Shown one piece after another: positions 1-64,000 of a DNA stretch of 64,000 bases (position 1 is the stretch's first letter; each line of letters opens with the position of its first letter). Location of the stretch: positions 1-64,000 of the forward strand of contig NIVC01003470.1 in the NCBI GenBank assembly GCA_002269645.1, written 5' to 3'. The DNA is from Macrostomum lignano. Taxonomy: Eukaryota. The translations under genes and the position numbers were made by a program. Under the pieces are notes generated by a model. That model was not told where the DNA came from. It saw only the letters and a list, made by a program, of their open reading frames with translations, and searched no databases.

Positions 1-2212
1 GCACTAGAATCCATATCAATGGCACTAGAATCCCATAACAATGGCACTAGAATCCCATATCAATGGCACTAGAATCCCATAACAATGGCATTAGAATCCC
101 AGAGAAATGGCACTAGAATCCCATAAATGGCACTAGTAGAATCCCATAACAATGGCACTAGAATCCCATAAATTGGCACTAGTAGAATCCCATAACAATG
201 GCACTAGAATCCATAACAATGGCACTAGAAGCCCAGAGAAATGCACTAGAATCCCATAACAATGGCACTAGAATCCCTAACAATGTCACTAGAAGCCCAG
301 AGAAATGGCACTAGAATCCCATAACAATGGCACTAGAATCCCAGAAGAAATGGCACTAGAATCACATAACAATGGCACTAGAATCCCATAACAATGGCAT
401 TAGAATCTCATAACAATGGCACTAGAATCCCATAGAAATGGCACTAGAATCATAACAATGGCATTAGAATCCCATAACAATGGCACTAGAATCCCATAGA
501 AATGGCACTAGAATCCCATAACAATGGCATTAGAATCCCATAACAATGGCACTAGAATCCCATAGAAATGGCACTAGAATCCCATAACAATGGCATTAGA
601 ATCCCATAACAATGGCACTAGAATCCCATAACAATGGCACTAGAATCCCATAACAATGGCACTAGAATCTCATAACAATGGCACTAGAATCCCATAACAA
701 TGGCACTAGAATCCCATAACAATGGCACTAGAATCCCATAACAATGGCACTAGAATCCCATAACAATGGCACTAGAATCCCATAACAATGGCACTAGAAT
801 CCCATAAGAATGGCATTAGAATCCCATAACAATGGCACTAGAATCCCATAGAAATGGCACTAGAATCCCATAACAATGGCACTAGAATCCCATAACAATG
901 GCACTAGAATCCCATAACAATGGCATTAGAATCCCATAACAATGGCACTAGAATCATACAATGGCACTAGAATCCCATAACAATGGCATTAGAATCCCAT
1001 AACAATGGCACTAGAATCCCATAACAATGGCACTAGAATCCCATAACAATGGCACTAGAATCACATAACAATGGCACTAGAATCCCAATAGAAATGGCAC
1101 TAGAATCCAATAGAATGGCACTAGAATCCCATAACAATGGCATTAGAATCCCATAACAATGGCACTAGAATCCCATAGAAATGGCACTAGAATCCCATAA
1201 CAATGGCATTAGAATCCCATAACAATGGCACTAGAATCCCATAACAATGGCACTAGAATCCCATAACAATGGCACTAGAATCCCATAACAATGGCACTAG
1301 AATCCCATAACAATGGCACTAGAATCCCATAACAATGGCACTAGAATCCCATAACAATGGCACTAGAATCCCATAACAATGGCACTAGAATCCCATAACA
1401 ATGGCACTAGAATCCCATAAGAATGGCATTAGAATCCCATAACAATGGCACTAGAATCCCATAAAATGGCACTAGAATCCCATAACAATGGCACTAGAAT
1501 CCATAACAATGGCACTAGAATCCCATAACAATGGCATTAGAATCCCATAACAATGGCACTAGAATCCCATATCAATGGCACTAGAATCCCATAACAATGG
1601 CACTAGAATCACATAACAATGGCACTAGAATCCAATAGAATGGCACTAGAATCCAATAGAATGCACTAGAATCCCATAACAATGGCATTAGAATCCCATA
1701 ACAATGGCACTAGAATCCTATAGAAATGGCACTAGAATCCCATAACAATGGCACTAGAATCCCATAACAATGGCACTGGAATCCTATAGAAATGGCACTA
1801 GAATCACATAACAATGGCACTAGAATCCCATAACAATGGCACTAGAATCCTATAGAAATGGCACTAGAATCACATAACAATGGCATTAGAATCCATAACA
1901 ATGGCACTAGAATCCCATAACAATGGCACTAGAATCCCATAACAATGGCACTAGAATCACATAACAATGGCACTAGAATCCAATAGAATGGCACTAGAAT
2001 CCAATAGAATGGCACTAGAATCCCATAACAATGGCATTAGAATCCCATAACAATGGCACTAGAATCCTATAGAAATGGCACTAGAATCCCATAACAATGG
2101 CACTAGAATCCCATAACAATGGCACTGGAATCCTATAGAAATGGCACTAGAATCACATAACAATGGCACTAGAATCCCATAACAATGGCACTAGAATCCT
2201 ATAGAAATGGCA
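1..2212. repeat. 22-bp minisatellite array, about 100 units, consensus AATGGCACTAGAATCCCATAAC; probably continues upstream of the window
   Basis: Directly visible tandem repetition from base 1 to about 2212, with recurrent variants (CATTAG, CATAGAAATGG, CCTATAG, CACATAAC). Confidence 0.98.
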
Positions 2213-2749
2213 TCGTTCAAACGCAGAAGTGCGTCCAAAACAGCTTTGGTTCCTGAGTGCTTGGATCTATAATTTTGCTTGTTTCTTTACTTCCATTTTT
2301 TATTTCCTGACTGCAGTTGCTCCTGCGCTCCTTTAGCTTTGGTCTGACCAGTTGTCTTGATTTCCGCGTTTAAGCGCGGTGCCTCATTGACTTGTGACTT
2401 GTGGTGATTTACCAGTGGTGCAGCTTTCCCTCTATCTACCTATAGTAAATCTGAGTTGTTACAAAATTAAATGGACACAGAGTGCTGTACGAATGTACAT
2501 GAACACGCCAGGGAGTAGTACACAGTCTAGCCAGTAGACAAGCATTTGACATTGCAGTGTGCGGTACGCATACATGCTTTACAATAGCGTACCAGCAGCT
2601 GTAAAAGCGTGCATTTGTCTCCTAAATGTATTGGGCCTTCCGACTAGCTATCTGCATGGTCAGTGATACACATTAGATGAACGGTTTTCTGCGTCACCTT
2701 GGAGAATTCAGTAAGCGTAGTCAGCATTGTCCATCGCAACACTTTGCGG

Positions 2750-5700
2750 CTAGAGGCATTTGTGAACAACGGTCTCAGTCTGGCAAACCTGGCAGCGAAC
2801 CTCGCAGCACCAGTGAAATCTGCAGTGGCACTTGTGCTGCAGTACCACCTTCTCTGATACGTGGCCGCGGCCGCAGCACAAGCTGCCGCAGGACTGGCCG
2901 CCTGAGCTCTCAAGGCTGCACTCCCGACCCTCGGTGCCAAGCGAGCCTCGACGAATCTGCGTGGTTAAAGGCGGAATGAGTCATCTAGGTTTCTGCAAAC
3001 TTGACGTTCAGACAAAATATGCAACTTTTCACACACATTGCGGCTGCAGTAGGACGGGCTGCGCTGCCAGAACACAAGCTCAGCGGGGTGCACTGGCTGA
3101 TGAGTCCGCCTGTGCAGAAGCCGGCGGCTTCTCCATCGGCGACTAACTTTCACGGCTGAGTCGTAGCGCATGCGCAGCGCGGCGGAGATCTCTAGCATGC
3201 TGGGCACCACGCGCCAGCAAGAGCGGAGAGAGCACGACCCACTGATGCCGTGACAGCGACAGACTGTCTTCACGCCTGATCTAACCACCTGTTTTCATAG
3301 AGGCCATCATGGGAGAAATTGAGTCAGTCCTATTGATCTGTCAACAGTAGCGAGCAGCTGTATACAAGATCTACCATCCGATACAAACTACATTGAATGC
3401 TGTTTATGTAGTGCGAGATGTGTTCATGCGTCAGTTAGCTCCTTGCACGCACGTGTTATATTTTAGGTTGTTTTTGCTCTGGATGTCCAAAATTACATAA
3501 ATTACTCTAAGAGCTGGTGACGAAGGCGCACTACCCACCAGTCTTCCTGCGCCATTGTTATGCAGCAGGCTCAGCATGCGCAGCTTCTTTCTACGCCGTC
3601 GCTTCCGCTCTCGACGTGTCAGGTTGACTTCTCGCAGGCGAACTGTTGTGCCAAGGGCGGTGGCATCCATGAACCGCGCTGCCAGCCGGTCCCCGTCGTA
3701 TATGTTGTCGCTGCAGCCGGACCAGTGGTAAACCTTCTCTGGTGCCTCCTCTGTTGGGGGCAGCAGGTGCGGATCGCTTGGCCTCGGCGGCTCGGCCATG
3801 TGCCGGGCACAACTGCAGACCGTCATGTTGCCTGAAGTCCAAAAGTTGAAAGATTCAACGGTTAGAAATACCATTAGTCATTTTCCCGCAAAATTTTCAC
3901 TTAGGGGATCACGGACTCAAAGAAAAATCTTCCAGGATTTTGAAAATTTCCTGTCCCTAATCCCAGCAAGCATATAGCCGAGCCCAGCAGGGATATCAGA
4001 ATGTCAAGCACAAACAGTTTTTCAGTCTAGCTCAGCTTCGGGGCTTTGCACACGACAGAGCAATCGAAACTTTTGTCTAAATGATGTAATGAGAAGCTAG
4101 TCTGTGTACTTTACACCGTATTTAGACCACGCCTGCTAATCTCGCATTCTATACGAATGAACGCAAATTACTACTCTTGCACCAGTAGCAAGGAAAGCTA
4201 CGTATATATTCACTGTATGTCACAGCATTTCTACACGCTCGTTAATGACGTCCCTGAATTCAGGCATTTATAAATGGCCTTACCGAGGCTGCATGCCTTA
4301 GCGATGGAATGCGTGACTCCGGCTGATGTGACGGCCTGCACGAATGCCGTCTCCCTGGTTGACCGGCGCAGCCCAAACCGAATCGCGTCACTTCGCTGTG
4401 AGCAGTTCCAGCGGGTCACCTGAAACTCGCGGGCGCAGTGCATCAGCGAGCCGTGCACTCCCATTCGAATGTGGGGCATGAGATCCTGCTGCCGACGACA
4501 AAAGTTGCGTTGCAGCGGGTGCAGATCGCGGCAGGCCGCCTCCTGCGACTCTACAGTGGCCTGGTCAGCTGCATCCTGGAGAAACTGGGGAGGCAGTCTG
4601 AAAAGAGCGGATAAAGAGGGCTGTCTAGATAGATATTTTGAGCGCAAGTGCATCTGAGACTCCGCGAAAAGATTTTGTGCAAATTGCTTTCCATAAAGAG
4701 TTTGCATTAACTCGCTCGAACAACAAGTCGACTTTAAGACGGACAACGAGCCAGCCAAAAACTCGAGATACGTATCTCCACACCGGCCTGGGCCCATCTA
4801 AGCGACCTGTGGCACCTTCGCGGACTCAAGTTGGCAGGTGACTCCATTTTGCTGGCCCACACTCAGATGCGCCGGACCCCCTACCGTGAAGCCAGAAGCA
4901 TACACTGATCAGGCGTTTTGCCTGCTTGCTGACACCGGTGCCCAGATTCTGTCGGCAGCGCGGCTGACTGAATAAAAGATCACACAGCTGCAGGCCCCAG
5001 GCCCGAGGCGCTCCATAAGACAGCTCTTTATTGGCCTTTAAAAAACATTTTTTGTTTCAGTCATATTGTTTTTGTGTAATAAGATGCAGTTTTCCCATTG
5101 TTTAATACAATAATAATTGTAACTCTCTCTGAAAGACGAATGACAGCTGCTAAAATTATCAGTGAACTGCAGAAGGCCATTCGCACTATTAGTCTCCCTC
5201 AACTACATGTAGAGCAGCAATTATTTTTTGCTTAGTAAAGTAATTGACCATAAGAATATAAGGTCGACACAAAGAATTTCGGTGCAGTAAAGGACAACGG
5301 ACCGAGCGCGAAAGTCCTACCGCGAAGCGACTTACAGCTGAGAGGTTCGAATCTTGGGAGAAGGATCTCATTGCGCTTCACCTTTCAGCCCAACAGACTC
5401 GGCCTTCTCAAATGAATTCGAGAGCAGCTGTGTGATCTAGTGAGATGCAGTGAGAGCTAGGCTAATCATATGCAGGGTCATTGCTGCGGACACACAAATG
5501 ACTAAATTTCCTTTCGAGATTCCCGTGCCGCCATTCAGACTGCGGCGGAGTATTTTTATCGTTCCCTTCTGCAACGGACGGCCCACACAAGTTTTCTTTT
5601 AACTGCATTCTGCTGCCTGACCCAGATTTAAGGACACTTGGAGAAAATGAAAATACTGACCCTCTCCTAGACTCCGTTATATTCAAAGCCATTCAGCCAG

Positions 5701-6660
5701 TTTAATTTTCACCGTTAGCATTGCTAAGTTTTTTAGATGAAGATGCAGAAAAAATTGAATAACTGACTAGTCCATTTCCACCGTTCTAGCATTTCAGGCT
5801 TCCGTAACTTTAAAGTCTTATTTTATAATGAAATTAAACCTGTCAACAAGCATTTTCTACTGCTGGTAAGGAGTTGAAGAAAGGGTTTGTACAGAAAATT
5901 AATGTGCCAGGTGCTGCAAGTTCTCATGGATGTCGGCACAATGAAAGTTTTAAAATGGCGATATCTATATTTGATTATGTGCAGATAAAAAATAACTGTT
6001 CCAAGTTTTGTTGCCGGCAGTCGATTGCGAAAATCAATTTTGTTTTTATAGAAAGTGAGTTCGTTTTCAGGCCTGCGTACATGTACTATGCCATTGTTTC
6101 TCAATGGTCGGTGCAGCAATGTATTGATAGTATGGAACGATTCCAGAACGCTAGCGAAGGCAAACGCTTTTGACGCACGAGTTAGCGTTCATGAATCTCG
6201 TTCTTATTTGATTCTATTTTAATCATAGATCATGCAGTTAAACCAGAGACAAAATAAAGTCTGAACGATCGGGAGTGCAAGATTGACAATTCTGCACGCA
6301 GAATCAAATAACAATGTAACCGGAGCGCGTCTGGTTCGTGCAGTCACGCCCATAGACACTCGTGCTTTAGCGTCACTGCACTCCCAGCCGTGCTCATTGC
6401 TTGGTGCCTCATTGTTTAGCAATTTGACGATCATTATTCACATTTTTAATGCATAACAATCCATTACTACAAACAATGGATATGTGAATGGATCGTCACA
6501 TATGTGACGATCATATGTGAATAATGATTGCTAAACAGCTACACGTAAATGAAAGACTGCTAAGAACTCACGAAAATCCACTGCATGAGGTGCATTGAAG
6601 CATCAGCTGCAACAGCAGTGACAACAGCAGAAGCGACGGCAGATTTTGAGCGTGAAGCAT
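2750..6660 (-). CDS. wnt: Wnt family ligand (Wnt4/Wnt11-like), 5 coding exons, about 384 aa
   Basis: Exons on the minus strand: 6660-6572 (signal peptide MLHAQNLPSLLLLSLLLQLMLQCTSCSGF, donor TC|GTGAGT), 4597-4284, 3831-3539, 3288-3037, 2956-2750. All introns are GT-AG with matching phases; total 1155 nt. Wnt motifs: RWNCS, RETAFVQAVTSAGV, WSGCSDN, LHNNGAGR, CRCHGISGSC (acylated Ser), SPSYC, CCGRG, CHCRFHWCCEVRC. An alternative in-frame ATG lies at 6693. The subfamily call is tentative. Confidence 0.93.
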
Positions 6661-8254
6661 CGAGACGCTAGCGCAGGTGCGCTGAGAGCCCATGCCTGGG
6701 CAGTCGACTCGACAGTCAGCGCCAGGAGGACCTGCTGAGGGTCGTGTGCCTTCTGTCTTGTCTTGGCTGGAATATGGCCAAGTGGTGATCCTCTTGTTGA
6801 TGCTGGAATGGTCTGCAGAGCACAGCAATAAGTAGTAACACTCCTGAAGAGGGCTGAAGATAAAATACCGAGACGGAAGCGGCAGGAATGACCGATGACA
6901 CTTCAGTCAGCAGCGAAGTGTGGGCTAAGAGATGTGACCAGCGCCAATTTACACGCATCTGTTGCTGCTTGCAATGGGCGCTTCAATCTGAGGTGTCACC
7001 TTTTTGAATCTGCCATTTCTTTTTCTTGCCCCTCAGAATGCAGCTACGATTGGTCCAGTGGCGCCATTCGTCACGCAAACCAACGACAGCCTTTACGTTG
7101 GTGTCTCACCCTGTGCTGGGCAGAAATGATTGATGAGGCCTCATCAGTGTTTGAATTTTCCAGAATTTTCTTGCTGATGTCCTACGGCACCCAAGGTCCA
7201 GATTCTATAAAAGGTAACACAAGAGATCCCACCTAACTGCAATTAGGGGTGATTAGCTGGGCACACCATTTAAGCATTAATCCTCCATCCGGAAACCTCG
7301 ATTGATGGGAGTTCAGTTGAAGTCCTAATCTGCGCACTGAGGTCCCATAGAATTTTTGATATTTCTAAAAGCGATTTTTTATCCTGCTAAATTGTAAATA
7401 AAGTCATATACATGTATGTCAAAGCCTCAAAGAATTCTAATTCTAGGATAATGTCAGTGTGACAACGATAAGAATTTTGGGCGCCTCCCAATGCGAAGAC
7501 GGCGCTCTTGATGTTAAAAGTTTTACAAGCTAATTTAAGATTCCTAACAACTCCTTCAGGATTCCCTCAAACTGGAGCTCTTTAAATCATTTTTGCCATG
7601 TAAGCAAGATTCTAGTAGCGCAGCACAATGTGGCTTCCAATAAACAGGCCTCGCTGGTAGACCGCGGCTGTAAGACAAATTTAGTGGCTGCACGGGAGAG
7701 AAAGCATATAATACATGTATTACTTTAAACTTTAATGTGCATGTATAATAATGACAACAGCAAAGCACGAATACATTTTTTGCAATAGAGACTGAAATAT
7801 TGGAAATATATTGGATGGCAGCATCCATAAATTACACCGAAAAGAAAGAGATAGCTTCTTCAGCTCTCATGTCATAAACTATTTTGCTTTCAGACGAATG
7901 CAAGCACACCGTTGCAAATAATCAACAAGCACCACTGCATGGAACATAGACGAAATACGCAGTAAAAGGATACGAGCGTGGGTATTGCGATCCCACAGCC
8001 TTTATCACTTGTCTATCCCCATGCACTAGTTTTGGTAGCTAACGGGATACTCAGAATATTCTGCGTAAAGAATATTATTCTATTATTCTTTTATTGTCCC
8101 TGACGTTCAGGGTAATGGATAAATAATCTGCGGTCCCAGTGCGTGACAACGTGGGGCTTAGACATGCATTGTTTGTAGTAATGTATTATTGTTCTGCATA
8201 AAAAATGCGAATAATGATAGTCAAATTGCTAAGCAATGATAATATACTACGAGT

Positions 8255-8355
8255 AATATTGATGGGCTGCAGAGGGCAAAAACGAGCTATAACGCCGAGG
8301 CGCGTAGCGCCGAGGAGTGTTAGCTCGTTTCTGCCCGATGCAGCTCATCCATATT
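8255..8355. repeat. 101-bp imperfect palindrome with a central CCGAGG-GCGTAGC-CCGAGG core
   Basis: The left arm AATATTGATGGGCTGCAGAGGGCAAAAACGAGCTA matches the reverse complement of the right arm, AATATGGATGAGCTGCATCGGGCAGAAACGAGCTA, with about 5 mismatches. Confidence 0.8.
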
Positions 8356-9678
8356 AGTGTTACAGTTAGCGGGCGTTTCACGGCCCACTGAGACTGTCTA
8401 TGGTAAAATCCCATTTACGAGTATTCCAATGCATTCAGTCGGTTTCACGGCCCACTGAAAATGTCTATGGCAAAGTCAGAAGAAAGCGGGGTCAAGGGGC
8501 GCTGAGCCCCCTTGCGGAGCCCCCTTTGCACACCAGCACTCTAGAGAAAGAAAGAATGAATGAATCTAAAAAAATATATATGGCCAAAATTCCTTATTTT
8601 GCGAATTTAAATAATAGTAACTGATTTTAAGCATTATTAAGCAGTACTAAGCTTTACTTTCAAAATATAACGTTACAAGTTGTAGAAACATTAACTAGAT
8701 ACTTATACCGGTATGCATACGAGCTTTTTTACTTACTGAAGTCGGCCATAGATAATTGCAGCGGGCAGGATGCTGTGTGTTTCATCCCGTTTCATCACGC
8801 CTAGGTTAACTATAATGGTTGGTTATTCGTGAGACTTTAGGATAACCGCATTGTTGAACTTCAGTGGGGCCATAGACAGAAAGGGCATCGAAAGGAGAGA
8901 GGGGTTACCGAGGAGAGAGACATAAAGACTGAGGTGGTTTACTGGAGTTTGGGCCATAGACGACGAAGTGGCAAACAGGCCGGGGTTAAGAGGGTGGAAA
9001 GAAGATGTGGAGAGAAAGAGAGAATCTAGGAAACGCCTACTATTCTATGGCCCAGTTTTATGCATGGATAAAGGAAAAGGAGTAATGGAATCAATGCTGA
9101 TGAGCCATTTTTTGACCTTCGAATTTGACCCCTGTCTGTCACAGAACTAAAGACCCAGGATATATTTGAGTGTCCGGGGTTCCGAGTGTCAAAAAAGCAT
9201 GAATACAGGGCTGCATACTAGTGACTCACATTAGTAATCATTTTTCTTCATCCGTACTTTGAGTCCTTGAGAAGCGGTCATGTGGAATGCGATGAATGCT
9301 GAGGCGAAGCCGTTGCGAGCGGAAAGTCCGAAAGACGGCCAAGATGATCTACAATAAGATAGCACATCAGTGGCAGTGGCATGTGTACGGAGCATTGCAG
9401 ACTGGCTGCAATTGTGTTGAGTGATTTTGTCGGATCGGCATGCTGATGTAGAAGCTAAAATTCAATGGGTGGCAATCCAAACTGAAGATTTTTACGACTC
9501 GGCTGCGCTGAGAACTGAATTCCAAGCACGTACCATGTTTAAAGGTTAGCTTCAGAATCATCAGGTTCTCGCTCTTCCCTGAGTGATTCAGATCGGATGA
9601 AGCGTTAATAATCAGTCAAATAATTATGGACACAGGAATATTTATTGAATCATTGATGGAATTTTAAATAGACGATAT

Positions 9679-10000
9679 TGTAGCTCGTGTAGCTCCGATC
9701 CTACGCCGAGACCTGTACCCTGGAAAAGCAGCTGGACGCTGCGCTGTGCGTGCGCTGCGGCCCGGACTCTGAGACCAACGTCGCGCTAGGGCCCGCCTAA
9801 CGCGGCCTTCTGACCTGCTGCGCGAGAGATGACTCAGGCTGACTAGCCACGTCATCATCCGGTCGGAGTCGCTGTAGCGAGCCATTCATTACACGACAGT
9901 TGTTGTTGTGGACGGCGTGTAGGGTCCGCGGAGACGAGGCCAAGGACAAACGACGCGCTACCCCGAGCTGCTCCTGTGTCCTGACATCCCCCTTGTGGCC
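9679..10000 (-). mobile_element. Possible 3' LTR fragment of an LTR retrotransposon (alternatively a CpG-rich enhancer)
   Basis: On the minus strand, a polypurine AAGGGGGA (9994-9987) directly precedes TGTCAGGA, and the CpG-rich block ends in ...GCTACA at 9679. No partner LTR, TSD or clear polyA signal was found. Confidence 0.3.
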
Positions 10001-10314
10001 GGCGAGGTGTTTTTGTTGTTGTAGCCAAATAATTTTATCAGCTTAGAACGATTAATGTTCGTGAGACAAATATAAGCGTTGCATTTACACAGGTTTTGAA
10101 CTGAGACTCGTAACATTCTACAAGGAACTAACGTCTATGATCAACGTTATCTGCGAATAACGTGATGAAACTGTCGTAGACGAACCAACTTAACATTAAC
10201 AGCTGCAATATTCTATATTTTAGGGTATCAAGGTGCAACCGCAAACATGCACATGTACACATGCAACATTTAAGACGACCTGTCTTTCGGACAATTGGAA
10301 AAAAGACCAATACT

Positions 10315-10674
10315 CAGGGGCGTCGCCAATGGGGGGGACATGTCCCCCCCCCCAGTAAAAGATCTGGGGGGGGACATGCCAGTGCTTTGTCCCCCCCACC
10401 CCACCTTGTGGCCCGTTGTGGAAATCAATAATTTTGCTGCATGGCGAGAAAACATAGCGCCTACGGCGCTAAAATGAATGACTGCGGCGCAAAATGAATG
10501 ACTGCGGCGCTAAAATGAGTGCCTGCGGCGCTAAAATGAATGACTGCGGCGCTAAAATGGTGCCTGCGGCGCTAACATGAGAGCATGCGGCGCTAAAATG
10601 AGTAGGATGTAGGATTCTGAAATGAAGAATTCTTGGCTGTGCCCCCCACCATAAAATCCATGGTGACGCTACTG
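10315..10674. mobile_element. Non-autonomous TIR element (MITE, hAT- or P-like) with an internal 21-bp tandem repeat
   Basis: TIRs CAGGGGCGTCGCCA and CAGTAGCGTCACCA (11/14 identical). CAATACT is duplicated on both sides (7 bp). About 7 copies of GCGGCGCTAAAATGAATGACT lie at roughly 10464-10602. Confidence 0.7.
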
Positions 10675-13088
10675 CAATACTTGTACACAATCTGTCGAGG
10701 CAAGCTCCAAAAAGATTAAACACGCATTTTGGCGATTTTACTACCTCAATTTACAATTGATTCGTCTGAAAACAAAGGGAATTGCTAATGCTAATGCAAA
10801 GTCTGGGTATAGTTGGTGGATAAAGCGTTCTCGCAGTTCGACTCGCGCAATACAGGACCATTTTATCTCCATGTTCCACGCTTGTAAGTAAGCATAAGCT
10901 TGTCGTCATTCGTGCCAAATCCAGTAGAGTTTGAGACTCAATAGTAAAGACACCGTAACTGACTCTCCAACTCTCGCGCCCAATATTAGACTTGATTACT
11001 GCCAATCTCTCTTGGCTCAAAGTAAAAAATAACCCTAGATTTCGTAGGACAAAGATTGCATCTTTAACATCAGAGTTTCATATAAGAAACTTAGCCACAA
11101 AAAACTGGGCATCAAAAATGAAACCCGCGCATTTAGTTAGTTAGTTAGCTATACAACAGAGAGAAAGAGACCCGCTGCGCCTCCTGCTCTAATCGATTGA
11201 CCAGACACTCAGTACAGACGCAGAGACCCTGCTTGGAATGCTCTGCTGACTGGTTCTGCATGTGCAACCCACTGGGTTTCCTGTACCAAAACATGCCAGA
11301 AGGCCCAAGGCACATGGTGAAGAAGACCCAGCATTCAGATTCAAACTATTTAGCAATAGACTGCTGGTGGGCAGACAGTAGGTACAGAATACGAGCCGTA
11401 GATGTATCAATCGAATGCCTCGAAGTTAAGTTTACCAGCGTCTCTTTGCGAAATGATTAGCTTCGAGCGAAAATAGCATTCGCACAGGAAGTTGCAAGCA
11501 TATGGGCAAACACGATGGACAATAGGGGGAGAAATGCAGGAGTTTGTTTCAGTCATTGTAGACATTAGCAACATTTGGGGCCGCATTGCAGCGATATTGC
11601 TTCTCTTTTTTCCGATTCTCCTCGGGGCAAGAAACCAACGACTTCTGGCAGACAGTTGAAGAAACAAGCTCCGCTTCGCATACCTTGATTGGCAACTCGA
11701 ACAGTAACTGGGAGGGGGGTTCTGGTGACTGGGGCACAAGAGCCTAGGGAGCCATCCGTTCACCTTCAGGCAAAACAATACCACAGTGGATTAATGGCCG
11801 AATTAACCTGGGGCCATATGTCCCGACTAGGTCTAACCTCTGCGGGCCCCACTGGGATGGAAAAGAACAGAATTTTGCACTGCCACCAAAGTTACCACCA
11901 GAAGACCCATGCAAATATTTCCGAATGTCGAAATGATCAAGACTCGAACGAGTTTCCTTCATTTGAATAATAATGTAAGCAATAGTATATTGCGAAGAAA
12001 AATTGCATTATAAAATTTTAGAGAAAAATAGATGCACTCAAAGCGAATCAGTTGAAAATCACTCGCATATGCAGACTTTGTGCATAGGCTAGGGAAGTAC
12101 AGACATCAGCAACATCCGCACGGACAAGAAAGTAAAGCTGTCAACAATAAGCCAGCCAGTTATAATTATAGACATAGACAGAGATTTGTTTGCATCTGGC
12201 ATAGGTTAAAAAATCACAAATATTGTAAAATAAAAGTACAATATACATTTAAAAAAGCAACTATCAGATAGTAAAACTTTAGGACTAGCTAGTGACAGAA
12301 AATAAATATTGAAGTGTGAACTTCAGCAGAACAAGTAGCACACCAGATCTAGTTGGGTTGGGTGTCACAACGTGAAGCGAATAGCAATCATAATAATGCT
12401 CATCGTGTAAAAAATATGCAAATACACTAATTATTGAAATATAAATTGTTGCAGTGCACAGTGTAATTGGCATGAACGAACGGTACGATTAAGAGTAAAA
12501 CAGTGAAATAATAGATGCTCCTGCAATAATAATGCGATTGCAATTGCATGCGGCAATGACAAGGCAGATAAACAGAGCACACTGAAACATGCGAGGGAGA
12601 TTGACATTACTGGATGTTATTAACACGGGAATAAGTGTGAAACCTCAAAAATATATGGAGCAATACTGAAATATCAATGTTGAACAAAATCTGCGTCAAT
12701 AATGATGCATACTGACCCCACTCGATGCTGTTATTTTTCTAATAGTTGTTGCAATCGCAAGGAGTAATGAAGCTGGCACGCACGCACATGACGGCCATAC
12801 TACGAGTAATTTACTAGTCCCTAATTTGCACCAGAATGATATAAAAGCAATCTCCTGCGAACTCTCTTAGCGATAATTATTTTTAAACTTAAATGGCCAC
12901 GCCAAGGTCATGAAAAATCCACACAGGATAATATTCACATCAGTTTTGTTGCAGAATTGAAATTTCAATTTATCAAATATGATATGTATTTCAGACGTAC
13001 TGATAATGTACATGCATAATAGGGCAAATCAAATTAGTTCGGAGTAAAAAATATATGGAAGCGCCAATTGAGACGAGTCGAAACTGAT

Positions 13089-16000
13089 CTACTTGCAAAA
13101 CTTCGGCTTAGGTGCAACTTTAGGCGGCTTTACAGGGGTCCCGCTGGCTGACAAGGGCGCAGAGCCCGGCAACTCAGCTGGCGCAACTACTGCCGAAGAG
13201 GCAGCGCCGGATTCTGCTACCACTGGTGGTGATGACCCCGCTGTCACCAATGTTGACTGAGGTGGCTCCGGCCAACGCCGCACACGCAGCGTGTCAGCGT
13301 GGCCCTCAAGGGCAAAGCGGTCGGCAGCTGATTCGGGCAGATCGGAGACCAGATCTGGAGCCCGCTTGGCCGCTGGAAGTTGCACTTTGGCTGTAAGCAG
13401 TGCTTGTGGATCGGCATAAGGAGACTCCGTGTCGTATGTAAGGAGCTCAAGGCCAGCGATTACTTCTTGCAAAGCCTGATCGATGCTCTGCATATCCTGA
13501 TCCGATGAAGCCGCTGATGCCGATGCAACAGTTGAAGATGGCGACGATGGTGATATTGAAGACGTTGAAGCCGTAGATACTGCTGTCTCCACTGCGGGTG
13601 TTGCTTTCTGTTGAGCAGGTGGTGCTTTAGAGGTTACAGTTGTTGATGAGGAACTTGCTGACTGATGGTTAGTTGGACTGATGTTGCCAGTTGCGTCAGT
13701 CAAAGATGAAATCGATTTTGCAAAAGTCTGTGACGTCGGCTCTGCTTGCGGCATGGACACAGTCGCGGTCTGTGGCACACTTTTTGGTGCAGTTTGAGCA
13801 GTTTGTAGTATTGTGTCTGAAGAAATCTGGGATACGTCCTTGGGTGCTTGCTCAGTGGAACCAACCGTCGCTGCGCTCGGCGTTTTTGAGTTCTCAACGT
13901 TTGATGGGACGATCTGTGACGGGTGGGTAGCTTTCGGTGCAGCTGAAGGGCACTGAGGTGTCTGATGCTGATGTTGCGAGTGCAGCTGACTTTGAGGATG
14001 CTGCTGCTCAGGTTGCTGTGGCTGCTGTAGTTGCGGCTGCTGAGTGTTTGCTGCAAGCGCTTCAGATTCTGTAGACGAGTGTCGCAGCCTGGCCACATAT
14101 GCATCGGGAATTAGGCCCTCTTTACCAGAGGCATTGACAACACGCAGCCACTCGGCGGTAAGGCGGCTGACTACAGTGAGGACGTCCCCTTTGTTGAAAC
14201 TGAGTTCGCGTGATGTTCGCGCTTCAAATGAGTACTTGGCCGCTACCATGTAGCCGCTCTCAGGCTCTGGAAACACAAACCAAGCGCTTGTTATTAGATA
14301 TCGAAAGGGTGAAATATGCTGCCTTTCCTGATATTATGCAAACAGATTCAACTGATTGCAAGTAACAGAATGATACGGTGGACTTGCATTGTAAGGAAAA
14401 TGAGTAAAAATGAATATTGAAAAGACGATTGCATAAAATAGGATTTGAGAGACTAAAGTTTTGTATTCGCGTTTTTCTTTTCCTAGAATTCTGTAGCGAA
14501 ATCGCGCGCAAGATGTTTCCCATGTTAGGACGTGAGCTGAACTCGGATTCTAGATTTCCAGTTCCATTCCGCAAACGCAGAAGAGATTTCAGGTGTTGGG
14601 GTAAAAGCCTAGCGCCTTCCTGCACATACTAGAGAACCCCTTGACTCACCCATCTCGGAGCAAACGGACTGCTCTTCTTCGTCTTCCACATCGAAGTCGT
14701 CTTCCATTCTTTTACGGTAGATGGGCCCGGGCACGTCTTTGCGCACAAAGATGTCGGACTCGTGCTCAATAATTAGCTTCATCAGGTGAGTGATAGAACC
14801 TTGGTAGATCACTGGGTCGCGGTTAGGCGGCACGGGAAGGAAGGAAGGCGCTAGACAAATCGACAGGTTGTAGGAATCCATCAAGTTTTCATCCGCGAAT
14901 TGGGACAGGTGGTTCAGAAAAGCAAATATGAACCTGAAAGGTTGCATTGCATAAACCATTGATATTTTTTACAAAGTTTAGTAAAGACTAAAGATCTAGA
15001 GCGGTACAAACCAATAGCGTTATATGCATATTACATAAAAATAAAAATAAAAAAACGCATTGGCCAAACTTGTAAGTCGTATTATTCTACTGATCGTCAG
15101 CAAGTAGTATAATAAATTAAAGCTGAAATTTTTGGAAAGTCTGCAAATTAAAAAACTCCAAACACTTGGTGGGAAAACGGGGTAGGTGAAATAGAAATTG
15201 CATTCCTGTTTTATGGCGCTTTACGAGTAGAAGTAAAAGTTTTAGGATCTGTGAGACTCGTAATAACGTATAGAATTGATCTTGCACTAAACTTAGACGA
15301 TATGAAAGGACTTAGGCATTACGTTCTTGATTTCCACTTGAAAACACTTTTTCTGTAGAGAATTACTGCTATCAGATGAAATCATGCGAAAGCGGAGTCT
15401 CTAGTCCAAATACGGTGACTCTTGTAAAGCGCGCTAATTCACTGCAATTAAGCAGACTGCCCTTTGCCGCGAGTCACTATGATGCAAAGCAGCAATATAC
15501 AGACAGTAGCCACAACCGATGGGCTATTTTGACCATATTTATAAGTAAATACCAGCTTCCAATACAGATACGAAAATGAATGTGTAACATTCTGTGTGAT
15601 ATTTAACCTTAAACACGATTTCTTTCACAGACTTGAAAACTCACTATCGAAGACAGTAAACTTTATAAGCACGAAATATTAAATTACATCGACGAAATCG
15701 TTCAAGTTGTTGGCTAGCGGAAGTATCAAAGTTTTAGAGGATGTGAAATTTCGAATTTATGAATTTTTGGAGCTAGTAAAAATTCGACCTACTGAAACGG
15801 TCACTCATTTTGGTAGTTATTTAGGATATTGATTATCGTGTCTCCTGACAACGAATTAATAAATTAATAAATATATATGTACGAGTAATATTCGTAGCGT
15901 TTGTTGTAAGTTGGTTCACGAGTGCAGAAGTCTAGCTGAAGTTCGAGGGGGTTCAATAAGTTCCCGGATGTGCAAAGACTGAAAAAGTTAGAGAAACTGG

Positions 16001-19000
16001 CAGTCAGGTTTTCTTAAAAGTACTCTTTAAGAAAAAGAGTACGCACCGGTGCATCCTATGAAACCACTCACTGAAGCATCTGGACCACTCTGAACTTGGC
16101 ACCTCTTTGACATGCTTGATGAGGGCCTCGACTGCAGCTTCCGGCGATGAATAGCGAATTCCACACATCTGCTTGATTTGCGGAAACATAAAGAAGTCGC
16201 AGGGGACCAGGTATGCGCTGTAGGGTTGATGGGCGAGCTCGTGATGTTTTCTATAGCCAGAAATTCGCCCACTTGCCTGGACTTGTGGGTTGGGTGTTGT
16301 GATCAAGAAGCATATCGAGCTCCTTTCTTTGGGCGACGACTGGAGAGAGTACTCAGCACTTCTGGCAGACAGCAATTGGTATACCAACTGCCAGTGACTG
16401 TGCTCTGCTGGACAAGTGGCACGGTCGCTAGATGACCAGCTTTCGGCACAAGAATGGCCAATATCTGCTTTGCGTTTTCGCTGCAGCTTCAATAGTGGGA
16501 CGCTTCCAACTGGTGTTCACTGGGCTGACTACTGCTTAGTCTTTGGGTCGAAACTATACGAGGTAGATCTAGGGTTCGTCACCACTGACGATTTCCCTGA
16601 CCGAGTTTGAGCGGCCACCATCGAATCTGTCGAGCATGGTATGGCACCAAGCCAACCGAGCCTTCTTTTGCTCCTCCATCAGGTGAGGAGGCACCCAGCG
16701 GGCAAAAATCTTGCTCAGGCTGAGCCTTGAGTGCAGGTTAGTTCCCGATAAGATGCCCGCATCTATCTTTATGTGGGCCACAGCATCATCCTCAGTTATG
16801 GCAGCAACTCTTCCCTTGCTGCGGAGGTGGGCCGGCACACGACTCCATCGACCACGTCGAAATTCGGAAAACCGCTCAAAAACTGTGGTCCTGGAAGGTG
16901 CTTTATTGCCGAAAGCCGCTTGAAGTCCCTCAAAGCTTCCCTGACGCCCTAGATCACTTTTTTAGTCCTAATAAATCATTGCTCTCCAGTGTTGAGCTCC
17001 ATTGTGAATTCTCAGTGTTAGGGGGTATGCTAACTTTTCGTGTGCGCAGCACAGGCTTTATAGAGTAAATTTATTTGAAATTGCACAAATATAATCACAA
17101 GATAATGTACATAATACCTACTATGCAAATTGTGTACATCACCTTCCCAATTTGTGCACCCGGAAACTTATTGAACCCCCCCCCCACCCTCGTACTGACT
17201 AACACTTGTGCCGGACACTTAGCATGTTCTGACGCGCCAGAGAAATTGCAAACCTTTCTGTCTGACACTGACAATCAACCGAATATATTTCGGTTAAATT
17301 TACGAGCGTATTCCTTTATGGAAAACGATTTAGGGACACAGCTGGTAAGCCAGATACTAGGTTTTGAATTCGCGCGTTTTTTTAGAAAGAAGCATTAAAT
17401 GCGAGTCTCTGGACTATGTACGAACCATGTTCGAGTTAATTAAGTAGCATTGAAAGTTACAGACCTGAGAACTCTGTAGCAGCTAGGTGAAAGATGCAGA
17501 AAGATTTCCCGCAGACGAACGATAGATTCAGTGACACTATCCTTCTTTACACAGTCCATGAGGTCCTCGAACAGACGTTGAGGAAAGACCGGCTCTTCCA
17601 GGTCGCGCAGATAGCATTTTAACACACCAGCCGCAGCATTCACATCGCGACCGTCAACAGCTCCTGCAAATGGATCCTCGCCGCGCTCGAAGGCCTCCTT
17701 GAGCCGGTTGACATCCGACTGGGAGCCCGGAACACTGCAAATTAAAATAATGTTGGCTGCAGCTATCTGAAAGTGTTTATTTTCTGATTTCGCAAGTTAA
17801 AAAACCAATGCCAATATGGGCCAATGCCCATCATATATTTTGCTCACCGGAAAACACCTTGATGAAACAGGCCAAACTGGTTGATGAGGCGCACACAGGA
17901 AAGCACCACAACTGGCATCTCTACTTGATCTTCCACTGAGCCCCCAAAAAGGCGCGGCCGGCCGCCGCCAATTAGCTGAGCGTTGACTCGGATGATTGAC
18001 TTGCGGCGCGGCTTCGTAGGTAGCGGCGGCGGTGCTGAGCCGCGCTCCTGGCTCAGTGCGCGCGAAATGGCGCCAGCCTTGGCATGAAGCCGGGTCAAAT
18101 GGCCATTCTTGCGCAGATACTCGTCAAACTTTGATAGATAAAACTCGCCATTCTCCCAGGCCCGTTTCTTATCATTTTCCTGTACCGGCTGCTGCTGGCC
18201 CGACTGGCCGCAGTCCAAAGCTCCAGCCGCAACTGAGGATAAAGACATCCAGGAGACCCAACTAGAGGGTGCAACATGGCCTTCTACATGGCGATTATCA
18301 GAATTCTGTATTGCAGTGTCTGGCTGTGCATAAAGAACTCCACCCTCTTTCATGAGTTAACTAATCCGCAGCTCAGTTCAATATATGTGCAGATGGATGA
18401 CAAGAGTCAGAAAAACTTGTAAGCAGTTCTACTGTTATTACTGCAACCTAAAGTTAATTTCATGTTTAAGTTTATAAGCTAAAAATGCACTGTGTGCAAA
18501 TATGATAATTTTAAGAAGCTTGTCCAAATTACAAAACTGTTGCAATACTTACCCGCCTCTTTTGCCGACCGACTGAACATGTCATGGACATAAAAATCCG
18601 GTACATTGATGTGGACCAGCCAGGACTGCTCAGCAGCTTCAAGAGTTTTCCACAGCTCATCCGCTTCTACGCTGGTGTCCTTGATGCGATTGCGCAGGTT
18701 TGAATAGCGCTCTTCTAGCTCCTTGAGCACGTCTGGTTGGCTCGCACACACGTGACTCACTGGATCGCTCTTGTGAGCTTCAAATTGAAAAGCCTTTGGC
18801 TCCGTGAATACGGACTTAGATGACTGAAGGAAGTGGAGCTTGTCCTGCCTGAATTTATAAAGAAAAAGAATAATATAGTAAAGATTTCTGATCTGATAAG
18901 TGCATGTACTTTAGCATATTCTATTTCTATTCAGTATGAAAGTGTTTTCACTCTTAAAATAGATTGAGTGACTGAACAAACTTTGCAACATTAAATTGGG

Positions 19001-20985
19001 GTGAGTGATAAGTCTAAAATAGCACAAAAGTAAATTAACAACTTCAACTCACTTTGCATCCAGCTGATTCATGGTATTCATGAAGTATCGAACGAAGCCT
19101 TCCTGCCGTTGCTTGAGTGTTTCCTCGGTGTTAAGGTGCATCATTGCGGCCCGAGCCAGCGAATTATGAAAGCCACAGGCCAGACAGTCCAGAATATCTG
19201 AAAGATCGTCAGAAAAGTACCTGCGAATGCAGGCGTTTGCGCTCTCCAATTGCAGCAAGTATTCGTTGCGCTCGCGCAGTGCCTTCTGGTGCGTCACCTC
19301 ATGCTTGTCTCGCCGTTTTTCGATGTTCTTGTCAACCTGCGTTTGCGAAAAGTGAGCAGCGGCAGTGCAGCTTACTGATTTGCAATAAAATCAATTAGGC
19401 CGATCATGCAAAAATAGATTATCTCTGGCCTCTCAACAAACTCTAACGAAGCTTGAGAAACCCAGTGCAACTTCATCAATTCGATAAGGTGACAACTACT
19501 CGAGAACATACAGGAGGGAGGGCACCACCAGAACTAGACTCAACGGGCGGCTAGTTGATCGAACAATGTGACTTTTACGGGCCCTCTATCAAAAGAGCAT
19601 ACTTGAAGCTGGCGACTGCATAAAACAATAGCAAACTTAATTTCAAATATGCGATTTGACCCTGCATGAAATGGTATCCGTATTGATAACGGAACGAGTG
19701 CTTTTCAGTGCACTGCAGGCTTTTCTTGCGATAATTCCAAGTCAGCGGCAGCAAATGCTTAGCATACAGCACTAGAAAGGAAATAATGGCCTGGCAAGAA
19801 GTCAAGCTAATAGAGAAATATGAAATACAGCCATGGACACAGGACAGCGCGCAAAGAAGTTGCATGATAAACACGATGAGGCTGTGGATAAATAGTTTTC
19901 TGCTTCTGAACAGTGCCAAACAGACCTGTACAGCATTACTTATGTTATCTAACAGCCATAGCAAATGATTTAATAAAAGATAAATATTACAAGTTTTACC
20001 TCGCCATAGTTTTTGCCTTTAGATATAGCATGCTGTTTAACTAGCTAAGATCAAAACGAAAGAGCTGTGACAAGCCAAGGCCTAGTTAGAATCCAAACTG
20101 CACGTAGGCTTCTACCCAGACAATTATCGAATTTAGACAGCCGAAAAGTTTCACAGGTTGTCCATCTCATGGCAGATTTCTTATAAGAAAGTGCCGCCCC
20201 GAGGTTGGATCACAACCACAATCATTAGTAAAATAAAATGGGATCAAATGACAGTAATATGCAGCTCAGTGTTTGTCACATGCGATTTTCGTACTCCTTA
20301 CGAAGCAACCAGCTATTTAAGCAGTTTGCGGCTCACACAAATCATAATTGACAATTACGAATACAAAAGTCCGGTTTACAGTCTAACAAATACAACTATA
20401 AGAAAATCACCTGCTTCAGCCGTTTATCCTGTGGCCCGCAGGCAGCGCCTCCACTGCTGCTAACTCCGCTGGCCTCTTCAATGCGTCGGCGTTCATCTCG
20501 AACAGCCGTTAGCTTGGCTTCAGCCTGGGCTGCGTGCGACCGCGCGATCTGATAATTCTTGAGCGCCTGTACAACCTGCTTGGAATTGTCAAGCAGCTCT
20601 TCCTGACTAGCAGCGCACATCTCATGGCACTTTGAAAGCAGCTTTGCAGAGTTGTCACGTATGTCTATAAATCGAGGGGCCATTTTAGTGCTGAATATCT
20701 TGGCGACCACGCTGTGATTGGCACTCTGACTGTGAGTTATTCCCAACACAGTGTTGTAGAATTTAAAAAGAGAGTACGCATCAGCACCAGTAACACAGCG
20801 TGTGCGCTCCAGTAGGCGCAGCTTCTCAACCCTGGACTGAAAAAGCTTTTTTAAGTCCTTCGAGTACTGCTCCTCAATTTCAGCGCGACGGCGGTAAAAC
20901 TCGTTGAGCTCGAGAAGCATAGCGCTTTCCCACTCAATTCGATTGTCGATCAGCCGTTGCTGTTCAGCCAGTTGGACGCGCAGTT
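13089..20985 (-). CDS. srgap: srGAP/ARHGAP4-family protein (F-BAR, RhoGAP, SH3, low-complexity tail); 5' exon unresolved
   Basis: Exons on the minus strand: 20985-20411, 19336-19053, 18848-18553, 18232-17848, 17734-17465, 14933-14650, 14266-13089, all GT-AG with consistent phases. Motifs: ELRVQL..EQ, EFYRRRAEIEEQYSK (F-BAR), GLFHQGVFRVPGS (GAP arginine finger), AFERGEDP, AGVLKCYLRDL, NLMDSYNLSICLAPS, and the SH3 segment AKYSFEARTSRELSFNKGD...W...GLIP. Confidence 0.92.
15944..17192 (-). mobile_element. Decayed mariner (Tc1/mariner, DD34D type) element in an srGAP intron
   Basis: TIRs CGAGGGGGTTCAATAAGTT(C/T)CCGG at both ends, with TA after the right end. The broken transposase starts at ATG 17002 and shows WVPPHL (WVPHEL-like), IVSGDE and HQPYSAYLVPCDFFMFP (YSPDLAPSD-like), with several frameshifts and stops. 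Confidence 0.92.
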
Positions 20986-22169
20986 CTGTATTGGGTGTTT
21001 AATATTTTATAAAAAAGGACAACTACCATTAAGGAATAGCTCGTATCTCTCTGGCTACCTATTTCAACTTAACCTCACTCCTTTATTGTATATTCAGTTA
21101 TCGTGCTTTGTAGCACTATTGGTGCCAGTGCCAGGGGCACCAGCGCCAGCGACGCCAGCACTAATTGTCTCATTTGATTTTAACAGTCTAATTATGCTTG
21201 GAAAAAATAAAGATAAAGAACTTGTGAACACAACAATATAGTCTCCCACTCCCTGACAAAAAAGGTCTGGTTTTCATACTCGTAGAAATCAAAGAATAAG
21301 GATTCGAAAATCTTAATACTCTAAAATACTAGGACTATAACTTTTAGTAACAAATGACTTCAAGGCGGAAATAATGACTTGGATTTTGAAAATAATGGCT
21401 TGAATTAATCATGCGATACCCCATCAAACTAAAAACATCCAGGGAAACAAAAGAGATATCAAATTAAAGAGACATGGAGTCTCAATCAACATCAAAATGT
21501 CTAAACCAAATATATAGGCTATGTTTAGAAAGATATAAGTCAAATCTAATACACACTTTCTATCATTTTTGTTTTTCTGCAAACCAACTATGTTAACAGA
21601 AACCAAGGCTAGTAATGCTAAATTGAATATGCACAAAACATGCTTAATGGACAAGTTGTAGCATGTTCAATGTTCTAAGATCAAGCTTGTTAATTTACTG
21701 TTTTTTAGGTAGCTTAGGTAGCTCAACACATCCCCCCCACTTTTTTCTTAGGATCCTCTTTCTTAATAGAGCATACTTAATTTCTATTGCATTATAAGAC
21801 AAAAAGGGGGACATGTCCACACAAAAACATCCAGAAAAACAAACATGACAGAAAGCATATATTATATTTTACTATATTTTACTATATTTTACTATAAACA
21901 AACATAGTTTATATATTCAATTTCAACATTTTTCTGTTTATTGGGACCTTTATTTTTGGAAGAACTAATTGATATTTTAGTTTACAAACTAAATTTAGTT
22001 TTATTTACTTTTCTGCTATGATCCCTTTATCAATCTATCTTTTTCGTCTCTATTTCTACTTCTTTATCTCTATCTTCCTTCCATCTGTTTCCCACTATAC
22101 TAGAAATGGTTTGTCTATATATATGCAGGTATCCATATGATTAATTCAAGAAAAATGGCTCAATCAAGT

Positions 22170-22430
22170 TTCATTGACTTGCACTATTTGATCAGAAATT
22201 TTCCCATGATGGTACATATGTTGTGGCTAAGAAATCGCTCAATGCTAAAGGGAAAAATATTCAAAAAATGCTCTTTTGCAAAGATCTAGCAGACTTTTTG
22301 ATTTAAAATACATTGAAAGAATTCTAGAGAAAAAAATGAATTGGCTAAATTCTGATTCCAATAAAGATTGCATCATAACTGAATTATGACTACACACCAT
22401 TGAAAACACAATGTGGAAGCATAGCACTAA
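22170..22430 (+). repeat. Dispersed repeat copy 1 (diverged partner at about 25763-26075, partial third copy near 25420)
   Basis: Shared blocks ACTTGCACT.TTTGATCAGAA, TGGCTAAGAAAT.GCT..ATGCTAAAGGG and TGTGGAAGCATAGCAC occur in the same orientation. Confidence 0.75.
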
Positions 22431-23029
22431 CCAATATACTGTTCTTTGCTTGATATGAATTTTGAAATGAAAATAAAGAATAAAATACAATTATTGTATG
22501 TTTTGATAAAGTATGAAGCCTTTTTAACTTATTTTAATGAGGATTCTAAAATTAAATAAAATTAAGGATTGTGAGAAAAAATGCCAGAAATTTTTTAATA
22601 TAAAATTTATTAACTAGTTTTTTAACACAGCCCTTGTTGGTTGCATTCATTGATGGCTGCCACCTTTTTCCTTTTAGTCTATCAATAGATCATATCAGAT
22701 ATGCAATATTTGTCTAATATAAGTTTAGCATAAATGACAAAATTTTATTTTGGTTAATTGCAATAGACAATTTATTTGTCAGTGCTAAATAATATTAAAT
22801 AGAGTTTTATCATAGCTATAGGCTATAGGAAGTTTTCGTATAGATGTTTTCTAGCAAAACATACATATACTGGTACAGATATATGGTTATAGGAACTTAT
22901 ACTTCACATATCTAGTTCCTATATCTAGTAATACCATTCAACTGAGAATGGAAAGACCATTGAATCTGTTGATTTGATAGGGTTAGGGTAGTAGAAATAA
23001 ATGAATATTGCCAGCTTCATCAAAGTGAA

Positions 23030-23590
23030 AAGAACTCTTAAGTCCCTGTAATTTAGGACTCAAATATCAACATAGATTGTCAATACCATCTCTATGCTAT
23101 AGTTGGGTAGTAGGAGCTAAAGTTAAGATGAATGTTTTCAGTTTCAAAGGGGAGCTCTTAAGTCTCTGCATGGATTTGGGGGCTTAGCAACAAAGCTTTA
23201 AAGCCACATGCACATTGTTGTTGTGTGGTAGGAGGCTAAAGTTAAGATGAATATTTTCAAAATCAATGTGAGGGTCAAAGGGAGCTTTTAAGTTCTTAGA
23301 ATTGGGAACTCAAGCACTAAAGACAGAAATGTTTGTCACTATATATATATTAAAGTTGAAATAGGAGGAGGGGGAGGGTTAAAGTTAAGATATGTTTTCA
23401 CTTTCAGTGAAAACTTTTTAGTATAAAAATTTTCAGTATAAATTTTTATTGAATTTTTTAAGTTTTTAGTTAATTTTTAATTTAGTCAAATTTTTAGTAT
23501 AGAGCTCTAAGTCCCTAGGGTCAAGAACTCAAACAACACATTTTTGACACTATATACACATTATGGTTGGGATAGTGAGGGCTTAAGTTA
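23030..23590. repeat. Old, diverged tandem repeat, about 4 units of 120-130 bp or more
   Basis: Recurring GAGCTCTTAAGTC...CTAAAGTTAAGATGAAT modules start near 23031, 23153, 23280 and 23503. Confidence 0.6.
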
Positions 23591-23726
23591 TGATGAATAA
23601 AGCCAATAGGGAAACCACTAGCATCTATCATCACTATCAAAGAAAGCTAGATTACAAAGAGGCTTCTTGGAAACCAATTGATAAGTAGGTAAGAATTGGT
23701 GATTTTGTTACTTTAGTTACCTAGAA

Positions 23727-23908
23727 AATATGAAAAAATGAGAGAAAGGAGAGAGGAAAGAGGGAGAAAGTAGTGAGAAGGGGAAGGAAGGGAGAGGAAT
23801 AGGGGAGATAGGAGAAAGAGGGAAAGAGAAGGTAAAAGAGGGCAGAAGAGAAGGGAAAGAAGAGAGGAGAGGAAATAGGGGATAGAAGAGAAGAGAGAGA
23901 AGAGAAGA
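23727..23908 (+). repeat. GA-rich polypurine tract
   Basis: Nearly all G and A on the + strand. Confidence 0.85.
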
Positions 23909-25762
23909 TATCATGTAATGGCTTTGGGCAATGGACCTCCAACTGGATGATGTGGCTAGCTAGTTGAAGTTGTTGCTTGCACAATAGGTCAGAAGGCTAC
24001 ATCAGGTGTACCCTTATATAGAACCTAGTATTGGTCTTACTGTTTAAACTGATGTGCATATCTAAATGCCACATATAGCATGGCTACATATATAGTGTCT
24101 AGCTATCTCTCTAAGGTATCTATAAAGGCCTATGTCTTGGCATTATACAATTGTTACAGAAAGTTTTCTAGCTATGGATATGTATATAGATATAGATAGG
24201 CTATGGAAAAATTTTCTAGATAAAGCAGATATAGGAAAATTTTGGTTACAACGGAACTCTAGTATTAAATAATGAAGATGCTTATATAAAAGATATTTGA
24301 TAACAAATTTCATAATTAAAAGAGTTCTTAACGCTTTGTTATGGTTTTTAATGAATTGGTGATAAGATAACCTAGCAATAATCAATGACAATAGTCATTC
24401 TGATAAGATGCAAATAAAACAAACAAAGCTTAGCTTAGCTTTTTCAATTTTTTAAACTTTTGTACTTATAGATATTTTTTGACTATATTCATTTATATAT
24501 ATATATAACTATATGCAAATATATTTATAGTTCTTTTAGTATATAATTTACAAATAGACTCCATCAAATGTATCTATTTAAACAATTGTATATATTTTTC
24601 CATTAAAAAATACTGGTAAAACTGGTAAAATATTTGAATGTTCATAGAAAATTCTACGATAATATATTTAATTAATATGCTATCAATATACTAGTGAACA
24701 AAAAAAGAGCTTATAAAAAGAAATCATATACTAATTTTTTCTGTAAAAATATTGTCTTGCATAAAGATTTTTGTCTTATAACAAATTATGCCACTTTTTT
24801 TATTTTGTGCTATATTGTGCTAGATTTTTTCCCCTTGCCTACTATTAGGCTACACCAGAATGCACTAGTGCAGTGCATGTTTAACCCCTTTTGCATTAGA
24901 ATTTTCTGTGAAAAGGCCATATTCTTGACTATGGACATCTATAATCAATAAAAAATATATATATTAAGGGTGGCCTATACAGCTATGATTCAATGATTAC
25001 AAAAATCTTAAATTTTTTCTTTGTTTATTAATGCATTTAATGTATTTTATAGTTTAATATAATAATAACTATAATTAATGAATTTTATAGTTTATAATTT
25101 ATATTTATAGTATAATACATTTAATTGTATAAGAGTTTTAAACTTTTTAGTTTAGACTATTTGTCTGCCAGCATGCTATATCCAATCCAATATACTAAAA
25201 ATGTTTTGTCGGTAATGTGTGTGATCGATTTTAGCAAATCCAATCTTCTATCTAAATCTATCTTCTAAATATACTAAATCTCTAATATTTGTTTGTTTGT
25301 ATGCTTGAATGTCCATAACGCTCTAGAGATTGCAATTCTTCACCGATTTTGATCGCGTTTTCGCCAAAAGATTCAAAATTGTCTGGAAAGAAGACAGTTA
25401 AAATTTCTTGTATCTGCTTCAATGCTAAAGGGATTAAATATTCAAAAAACAGTTTTAAATGGCCTTTTTCAATGCAAATTTTATCAGCCAGAAACTTCAC
25501 TGCCAATTTTAATTGATTGCGCCAGAGCCAACTGATAAGAAAACTCACTCCGCTCCACTTAAAGGGGGGCAATAAAAAAATTATTCTGGCTGCTGGCAGC
25601 TAGCTCTAATTAGTAAATATACTAAATTCCATCTATCCAATATACTAAAAATGGTCTGTCAGTATGTGTGTGATCGATTTTAGCAAATCCAATAGGCCTA
25701 TACTAAAAATAGTCTGTTGGTATGTGTGTGATCGATTTTAGCAAAAAGGGCTCAACCTATTT

Positions 25763-26075
25763 TTTTTGAACTTGCACTGTTTGATCAGAATTTTTTGCAT
25801 CTTGGTACATGCATTTTGGCTAAGAAATTGCTTGATGCTAAAGGGATTAAATATTTGAAAAACATGCTTTTTTGCAAAGGTCAAGCAAACTTTTCGACTT
25901 GAAATGCATTGTAAGAATGCTAGAGAAAAAACTGACTGGTTGAATTCTGATTCTGAAATAGATCACAATCATATCATCACAATAGGCTTTTTATTTATCG
26001 TCTATGTACTGGCTGAATTTTGACACTGAATTGAATTATGTCATAGTATTGAAAACATAGTGTGGAAGCATAGCA
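25763..26075 (+). repeat. Dispersed repeat copy 2 (partner of 22170-22430)
   Basis: Same conserved blocks as the copy at 22170-22430. Confidence 0.7.
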
Positions 26076-26254
26076 CAATAACTTGATTTATATTGCGTAA
26101 CCATATTGCTAACTTTAATAGAGACTGGTATTGACTTGCCTAAGAAATTGATAATGTCATAATTGCTTCGTGTGACTTTTACTCAATTGACTTAGTGTGA
26201 CTATGAGTATTGAATTATATAAATACTACAAATTCATTTAAAATTTCAATGAGA

Positions 26255-26312
26255 GCTAGCCTAGATGTGAACACACTGGACTTCTAATGCAGTAACCTGG
26301 GTTCAAATCTTA
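26255..26312 (+). pseudogene. Decayed tRNA-like sequence (tRNA-Arg(TCT)-like pseudogene or SINE head)
   Basis: ACACTGGACTTCTAATGCAGTAACCTGGGTTCAAATC resembles the anticodon arm (GGACTTCTAAT) and T-loop (GGGTTCGAATC, with CG changed to CA) of tRNA-Arg. No intact acceptor stem. Confidence 0.35.
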
Positions 26313-26398
26313 GTAGGCCTAGTATATAAAAAATAAAAGTAGCATAAATTTTTCATTGAAAGCTTTTATTAAAGGACTAATTACAATACAAAGACCTA

Positions 26399-26575
26399 GA
26401 TTATGGCACTTGATAAACCAAGGATTATTGCACTTGATAAACTAAGGATTACTGTACTTGATAAGCCAAAGATTATTGCACATTTGATAAACCAAGGATT
26501 ATTGTACTTGATAAGCCAAAGATTATTGCACTTGATAAACCAAGGATTATTGCACTTGATAAACAAAGGATTATT
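26399..26575. repeat. 24-bp minisatellite, about 7 copies (GATTATTGCACTTGATAAACCAAG)
   Basis: Directly visible tandem units. Confidence 0.9.
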
Positions 26576-29203
26576 TTTTTAAAAGTGAAAAAGGAATTGG
26601 TTCTAAAGAAAATGTGCTTTTCTAATTGTTTTCCATGAACTATCTTTGCTCCTAGCTTATTAGGCGCCCCAAAGGGGGGCCGCACTAGATTGCTAGTATA
26701 TAATCTAATGATCTATTTGGCAATTAGCAATAAAGCTAAACAAATATACTAGCTATAGATAAATGGGATAAGCCCACACAGTTGTAGTAAAATAATTTAA
26801 CTAGGTCTTAAGAGTTAAGTACAATAGGCCTAAAAGTTTGACCTAACTATCTTTTAGGCAAAAAAATATAACCTACGATAACAGTTACTAGACAAAGGCA
26901 TGATAGAAATATCTACCAATGCTTAAATACAAACTTAAGAACATCTAGCTATACTTAATTCACCTACCTTTAATCTTTGATTCAAGGTCAAAAAGGGCAT
27001 CTTTCTTCATTTTGAAGCTCATATTAAGCTGAGGATTCAGCTGATGTAACATCTTAGGAGTAGGGTCTATGGCAATTTGTAAACAAGTAGGAAAAAATGA
27101 CTTGACCTAGGCCTTAATTACATTCTAGAAAATTTTTGATACATGGTCCAGTACATTTTAAGCCTACATAAAAGGAATTTATGTCTTTGTCGTATTTGTA
27201 AGGACCAGTACACTTCACGGCTTGTTTTCTTTATTTCAAGTGTTATTTCTAAGAAAGACGTCAATCAATTATTAATTTAATGTCGATAAAATCAAATTTA
27301 TTTACACAGTGCTGTCATGTAGATCGAACCAGTCCTATCATGGACATACATATTTGCGTAACACAAACTAATTCTAGTGGGCTCTGAAATGACAAAAAAT
27401 CATTACTTTTTGTTAAAATTAACACCAAAATCGATCGATTTCTCCGAATTGGTCCAGGATTCATGGATCGGGGCCGTATCTGCAGTCTCACTATTAGAGT
27501 TGTACCGTAAGTAGGCTTTATCGAACAAGTTCAATTTTCGCGGCATACAATGTATATTTGAAATTATTTAACTAATCATTCCTTTTTGTAAAAGATCTGA
27601 AATTCATTCAGTACCATGAAACATTTAATTCCCAATTTTATCCTGCACAATAGTGAAAACCCGAGAAGGCTAATTAGAGTTCGTCTGAAGGAAAAAGCTC
27701 TGCTTGGCCTTCCACTCTTTTGTGCCTGCGCGCAGTTGTAAAATTAAGGTCTCTAGGGTACTTCAACTCGAGGCGAAGGATTCCTTTGAGATTTTCCAGC
27801 CCGGCCGTGAGTGGCTGACATTCCAAAAACGAGAAAGAAAAATTCAGCACGTGCTTCAAATTTGGAGCCATCACGGAGTCATTTCTGAAGCTCGCCGAGC
27901 CAAACACAATGGTTCTCAGCGACGGCAGTAGAAGTAGTGGAACAATGCTGCAATAGTGGCGTACTGCAAGTTTGGAGAGCAGCAGCACAAGGTTGACTCA
28001 AAAATCGCATCGCAAGAGCGGTTCGACCCTGGTAAAATCCACCCAAGCCTGCAATAATACAATATTCTCAACACTACTTTGAAGTAGAAGTGAGATGTTA
28101 ACTTTTCAAATTCAGCATGCTTGAACGTACTTTAAAAAATGCGACCATTTTTAATGTACTGTAGCTATAGCTAAAGGCTAGTTCACAACGCATTCAATTA
28201 AAATCCAATACCACGGCTGCATGATGTACAAAGCCACGAAAAAGCATGTAAAATACAAGACTGGTAGTCACAAAAATGAGAATGAACGCAACGTTATTTA
28301 GTTCGGGACTAGCAATCAGTGCCCCCCGTTGGGGAGCGAACAAAAAATTGAATACAAATCTTTGAATAAACTACTTTAGCAGACCCCGGCAATTCACTTT
28401 GTAAGCCTTGACACCTCAGCTATTCCCCCGTAAGCCTTGACATCTCAGTAAATCCACAGTCAGTCTATAGATCTCACCAATACCCAACCCTAACTGTAAC
28501 CGTAACCCTAAACCAAACCCTTAAGCCTTGACATTTCAGTACTTCTCCCCAAGTCAAAGCGTTAGTTAGTTAGGGAAGACAAGAAATATTTAATTGTGTC
28601 CTTACTGTAGTACAGATTTAAGATAAAACCAGTTGCGCCTTAATGTGCGATTATAGTCAAAATGAAATACAGGAATGAAAGTAGCAAATGCCGTAAGCCG
28701 ATTTGAATCATTTTTATTCCGCTTCGCAGCATGCAACAAGTGAAAGTGATGCAGCTGAGGGCAAGCAGCAAGATTGAATTATATTAGATATTTTCATTAG
28801 CACTGTGTTAGCAAAAATGATGACAATGTTATAAATATAAATAAAAACATTATTGAATTGAGTAAGCATTAACTGTAAATGCCCAATTCTACTTACTTCG
28901 ACGATACGTACAGCAGCTGCCCTACTAATACATGTAAGACAATAGGCGAATCGAAAACTTACACCAATGAACGCATTAATAAAATGCCTGGTAGATACCA
29001 GTACAATAGTTGCAAGTTCGATTAGTTAAGGTGTATACAACAGAAAAAAGGATGAAGACTACAATATTATACATCTGAAAAATTATGATTAACAGCAGCA
29101 GACACGATATGAAATAGCTAGTTAATATGCATAATGTGGATTGATTAATTGTTTATTTCAGTTCAGTGCAAAAAAAAGGTTTTGCCGTAAAAAGGTATTA
29201 AGG

Positions 29204-29873
29204 TATTGTCGTGCAAAAATGTAATGTTTGAAAATGTTTGTTATTATGAAGGGTGTTTCTCAGATCTATTTGAATCTGACGTCGCCTGAAAGAATGCTAT
29301 ATAAGCTCTCAACTGATACCACTCTTGACTCGATTCACTTCCAGCTGTGTGAAATGTCTGAGAAAAGATAACAGATTGAACTCTTAGTTTGCGCCGGAAA
29401 GAATAATGAAGAAATCTCCAAGCTTGTTGGATGTTTAACTGTGACTGTCTGGAGAGTGAAAAAGCTGATTTCTGATGGAGAAAGCTTAGAGGCGTGTAGG
29501 ATCTGGTCAGCGAGCAAAACTTGAACTGAATGCTGTCAAGGAGCAATTTGACGACAATCCGACTGCCTCCAAAAGCAGCGTGGCCAAGCAGAACAGCGTC
29601 ATTCGGTCAACAATACATTAAGCAGTAAAAAGAGCTGGTGGAGTTTCTCTGCGACGATGTGAGCAGCCATTTCACTTCTATCTCAAACTCAGCGGGATAC
29701 ACGACTTTGAGCGAGCGAGAGCACTCCTGAACTGATTGATTGATTGATTGAACACACTCGTTAGACATTAGGTTATATTAGCGTTGTTTTAGAAAGCTAT
29801 AAGCTGAATGAATAAAAAGATAATTGCATTTCATGATAAAACTGCTTCACATTACATTTTTTGCACGACCCGG
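29204..29873 (+). mobile_element. Internally deleted Tc1/mariner-superfamily element retaining the N-terminal HTH of the transposase
   Basis: Inverted ends GTCGTGCAAAAA(A)TGTAATGT at 29208 and 29849-29873, followed by TA. Broken reading ...EEISKLVGCLTVTVWRVKKL...NPTAS...STI..AVKRAG...ERARALLN resembles the N-terminus of Tc1/maT transposases. No DDE domain. Confidence 0.65.
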
Positions 29874-30890
29874 TATGTTACAGTTGATACGACTATTTTA
29901 CACAAGGATAGACAAAAGTGCTTTTAGTTAGGAAAAGATTTTAAGTAAATACGGGTTTATGGGGTGAAAATAAAACAATTTAACCGGGGTCAATGAATAG
30001 ACACAAAAAATAAATTGGGACTAAGAAGCGTAAAAATATATTGAATGACACTATGGACACTCGTAATGTCACTCGTATTGCAATACCTAAGACAATACAA
30101 GTTAGCAGTAGTTGAGGGATAATTGTATTGGAAAAACATACTGAAAAAAACTAGAATTAATAAAGCTACGTGTGGACAAATTATTAAAACATATGTATTT
30201 TTACTGGACTTGACGGTAAACAAGAATGCCTCAATCTGATATACATTGCGAAAAATTAGCTAAATTGTTAGTTTATAGATGTCTGGAGAGATGCAAAACA
30301 TTTGCATCTACAATGCAAAATAAAGGGAATTAAAAAGAAGACGTAAACTAAGAGTAAAAATGGAGCCTGAAGCATTGGATCCAGATTTCTCTACTCCAAT
30401 CCCTTCATTTGGAGCTTCAAATGTTTAAAAGACGAGATGGCCATAATAAACGCTCTAATTATGTTTGTATGAAGGATAGAAGCGATAGCAATGTTATGTC
30501 CCCATTATGTTATCTCTCAATATGTTTGTGAACGCGTGCTTTATTCTACCTATGAACTCGTTGTACATCGATGTATATGCTTATTACCTTATTGAGATTA
30601 ATCTACCTTCTTGACGAAAAAACACTTAAAATGCTATTTTAGGCACAACGGGAGCTATTTGGCTCCAAATGAAGATTGGCGCAGATAAATAGGAACCAAA
30701 TGTTTCGGGCTCTATTTTGACTCTTACGTTTACATCCTCTTTTTGCCGACGCCACTATAGTTTCCAGCTGGCTTTCCCACTTGGGCTAAACTTGAATGAA
30801 ACAGACTCAGTTTCAAAAATGGTTCCGACTTGCAACCATATTTGGCCTTTTGCTTTTGTCAAGAGCCGGAAAAACCTTCCCAGGCGCACT

Positions 30891-31802
30891 TCAATGCGAG
30901 GCAGCTGATTTATTCGCGTGCTGGGACCCTTGCTGCTGGGAAATTGGAGTCACTGACGCATCCGACGGTGCTGCTGACTGCGCACTTGCCTCAGAAGCCG
31001 AGGTCACAGGCGCTGCGGCGGTTGGCTGTTGCTGCGATGGAGGAACCGGTGGCTGCAGTTGTGGCTGCACCTGCGACGACGAAGCATGCGGTGGCAGCAT
31101 TTGATAAGCGATAGATGACTGTGGCGGCTGCTGCTGCGGTGTGAAAACAGTCGGTGCATATGGGGGCCTCATAATTTGCGCTGGTTGCTGTTGAAAATAC
31201 GCAGAATTTTCAGGCTGCTGCTGTTGTCTAGCAGCTGCAGCAGCGGCCGCAGCAGCAGCAGCTGCTGCAGCAGTTGATGATCCAGTGACATGACCAACAG
31301 AATTTTGGGCAGCACGAGGCGGCGGTGGCTGCTGTTGCAACATAGGCTGCTGTGGTCTCTGCATCATAGCTTGTGGTTGTTGCACCATAGCCTGCTGCAT
31401 AGCGACAGCTTGCTGCGGCTGTTGCTGCATTATGGCTGCCTGTGGTTGCTGCTGAATCATCATAGCCGGCTGTGATTGTTGCTGTGGCTGCATGATCATT
31501 GGCTGAGGTGTTGGCCCTGGAGCACGTAACACAGCGCCAGGGCCTTGCATTGGTGGCTGCATAGGTGTTTGAGCTGTTTGTTCAGATGCACTATTACTGT
31601 GTGAATCAGCAATGGTAGCTAGGTATACAAGGTTTCTGTGAAGTGTCTGCTGTAGAGTAGCCATCTCGTGAGTCCGACCACGCTGCTCATACTCCAGCAT
31701 GGCATTAATTAGTTGGGCATTTTCATCTAACAGTCGCTGAATTGTAGCTGTGTTGGGCGGCGCAGCCTTCCGTGCAGAGGGTGGTGAAAATGCAAGCGAC
31801 AT
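30891..31802 (-). CDS. ss18: SS18/SS18L1-like BAF subunit (SSXT/SNH domain plus Q/P/A-rich tail), single coding exon, 303 aa
   Basis: MSLAFSPP...IQRLLDENAQLINAMLEYEQRGRTHEMATLQQTLHRNLVYLATIADS matches the SS18 N-terminal SNH domain (MSVAF...IQKMLDDN..LI...HTNLVYLATIADS). The frame is open to the stop at 30891. Confidence 0.9.
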   Translation of the reverse strand: MSLAFSPPSARKAAPPNTATIQRLLDENAQLINAMLEYEQRGRTHEMATLQQTLHRNLVYLATIADSHSNSASEQTAQTPMQPPMQGPGAVLRAPGPTPQPMIMQPQQQSQPAMMIQQQPQAAIMQQQPQQAVAMQQAMVQQPQAMMQRPQQPMLQQQPPPPRAAQNSVGHVTGSSTAAAAAAAAAAAAAARQQQQPENSAYFQQQPAQIMRPPYAPTVFTPQQQPPQSSIAYQMLPPHASSSQVQPQLQPPVPPSQQQPTAAAPVTSASEASAQSAAPSDASVTPISQQQGSQHANKSAASH

Positions 31803-33361
31803 GACTAAAAAGCTGCTAGAATGGAAAAAATGAAAGTCAATGTTTGCTTTGTTTATGGGCAAAAGAGTGACTTGGTATGGTTTGGATTCTTATTATCATG
31901 CAGATCTAGATAAAGTAATGTAATGCTTTAGAAAAAAAGGTAAAATTTGAAATCTCCATTACTTTGGCTTAAAATTCAAGCCAAAGATTAAATACTTAGT
32001 AAACATTTTCAGCATGATTTCAGGAGGAGGTTTAAGACTTCCCAAGCCCCCTATGGCTATGCTATTGACAATATCAATTACTTGTATATCTTGATAAATG
32101 GTATTTATTAATATCATTCATACAATAATATATGCTGTAATTATGTACTATAACAAATATAATACTAGGGCCTACTATTTACAAATACCTATCTACCATT
32201 GAGCAGGATAAACTACAACTAACTTTGATCTGCATTCAATTTTAATTTCAATTATTTTTTTGGAATAATGTTTAGTGTATTGTAAAATTATTTGCACATC
32301 AAACTTTATATATTTTATTCTATGGCTTGCTTTTCCTATTACCCTAATTGCAAGATAAAATAGACAGTGGCTGTCTTGATATTTAATGAGTTGCACTAGA
32401 GAGACATAATATTTTTCTTGTGTGCATCAAGAAGATAGCCTCTGTATTTATTAGACACTTGCTTGTATGGCCCATAGTGGGGGTTTTTTATCATCTTTGT
32501 GAATTACTTATAATATAATGAATTATAATAATTTTCATATCTTGCCTTAGTGGAATGCATTCCTAAAGTCCACAGAATGCAATATGCCAAAACTGAATTG
32601 GAAATCTATATGCAGGAGCAAGTTTTGTTGAATGTCCTTATTATCTATGGTATGAAATAAATATCCAATTGCCAAAATTGAATGCTGCTTGCTGAAATTA
32701 AATGTCTTTGTCAAATTGAAATGACAGTTACATAGCTAAATATAGAATGATAACATTGAATATCAGCTTATTTATATTTATAGAAATTTTATTGAATATC
32801 AAATATAAGTATATATTAAATATTTACAAAATATATGTTTTTTTAAATTGAATAGAAAAATGTATACTATTGCATTAAGGCACAAGAACTTGTTATATAA
32901 ACTAGTATATTTTTTTAGGCCTAGGACTATTTAACTTACTTACTATGGGCCAAAAATACTTCAACTAGCAGTGCATTAAGTGCAACTCAATTTTATTTTA
33001 GCAGTATAGTTGTGTCTAATTTGTGAATGAATAACTAAATTAATTAACTTATAAATTATTGGCATAAGCCATGACAAAAGCCATGACTACCAATCCCTTA
33101 CCATTGCTCTGTTGCTTAATAAAAACAAAGTTGCTTCATTCTAAATCATAACATCATTTATTTTATTGATTGATTTAACCTTTTTGGCTTTTATATAAAT
33201 AGGACCCTTTTTAGCTTAGCTTTTTTGGAATACTTAAAAATATAAAAATCACTAACAATAAAAGAAAATAATTCAACAAATGGTTTTGAAGGATAATCAA
33301 TCTTGTGACAGCCTTAATTGACCACAATCTGCTAGCATAAACAGTTAGGCATGTATATTAT

Positions 33362-33526
33362 TGTAAGAACAAGCGAAAACGAGAAATTGGCTTAAGGCGT
33401 AGACCGACTCTTGGCTGCCCAGGGCGCCAAGGCATTCACTTATATATTATCATTGTACAGCGAGCAAATGTACATAAGAGCTAGTGAACGTGTGCACACG
33501 CAATCAACTAAGCAAACCATCTTACA
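33362..33526 (-). repeat. 3' LTR of the Gypsy element
   Basis: Direct repeat of 38444-38608. On the minus strand it is preceded by the PPT GAAAGAAGGAGAG (about 33530-33542). Confidence 0.97.
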
Positions 33527-33740
33527 ATGCTCTCCTTCTTTCAAAAAAAAGTGTTCCACTCACTTTCTGCATTTTTCGTTGTGTTAAAAAAAGTTACGAG
33601 TATGAGTTCGACGAATTCTGATCGAATATTTGAACGAATAAATAGTTGAGGGAAATAAAAGTGGAAATTAAAATGGACTTAAGCAATGTCAATGTTTAAA
33701 AAAACTATCTAAGAAAATCTGCATTCAATGAGTATACACT

Positions 33741-36700
33741 TCACCAAAAAAATTCTGGCGGGGCACGGGCCCTCTCACTTCGGCGCAATACAGGCTGTTC
33801 TGGATGCTCTGGAACATCAGCAGGGGCGCCGACCGGGGCGCCGATTGGGGCGCCGACCGGAGCGCCGGCTGGGGCGCCGGCTGGGGCGCCGGCTGGGTCG
33901 CCGGCTGGGTCGCCGGCTGGGGCGCCGCGGGCGCCGACTGGGGCGCCGACTGGGGCGCCGGCTGGGGCGCCGGCTGGGACGCCGTTAAATCTCAGGTCGT
34001 CCTCGTCAGGATTGTGCAGTTGCGCCGCTGGTTGCAATTGAGGTGCTGCAGCTGGACTGGCCGTGTTGCATGGCTTCAGGCGATTGAAATGCACCACCCT
34101 TCGCCGTCGTGCATTGGCCTCGTGCTGAATGCGGTAGGTGACGTCTGAGATCTGCTTTTTAACGCGCCATGGCCCAGTCCACCATCGATGAAATTTTCGG
34201 CTCTCGCCTCGCTTCAGCGCCGGATTGTGCAGCCATACCAGATCGTTCTCGCTGAATGCCTCGCCGTGGCACCTCCTGTCGTACGCTGCCTTCTGGTGCA
34301 GTTGCGCTGCCTCCAAGTTTTGTCGCGCCCTCTCGTGCGATGTCTGCAGCCGGCTCCGCAGCTCGGCCACCCATTCACAAGGACGTTGCCTATCCGGCGC
34401 CAGACCTCCGTATGCCAAGTCCAGTGGTAGTCGCAGTTCCCGGCCGAAATGCATCGCCGAAGGTGTCTGACCAGTCGACTTGTGGACTGAAGTGCGGTAG
34501 CCAATCAGTGCAATCTGCAGATGAAGATCCCAGTCTCGCTGATTCTCGTTCACCCATGCTCGCAGCAGCTGCACCAGTGTCCGGTTCATCCGTTCGCAAC
34601 CGCCGTCTCCTTCAGGGTGGTAGCCTGTCGTCCGAGTCTTGTCGATTTTCAGCAGCCGCATCGTCTCTTGAAACAGCTGTGACTCCCAGTTCCGACCCTG
34701 GTCGGTGTGCACCGACTGCGGGACTCCAAAGCGAGCCACCCACTCGTTGACAAACGTCCGGGCTGTGGTCTCAGCGTCTTGAGACGGCAGTGGAAAGGCC
34801 TCAGTCCACTTGCTGAAGGTGTCGATGACTACCAGGATGACTGAATTTCCACGATCGGTCCTCGGCAGGCCCACCATGAAGTCCATTTCCAGTCGCTGGC
34901 CAACGCTGCCGACCGCCATGCTCTGTAGAGGTGCCCGCCTGTGCTGGCCAGAATCTTTCAGTGTCGCGCATTCGAGGCACGCAGCACACCAGTCAGTCAC
35001 ATCTGCTGTCATTCCAGGCCAGTAGAGTCGCGCCCTGATCTTTTCAATGGTCTTCTGCGGTCCGCAGTGGCTGCCGCTCGTTCCAGCATGAGCTTCGACA
35101 AAAACATCGCGCTGTAGACTCTCTGGCACCAGCAGCTGCTGACAAAAGGCGCTGCCATCTTCGGATTCCCATCGGCGGCACAGCAGTCCGTTCACCAGTG
35201 TCAGCCGCTTAAACTCGGACAGCAGTTGCCGCTGCCGATTGCTCCAGCCGTCCGTCTCTGCCTTATCCGGTGGTTGCCCATCTCGCAAGCAGTTCGCCAG
35301 CTTCTGCATGCACCGATCTCTGCCTGTGCTCGTCGAATCGCGCTGTCGTCATTGAACTCGACAGCGAGCGCAGAGCCACTGCACAGGCAAGGTCCTTTTC
35401 GACACGGTCGCCGACTAAGTGCGTCTGCATTTCCATGTTTCTCGCCCTTGCGATACTCAGTCTGGTAGTCGAATTCGCTTAGCTTATCCAGCCACCGTGC
35501 CAGCTGACCATCGGGATCTCGAAAGCGCAGAAGATGGATCAGCGAGGCGTGATCAGTACGTAGTGTGAATCTTTTTCCTAACAAGTAGCTGCGATAGTGA
35601 CCGACGAAGTGCACAATTGCCAGCAGCTCACGCCTCGTTGTGCAGTAATTTCTCTCTGCTTTGGACAGAATGCGACTGCCGTACGCCACCACCTGCGTCC
35701 TGCCACCACGGCGCTCTTGAAGAACTCCGGAGATGGCCACGCCAGAGGCATCGGTATCTAGCACGAACTCAGCGTCTTCTGCGAATGTCGGCATGATGAG
35801 GACTGGGCTGGAAGTAAGGCACTGCTTTAGGCGATTAAATGCTGCTGAGCATTCGAGAGTCCAGCTGAAGGTCACGTCCTTTTGCGTTAGCTTGTACAGC
35901 GGTTCAGCAATCTCACTGTAGTTTTTAACGAAATGACGATAGTAGCCACATAACCCCAGGAATTGTCGCACTTCTGAACGATCTTCGGGCGTTGGCCACT
36001 CCTGCACTGCTTTCACCTTGTCCGGGTCAGTGGTCACGCCATCTTTTGAGATTCGAAAGCCAAGAAATGAGATCTCCTGATAGCACAAGTGGCACTTGGT
36101 CGGCTTCAACTTCAGGTTAGCGGTTCTGAATTTCTGCAACACAAGCTCAAGACGCCGCAGATGCTCCTCGAATCCTTTCGAAAAGATGACAACGTCGTCA
36201 AGAAATGACAGGCACACTTCCCATCGGAGGCCCTTCAGAACGAGTTCCATCAGCCTTGAAAACGTGGCAGGACCATTGCACACACCTTGCGGTAGTCTCT
36301 TGTACTGGAATAATCCTTGTGGCGCAGGAAATGCTGTTTTTGCGCGACTCTCTGAGTCCAGCATCACCTGGGTGTACCCGCTAGTGAAGTCGAGCGTTGA
36401 GAACATTGTGGATCCTGCGAGAGCATCGATCAGATCGCTGGTGTGAGGCAGTGGATGACTGTCTTTGACGGTCACGGAGTTGAGCAGTCTGAAGTCGTTC
36501 ACAGCGCAAACTGCCGTCCTTCTTCTTCACCAGAATGACCGGGCTCGACCACGGAGAATAGAAAGCTCTACGATGTCGTCTCTCACCATCTGCTCGACCA
36601 TCTCTGACACAGCTCGCTGGTTCGGCGGCGACAATCTACGAGGAGGCACTCTGATAGGTTTCGCCGACCCGGTGTCAATTTTGTGGTCAAGGAGTGAAGT

Positions 36701-37647
36701 GCAGCCCAGGTCGTTTGGACTTTTCGAGAACACATCCTGGTACTGATGCAGAAGATCTTTGACACACTGAACTTGATTGGCTGTAAGATTTTTCTCATCA
36801 ATGTGCACATTTGGTACATACTCGGCGATTTGACCTTTCACTGTCTCAACTTGCATTGACAACTCTGCATCGGCACCATCTGACATCGGCTCAAAAGTCC
36901 CCAGTCTTGTTCCGGGGTAAAATGTATGCGGCTTGGTGTCCGTATTGATATAGTGAACAGCGATGAGTCCTCCTCGCAACACCGAGGCTGCGCGCTCCAC
37001 ACATGACCGTGGAGATGTCCTTCGAATTGTCAGGCTCAAAAATACCGCACTCACCATCAACAGCTGCATCTGACTCACTTGCCAATCTCGCTGGGAAGAC
37101 GATTTCGTGACCAGCGGGCACGGTTGTCCTGTCTGCTACCTCAACGGCGAATACACAGGTGCTGGCTGCCGATGACTCCATTTTTACTTGCTGACCGCAC
37201 ACAGTGAGCGTTTGGCGATTGCAGTCGATGACGCAGCCACAGTTTGCCAGGAAATCTGCACCCAGCAAAAAAATCCTTGGCCAGATTGTCGACAACTAAA
37301 ACTCTTTGTCGAACCGTTGCCACACCGAAACTTAGCTGCACTTCCTGCCAACCACAGGCAGCCAAATAGTTACCGTCTGCCAGCTTCAACTGCACCGGAG
37401 TCGTCAAAGGCAGGAGCCTCTCATTCAGCTTGCGAAACAGGGAACTTGACATCAAAGACTGGGAACACCCAGTGTCAACTAGACAGCTGGCAGGGACACA
37501 CATTGGCAGGATGCGACAGTTTACCAGCATGTTGGCACCAGTGGCTGAGCAGGACACCTCTACGACTGGTTGCGCCGGGATTCTCACTTGCGGAACGGCA
37601 CCCCGGCGGTCGCCGCTCCATCGAAGTTTCCCGACTTCTGAGTGCAA
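33741..37647 (-). pseudogene. pol: Gypsy pol (protease, RT, RNase H, integrase), split by several frameshifts
   Basis: Protease LVDTGC; RT STLDFTSGY, LPQG and FLDD; RNase H TDASG...YCTTRRELLAIV...TDH...NADALSR; integrase HHCC, DDE core (MDF, HTDQG, GGCERMN) and GPW motif. The domains are spread over five ORF-track frames. Confidence 0.93.
33822..33980. repeat. 12-bp minisatellite (GGCGCCGGCTGG-like) encoding a PAGA-repeat tail of the integrase
   Basis: About 13 units in frame in ORF 33741-35309. Confidence 0.9.
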
Positions 37648-38425
37648 AATCTTTGAACATGGCCCGGCTTACCGCACTTCCAGCATGTCACAACTCTGCG
37701 TCTGTCGCCGCTCTGACGATGATCCTGGTCCTTTGACTCCCAGCGGCTGAGCTTGTTGTACAGCTCCTTCAGGGACCGTTGAATTCCGACTGCAAAGGCT
37801 TCGGGAACCTCAGCAGCTAGAGCCGTAGCAGTGCCTCCTTGCGACTGTATCGATTCCACGAATCGCGCTGTTTCAACTGTATCAGCGAATGTCGCCTTTG
37901 GCTGCATCTGCGTCTGCATTCGCACAGCTGGGTCCCTCAATCCGGATAGAAACCGACCTTTGAGAAGCTCGTCCTTCGCTGTCACCGACGTCTCCTGCTC
38001 GGCACCTGCTTTCGTCTCCATCAGACTCGGGAACGCACGCTTTGCCGCAACGATCAGGGCATCGGAATAGTCTGCAACCGACTGACCGTCCTTTTGAGTC
38101 AGATTGAAGAACTGCGCCTGCAGCTCAGCAGAGGATGTTGATGGCCGAAATCGATTTTTCAGAGCCTTCTCAAAGTCGTCGTAGGACAGGGCAGCATCCA
38201 AATTGCTGGCCGCTTGATATGATTTGTCGTCGAGGAATGACAGCAGAGCATTCTTGCGCTGATCCACAGGAAGAGATGATGCGAAATTGTTGAATCGTGC
38301 CAGCAAAGTTCAAAGTCTTGTCCATGCTGGTATTGAGGCGGCCGCAAAAACATGTTTACAAAACTAGCTTGGGGCTGAGTCACCGCCACTGTAGGGCTCT
38401 CTGCACTGCCTTCATTTTCAGTCAT
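37584..38425 (-). pseudogene. gag: Gypsy gag with a zinc knuckle; one frameshift near 38305
   Basis: ATG at 38425 (MTENEGS...). The reading QDFEL[W]LARFNNF needs one extra base. CWKCGKPGHVQRFC is present. Confidence 0.88.
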
Positions 38426-38430
38426 AGCCG

Positions 38431-38442
38431 CCGCTGCCACCA
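38431..38442 (-). promoter_or_regulatory. Primer-binding site complementary to the tRNA-Leu 3' end
   Basis: TGGTGGCAGCGG lies 1 nt from the 5' LTR and is complementary to ...CCGCTGCCA-CCA, the 3' end of eukaryotic tRNA-Leu(AAG/TAG). Confidence 0.8.
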
Positions 38443-38443
38443 A

Positions 38444-38608
38444 TGTAAGAACAAGCGAAAACGAGAAATTGGCTTAAGGCGTAGACCGACTCTTGGCTGC
38501 CCAGGGCGCCAAGGCATTCACTTATATATTATCATTGTACAGCGAGCAAATGTACATAAGAGCTAGTGAACGTGCGCACACGCAATCAACTAAGCAAACC
38601 ATCTTACA
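38444..38608 (-). repeat. 5' LTR of the Gypsy element
   Basis: Direct repeat of 33362-33526, adjacent to the PBS. Confidence 0.97.
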
Positions 38609-40877
38609 TTATATAATAGGTCATAGTCTAGAAAGTTTCATTTATTTCAAGGGAAGATTCTAGTGTACATTTTTTATTTGTATTTAGAAACTCATAATTT
38701 ACTAGTACTTATTATATCCTATTATCTTATGCACCTTTAGTCTTACTCTTAATCAAATTGATAATTGATGAACTTTGTCTTTAGCCCTAGGCCCCTCTAT
38801 TTATGATTGGGTTTTTTATGTGAGGTTACAATAAGTTGAAAAAGACAAAAAAGAAAGTTTATACTGCTTTCTATAACTTTAAATTGCTAGTAATAGAATT
38901 TGAAAATTCAATTTTAAATTTAGGAATTTGAAAAATAGAAAGTATAAATAATAAATTTAGAAATGGTATCTTTTAAATATAATACCCCCTAACTATACAA
39001 TAGAATTGTTTGTTGAATTATTCTTTGCTTGAATTTGATTCCCTTTTATTTTAGAGTCCAAAAATATAAAACAAAGTTTTTATATTAATAGTTTAACATA
39101 TACTAGCAGCTAAATTATTTGTTATAGTCAATTGCCACATTGCAACATGAGGGTACTAGTAAGTTAAATAGGGTAATAATGTGCAACCCAGAAAAGGAAG
39201 TTGCCAAAAACTTTCTATGGGAATAGCTACCTCCAGAGATATTCTTGCAAATATGATTGAAATAATCCTTTAGATATACCATGCATTTGCTAAAACATGG
39301 CTTTAGAATAAGCCCACATACCTTCAATATGATTTGTCATAAAGTTGAGTGAGTGATTGACAAATGCATGGTTTAGCAAATATTTATAGGCCAGCCAACT
39401 ATTCATTATTATTCTTGTCCCTAGTTGGGCATATTATTAGATAATAGGTAGCAACATATTAGCCTAGCAGTTTGATGACAATGGCAGAGCAGTTAGAACC
39501 TGACTTTACCATGCCAAGGACCCAGTGACCCTTTTTAGTAGTATTGACTAATATGGTATTTCCAATGAAAAACTTACTTTTGTCAATTTTGACCAGTGTT
39601 TAGACTTCTAAGCTGTATGGGATAGTCTATGAGGTATTAAGTAGAGATATCCTAGTTGAAATTTAGTAGCCTATGAGTGTTTGCTATCATTATTGTTATA
39701 ATATGCAGGGTAACTTATGTTCATTAACTCAAAAGCCATTTGTACCTCTGCAGATGGCATAATCTAACTTGAGACCACTGATCATCTATACTCCCAAGTA
39801 TGCTGTTTTGTGGGGGTTATTCCTATGCACAACTGGGTCTGGGACTGGCACATGCCATGTGCATGGCATACACTGCATGCCTGCACAATGCGCACAGCAT
39901 GCATGGAATGCATCGCACAATGCATATGCCACACAACATTTCAAAGTTCAAAAAGTAATAATAACAATGACAAGAAAATCAAAAAACGAAAACTAGCTAA
40001 TAGAAAATGTGTTTTAAAATAGAAAAGATATAAGCATTTTAAAATTTTGTAGGTTTTATTGTTTACTTTAGACAAAATACGATTTTTTGTGTTACTAGAA
40101 AGCATTTAGTCATATTTAGTCATATTAGTCATATTTAATATTTTGTTTAATGTAGTTTAAAGTAGTTTGTTCAATTTTTTGATGGACAAAAAGTCTAAGA
40201 AACTAGAGAGAAGAGCACTAAGTGGTCTAAGTGGATAAGTTTACTATTAAATTTACTAAATTTACTGCACATTTGTTGGCTGCCCCCCAGTGCTAGAACC
40301 TGAGCCTAAGCCTGAGTCCAAGTCTAACCAGGAGGCCACCACAGACAATGACTTATGAATTGTCATGCTGATTATGACATGCTATGAAGCCTAGAAGGTA
40401 TTTGATTATATATTTATCAAAGTCACCCCCTGGTCTATCCACGTGTGGTGTGCTACAGACTGCAGACCCCCACTAATATATTGGCATATAGCGCAGACCT
40501 ACCCTCTTGGCCTCCCCCCTCTATATGCAGCATGCATGGCCAGGAAATGTTTTCATATACACAGTGCAGGCCTCTCCCCTCTGTGTGCAGCATGCATTTT
40601 CACATACACAGTGCATACTCGAGACTATGGCTGATCATCTAGCCATCTAGAGAATAAGCCTAATAGTCTAAAATCAGAAAAGTAAGCAATGATATAAGTT
40701 TAATTCTAGTATTAGTAGCTTGGCAACTAATTTTTCAATTTTATATATATCTTCTTTAAAGGTTTTGGCTGAAGTTGTCATATTTGAGATTGTCATCTGT
40801 GGCTTACGAGAAAAAACAACTAAATTATCTAAATTGTCATCATCTTAGTATTGGACAATGCTGCATTCACTAAATCG

Positions 40878-41231
40878 TAGGGTTTTTTGCCAGAGACAAG
40901 GTGCGAAATCGCACCTTGTGCCAAATTTCAAGGTGCGATTTTAAGGCTTAGAATGCAATTTCTCTTGAGTCTTGTTTTAGACAACTGGGAATGTATAGAC
41001 ATATCTTACATAAGGCTATAGCCATAGGCTATATGACTTAATAGGATTTAAAGAGTTATTTTGTTTCATATTTTAAGGCAATGCATGAAAAATAGCTTAA
41101 GCATGGTTAAGCCTTTAAAGAAAAATGGTTATATCTAAGACTGCACCTAAACCGCACCTACTTTTTTATTTCAGGGTGCGATTTTTAAATTTAGGGTGCA
41201 TATGCACACTCTGCACACAAAAAAAACCCTG
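40878..41231. mobile_element. hAT-type MITE
   Basis: TIRs (T/C)AGGGTTTTTT and a perfect 8-bp TSD CTAAATCG at 40870-40877 and 41232-41239. Internal GGTGCGA/TCGCACC motifs. Confidence 0.88.
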
Positions 41232-42054
41232 CTAAATCGTCATATTGTGTTGCATTGGCTGCGCAAGGATCTTAGCTCATAGAGCAGCGTGTTCTTGTTT
41301 GCCAACAAATTAAAACGATTTACAGTGTATAACTTAAGGCTTATTCAACTACCATCAAACGAGCCATCAAAATCATACAGTCAAATACAAAGGAATCAAA
41401 TTAAACGAGTCTTTATAGGCCAGGGAAATAATCTCAATCATGCATATACATTATGCGAATCCAGTACCAGTTGAGCAGCCTGACACTCGGCTCATCGCTC
41501 AACTTGATGATACAAATCCAGTACCAGTCGAATAGCCTGCAGCTGAGTTGGATGATTACAGATTAGCCTATTTGTTGTTGGGTGAGCTGTATGCTGATGT
41601 CCAGCCCTTCGAAATGCCATCAGTAATTGCGGACTTAATAATATGGTGTAAGACCAAGATGGCCACACACCAAGATGGCCACAGCTGGGGTGGGGGTCAC
41701 GGAGAATGACAACTGGTTTTCTATTGGATAGCTTCAGGTGGGGAGATGTGGGGTTGCAATGGGGTGGGGGTTTAGACAGGCAGTCAAAATTTTATTAGTA
41801 TATTGCAGGGCTAAAGACAAAAATGGTTACGAGTCTTAATTTCCTACTTATAGTAGGCCCCTAAGAGGTGTAAACATATTTCATATTAAACAAATCTCTT
41901 CTTCATATAAAATCTGGTGTAGCTTTTTTCCATTTCTCTTATTGGTCGAGACTAATTTACTTGTTTAAAGGGATAAAAACTGGGTAAATTTCATGCCCTG
42001 TTCAAAATTCATCTGTCTTATTCACTGACAGCAGTCTAAGCACTTAGATACAAA

Positions 42055-43914
42055 ATGGCAGGCGCATATCCATGTGTGGTCTGTCTGCAGCCAGTTTGCG
42101 ATGGACAAGAAGCAATTGAGTGTTCTCAATGCTTGAATTGGCAGCACCGTGCATGTGACAGTCGCGTCACGATCAATCAGTATTCTGCAATGAGAAATGT
42201 TGGTGAGTTTTTCTGGCTTTGCAATCAATGCAATAGACGGGCTCCTGCAGGTAACTTAGCAGTGTCTCAAGCTGCAGATGCTGCAGTGGTACATGTACAA
42301 GCCCCGAATTCTGGACCAGCGGCTGTTCCTCTGCCTGCTGAAAATCCAGAACCAGTGCATTTGATTCTGGCACAAGCAGAAAATTTTCTTTACCAGTATC
42401 CAGATTTCAATGACCCTGATCCAGCTCTGGAAGAATCCATTCAAATTCCTCCAGCAGAGCTTGCACCACCCCGCAGCCCACCTCCCCAGCCCTTTGAGAT
42501 TCTTACAGGTGCAGGATGCAGTCACGGAAAAGACCTTCTAGTGCAGTATGCCCAACGAGACCTTGGCCATCTGATGGATGAAAAAACGCGGCGAAATGGC
42601 AACATATACTATCGCTGCACTAAGCATTTATCACTGCACTTTCATGGCTCCGCAGTCTGCCGTGCTGATGGAACCATACAAGCCCTTGCTCCGCACACGT
42701 GCGATCCAGTTGATCGGCCAGCTCAGAAGAGAAAGGCAGCAAAGGAGGTAAAGGAGGGAGCAAAGCGCATGTTGTTTACCTCTGCTAGAATTATCGCGGA
42801 GGAGAAGGTAAGAGAATTTTCACCTGAAGTGCAGGAGGTGCTTAGTATTGAGTCATTGAGTCGTAATGCTAATTACAGTCGCAAAAAAGATCGCCCTATG
42901 GAACCTGTTGACGTACATTTCCAAGTTGATCCTAGACATGTACCTGCCCAGTTTCATTTGCAGGATGTGACAGTTCCTGAGACAAACAGGCGACACTTCG
43001 TCTTCATGACAACAACTCAGCGAGAACTGTTATCAACCCGACGAATCTTGAAGTGCGACGAAACTTTTAGCATTGTCAAGGCACCTTTCAAACAGCTTTA
43101 CAGTGTACACGGCGCAATTTGCTTTGATGGGCAAGAAAGGCTGGTACCACTTGCCTTCTTTTTGATGTCCGGTAAGGCTCAAGCTGATTATCAAGCCTGC
43201 TTTCGTTGCCTTTGGGAGTCAACAGATAATGCGCCAATCAAGTTCACCTGTGACTTTGAAGCTGCTGCTTGGCAAGCAATTCGGCTGGTATATCCAGGTG
43301 CGCAAGTTTGCGGCTGCTTCTTCCATTATTGTCAAGCTGTCTTCAGGCATGTCCAAAATCTTGGCCTTCAGGTGCAGTATTCCACTGTTCCAGCAGTTAA
43401 GTTGGTTGTACGCATGCTTCTCTTGATTCCATGCTTGCCATCCACTTGTATGCTTGATGGTCTGGCAGCCTGCATTCAACTGGCAATAGGTAATGAGCTA
43501 CTCCTACAGCTAGCCGAGTATGTGCGCACTACCTGGCTGCAGCATCTTGTCTGGGACCGTGATGCTATCTGCATCTTCGAGCAGTACAAGAGGACCAACA
43601 ACGACGTAGAAGCCTGGCATGGTCAACTCAACAAGCGTGGACAGAAGCCGCTGAACTTCTACCTTCTGCTGGACCTGCTACAGCGTGATGCTGAACGGGT
43701 GCGACGGCTACAGCAGCAAGTTCACAGGGGCCAGGTTGTTACTCATCACCAGCAGGTGCATGCCAGGTACGCACGAGTGAATGCTGCCTTCGAGACGCAT
43801 TGCAAACATCTTAGAGAAAGTACACTTTCAATTGCGGCCTTTCTAAGGGCCTGCAGCCATCTGCACACTCAGCCTGTCTGGCAGGTACAGCAGCCTGCAG
43901 ATGAGGAGGCTTAA
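42055..43914 (+). CDS. MULE transposase with an N-terminal PHD finger and a FLYWCH-like zinc finger, 619 aa
   Basis: PHD pattern C2C..C2C..H2C..C2C at residues 7-59. FLYWCH-like LLV...YYRC...HTC. MULE core CDETF (DGTF-like), QLYSVH, PLAFFLM, DFE.A...A, GCFFHYCQAV, RTNNDVEAWH. Confidence 0.92.
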   Translation: MAGAYPCVVCLQPVCDGQEAIECSQCLNWQHRACDSRVTINQYSAMRNVGEFFWLCNQCNRRAPAGNLAVSQAADAAVVHVQAPNSGPAAVPLPAENPEPVHLILAQAENFLYQYPDFNDPDPALEESIQIPPAELAPPRSPPPQPFEILTGAGCSHGKDLLVQYAQRDLGHLMDEKTRRNGNIYYRCTKHLSLHFHGSAVCRADGTIQALAPHTCDPVDRPAQKRKAAKEVKEGAKRMLFTSARIIAEEKVREFSPEVQEVLSIESLSRNANYSRKKDRPMEPVDVHFQVDPRHVPAQFHLQDVTVPETNRRHFVFMTTTQRELLSTRRILKCDETFSIVKAPFKQLYSVHGAICFDGQERLVPLAFFLMSGKAQADYQACFRCLWESTDNAPIKFTCDFEAAAWQAIRLVYPGAQVCGCFFHYCQAVFRHVQNLGLQVQYSTVPAVKLVVRMLLLIPCLPSTCMLDGLAACIQLAIGNELLLQLAEYVRTTWLQHLVWDRDAICIFEQYKRTNNDVEAWHGQLNKRGQKPLNFYLLLDLLQRDAERVRRLQQQVHRGQVVTHHQQVHARYARVNAAFETHCKHLRESTLSIAAFLRACSHLHTQPVWQVQQPADEEA

Positions 43915-43950
43915 AACCTAATCAACTACCCAAGCCGCCCACCCACATCT

Positions 43951-44478
43951 ATTGCCATTTCAGATCATAACGAGTTAAAAAAACCAAAAAAATCCGCACT
44001 TACTTAATATACTGCACCCATTGCTATAATTTGCTTGAACTTTGTCATCTATCCATGCCACCCGTACCATATTGCCATTTCAGATCATAACGAGTTAAAA
44101 AAGCCAAAAAAATCCGCACTTACTTAATATACTGCACCCATTGCTATAATTTGCTTGAACTTTGTCATCTATCCATGCCACCCGTACCTTATTGCCATTT
44201 CAGATCATAACGAGTTAAAAAAGCCAAAAAAATCCGCACTTACTTAATATACTGCACCCATTGCTATAATTTGCTTGAACTTTGTCATCTATCCATGCCA
44301 CCCGTACCATATTGCCATTTCAGATCATAACGAGTTAAAAAAGCCAAAAAAATCCGCACTTACTTAATATACTGCACCCATTGCTATAATTTGCTTGAAC
44401 TTTGTCATCTATCCATGCCACCCGTACCTTATTGCCATTTCAGATCATAACGAGTTAAAAAAAACAAAAAATCCGCAC
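43951..44478. repeat. 120-bp tandem array, 4.4 copies, just downstream of the transposase stop
   Basis: Units start at 43951, 44071, 44191, 44311 and 44431 (ATTGCCATTTCAGATC...) and are nearly identical. Confidence 0.97.
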
Positions 44479-45539
44479 CTTCTTAGTTTCTGCACATTTG
44501 CACATTTCTTGCCAGATATTACACTTTGTTTTACGCTCAAATTTGGGATGGGGGGGGGTTCATTGCGTCGCACTTACAAAGCAAGCAGCCTTTACTTGGG
44601 CTAGTCACTGCATGTATGTGTGACTCAGTGCACTTCTGCCTCCGTAATTCATCAGCATCTCATCATCCCCATCATTATGCATGATATTATATGAGCTACA
44701 TATACAAGCTATTAAAATGCAAATATGAGATACCTTTTGCACCCACATTCGCAGAACAGGCCTGATGAAAGATTTCATAGAAAAACAATTTATTCATTGC
44801 TACAAGCTACAAGCTGTTGTCAATTCGTTGGTATCTAGAAATAATATGAAATATTGTGAATGGGTGGCAACTGATACAGTTTTTTTATTTTTGATTTCTA
44901 CTTCTATTGAGTTCACATACGAGCCGTATTCCAAAAGGTAGGCGGGGTTGCTGTCAATTCAAGCTTGAATGAGCAAAGAGTTAATTTATGGTCAAACAGT
45001 CCTCACAGTGCTCCCCTAGTGGTAGTGATGCCTCACGGATCATTACACTCAAGCCAACCCTATAGAGCAACTTTTTTTTCAATCTTGGCCTATACTGATA
45101 CAATACGATTGGAAGTCATAAATACAGTCTAAATAACTGACTGGCTTGCGTGGCTTGCATGGAGATAAAAATCTATCTATATAAAACAGCTCACATCAAA
45201 TCAGCCATATCATTATTTTTCGTTGCAATCTTTTTTCAGTTTTAACATTTTTAACCAACTGCTATGGTTGGTAACCATGATAACAATCTGGCTTGTAAAT
45301 AAATAACTCAATATAATGACTTTGCATGCAGCACTTAGCATGAAGCCTCAGATTTATTTATGTAAATATCATTTGTACTCTTTATGCACTGCGGCAAATT
45401 TGCACAGATATGAGATGCATGTATTTTTCAGCAAGTACATACCCAAAAAATGCAAGGCTTCAACCAAAGTCTAACAATTCTGAAATATCGTCAAAATAAG
45501 CTGAACCTCTAAATACATGTACAGATACAAGTCTGATAC

Positions 45540-46042
45540 AAACAGAAGAGAAAAGAGATCAGATAGGAGAGATAAAAGAGGAGAAAGGAGAGATGAGAGA
45601 GCAGAGTTGAGAAATGAGACAGTAGAGCTAGAACAGAGGAGAGAGGAGAGGGAAGAGATTATAGAGACGAGTGGAGAGAGAAGAGAAATATGTGAGAGCA
45701 GACATGAGAGACAATGGGAGAGAAGTGGAGTGAAGGAGAAAGGAGAATCAAGAGGACAGGAAGAGAGGAGAAGGGAGAGAAGAGAGATGAGAAGAAATAG
45801 AATGGAGAAGGGAGAGAGTAGAAAGGAGAAGAGAGATGGGAGAGCAGGAGAGATGAGAGGGAGGAGAGAGTAGAGAGGGGAGGTGAAAGAGTAAAGAGGA
45901 GAAAGTTGAGAGAAGAGTTGGGAGAGTTGGGAAAAAAGAGGAGAGATGTTAAAGGAGAGTATAGATAAGAGATGAGAGAGAGGAGATAAGACAAGAAAAA
46001 AATAATAGGAGAGAGGGTCGAGATGATAGAGGAGAGAGAATA
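45540..46042 (+). repeat. GA-rich polypurine tract, about 500 bp
   Basis: Extreme G and A bias on the + strand. The F/L/S-rich minus-strand ORFs here are artefacts of this composition. Confidence 0.9.
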
Positions 46043-46804
46043 GAGAATTTCGCACTGACCTACGAGGTGCAAACAAACACGAGAAATCAAACTGAAATGT
46101 GCTAATTTTAACAGTCTCAGACTTCCATTGTTCCTACAAAATTTTAAACAGCGGGGCAGGACCTCCTGCGGGGCAGACCCATAGAAATCTTTCCGGTTTC
46201 CAAGATAATATTGACTTATAGGGAATAAACACATACCATACAAGCTCAAATTTGAGCTCAAAGTTCGAGCTCAAATATGAGCTCAAATCCTAAATATATA
46301 AACATCGCCACATGAGCATGGAGTCACAACATAGTTTGAATATAATGGAAAGCGCACGTAAATAAGCGAAAAGCGGTATCCAACGGGGCAACACAAGCAA
46401 AATTTCAATATACTAATTGGGAGGGGATTAAGCAATCACGGGCTGACTACCATTCTGCCACTCAGCGGGGGTCGAACGGGAGACTAACTCCTAAAAAATA
46501 AATTTTCTTAGTCCTATAATCTTTAATAGCATGACATCGCCTTCACACATGGGGGCTCCAAGGCCTCCATGCTCCTTCCAGTGATTTTTTTAGAATAGTC
46601 TTTGGCTCTTAGCAAAGACAGCGCACTGCCCCCATCCACCAGAAGGTGCATGGGTGGGCACATTCTCGATTGGATATTTTACAACAAAATCTCTCCTGCG
46701 TTGCCTTCTAGCTGGCCTCAGCTGGTACAAGTCGGGCACTTTTTCAAACATAGGCTTCTTTCCTATGTTTGCTATCTATCTTTCCTATCTTTCCTTCTTT
46801 CCTA

Positions 46805-47780
46805 AGGGGAGAGAGTGGAGACCAGAGATAAATAAGAAGAGAGAGCAAAGATGAAAGAGAAGAGAGGTGAGGGAAGATCGACGAGAGAAGATGGGAGAGA
46901 GGAGATAGGAAAGAAGAGAAGAGAAGAAAGAGAGAAGAGAGAGAGAGAGAAAACAAAATAGAAGATAGAAGTTTCAAAGGATCCGAGGGACATAGAGAGA
47001 GACAAGAGGCCAGAGATTTTGCCAATACATGTTTTCAAAAGACAAGTTTTTGTTTGAGTATGACTTCAGATTTTAGAACTAGATATAAGCTGAGCTGAGA
47101 GAGAAGATGAAAGTAGAGGCTGAGAGTAGAGAGAGGCTGAGAGTGGAGAGGCTGAGAATAGAGAGGTTGAGAGTAGATAGAGGCTGAGAGTAGAGAGGTT
47201 GAGAGTAGAGAGGCTAGTTCACATTGTTCTCAATCCCATTCCACTATACATGTAGTTTTTATCTAATGTGACTAAGCCAGGTGCTTTTAGTGCAGGGGTT
47301 GGCAAACTTTTTACCTCGATTGAGAACCCAGCTCATGACTGCCCTTCTATAGTCTGCTTCGTTGGCCCCTAAAGCGAAGCGAGGAGTCCTGATGACAGCA
47401 GGCCAGAGGTGAGGAGAGAGGGTAAGGAATAGAGAAGAGAAATACAAGCATAGGATAAAGGAGAGGCGAAGGAATAAAGGAGAAGAGAGTTGATGAGAGG
47501 AGAGATTAAATATGAGCAGAGAGAGATCAGAGGATAAGGGAGATTAATGGAGAGGAGAAAGGCGGGAAGGGAGAAGAGAATGAAGAGGAAAAGGGAGATG
47601 AGAGCAGAGGTGAGGAGAGAAGAGAGGATAGAGATGAGGAGAGAGGAGAGGAGAGAGGTGAGGAGAGGAGAAGGCAAGAGATGAGAGAGGAGAGGGCAGA
47701 GATGAGAGGAAGAAAAGATTAGAGACAAGAGAGCAGAGATAAGAGAGAAAAGATAAGAGACAAGAGTGTAGAGATGAGAG
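46805..47780 (+). repeat. Cluster of GA-rich tracts, including a 15-bp repeat (GAGAGGCTGAGAGTA, about 47095-47212) and a truncated hAT/Charlie-like end (CAGGGGTTGGCAAACTTTTT at 47293)
   Basis: Direct inspection of composition and repeats. No partner TIR was found for the 47293 end. Confidence 0.75.
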
Positions 47781-49924
47781 AAAAGATCAGAGAAAAGAGG
47801 GCACTCCAATTTTTGCTTACTTCTATCATAACTAATACCTTTAATCTCTACCTTTAACTTTTAACATATACAAACAACACATCAGTTTTAGTATATTAAA
47901 GATAGGTTTGAAACTATTATCCATGATCCAAAAACCAAATGTATTGTGCTAGTAGTGCTACTAGCTTTAGTAGGTAGTAATACCTGCTATAAAGGGAATT
48001 GTTTTTTGTTATACTTAGTCTAATTTCACTAACGAAATCTGTCTTCTCCGAGACTTGAAGCTAGGTCATACCCTCCCAATCACAGCCAATAGGAAATGAG
48101 ACAATATATAGACCTATTCCTATCCAAGCAGCCATTCAGAGCTGTGGCCATCTTGGTGTGTGGCCATCTTGGTCATGCGCCAATAATATTAAAAATTAAA
48201 ATTAAAAAAAAATAAATTAATACACCCTTGCCTTTGGCTTTGGTCAAAGTCGTCATATTTAAATTTTTAAGTCTTCCAGATTTGTTCAAATTGTCATCAT
48301 CATATGACAATTTTGAATATGACGATTTTGGCTGCACCCTCCTTAAAAAGGCCTGCCCTTATGCTATCATAACATTTTGACTATAGAGATATTTTTATGC
48401 TTTGTATATGCAAAACTGATACTATTTTAAGAATTCCTAATATATCAATGCACAAATTCAAATGTTATGATTATGAAGATGTATCCTAGATAAAATTACC
48501 TACTCACATTATTACCCAATGTTTATGTTATAAGTTAAGCACTAGAAAAATATTATAGGCCTATTGCAGTGGAAAAACTACAGCTTCCTCATATCTAAAG
48601 GAAAAATAAAAGGAGCAGCATGCAAATCCATGATACAATTGACATGCTTTGCTTTAGGGGAAGGGTAGGTATAATATGGTTGCCTAATATTAATAATAGG
48701 ACAGAGAAAATGACTCAAGTAAATGTTATTTACGAAACTTTGAACGAGCTTTAACGACAATTAACGAAGAAAAAAAGTATGAGGAATTAAAAAGACAAGT
48801 ATTGTTTGAATTTGATGTATGTAGTTGGTGATTTTGAACAAATCAGTTTAACCCGTAGGTGATAAAAAAGTATATAGGTATTAATCAGATAATACCAAAT
48901 TTGTATTAAATATGGTATTTGAAAGAGCGTATAGGATTTTTTATAGGGCTAGGTTGGCAATTTGTCTGCATTCGAATTTGTGCACTTCAAGCCGGAAATT
49001 TTTACCGCAATGCATTTGTTTGAATTTGCATTGTTTACTCTGTCTAACTACGCAGGTACTCAATTTCAGGGAAGGGTAGTAAACATATTGTAGTTGAGCG
49101 GACCTCATTCTTCTATATAATATACTGTTTTTTTAATTTGCCAGGGCATTACAATATATTACTTTGCCAAAATGTCACGTAGTCCCTTTCAAGTTTCTCG
49201 TTGCGCTTCTGTCTGAAATCGAAATGAATTTAACTTTAACAGATGATGGTGTTTCAATATAATTTGTATATTTATAGGCGCCATCGCAGTATACAATTTT
49301 AAGTACAATATATTTCTAAATAATAGTTTTTACACTGATTTAAAAAGGGCCTATATTTTTATATTATATAATAAAAATAGGTGGAGCAGGCTAGGGGCTT
49401 AGGGCCTAGTTGAAGGCTTTTTTGTGCATTCATTAGGCCTATCTCCCAAAAAAGCAAACTTGTGAAGTTGCCATTGCCAATGCTAGAAGTTGCTTTTTGT
49501 TTTTGTCAACTATTATTAACAATGACAATAGTACTAGTAGTTGTAGAAGGGAAAGGCTGCATAGTCAGCAATAGGGAAAAAAGCAAGCTTATAACTCGCA
49601 GTATAGGCCTAGCCAGTCTTTGGAAGAAAGTTATTATTATTTACTTGCTAGTAGGCCCCCCCCCTATTAGGCCTACAACCCTAAAAGAACTTTGGTTGGC
49701 AAGGCTTTATCCTCAAAAGCCCACATATGATTGGCACTTGCTCTTGGGTTTGTAGCAATATACTTAGGCCTATGCCTATATTTCATCATATGTTATAATA
49801 TAATGTCTAACAGATTTTGATATCCTATACTAAACCTATCTAGCATTTCCTAGTATAAGCTTATATATAAGCTTGCTTCTACTTGGTAGGCCCTAATGAG
49901 TAAATATGGCACTTAGTAACTAGT

Positions 49925-51400
49925 TCCACCAGTGAACGAGCCGAGAGCAAGAGAACCCGAGGCCCCACCAGGGGCCGAGGGCGAGTGAATAATTTCTACC
50001 CATGGCGGCCAAAGGCCGACATGGGCTAGAAAGTATTTACGAGTAAATAAGTTAGACTCCCATGCATTTTGAAATTTCACGTTTTTTCGCTAAAAATGCT
50101 CCCATTTTGCAACCACTGTACCGATTGAGTTGAGTGAGGTGTCGATCAATACAAAACTTTTAAATCTATCGAATGAATATACTTTTAAGTGCAGAGATTT
50201 TATTACTAAGCCGTAAATTAAGTGGAAAGACGATTTTTTCAAAAGTGCTTCTGGGAGATCTCAAAATTCTGGTACACCTTACGAGATACGGCTTCGACAT
50301 CTGAAGATCAAAGTTGTCAAATTAAATTTTCTACAAAATGGTATATGACACTTTAATTTATTTCAGCGTTTTTAAGCAGTTTTGGTGGGTTTTTTGGGTA
50401 AAAAAATGACCCTCATTTTATTTTTTCGTCACTTTTTCCTACAAAGGTTTTTTAGTTTGGGCTTCAAAGTAGTGCAGTTGGATGCGCAATGCAAAAATCT
50501 ACAAGTGTCTAAAGTTTTGTTTTCCTACGATTCTGCAGTGCTGGGAAAATTGACAAAAATCAATTTTTTAAAAAATCACATGACTTTCGCATTATTGCTC
50601 ATTATAATTTTGAGAACATGGTGCGAATAAGCCGATTACGAATTTCTATAGCATAGTTGCTGCACTATATTGGTTTAAATTGCCGCCCTCTGATTTTGCT
50701 GCTTTCGGGTTAAAAAATCGATCAAAAATCGATAATTTGTGATTTTTGGCTGATTGGGTGCCAGAAAAATGGGTGATTAAATTTTTAAGAGAATGGTAGA
50801 TCAAATGCGGATACTGCAACGAGTTGTACTAATGTCTGGCTAAAATTGACCAAGTTTTTGAGTGTCTGCAACAAGTGCTCATGTGTCAAAAGTGATTGGA
50901 AATCAATCAGAGTAGTGATTTTTTTATATTTTGCTTGAAATCAGGCAAAAAAAACGCAATAAGACGGCATTATTTTTATGACGGCTGATTTCCCACATGA
51001 CAAGGCATATTTGCGTGCAATTTCTAGAGATTCGGTTCATTGGGTAAAAAATTATCGATAAAAAACTGAAAACTTGACTTTTTACTTTTTTGTTGGTTCC
51101 GGGGCTATTTAAACTGGAAATGGTAGGAATTTTGCACTGAAACCAATGCACAGTGTTCCATATAGATAATTTAACAAATTTCTTGAATTTCATAACCATT
51201 CGATGTTTTTTCATGTAAAAATGCCTTTTTTGCATCGAAATTCATCACATTAAGCTGTATACCACTTTGCATAATCTGCATTTGCATGCGATTGCTTGCG
51301 TGGCTTTGGCGTTGGGCTGAGTTAGGCTGGTTAGAAAGGAAAGGAAGGAAGGAATAATTGTACATCCAATGTACACTCCCGTCCCTTTTAACTGGGGTTG
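49925..51400. mobile_element. Probable non-autonomous DNA element with a hairpin-rich left end
   Basis: A CpG-retaining non-coding block between CpG-free flanks. The left end has CCGAGG-CCCC-ACCA-GGGG-CCGAGG and CCCATG-GCGGCC-AAA-GGCCGA-CATGGG hairpins, and GAATAATT occurs near both ends. Boundaries are approximate. Confidence 0.4.
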
Positions 51401-51976
51401 TGGCATATGGGCTTGGACCGGAGAGGCGTCAATAGAGCTTCATTTGCTTCGCGCACAGACGAAGGAAAATTAGATCGATAAACGGGCGTCACGTGATTAG
51501 AATTTAGAGTTAAATTTAGCTCTTTAACTGCACATTTGAATTGCAAGCCCAGTACAAAGTTTGGCGGGTGGCAAGCTCCAAGTCACTACGTGTACAATCC
51601 TCCCCCAGACTATAAGCCAAGGTAAAGACTAAAAGGCTTATGTCCCTTATGAAGTAGCTATGTACAGTGTTTTGGAATGACTTTTATTTATAGCTTTCTT
51701 TGCAACCACGTTGAAGAAGAGGCTTAGGCTTTAGGGTATCTTTAGTGTACTATCTGTTTGAGAGTACGAGTATTGTCCCACAAAACTGGCCTGGCTTTCC
51801 AAGCACTTAAGCTGATGCCTGATGCTAAGAGGATCTGCGCAGAAACAACCAGCTTAATAGGGTTGTATAACCATGCTAGCCGCTACGCGCTGGAGAGTAG
51901 AGAGTTAAGACAATTTTTTAGATCGAGGGCCTATTATAGAAGAATCCAGCTCATCGCTGCGGGCCAGCCGGTCAGA

Positions 51977-52135
51977 TGAGACTGAGAGAGGAAATGAAAG
52001 AGAATAGAGAGAGAGAAGAGAAAAGAGGAGATAAAAGATAAGACGAGAGAAGCGAGAGGAGAAGGATGACTGGAGAGATATGATATGAGAGAAACACAAC
52101 AGGCAGAGACAAAGAAATCGGAGAAGTAGAGACTA
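51977..52135 (+). repeat. GA-rich polypurine tract
   Basis: Composition. Confidence 0.85.
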
Positions 52136-53594
52136 GAGACTTACATTTTTTGAGTTTCTCAAAGTTCTTTTTCATCGGTACAAAACTAGGTTTGTCAAGT
52201 AGTATGAAGACCCACGTCTATAATGAACCCCGTTCACTGGTGGCAAAAAGACGTGTGCGTCTTCATACTACTTGTCAGCTTGTAGATAATAAGATAGGGG
52301 GCCTAATTGCAAAAAAGAAGGTAAGAAGCAATTGTCAACAATGAAATACCTAGACATACCTCAATTGTTTGATATGTCACTTGCTAATCAGTCTCAATCA
52401 TATACTATAGGCAATTGATATTTTTAGATAATTGTTATAATTATTAAAATAGGTTGGTTTGGTCAGTCTAACCTTTATCTTCTAAGCTAGGCCTATCTTA
52501 GTTGCAGTTAATACTTGCAATTATATTAAATTACATTAATTACAATTAAACCTATATGTAATTTAATTGCTTGCCATCTACTATTAACTAGGCCTATATA
52601 TAGTAAGTAGGCCTATTATATTACTATAGTGTATCTAGGATGTTTCTCTTTAAATAATATATAAAAAAATAGATTTATACAATTAAAAAATATTGCCTTT
52701 ACCTTAAACAAATTATAATTGACTTATCTATGATAATTTTTCATTTATAAATTTTTATTTTTTATTTATAGAAGGTATAGAAACTTATGTCATAAGTGTA
52801 TTGTTTAATTATATATTTACAAGTAGAAAAAGATAAATTTATACTAATGACTTTAGCAATTTTAACCTTTATAAAATAAATTATAAGTTCCTATAAAAGA
52901 TAAAGTGCATGTATCTAATATTTCATATCTTTAAGTCCTATGTTAATAATCATCTTTTTAAAGTTCTTTAAAAATGAATAAATCTAGCCTACAAATTAAG
53001 CTATACTTTAGCAATAGAAGAGAAAGGGTTAGTATAAAGTCAGTAAAGAAGGCTATAGCCTAGGTCTCATATAGTTTATTTTATATTAGAAACATAGGGG
53101 CATAAAGGCTTTTGTTCTAGATGTCACCCAATTTTTCATATGGTATCCTCCAGTTTGGGGGGTTCTTTCTAGGAAAAAGCCAGACATTAAAATTTTATTT
53201 GATTTTCATCTAGACTAGGCAGTTGGCACTAAATCTGCAAGAATTCCTAGATCAAATCTAGAATTAAAGGTTTTGCTACATTTAGAATAATCTAGTTTAT
53301 TTTTGGAATTTCTACTAGGCCCTAGCTAAAAACTAGGTGTTAACCAGTGAATAATCAGACTAATTTCTTGCTAACTTCCAAAAAATGAAAAATGTTTCAT
53401 TTTTCAACTGGAAAGAATATGGTTTTAATTTGTATATTCAACTGTCTAAGACTAGCTAAATAGTGGAGATGGAGAATATTCTGGACAAAACTGCAAGCAA
53501 TGCTTTCTCATAGCACAATTCTCAAGTGGAACACTAGGAAAGAATACTATATTAGAATTTGTGCATTTTTTTCTTGCTACTTTTTATAACTTTT

Positions 53595-54000
53595 ATAAGA
53601 AAGGAAAGTGAGGAGACAAAAGAGGTGAAAGAAAAGAGTACAGAGGACAGAATGAGAGAACATATAAGACAGTAAAGATGACAGATGAAAGAGGGGGATA
53701 AGCTGAGAGCAGAGATGAAAATGAACAGATGAGAGATGGGAAAGTAGAGAGAACAAAGGAGAGATAAGAGAGAAGAGAGAGAAGAGATCAGAGAGCAAAT
53801 AAAGACAAGAGAGAAGAGAGGTGAAGGAAAAGATGAGAGAAGAGTAAGAGGAGAGAAAAGAGAAAAGAAGAGAAAAGAGATGAGATAAAAGAGATGAAAA
53901 GGAAGAGAAATGAGGGAAGATACGAGAGGAGAGAGGAAAAAGAGAAGAGAGGAGAGAGAGCAGAGAGGAGAGACGAGGGATGAGAAAGAAGACAGGAAAC
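53595..54000 (+). repeat. GA-rich polypurine tract, about 400 bp
   Basis: Composition. A MITE interrupts its 3' end. Confidence 0.9.
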
Positions 54001-54004
54001 AGAA

Positions 54005-54302
54005 CATACATGTGCAACCTCCAAAATTCGGTCAGCCGTGCGACTTAGTTTTAACAAAAAAGCGACGTAGTTTTTGGCCAAAAATGCGACTTACATATAA
54101 CAAAACCCGAAAGCAAAATTAACGCAACTTTGGGTAAACGGCAGGAGTAACTATGACTGTTTTATTAAGCTAAAATGCCTCGTCAGCTACTTAGTACTAC
54201 TACTTGGGTTATTTTTTGGGTGGGCATTTTTGCGACTTCCTTGGTTGGCCGCCAAATCGGTCGGCCAGATTGGCCAACTCGGCCGACTGTTGCGCATGTA
54301 TG
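54005..54302. mobile_element. MITE with 14-bp TIR CATACATG(C/T)GCAAC and 8-bp TSD
   Basis: TSD AAACAGAA at 53997-54004 and 54303-54310. The TIRs differ only by one C>T at a CpG. Confidence 0.88.
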
Positions 54303-55635
54303 AAACAGAAGAGAAGATAGAAGTTTCAAAGGATCCAAGGGATGTAGGGAGAGTCAGAGGCAGAGGCCAGAGTTTGCCAATACATGTTTTAGAGTCAGAC
54401 AGACATTAATTGCCTATTTAAAGTAAAAAACACCCTAGCCAACAATATCAATGTTTGCCTCAAATCCTTATTTTATGCGAATGTACTCCATTTTGTTTAC
54501 CTCTATCCTACTAACTATTAACCAGTTTTTGTTTGAGCATGGGCTCAGATTTCAGAATGACAGAATACATGCAAAAATTTGGAATTCCCCAGGTTCAAAT
54601 TCCACGGGTTTCAACAGCTTGTATGTTATATATAATAGTAGATCATCTATTAAAAATGACAACAGAGGTCCCTAACATAAAATATTTTATCCCCAATTTA
54701 CTAGATTGACTATTTGATACATATAGACTTTAGGGCCAATCAATTTTCATTGCTTGTCTGCTAGTAAAAGACTATTCGCACATGTAGTCAATGCATTATA
54801 GTGGGTGTTATAAATATATCATTTTTGCATTACATTTCAATTGGAATGAATGGAAAGCATTTTTGCACTGCATTGGATATATTTTATATACTATATTATA
54901 TACATTTAAATATACCTTAAAGAACATCTATTTTTATTTTTCATTCTAATAATGAACATCTTGGAAATGATTACCACCTTTAGAATTATATTCATCTTCA
55001 CTTATCTTGCTTATTTTCCCATCTTTAAAAACAGACTTATTCTGTTGTTTATAAACAACAGACAGTCTGTGCATGCACCTAACAACAAGTTCCAAAGTAA
55101 AATAGCCTTTGTGCTTCTTCTGGTATTCCATGGGTTGCAAACCAGAGATATTTCCAAATATATGTTGGATTTGGTTCCAGATGAAACCAGAGATATGAAA
55201 TGTGTTTGTCCAGTTTATAGACAAAATTTTCAAATTTTCTCCAGCTTTTAAATGTCAGAAATATTTTAGACCCCAGGTGAAAACCAGAATTTCAGCCAGA
55301 TAAATTGCCAGACCATAGGGGCCAAAATTCAGGTTAGGCAGGTTAAGAAATGCATTTAGGGGGATAGGTTAGCTACACAAAGAAACAGAAGGGTAGAGTG
55401 AGAATAAGAGGCTAAAGAGAGACAAAGTAAGGACCAATCAAAGTGAAGAAAAGGGTGAAAAAGAAAAGGCTAGATTGAATTGCATAAGAGAGTAAACAAT
55501 GAAGTGTACAAAATGATCTGAAAGAAAGCAGATATTTTCATAGTTTTGCCTGAATAAAAATAAATACTTCTAGAATTGAAACAAAGCAAACTGCTGGCAA
55601 ATTTAATTAAAAAAATAAGCTTGCAACTACCATAA

Positions 55636-55804
55636 CATGCTTGGGTGCAACCTAGGAATTCACCGGCCATTTCTATTGGCAATAGACACATGTAAGTCAT
55701 TATTGGATGGAATAGTAGTCACGTGACTTCTTGTAGCCAATAGTGACTTACATGTGTGTTGCCAATAGAAATGGCCAAGTGATTCCCAAGGTTGCGCATG
55801 TATG
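55636..55804. mobile_element. Foldback (fully palindromic) MITE of the same TIR family, centred on AGTCACGTGACT
   Basis: The right end is GTTGCGCATGTATG, as at 54289-54302. The TSD is TACCATAA/TACCATCA (7/8). The arms are GGCCATTTCTATTGGCAA...ACACATGTAAGTCA.TATTGG and their reverse complement. Confidence 0.8.
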
Positions 55805-57263
55805 TACCATCACTAAAGCAAAATCAATTGCTTTCCTACTATAAGAAACGTTGATAGGCAAAAGCATTGACATTTTATATTTGTATACAAATTGCAAATT
55901 ATAATATATAGCTTTATTTACAACCCAGTAGGGGGCGACCCAGTCCCAGGGCCCGGGCCCGACCCTAAAAAAGTCGGGAAATTGGGACAAGTCTTTTTTC
56001 CCTAAATCAGGATCAGGACAGCACAAGCACAACACTCAGTTAAGCATCAAATCAGCACTCAAGACTCAAGCACTGCACGACTGCAGTAACAGTAATAGAT
56101 GATATGATGTGAAGTAGCAATATCATTGATTCATAGTAGGCTCTTAGCGTGAGCGTTCGTGAGCATCAGCCACAGCCAGTTTCCACTTTCCAGAAAGATC
56201 GGATTTTTTTCCAGGAAGATAAAATTTAAACATAGTTTTGCAATACTTTTTTGCAATTTTGATTCCACTATACATGCTGTAGGCTGCAGCCTAAAAGCAA
56301 AAATATGATTCTTTAAAAAGTTGATTTGTCATTTTTAAGCTTTTGTAAATAAAATTTCCTATTTAAATTCCAAGAAGTACCTACCAAGGACCAAGACTAC
56401 CATTTTTCCAAGAAGTTTGCTATCTATCAGAGTTTGTAATTGTGTTTGTATTTGTATCATAGTTGTAGTCATAGACTCATAGTATCGTATTTATAATCAT
56501 ATTCATATAGGTAGGTAGGTGAACAGGTAGGCAGGTATCAGCTAATTACTTGTATTTCCAGTCTGTTTGCCTGTTCTGTTGAGTGTTGTATAACTTGTTG
56601 TGTTGTCACTTCACTTGTGTTCTGTTCTGTTGTCTTGTCTTGTTGTCATACTGAATACTGACTGTGTACATGGCTCTTTACATTGAAGCTATGTAAAGGA
56701 ACTAAAAATTCAAATAAAAGAACCAATTGATTTGGTTCTTACTTCCTTACTGCTTCCAATGCCAAGTGCCTTACACTTAATGCTTCAGCTTTTCTTCTTT
56801 TTGCTTACTGCCACTGCCAGTGCCAGTGCCAGCTGCACTGCTGCAGTGCCTGCTTGCCTACCTCACTGCCTGTCACTATCACTGGCACACACACACACAC
56901 ACATAGTAATTGTGCCACACAGTGACATTGAATTTGAACTATTGAGTATATTGATATTTGAGTATTAAGTCTTGTCTATTCATAAGTCTTAATTAATGTA
57001 TTAAATAATAATAATATTTATTATATTTAATATATTATATTATATTTAATATGTTTATATATTATAATATATTTGAATTTATTATATATATATTACATAT
57101 TGCATATGCAAAAAGTTGCTAAGAAGCTTCTTACTTAATACTTATGCAACGAGTAGCTACTTTTGACTATAGTTTGGAATATACTTCCTATCCATTAAGC
57201 AATACTTCCTGTGTATTGATATTTGCTTTTCTTTAGCTTGTCTCTGCACCTTTCTGCTTGTCA

Positions 57264-59962
57264 ATGTATCATCAACAGTCTCAGCAGTTTTTTGCACCTG
57301 GTACGTCCACTGGAGCTGGCATCTCAGCTGTTAGTGGTCCAATGGATGCAGCGGCACAGTTCTTTTCTGGACAGCACTCGCCATCCCAGTCGACAGGCCA
57401 GCTAGGTAATGTGCCTGCAATCGGAGAGTACTTTATGTACAACTGGGTAGTCATGGATGGGACTAATCAGGCAGTAACCGGCGTTCATTTCGACAAGTAC
57501 GAGGACTTGCTGTGGTGTGTTAACTGCGGCGGCCATCTTACAGGTTACTATGGACCGCAGCTCAGCAAGTATGTGTCGCTTCACGTCCAGAAAGATTTGC
57601 GACAGGTGTGTGCTGCTAGTCCTCTTGCTGAGGCTGGCGTCTTCACAATGGCAAAGTGAGAACTCTTTTGAAGTATATGTCATCTGATAAATTGCTGTAT
57701 AATGTAGTTAGTAAGTTTGCACGTCTAGTTTAAAACGTGCTTGATTTAAGGAACTTAAGGAGCATATCAGCTACCAATTCAGTTGGTAACTATGTTAAGT
57801 AATGTCAAAAATATTAAACTTAACTTGAAGTGCCGTTTTTCATATAGCCAGATGTCATTAAGTTGTCACTATGGTCACTAAGCATCTTTAATTATTAATT
57901 TGAATATGTTTTTGCTTATTAACACTAGCGACTACTGATACGTTCGTGCTCAAGCTTAATAAGCTCAGGCAATTTTTTGTTGCATAGTACATTCTTTGCG
58001 TCTCATAAAACCCTAAGAAAAAGGACTTGCAGTTATAAGAATTATATTAAGTCCCTGTTAGGACTAACGGATAACTCACGGTAGACAAGAAGTCATAAGC
58101 TACTATTGCAGTTTTTATACTTCGTATCGGTGTAGTGAGTGGGGAGCAGTGGAAAACACGCTAAGGGTAGAGTATGACGAATGAAATTCCTGACTAGAAA
58201 AATTCAGAGGGCAGAGAGCTTGGGAATTCTATCGAATATTCTATATATATTGACATCCTGCAGATCAGGAGTCGCCTGTTACTCAAAGTTTGGACAGCGT
58301 CGTTGGTCATATTCATGTCCTGGAATGACCGTTGATTTAGCAGCCATGATTCACGACCCAGAGGCCGGGCGGCTGACCTTAGGTGGCCGGCAGGATCGTG
58401 TGTTGCAGTTGGATACTGGCACTGGCCGCTTAGTTAAGTGTGTCGACATGGGACCAGATGGTTGCGAATTTCTAAGGCACAATGGTCGATTTATCTGCGC
58501 TGCGAGTGCCAAGGGCACAGTTACTCTACTGGATAGAGGAACGGGACGAAAAGAGCACAGCCTCAGCACAGTTACCGGGCAGCTTGCTGATGTAGCAGTG
58601 CAGGATAGCCTGCTGGTCACTTGCGGCTGGTCAGTACGGCATGATGGAAATGTTATACCTGATCGCCTTCTGCAGGTAAAGTGCACTGTAGTCCTAAAAT
58701 AAGAGCCGATACAACTGCTCACATATCCTTGTCATTTTTAAGGCTAGTTATTACTTTTTGCTCTAGGCCTTTGATCTGCGAGTTTTGCGCCCAGTTCAGC
58801 CGTTCTGTGTCCAACTGGATCCACACTTTGTCCGCTTCCTACCGGCAATGCATGACCGACTGTTAGTTGGCAATTCGCTTGGCGAATTCCAGTTCCTTCA
58901 ACTGGGTCAGTCTATGCCATCATCGCCTGTCTACCAACTGGGAGTTGGTGCTACTGATATAGATATTAGTGCTAGCTCACGGTGCATCGCTGTCGGCGAC
59001 GGGGCCGGGGGTGTCTACCTGCTGAGCGCCGACACTGCTGACGTCATCGGACCGCGTTTTAATGTCTCTCCGTTGCCGACTGTATTTCCAGACGATCCGG
59101 TTTATTCTCCTAATCCTATTGCACTTGGCAACGAGTCTTTTTTCTTCACAAGGTCAGTATATAGCAATGTTTAAACGGATATTTTTTTCTATTTGCTCAC
59201 AATAAGCCTTCTTGATACTGTATCAAAATTTGTAATGCTAGTACGCTAGTATAACTGATAAATTTACATCTCAGTTACTATGATTCGGCATAACAGATAA
59301 TAGTATTCTTTTGTAATAAAAAACTACGAATAAAATTTGCCTGTCCTTTTTTATCAACAGGGTGCTCGCACTATTGATTAGGCTAGATTTGCAGCAATAA
59401 ATTGTACTTCCTGCTATTACTGCATCCTGAGGCGAGTGCTTGCACTTCTCACCATTGGTATCTGGTATAGTTTTTGCAGCAAGTCAAAGATGCTTGCAGC
59501 AGCCAAAGCACCAATTCGTAAATTAAATCTGTAGAGTTCCTGACGAAAGGATTTCTGTTTACATAATTTTTCCTAATGTTGGCTGTATTTTCTTAATTTC
59601 ACAGCATGCCATTTGGATACCCGAAAGAGTCCGATGCCAGCTCCGCCGGATCTGGGTATCGGTGCGCCCTTACCAGCGATTGGGCGCCTCGCCTCTGCCA
59701 TTCATACGAGAGACGGGTGAAGCTCATTGATGAGGCAATTATTAGTGGCGCTTCTACAACCCGTGGCCTTGCCATAGCCCGCAAGCCCGCTGGCTGGGGC
59801 AGGACCCACTTTCCTTACTACAGTCTGACAGAGCTTTCTGAGTTGGTCGAGCAGTCAGCAGCTAAATGCCAGTCGCTGAACAATGCCTGTGACATCACCT
59901 CAGGTTCTGCAAGTATTGCGGAGAAGGTCTCCACATTGGAAGCTGATGTTGGAAAAAATTGA
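57264..59962 (+). CDS. pan2: PAN2-like protein: WD40 domain and linker only, 4 exons, about 515 aa; UCH and DEDD nuclease domains not found
   Basis: Exons 57264-57655, 58264-58675, 58767-59152 and 59605-59962, all GT-AG with consistent phases (1548 nt). VHFDKYEDLLW...GGHLTGYYGPQL, LVTCGWS, AFDLR..P, DISAS...AVGD and TSDW align colinearly with the N-terminal part of PAN2 as I recall it. Confidence 0.85.
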
Positions 59963-61794
59963 TATTCCGAGTTTGATATTAAACTAAATAGTCAATTAAA
60001 ACTTTAGCTCCTGCTATCTTAGATGATTTTAAACTTCGAAAGTATCCCAGTTTTTTTGAAGACAGGAATGTTTAGTCATATAGTCTGGTTTCCTACCAAT
60101 CTCTAATGCCACTCTTGAATCACGCGAATATCACATCTTGCTTGGTGTCTTATTCTTTTTGTGCAGACCAAAGGCTTGCAACATTCAAGCGAAACACTGC
60201 GCTGTGGCAATAGCAAAAGCCAGTTTTTCAATCTAGTCTTACTGATTTCAAAATAACTTGGCATCTCGAGTCCATCTTGGGATGGCCTCGTCTCATTTAT
60301 TGTACCACAGGAAGGCTAAGAGAAAACGTTATTCGATGTTGCGTTAATGCACGTTATTGCTGTCAATATATACCGTACTACGACCCGGTAGCATATGGGT
60401 GGATATCGTCTATGGCAACTCAGCCCATGAAATCTTGTTAGTGAACCGCTTTGCTGTCTGCCAAGCTTGTTTGACTGCACCCGTACTTGTCATTATTGCT
60501 TCAAAGGTGCTCCAAAAATGAGCAAAATGACAAAATGTTCCTGTCGATCCGTTTTCACCCTTTTTCAAAATTTTGTTTCATTTTCTGTTGTAGTTTAAAT
60601 AAACCTAATGCATTACTCTTCTTCAACAGATGTTACTTTATGCAGCTACTTATTTGCCTTTGTCTGTATTGCATAGAATTGGCTTTGGCGCAAACGTATC
60701 AAAAACTTGCATGCACGTCTATAAAAAGTTAGCAATGTGTGCGGCTTAATTTTCAAAATGAAGGTAGCGAAAAACGGCCGGGCGTTGAAATATTCCGTTT
60801 GTTGGAGCCTGGCCGGTCATTGTAGCCGCTTTGCCTGCAAGCTCATTTCGGCCAATCGCTCACTTCGCCGCCCAATACAAGCGTATAGCTCATAACTCGT
60901 AACTGTCATTCACTTTTCCACTCATTTCAGAGGTTAATTTGGCAGATTTTTTCACAAGCACAGTGCAAGTACTGGCTATTTCTATTACATTAATTGCATT
61001 TCCCATCCCGCGGGGGGGGCGTAGCTTAGTTGTCTAGCGTGGCGCTTTTATGTACCAGCGGCTCAGTCTCGATTTACAGTGGTCACATTAATTTAGGGCT
61101 AAATTGGAATCTTGATTGGCTCTGCTCGTGCAATTAACGCCTTTGAAGGCCAATCCCAAGGTACAGTGACTGCTACAGTACCTCCCCAAAGATAATAAAG
61201 TTGCCCGCTGTGCACTCCTGTGTGTGTGCCTGTATGTATGACTACGTATCCGAGCGCTTGTGTGCCTGCTCGGGCGAGTCGGCAGAAAAAGCAGTAATGC
61301 CTCAATGTGTGACAATGCGCTGAGCCCGAGCTCTTACTCCTGAGTTTTTGCTCACTTTATTCATACGGCCCATGTCTCCTAAGAGCGCCAGAGTGCGCAA
61401 ACCCTTCTACCTCTAATCTTGAGAAATTCCCATCCTGCATGTTTCGCTACAGGTAGAAAAACAGGATTTTGAGCACACTTTTCGATAAACTACTTAACTT
61501 TTGCATCTAGCACATTAGGTTGTATTGTTTATAATGTAATTTGTCTATTATACCTGGTCGAGAATTGTTTAAACTTCGAAACCTTGAAGCTCTATTCAAA
61601 AACCGAAACTCAAGTTTCCACAGTGCTATTCTAGTCTTGAATTTGCATTATTTTTGGGTACGCATCATAGTGGTCTCTTAGTTGGGAATTTGTTTCCTTA
61701 TCCAAGAAAGAAAAGAAAGTATAGTTAAAACATCCTTTACATTACTAAATGCTTGGTAATATTCTGAATTTTCCAGCACTTTCTGGCCTTTAAA

Positions 61795-63673
61795 ATGTCT
61801 GCTGAACAAGAGGCTCGATTGCAACGGATCAAGTCGGCCTTAGTAGACTATCCGGACTTTCCAAAACCTGGCATTGTCTTCAAGTGAGTCTTGATACTAA
61901 ATCCCTTTATTTTTCGATCGTCGATCGCGCTGGTATCATTGCGTCTTCTTGTGACGAGTAATTCTGATATGCTGGTTGTCTTACCACGAGACATCTTCAG
62001 GGTTCGTTTAACTTCCAAGCAGTGGAGCTGAGCATCAACTCAGTTGTGAGAAGTCCTTGAGTGTATCTTCCGTTGTCGTTCTTTGTGAACATTGACTAAT
62101 TTGACTATTGATTTTGATTAAACTGGACTAGGTTGAACTGACCTTAGAGCTTGTGTTTTTGATAATAAATAATTCTATTGTATTTAATATATCTGGTTGT
62201 GTTTGTGATAAATGAGCCGTAAAGATGTCGAAACGCGTGACGTGTGACAACAAAATGCGTTGACTTTTACAATTAGCTAGTCTGTGTTTAAAATTCCTTT
62301 CTTTTTCTTTCTTCTTACAACGAGCAACCCTTGCACAATCTTACCATGACGAACCGCAACTACTGCAAGTGAATAAACCTGATTTCATAATAAGATTTTC
62401 CCGGCATTATTTGCGTTCTCCGGGATTTCATTTGGCAACATTCAATAATATCCCGTAAAATATTGTCTATGTTTTATCAGGCCCTCGTGATTTATACAAA
62501 TAGCTCCCTCAAAAGGCATGTGTAATCTCGTATAAACCATAGACATAAAGACTTTACGGGATATTATTGAATATTACCAAATAAAATCCCGGAGAACGCA
62601 AATATTGTCACGGAAAGTCTTTATTTCTATGGATTATAAGCAAGTAATAGATTGTATCCAGGAATTGCCAATTTTTTATTACCTTCAAACAAATTTGTAG
62701 AGATATTATGGGAATTCTGGCATCGCCGTCTATCTTTGCTGATACAATCGATTCTATGGTCGATATTGCCAAGGTACATGCTTACTTCTATTTTTCCTCG
62801 ATATTTTCCACTATCATTGTAATTCTTACGCTCCTATGACACTGATTAAAGTAGCTCTAAAAATTGCTTGATCTAAGACTGACTAGGCGTACGTATGGGC
62901 GGCATGTAGAAGACTTTCATTAATATAACAGTCACTGTCAGCTTATACGCTCGTGCTGTGGAACGTTTAAAGAATTGCTTGGCTGCCAAGTAATTTTGAT
63001 GCAAATCAGCTTTCGCGCATAAAATGAGCCATCGAATCACGTAAAGGATGTACAAAATTGGCAAAAGGATGTGATTACACAATATTGGCTTCATTTGATT
63101 TCGATCTTCAGACTATGAGGGTTATTCCAGAAGTCCTCAGTATTTGTTTGTAGCATGTGGTGCCACTAATCACAGAGCGATCAAAATCGAGTGCAGGTTT
63201 TCCAAATAATTGAAAGATCTAGAAACTGCTCATTTTTATCTTGTTGATAATTGATTCCCATACTGCTTCCTGAGTTGCAGGGCTTGCCTCAGGTGGATCT
63301 TGTCGTTGGTCTAGAGTCGCGCGGCTTTTTGTTTGGACCCTGCATTGCCCAGCGCCTTGGTGTCGGCTTCGCACCGATCCGTAAGGCTGGAAAACTACCC
63401 GGTCGAGTTGAATCTGAGAGCTATACCAAGGAGTACGGGCAGGATCGCTTCGAAATCCAGGCGAATGCAGTTCCACCCGGTGCCCAAGTCATGCTGGTTG
63501 ACGACCTAGTAGCTCTAGGCGGCACCATGGCTGCTGCTGTTCGCCTTATCCAGCGGGTTGGTGGCAATGTCACTGGCTGCTTGGTCGTGGTTGAACTCTC
63601 TTTTCTTAACGGCCGCGCTCGACTACCCGAGGGAACGCTGCTTAAGTCGTTAGTTTGCATCGACTCAGAATAG
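61795..63673 (+). CDS. aprt: Adenine phosphoribosyltransferase, 3 exons, 184 aa
   Basis: Exons 61795-61883 (MSAEQ...YPDFPKPGIVFK), 62701-62773 (DIMGILA...) and 63281-63673 (GLESRGF, IRKAGKLPG, YTKEYGQD, PRPP motif VMLVDDLVALGGT). GT-AG introns with consistent phases. Confidence 0.96.
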
Positions 63674-64000
63674 ACTGTAAGCTTGTCTCTTTCCAAGCAT
63701 TATTAAAGTTCAAATCTGAATTTTCTATGTTTAATTGAAACTTTTCTCTGTTAGCTTGACCATGTTCTTTGTGCTAATTCTGTTAACTAGAAACAAAACC
63801 GACAATTTTTACTATGTACGAGCGTAGCTACTATACAATTTTTAATTCACGATCAATGTGTTATTATTTAGATGAGTAGTACGTTTTGTTAAAGCTTTTT
63901 ATTTGCTGGCTTTTCCAAATATTGTGCAACCATCTTTTAGTCGTGGTTTAGTGAGACCACCAAAACGGATGAGCAAAACTGAAACAATCATATTTGTTTG

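What the first reader, a model, noticed from the sequence alone, without database searches (positions are those of the whole stretch)
57264..61790. PAN2-like gene apparently lacking both the UCH-like and the deadenylase domains
Four clean exons encode the WD40 propeller and the following linker, then diverge and stop at 59960-59962, just before canonical PAN2 enters its pseudo-UCH and DEDD nuclease domains. I found no UCH-like exon in 59963-61794; all three frames after the acceptor near 60168 close quickly. APRT follows on the same strand. The WD40 and linker are the parts of PAN2 that bind PAN3 (established). An expressed WD40-plus-linker protein could therefore be a catalytically dead PAN3 partner or decoy, or half of a split PAN2 gene. 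The reading frame and splice sites look intact, not decayed.
Basis: partly seen in the sequence, partly recalled or inferred. Interest (0 to 1): 0.7.

Follow-up and report, generated by a model that had tools for sequence, protein, structure and literature searches.

The report
Flatworm PAN2 without its nuclease half
This flatworm gene encodes only the front half of PAN2, the part that docks onto PAN3, and lacks the half that trims mRNA poly(A) tails; a tapeworm and a fluke carry the same shortened gene, so it looks like an old, maintained flatworm feature and not an assembly error.

Summary
The window is Macrostomum lignano contig NIVC01003470.1. Exons 57264-57655, 58264-58675, 58767-59152 and 59605-59962 encode 515 aa. 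This matches the transcript-based GenBank model PAA51285.1.

The protein is a PAN2-type WD40 propeller plus the PAN3-interacting linker (PID). It stops about 47 aa after the last conserved linker motif. No UCH-like or DEDD exonuclease coding sequence was found in contig positions 1-69,962 or in the two paralogous loci.

The gene is not decayed. Between the two subgenome copies the CDS has 8 substitutions (6 synonymous, 2 not; dN/dS about 0.1). Introns and spacers differ by 2.6-2.8%.

The same WD40+PID-only architecture, ending at the same place, occurs in Echinococcus granulosus, Calicophoron daubneyi and an unidentified transcript. The truncation is therefore probably ancient in flatworms.

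Best reading: a free-standing, nuclease-free subunit that docks on PAN3. PAN3 binding is inferred, not shown.

That test decides between a lost nuclease and a split gene.

The parts
57264..57655 (+). Exon 1 (CDS). ATG at 57264-57266 is the first ATG after the in-frame TAG at 57234-57236. Encodes a disordered Q/S-rich N-terminus (aa 1-55) and the first propeller strands. Donor GTGAGA.
58264..58675 (+). Exon 2 (CDS), middle blades of the PAN2-type WD40 propeller. Acceptor CAG, donor GTAAAG.
   Evidence: 105 bits to PAN2 profile positions 79-229
58767..59152 (+). Exon 3 (CDS), last propeller blades (propeller ends near 59027) and the start of the linker. Acceptor TAG, donor GTCAGT.
   Evidence: (68.5 bits, profile positions 230-350)
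59605..59962 (+). Exon 4 (CDS). Carries the rest of the PAN3-interacting linker up to the motif TSDWAPRLC...RKPAGWGRTHFPY (ends at 59818). A 47-aa lineage-specific tail follows (59819-59959), then TGA at 59960-59962.
57426..59027 (+). Region encoding the seven-bladed PAN2-type WD40 propeller (aa about 55-355; spans introns 1 and 2).
   Evidence: AlphaFold2 pLDDT about 90 over this span. Top Foldseek hits are PAN2 WD40 structures 9qtu_C, 4d0k_A, 4czv_A and 4czy_A, at E 1e-22 to 2e-28. Generic WD40 proteins score about 1e-15.
59028..59818 (+). [quoted passage not shown] Disordered in the isolated model.
59978..60000 (+). Two ATTAAA poly(A)-signal variants (59978-59983 and 59995-60000), 16 and 33 nt after the stop. 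Likely 3' end of the mRNA.
   Evidence: sequence only; use not shown

Best explanation
This is the Macrostomum lignano copy of a flatworm-type PAN2. It is a free-standing protein made of the PAN2 WD40 propeller plus the PAN3-interacting linker (PID), and nothing else.

Shown:
- The gene is intact and its GenBank model is transcript-based.
- It is present in three nearly identical loci and is under purifying selection.
- It ends just before the point where canonical PAN2 starts its pseudo-UCH domain.
- A cestode and a trematode have the same architecture ending at the same place.

Inferred:
- The product docks one-to-one on the asymmetric PAN3 dimer through its PID and propeller, as the equivalent fungal construct does.
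- It thereby sits on PABP-coated poly(A) tails.
- It cannot itself remove adenosines, because it has no DEDD exonuclease.

My commitment: the nuclease half was lost in the flatworm stem. PAN2N-PAN3 then survives as a non-catalytic poly(A)-RNP adaptor, and deadenylation is left to CCR4-NOT. I put about 0.45 on this, against about 0.35 for a nuclease supplied in trans from a separate gene.
For: - Architecture: only PAN2_N is found. There is no UCH_1 or RNase_T in the protein or in about 70 kb of contig.
- Fold: a confident propeller whose best structural matches are PAN2 WD40 domains.
- Orthology: the listed hits are dominated by PAN2 proteins (one multi-repeat WD40 exception, P0135), and every one I named is PAN2 or a PAN2 N-terminal-domain protein.
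- Expression: the Mlig_3_7 GenBank annotation was built only from RNA-seq and transcript assemblies, with experimental trans-splice and poly(A) sites. Its CDS equals my model.
- Selection: window versus homeolog L002 shows 6 synonymous and 2 non-synonymous changes in 1548 nt (binomial p 0.0036). Exons differ by 0.5%, introns and spacers by 2.6-2.8% (Fisher p 5e-8).
- Conservation of the truncation: E. granulosus P0051 (582 aa), C. daubneyi P0021 (629 aa) and transcript P0016 (440 aa, TGA directly after ...WGPVWYPY) have PAN2_N only. They stop 0-37 aa after the same motif.
- In E. granulosus a convergent AP-mu gene starts 250 bp after the stop. No UCH/Exo coding sequence lies within 10 kb.
- PAN3 binding: C. 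thermophilum Pan2 WD40-PID (1-458) pulls down Pan3, while UCH-Exo alone does not (PMC4158885).
Against: - PAN3 binding is not tested. The linker matches the PAN2 profile only weakly (13 bits, E 0.004) and is modelled as disordered.
- I could not establish that M. lignano has PAN3.
- I could not search any flatworm genome or proteome for a separate UCH-Exo gene. Loss of the nuclease is therefore a preference, not a result.
- The parasite gene models are computational predictions.
- The grouping of the M. lignano protein with the parasite proteins in a neighbour-joining tree has only 34% bootstrap support.
Confidence: 0.6

Rival explanations
1. Split gene. An ancestral PAN2 was broken at the PID/UCH boundary. 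The UCH-Exo module is encoded by a separate gene elsewhere in flatworm genomes, possibly expressed via spliced-leader trans-splicing. It still works with PAN2N-PAN3 as a three-polypeptide deadenylase.
For: - The break lies exactly at a domain boundary.
- Gene fissions usually keep both halves.
- M. lignano trans-splices a large share of its mRNAs, which makes expressing a 3' half easy.
- Nothing I ran excludes such a gene outside the 70 kb examined.
Against: - In C. thermophilum, UCH-Exo without the PID does not bind Pan3, and isolated Pan2 does not bind RNA and deadenylates poorly (PMC4158885).
- The residues after the ...PY motif are not conserved among flatworms, so no new docking element is visible.
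- No UCH/Exo sequence lies near the gene in M. lignano, E. granulosus or C. daubneyi.
Confidence: 0.3
2. Dominant-negative 'decoy'. A normal full-length PAN2 exists elsewhere in the genome, and this short paralogue competes with it for PAN3.
For: WD40-PID alone is sufficient to occupy the single PAN2 site on a PAN3 dimer.
Against: - The word-index search with the M. lignano protein found only its own cluster. All four cluster members are short.
- In the exhaustive HMMER search, every sequence that clusters with the flatworm proteins is 629 aa or shorter.
- The short form is the one conserved in cestode and trematode, with conserved upstream synteny (PAXNEB) between those two. This is what an orthologue looks like, not a young paralogue.
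Confidence: 0.05
3. Artefact or dying gene: an assembly break, a mis-annotated fragment of a longer gene spliced over APRT, or a pseudogene.
For: - One of the three copies (L003) has a 1-bp deletion in a G5 run that shifts the frame.
- The GenBank CDS is flagged 'partial'.
Against: - Three loci have identical structure and the same stop.
- The annotation is transcript-based.
- dN/dS is about 0.1.
- The same end point is seen in three other flatworm-type sequences, one of them a contig with an in-frame stop and 137 nt of trailing sequence.
- Downstream lie APRT, with its own 5' leader exon, and then a minus-strand retrotransposon.
- The 'partial' flag concerns the 5' end only.
Confidence: 0.05

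Closest known systems
Canonical PAN2 (PAN2-PAN3 deadenylase catalytic subunit; e.g. human PAN2 in PDB 9qtu, yeast Pan2 in 6r5k, cuttlefish P0005/P0154)
   Same: Orthologous N-terminal WD40 propeller (30-36% identity, PAN2_N E 2e-36). Also shares the linker motifs LSDWP...LC and ...PY that precede the UCH domain.
   Different: Lacks the entire pseudo-UCH domain (PF13423) and the DEDD exonuclease (PF00929), about 700-800 residues. It therefore cannot be the catalytic subunit.
Engineered fungal constructs Pan2 WD40-PID / WD40-CS1 (C. thermophilum 1-458, PDB 4d0k; N. crassa, PDB 4czy)
   Same: The same domain content and almost the same end point. These constructs bind the PAN3 pseudokinase/C-terminal dimer.
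   Different: Those are laboratory truncations of a full-length gene. Here the truncation is the natural gene product, with a 47-aa lineage-specific tail.
Database entries 'PAN2 N-terminal domain-containing protein' of parasitic flatworms (Calicophoron daubneyi CAL8085272.1, 629 aa; Echinococcus granulosus s.s. protein on CM038615.1, 582 aa)
   Same: PAN2_N only. The same linker motif SDWP..LC...VD...(R/Q)KP..(W/M)G....PY, with the stop 31-35 aa later. They group with the M. lignano protein in a neighbour-joining tree.
   Different: About 30% identity. They carry long insertions in the linker, non-homologous tails and different gene neighbours (PAXNEB upstream in the parasites, none called in M. 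lignano). They are automatic annotations, and I found no paper describing them.

Membership tests
PAN2 (catalytic subunit of the PAN2-PAN3 deadenylase) | N-terminal PAN2-type seven-bladed WD40 propeller (Pfam PF20770) | tested here: met
   PF20770 E 2e-36. AlphaFold2 propeller with pLDDT about 90. Best Foldseek hits are PAN2 WD40 structures.
PAN2 (catalytic subunit of the PAN2-PAN3 deadenylase) | Linker / PAN3-interacting domain between WD40 and UCH | tested here: inconclusive
   Weak profile match (13 bits, E 0.004; profile positions 363-435). Motif-level conservation of SDW(P/A)..LC and ...PY. Binding to PAN3 cannot be tested with these tools.
PAN2 (catalytic subunit of the PAN2-PAN3 deadenylase) | Pseudo-UCH domain (PF13423 UCH_1) | tested here: not met
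   Absent from the protein. Also absent from all six frames of the window, contig positions up to 69,962, and loci L002/L003.
PAN2 (catalytic subunit of the PAN2-PAN3 deadenylase) | C-terminal DEDD (RNase T-type) exonuclease with catalytic D/E residues | tested here: not met
   No PF00929 match. No tblastn or profile hit. The marginal hits at 37.4 kb lie inside a Gypsy-type retrotransposon.
PAN2 (catalytic subunit of the PAN2-PAN3 deadenylase) | Orthology: closest relatives are PAN2 proteins | tested here: met
   Exhaustive HMMER search gave 450 hits. Every hit I named was PAN2 or a PAN2 N-terminal-domain protein.
Flatworm WD40-PID-only PAN2 ('PAN2N'; group proposed here) | PAN2_N is the only PAN2 domain (no UCH_1 or RNase_T), and the protein ends within about 50 residues of the ...PY linker motif | tested here: met
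   Residues after the PY motif: M. lignano 47, C. daubneyi 37, E. granulosus 35, transcript P0016 0.
Flatworm WD40-PID-only PAN2 ('PAN2N'; group proposed here) | Forms a clade with the other short flatworm proteins | tested here: inconclusive
   They group together in the neighbour-joining tree, but bootstrap support is only 34%. Long branches.
Processed or decaying pseudogene | Disrupted frame and neutral substitution pattern | tested here: not met
   The ORF is intact in the window and in L002. dN/dS is about 0.1. Exons are 5-fold less diverged than introns. Only L003 carries a 1-bp homopolymer deletion.

The most novel reading that the evidence does not exclude
Flatworms as a group (at least Macrostomorpha, Cestoda and Trematoda) have discarded the PAN2 nuclease altogether. 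They have kept, under selection for hundreds of millions of years, a nuclease-free PAN2N-PAN3 complex. If so, the WD40-PID/PAN3 module has a function on poly(A)-PABP RNPs that is independent of deadenylation.
Probability: 0.4. Interest if true: 0.75.

Novelty: new variant of a known kind. Interest (0 to 1): 0.6.

Why it matters
PAN2-PAN3 is treated as a universal eukaryotic deadenylase whose purpose is the PAN2 exonuclease. Here a natural, conserved and selectively maintained PAN2 consists only of the PAN3-docking half.

There are two possible outcomes:
- The complex has a nuclease-independent role, such as poly(A)-RNP recognition, scaffolding or miRNA/GW182-linked functions. That role could be studied cleanly in an animal where the nuclease is absent.
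- A deadenylase can work with its catalytic module as a separate polypeptide.

Either outcome is informative for the mechanism of mRNA decay. M. lignano has transgenesis and RNAi, so both are testable. It also warns annotators that 'PAN2' hits in flatworms should not be read as 'catalytic subunit present'.

Tried and rejected
1. Finding the missing half nearby. tblastn with 60 full-length PAN2 proteins found nothing in the window, the 6 kb beyond it, or the two paralogous loci. A full-length PAN2 profile (--max) found nothing there either, nor in the E. granulosus and C. daubneyi loci. The weak hits at 37.4 kb are in a Gypsy-type element.

2. Finding the missing half elsewhere in M. lignano.
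- A profile of 47 full-length PAN2 proteins was searched against the 5.8-billion-protein set. Only the best 120 of 489 hits are listed, all ordinary animals, none a flatworm.
- A flatworm-only profile returned nothing useful because the word filter was saturated.

3. Literature and supplementary tables. I found no mention of PAN2 or PAN3 in Macrostomum or other flatworm papers, or in six supplements searched. The Schmidtea genome paper is not held.

4. RNA genes in the spacer. No tRNA and no Rfam family anywhere in the window. A tRNA-looking stretch near 61,010 is not one.

5. Full-length candidate P0011 (1309 aa, Logan run SRR31412041) was considered as a possible Macrostomum paralogue. Its cluster has no NCBI member, so it is unlikely to be from M. 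lignano. Its origin is unresolved.

6. The first Biopython bootstrap run timed out and was redone with a faster distance routine.
Full report
**Origin of the window**

The exon model gives a protein that is 100% identical to GenBank PAA51285.1. That entry is 'hypothetical protein BOX15_Mlig003889g1, partial' from Macrostomum lignano. The gene lies at 57258-59962 of contig NIVC01003470.1 (96,258 bp) of assembly GCA_002269645.1. Window coordinates therefore equal contig coordinates.

**The observation**

- Exons 57264-57655, 58264-58675, 58767-59152 and 59605-59962 have canonical GT/AG borders. They join into one 1548-nt frame of 515 aa ending in TGA at 59960-59962.
- The GenBank CDS is the same, plus two residues upstream of the ATG. 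Its 'partial' flag concerns the 5' end only.
- The M. lignano annotation was built only from RNA-seq and transcript assemblies. Gene ends were set from experimentally mapped spliced-leader and poly(A) sites (PMC5730564). This model therefore represents an expressed mRNA.
- Two ATTAAA signals lie 16 and 33 nt after the stop.

**What the protein is**

- Pfam finds only PAN2_N (aa 69-353, E 2e-36). The best PDB sequence match is human PAN2 (E 1e-37).
- An exhaustive HMMER search of 1.84 billion cluster representatives gave 450 hits. Every hit I named was PAN2 or a PAN2 N-terminal-domain protein.
- The best hit is a cuttlefish PAN2 (36% identity). It aligns from query 57-471 to target 47-445, and the target's UCH_1 domain starts at 501.
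- An AlphaFold2 model built on a 30-sequence alignment gives a confident propeller (P0001 residues about 55-360, pLDDT about 90). The N-terminus and everything after residue 380 are disordered.
- By Foldseek the best matches are the four PAN2 WD40 structures (E 2e-28 to 1e-22, target-normalised TM 0.71-0.84). They are well separated from generic WD40 proteins at about 1e-15.
- In the alignment, the M. lignano segment TSDWAPRLC...IDEAII...RKPAGWGRTHFPY corresponds to the canonical LLSDWP..LC...PIDPEIL...GYAPNP....RNQ.PY. This is the last conserved block of the linker. About 25-30 variable residues later, canonical proteins begin the UCH domain (PK.YRK...KYSKLG.EDFDF).
- The M. lignano protein instead has 47 unrelated residues and stops.

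**Is the catalytic half nearby?**

No.

- tblastn with 60 full-length PAN2 proteins found nothing beyond the four exons. A profile built from 47 full-length PAN2 proteins, run with all filters off against every stop-to-stop frame, gave the same result. Only profile positions 21-435 were hit.
- The targets were the window, contig positions 64,001-69,962, and both paralogous loci.
- Marginal hits at 37.4 kb fall inside a Gypsy-type LTR element.
- Downstream of the stop lies about 1 kb of spacer. Next comes what the paralogues' annotation treats as a short APRT leader exon (window about 60947-60965), followed by an intron.
- The APRT coding exons are 61795-61883, 62701-62773 and 63281-63673. They encode 184 aa, and the best PDB hits are all adenine phosphoribosyltransferases.
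- Beyond APRT lies a minus-strand non-LTR retrotransposon.

**Is it decaying?**

No.

- The assembly holds two more copies. L002 is on contig NIVC01004594.1 (517 aa model). L003 is on NIVC01001148.1 (355 aa model). Both are followed by APRT.
- L002 and L003 are about 99.7% identical to each other across this gene region (98.2-99.4% over the longer flanking blocks) and about 97.4% identical to the window. This fits the duplicated karyotype of the sequenced DV1 line.
- Window versus L002: the CDS has 8 substitutions in 1548 nt. Six are synonymous and two are not (A31P, H429R).
- Introns have 30 substitutions in 1148 nt (2.6%) and the post-stop spacer has 51 in 1832 nt (2.8%), plus indels.
- This gives dN about 0.0017, dS about 0.016 and a ratio of about 0.1. 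The binomial p is 0.0036 against neutrality. Exon versus non-coding gives Fisher p 5e-8.
- The stop codon and the tail are intact in all copies.
- L003 has a 1-bp deletion in a G5 run (window equivalent 59007). This is either an assembly error or real decay of a third copy.

**The key extension**

Naming more HMMER hits showed that P0021 is a 629-aa 'PAN2 N-terminal domain-containing protein' of the trematode Calicophoron daubneyi.

Searching my hit set with P0021 picked out a small group: P0051 (582 aa), P0053 (418 aa), P0071 (328 aa) and P0016 (440 aa). All are short. For the four I scanned, PAN2_N is the only PAN2 domain; P0071 was not scanned.

- P0051 lies on chromosome CM038615.1 of GCA_021556725.1. 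That assembly is the Echinococcus granulosus s.s. reference (PMC12077126).
- In E. granulosus the 3.3-kb gene has PAXNEB upstream. A convergent AP-mu adaptin gene begins 250 bp after its stop. C. daubneyi also has PAXNEB upstream.
- Neither locus contains UCH or exonuclease coding sequence within 10 kb downstream.
- P0016 comes from a 1484-nt Logan contig (run SRR21676451, organism unknown). Its ORF ends with TGA directly after ...RKPANWGPVWYPY, followed by 137 nt of trailing sequence.
- All of these share the linker motif SDWP..LC...VD...(R/Q)KP..(W/M)G....PY with M. lignano. They stop 0-37 residues after it, and their tails are unrelated to one another.
- In a neighbour-joining tree of the propeller the six sequences group together, with M. 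lignano basal. Bootstrap support is weak (34%).
- Molluscs, a nemertean, arthropods, deuterostomes and cnidarians in the same searches have full-length PAN2.

The most economical reading is a single truncation at the PID/UCH boundary before macrostomids and neodermatans diverged. The conserved part ends at ...PY and the tails have drifted freely since.

**Mechanism**

- Wolf et al. showed that C. thermophilum Pan2 WD40-PID (1-458) binds the Pan3 pseudokinase/C-terminal dimer.
- They also showed that UCH-Exo (459-1170) alone does not bind Pan3.
- The PID wraps around the asymmetric Pan3 dimer with 1:2 stoichiometry and nanomolar affinity.
- Isolated Pan2 does not bind RNA (PMC4158885).

The flatworm protein is a natural equivalent of that WD40-PID construct. 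I infer that it docks on PAN3 and, through PAN3, on poly(A)/PABP. It certainly has no nuclease of its own.

I could not determine whether a nuclease is supplied from a separate gene. The profile search that could have shown a flatworm UCH-Exo protein lists only its top 120 hits, none of them a flatworm.

I lean towards loss, for three reasons:
- A detached UCH-Exo neither binds Pan3 nor binds RNA in the fungal system.
- No conserved new docking element follows the ...PY motif.
- The flatworm propellers score much lower against PAN2_N than the full-length proteins I scanned: 90-126 bits against 184-318. This fits relaxed constraint on surfaces that once faced the catalytic module, although flatworm proteins evolve fast in general.

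A split gene remains a serious rival. Spliced-leader trans-splicing, which is widespread in M. lignano, would make the 3' half easy to express.

**Comparison with what is known**

The protein is an orthologue of PAN2 by its propeller and linker. It fails two defining features of the PAN2 catalytic subunit, the pseudo-UCH domain and the DEDD exonuclease. It should not be filed as 'PAN2 catalytic subunit'.

The short parasite proteins already sit in public databases under automatic names. I found no paper that mentions PAN2 or PAN3 in flatworms.

I rate it a new variant of a known kind. It is of real interest to the mRNA-decay field if the nuclease proves absent, and still instructive if the gene is split.

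Noticed in passing
window 33741-38306 (- strand): Gypsy-type LTR retrotransposon with long open gag, protease, reverse-transcriptase/RNase H and integrase ORFs (522, 433, 183, 168 and 240 aa). It accounts for the 53-57% GC block at 34-38 kb.
   Followed up: partly
window 42055-43914 (+): 619-aa intact ORF with a MULE transposase domain (PF10551, E 4e-12). Probably a Mutator-like DNA transposon.
   Followed up: partly
window 4231-4797 (-), 13089-14276 (-), 30891-31862 (-): Long exons of three other genes: a Wnt-family ligand (PF00110, E 2e-21), an SH3-domain protein, and an SSXT/SS18-like protein (PF05030, E 2e-25).
   Followed up: partly
window about 60947-60965 and 61776: In the two paralogous loci the annotated APRT CDS starts in a mini-exon (...CACAAGCACAG|GTGTAAGT) equivalent to window about 60947-60965. 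In the window the annotated APRT CDS starts directly after the acceptor ...ttttccag at 61776. So about 0.85 kb of the 'intergenic' space is an APRT 5' intron.
   Followed up: partly
L001 17900-22400 (contig about 65.2-69.6 kb, - strand), beyond the window: Non-LTR retrotransposon (endonuclease, reverse transcriptase, RNase H-like ORFs of 362, 292, 251 and 206 aa) just downstream of APRT. The flank is 99% identical in all three paralogous loci, so the element was probably inserted before the duplication.
   Followed up: partly
L003 about 11763 (window equivalent 59007): The third copy of the gene has a 1-bp deletion in a G5 run in exon 3 that shifts the frame. GenBank therefore calls only 355 aa. 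It is either an assembly error in a homopolymer or true decay of a redundant copy.
   Followed up: partly
window intron 3 (59153-59604) and the APRT region: The homeologous loci carry a 245-bp insertion in PAN2N intron 3 relative to the window. The three loci also differ by 95-250 bp of indels in the APRT region.
   Followed up: no
L004 and L005: In both Calicophoron daubneyi and Echinococcus granulosus the short PAN2 gene sits directly downstream of a PAXNEB (ELP4) gene. This synteny is conserved between trematode and cestode. No gene is called within 10 kb upstream in M. lignano.
   Followed up: no
window 1-2000 and 22000-26000: The first 2 kb has a strong strand bias (GC skew -0.24, AT skew +0.36), suggesting a simple or satellite repeat. 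The 22-26 kb stretch is very AT-rich (28-32% GC).
   Followed up: no
window 56860-57100: Directly upstream of the gene: CTGCC/CAGTG-rich repeats, a (CA)8 run and a 130-bp stretch made only of A and T.
   Followed up: no
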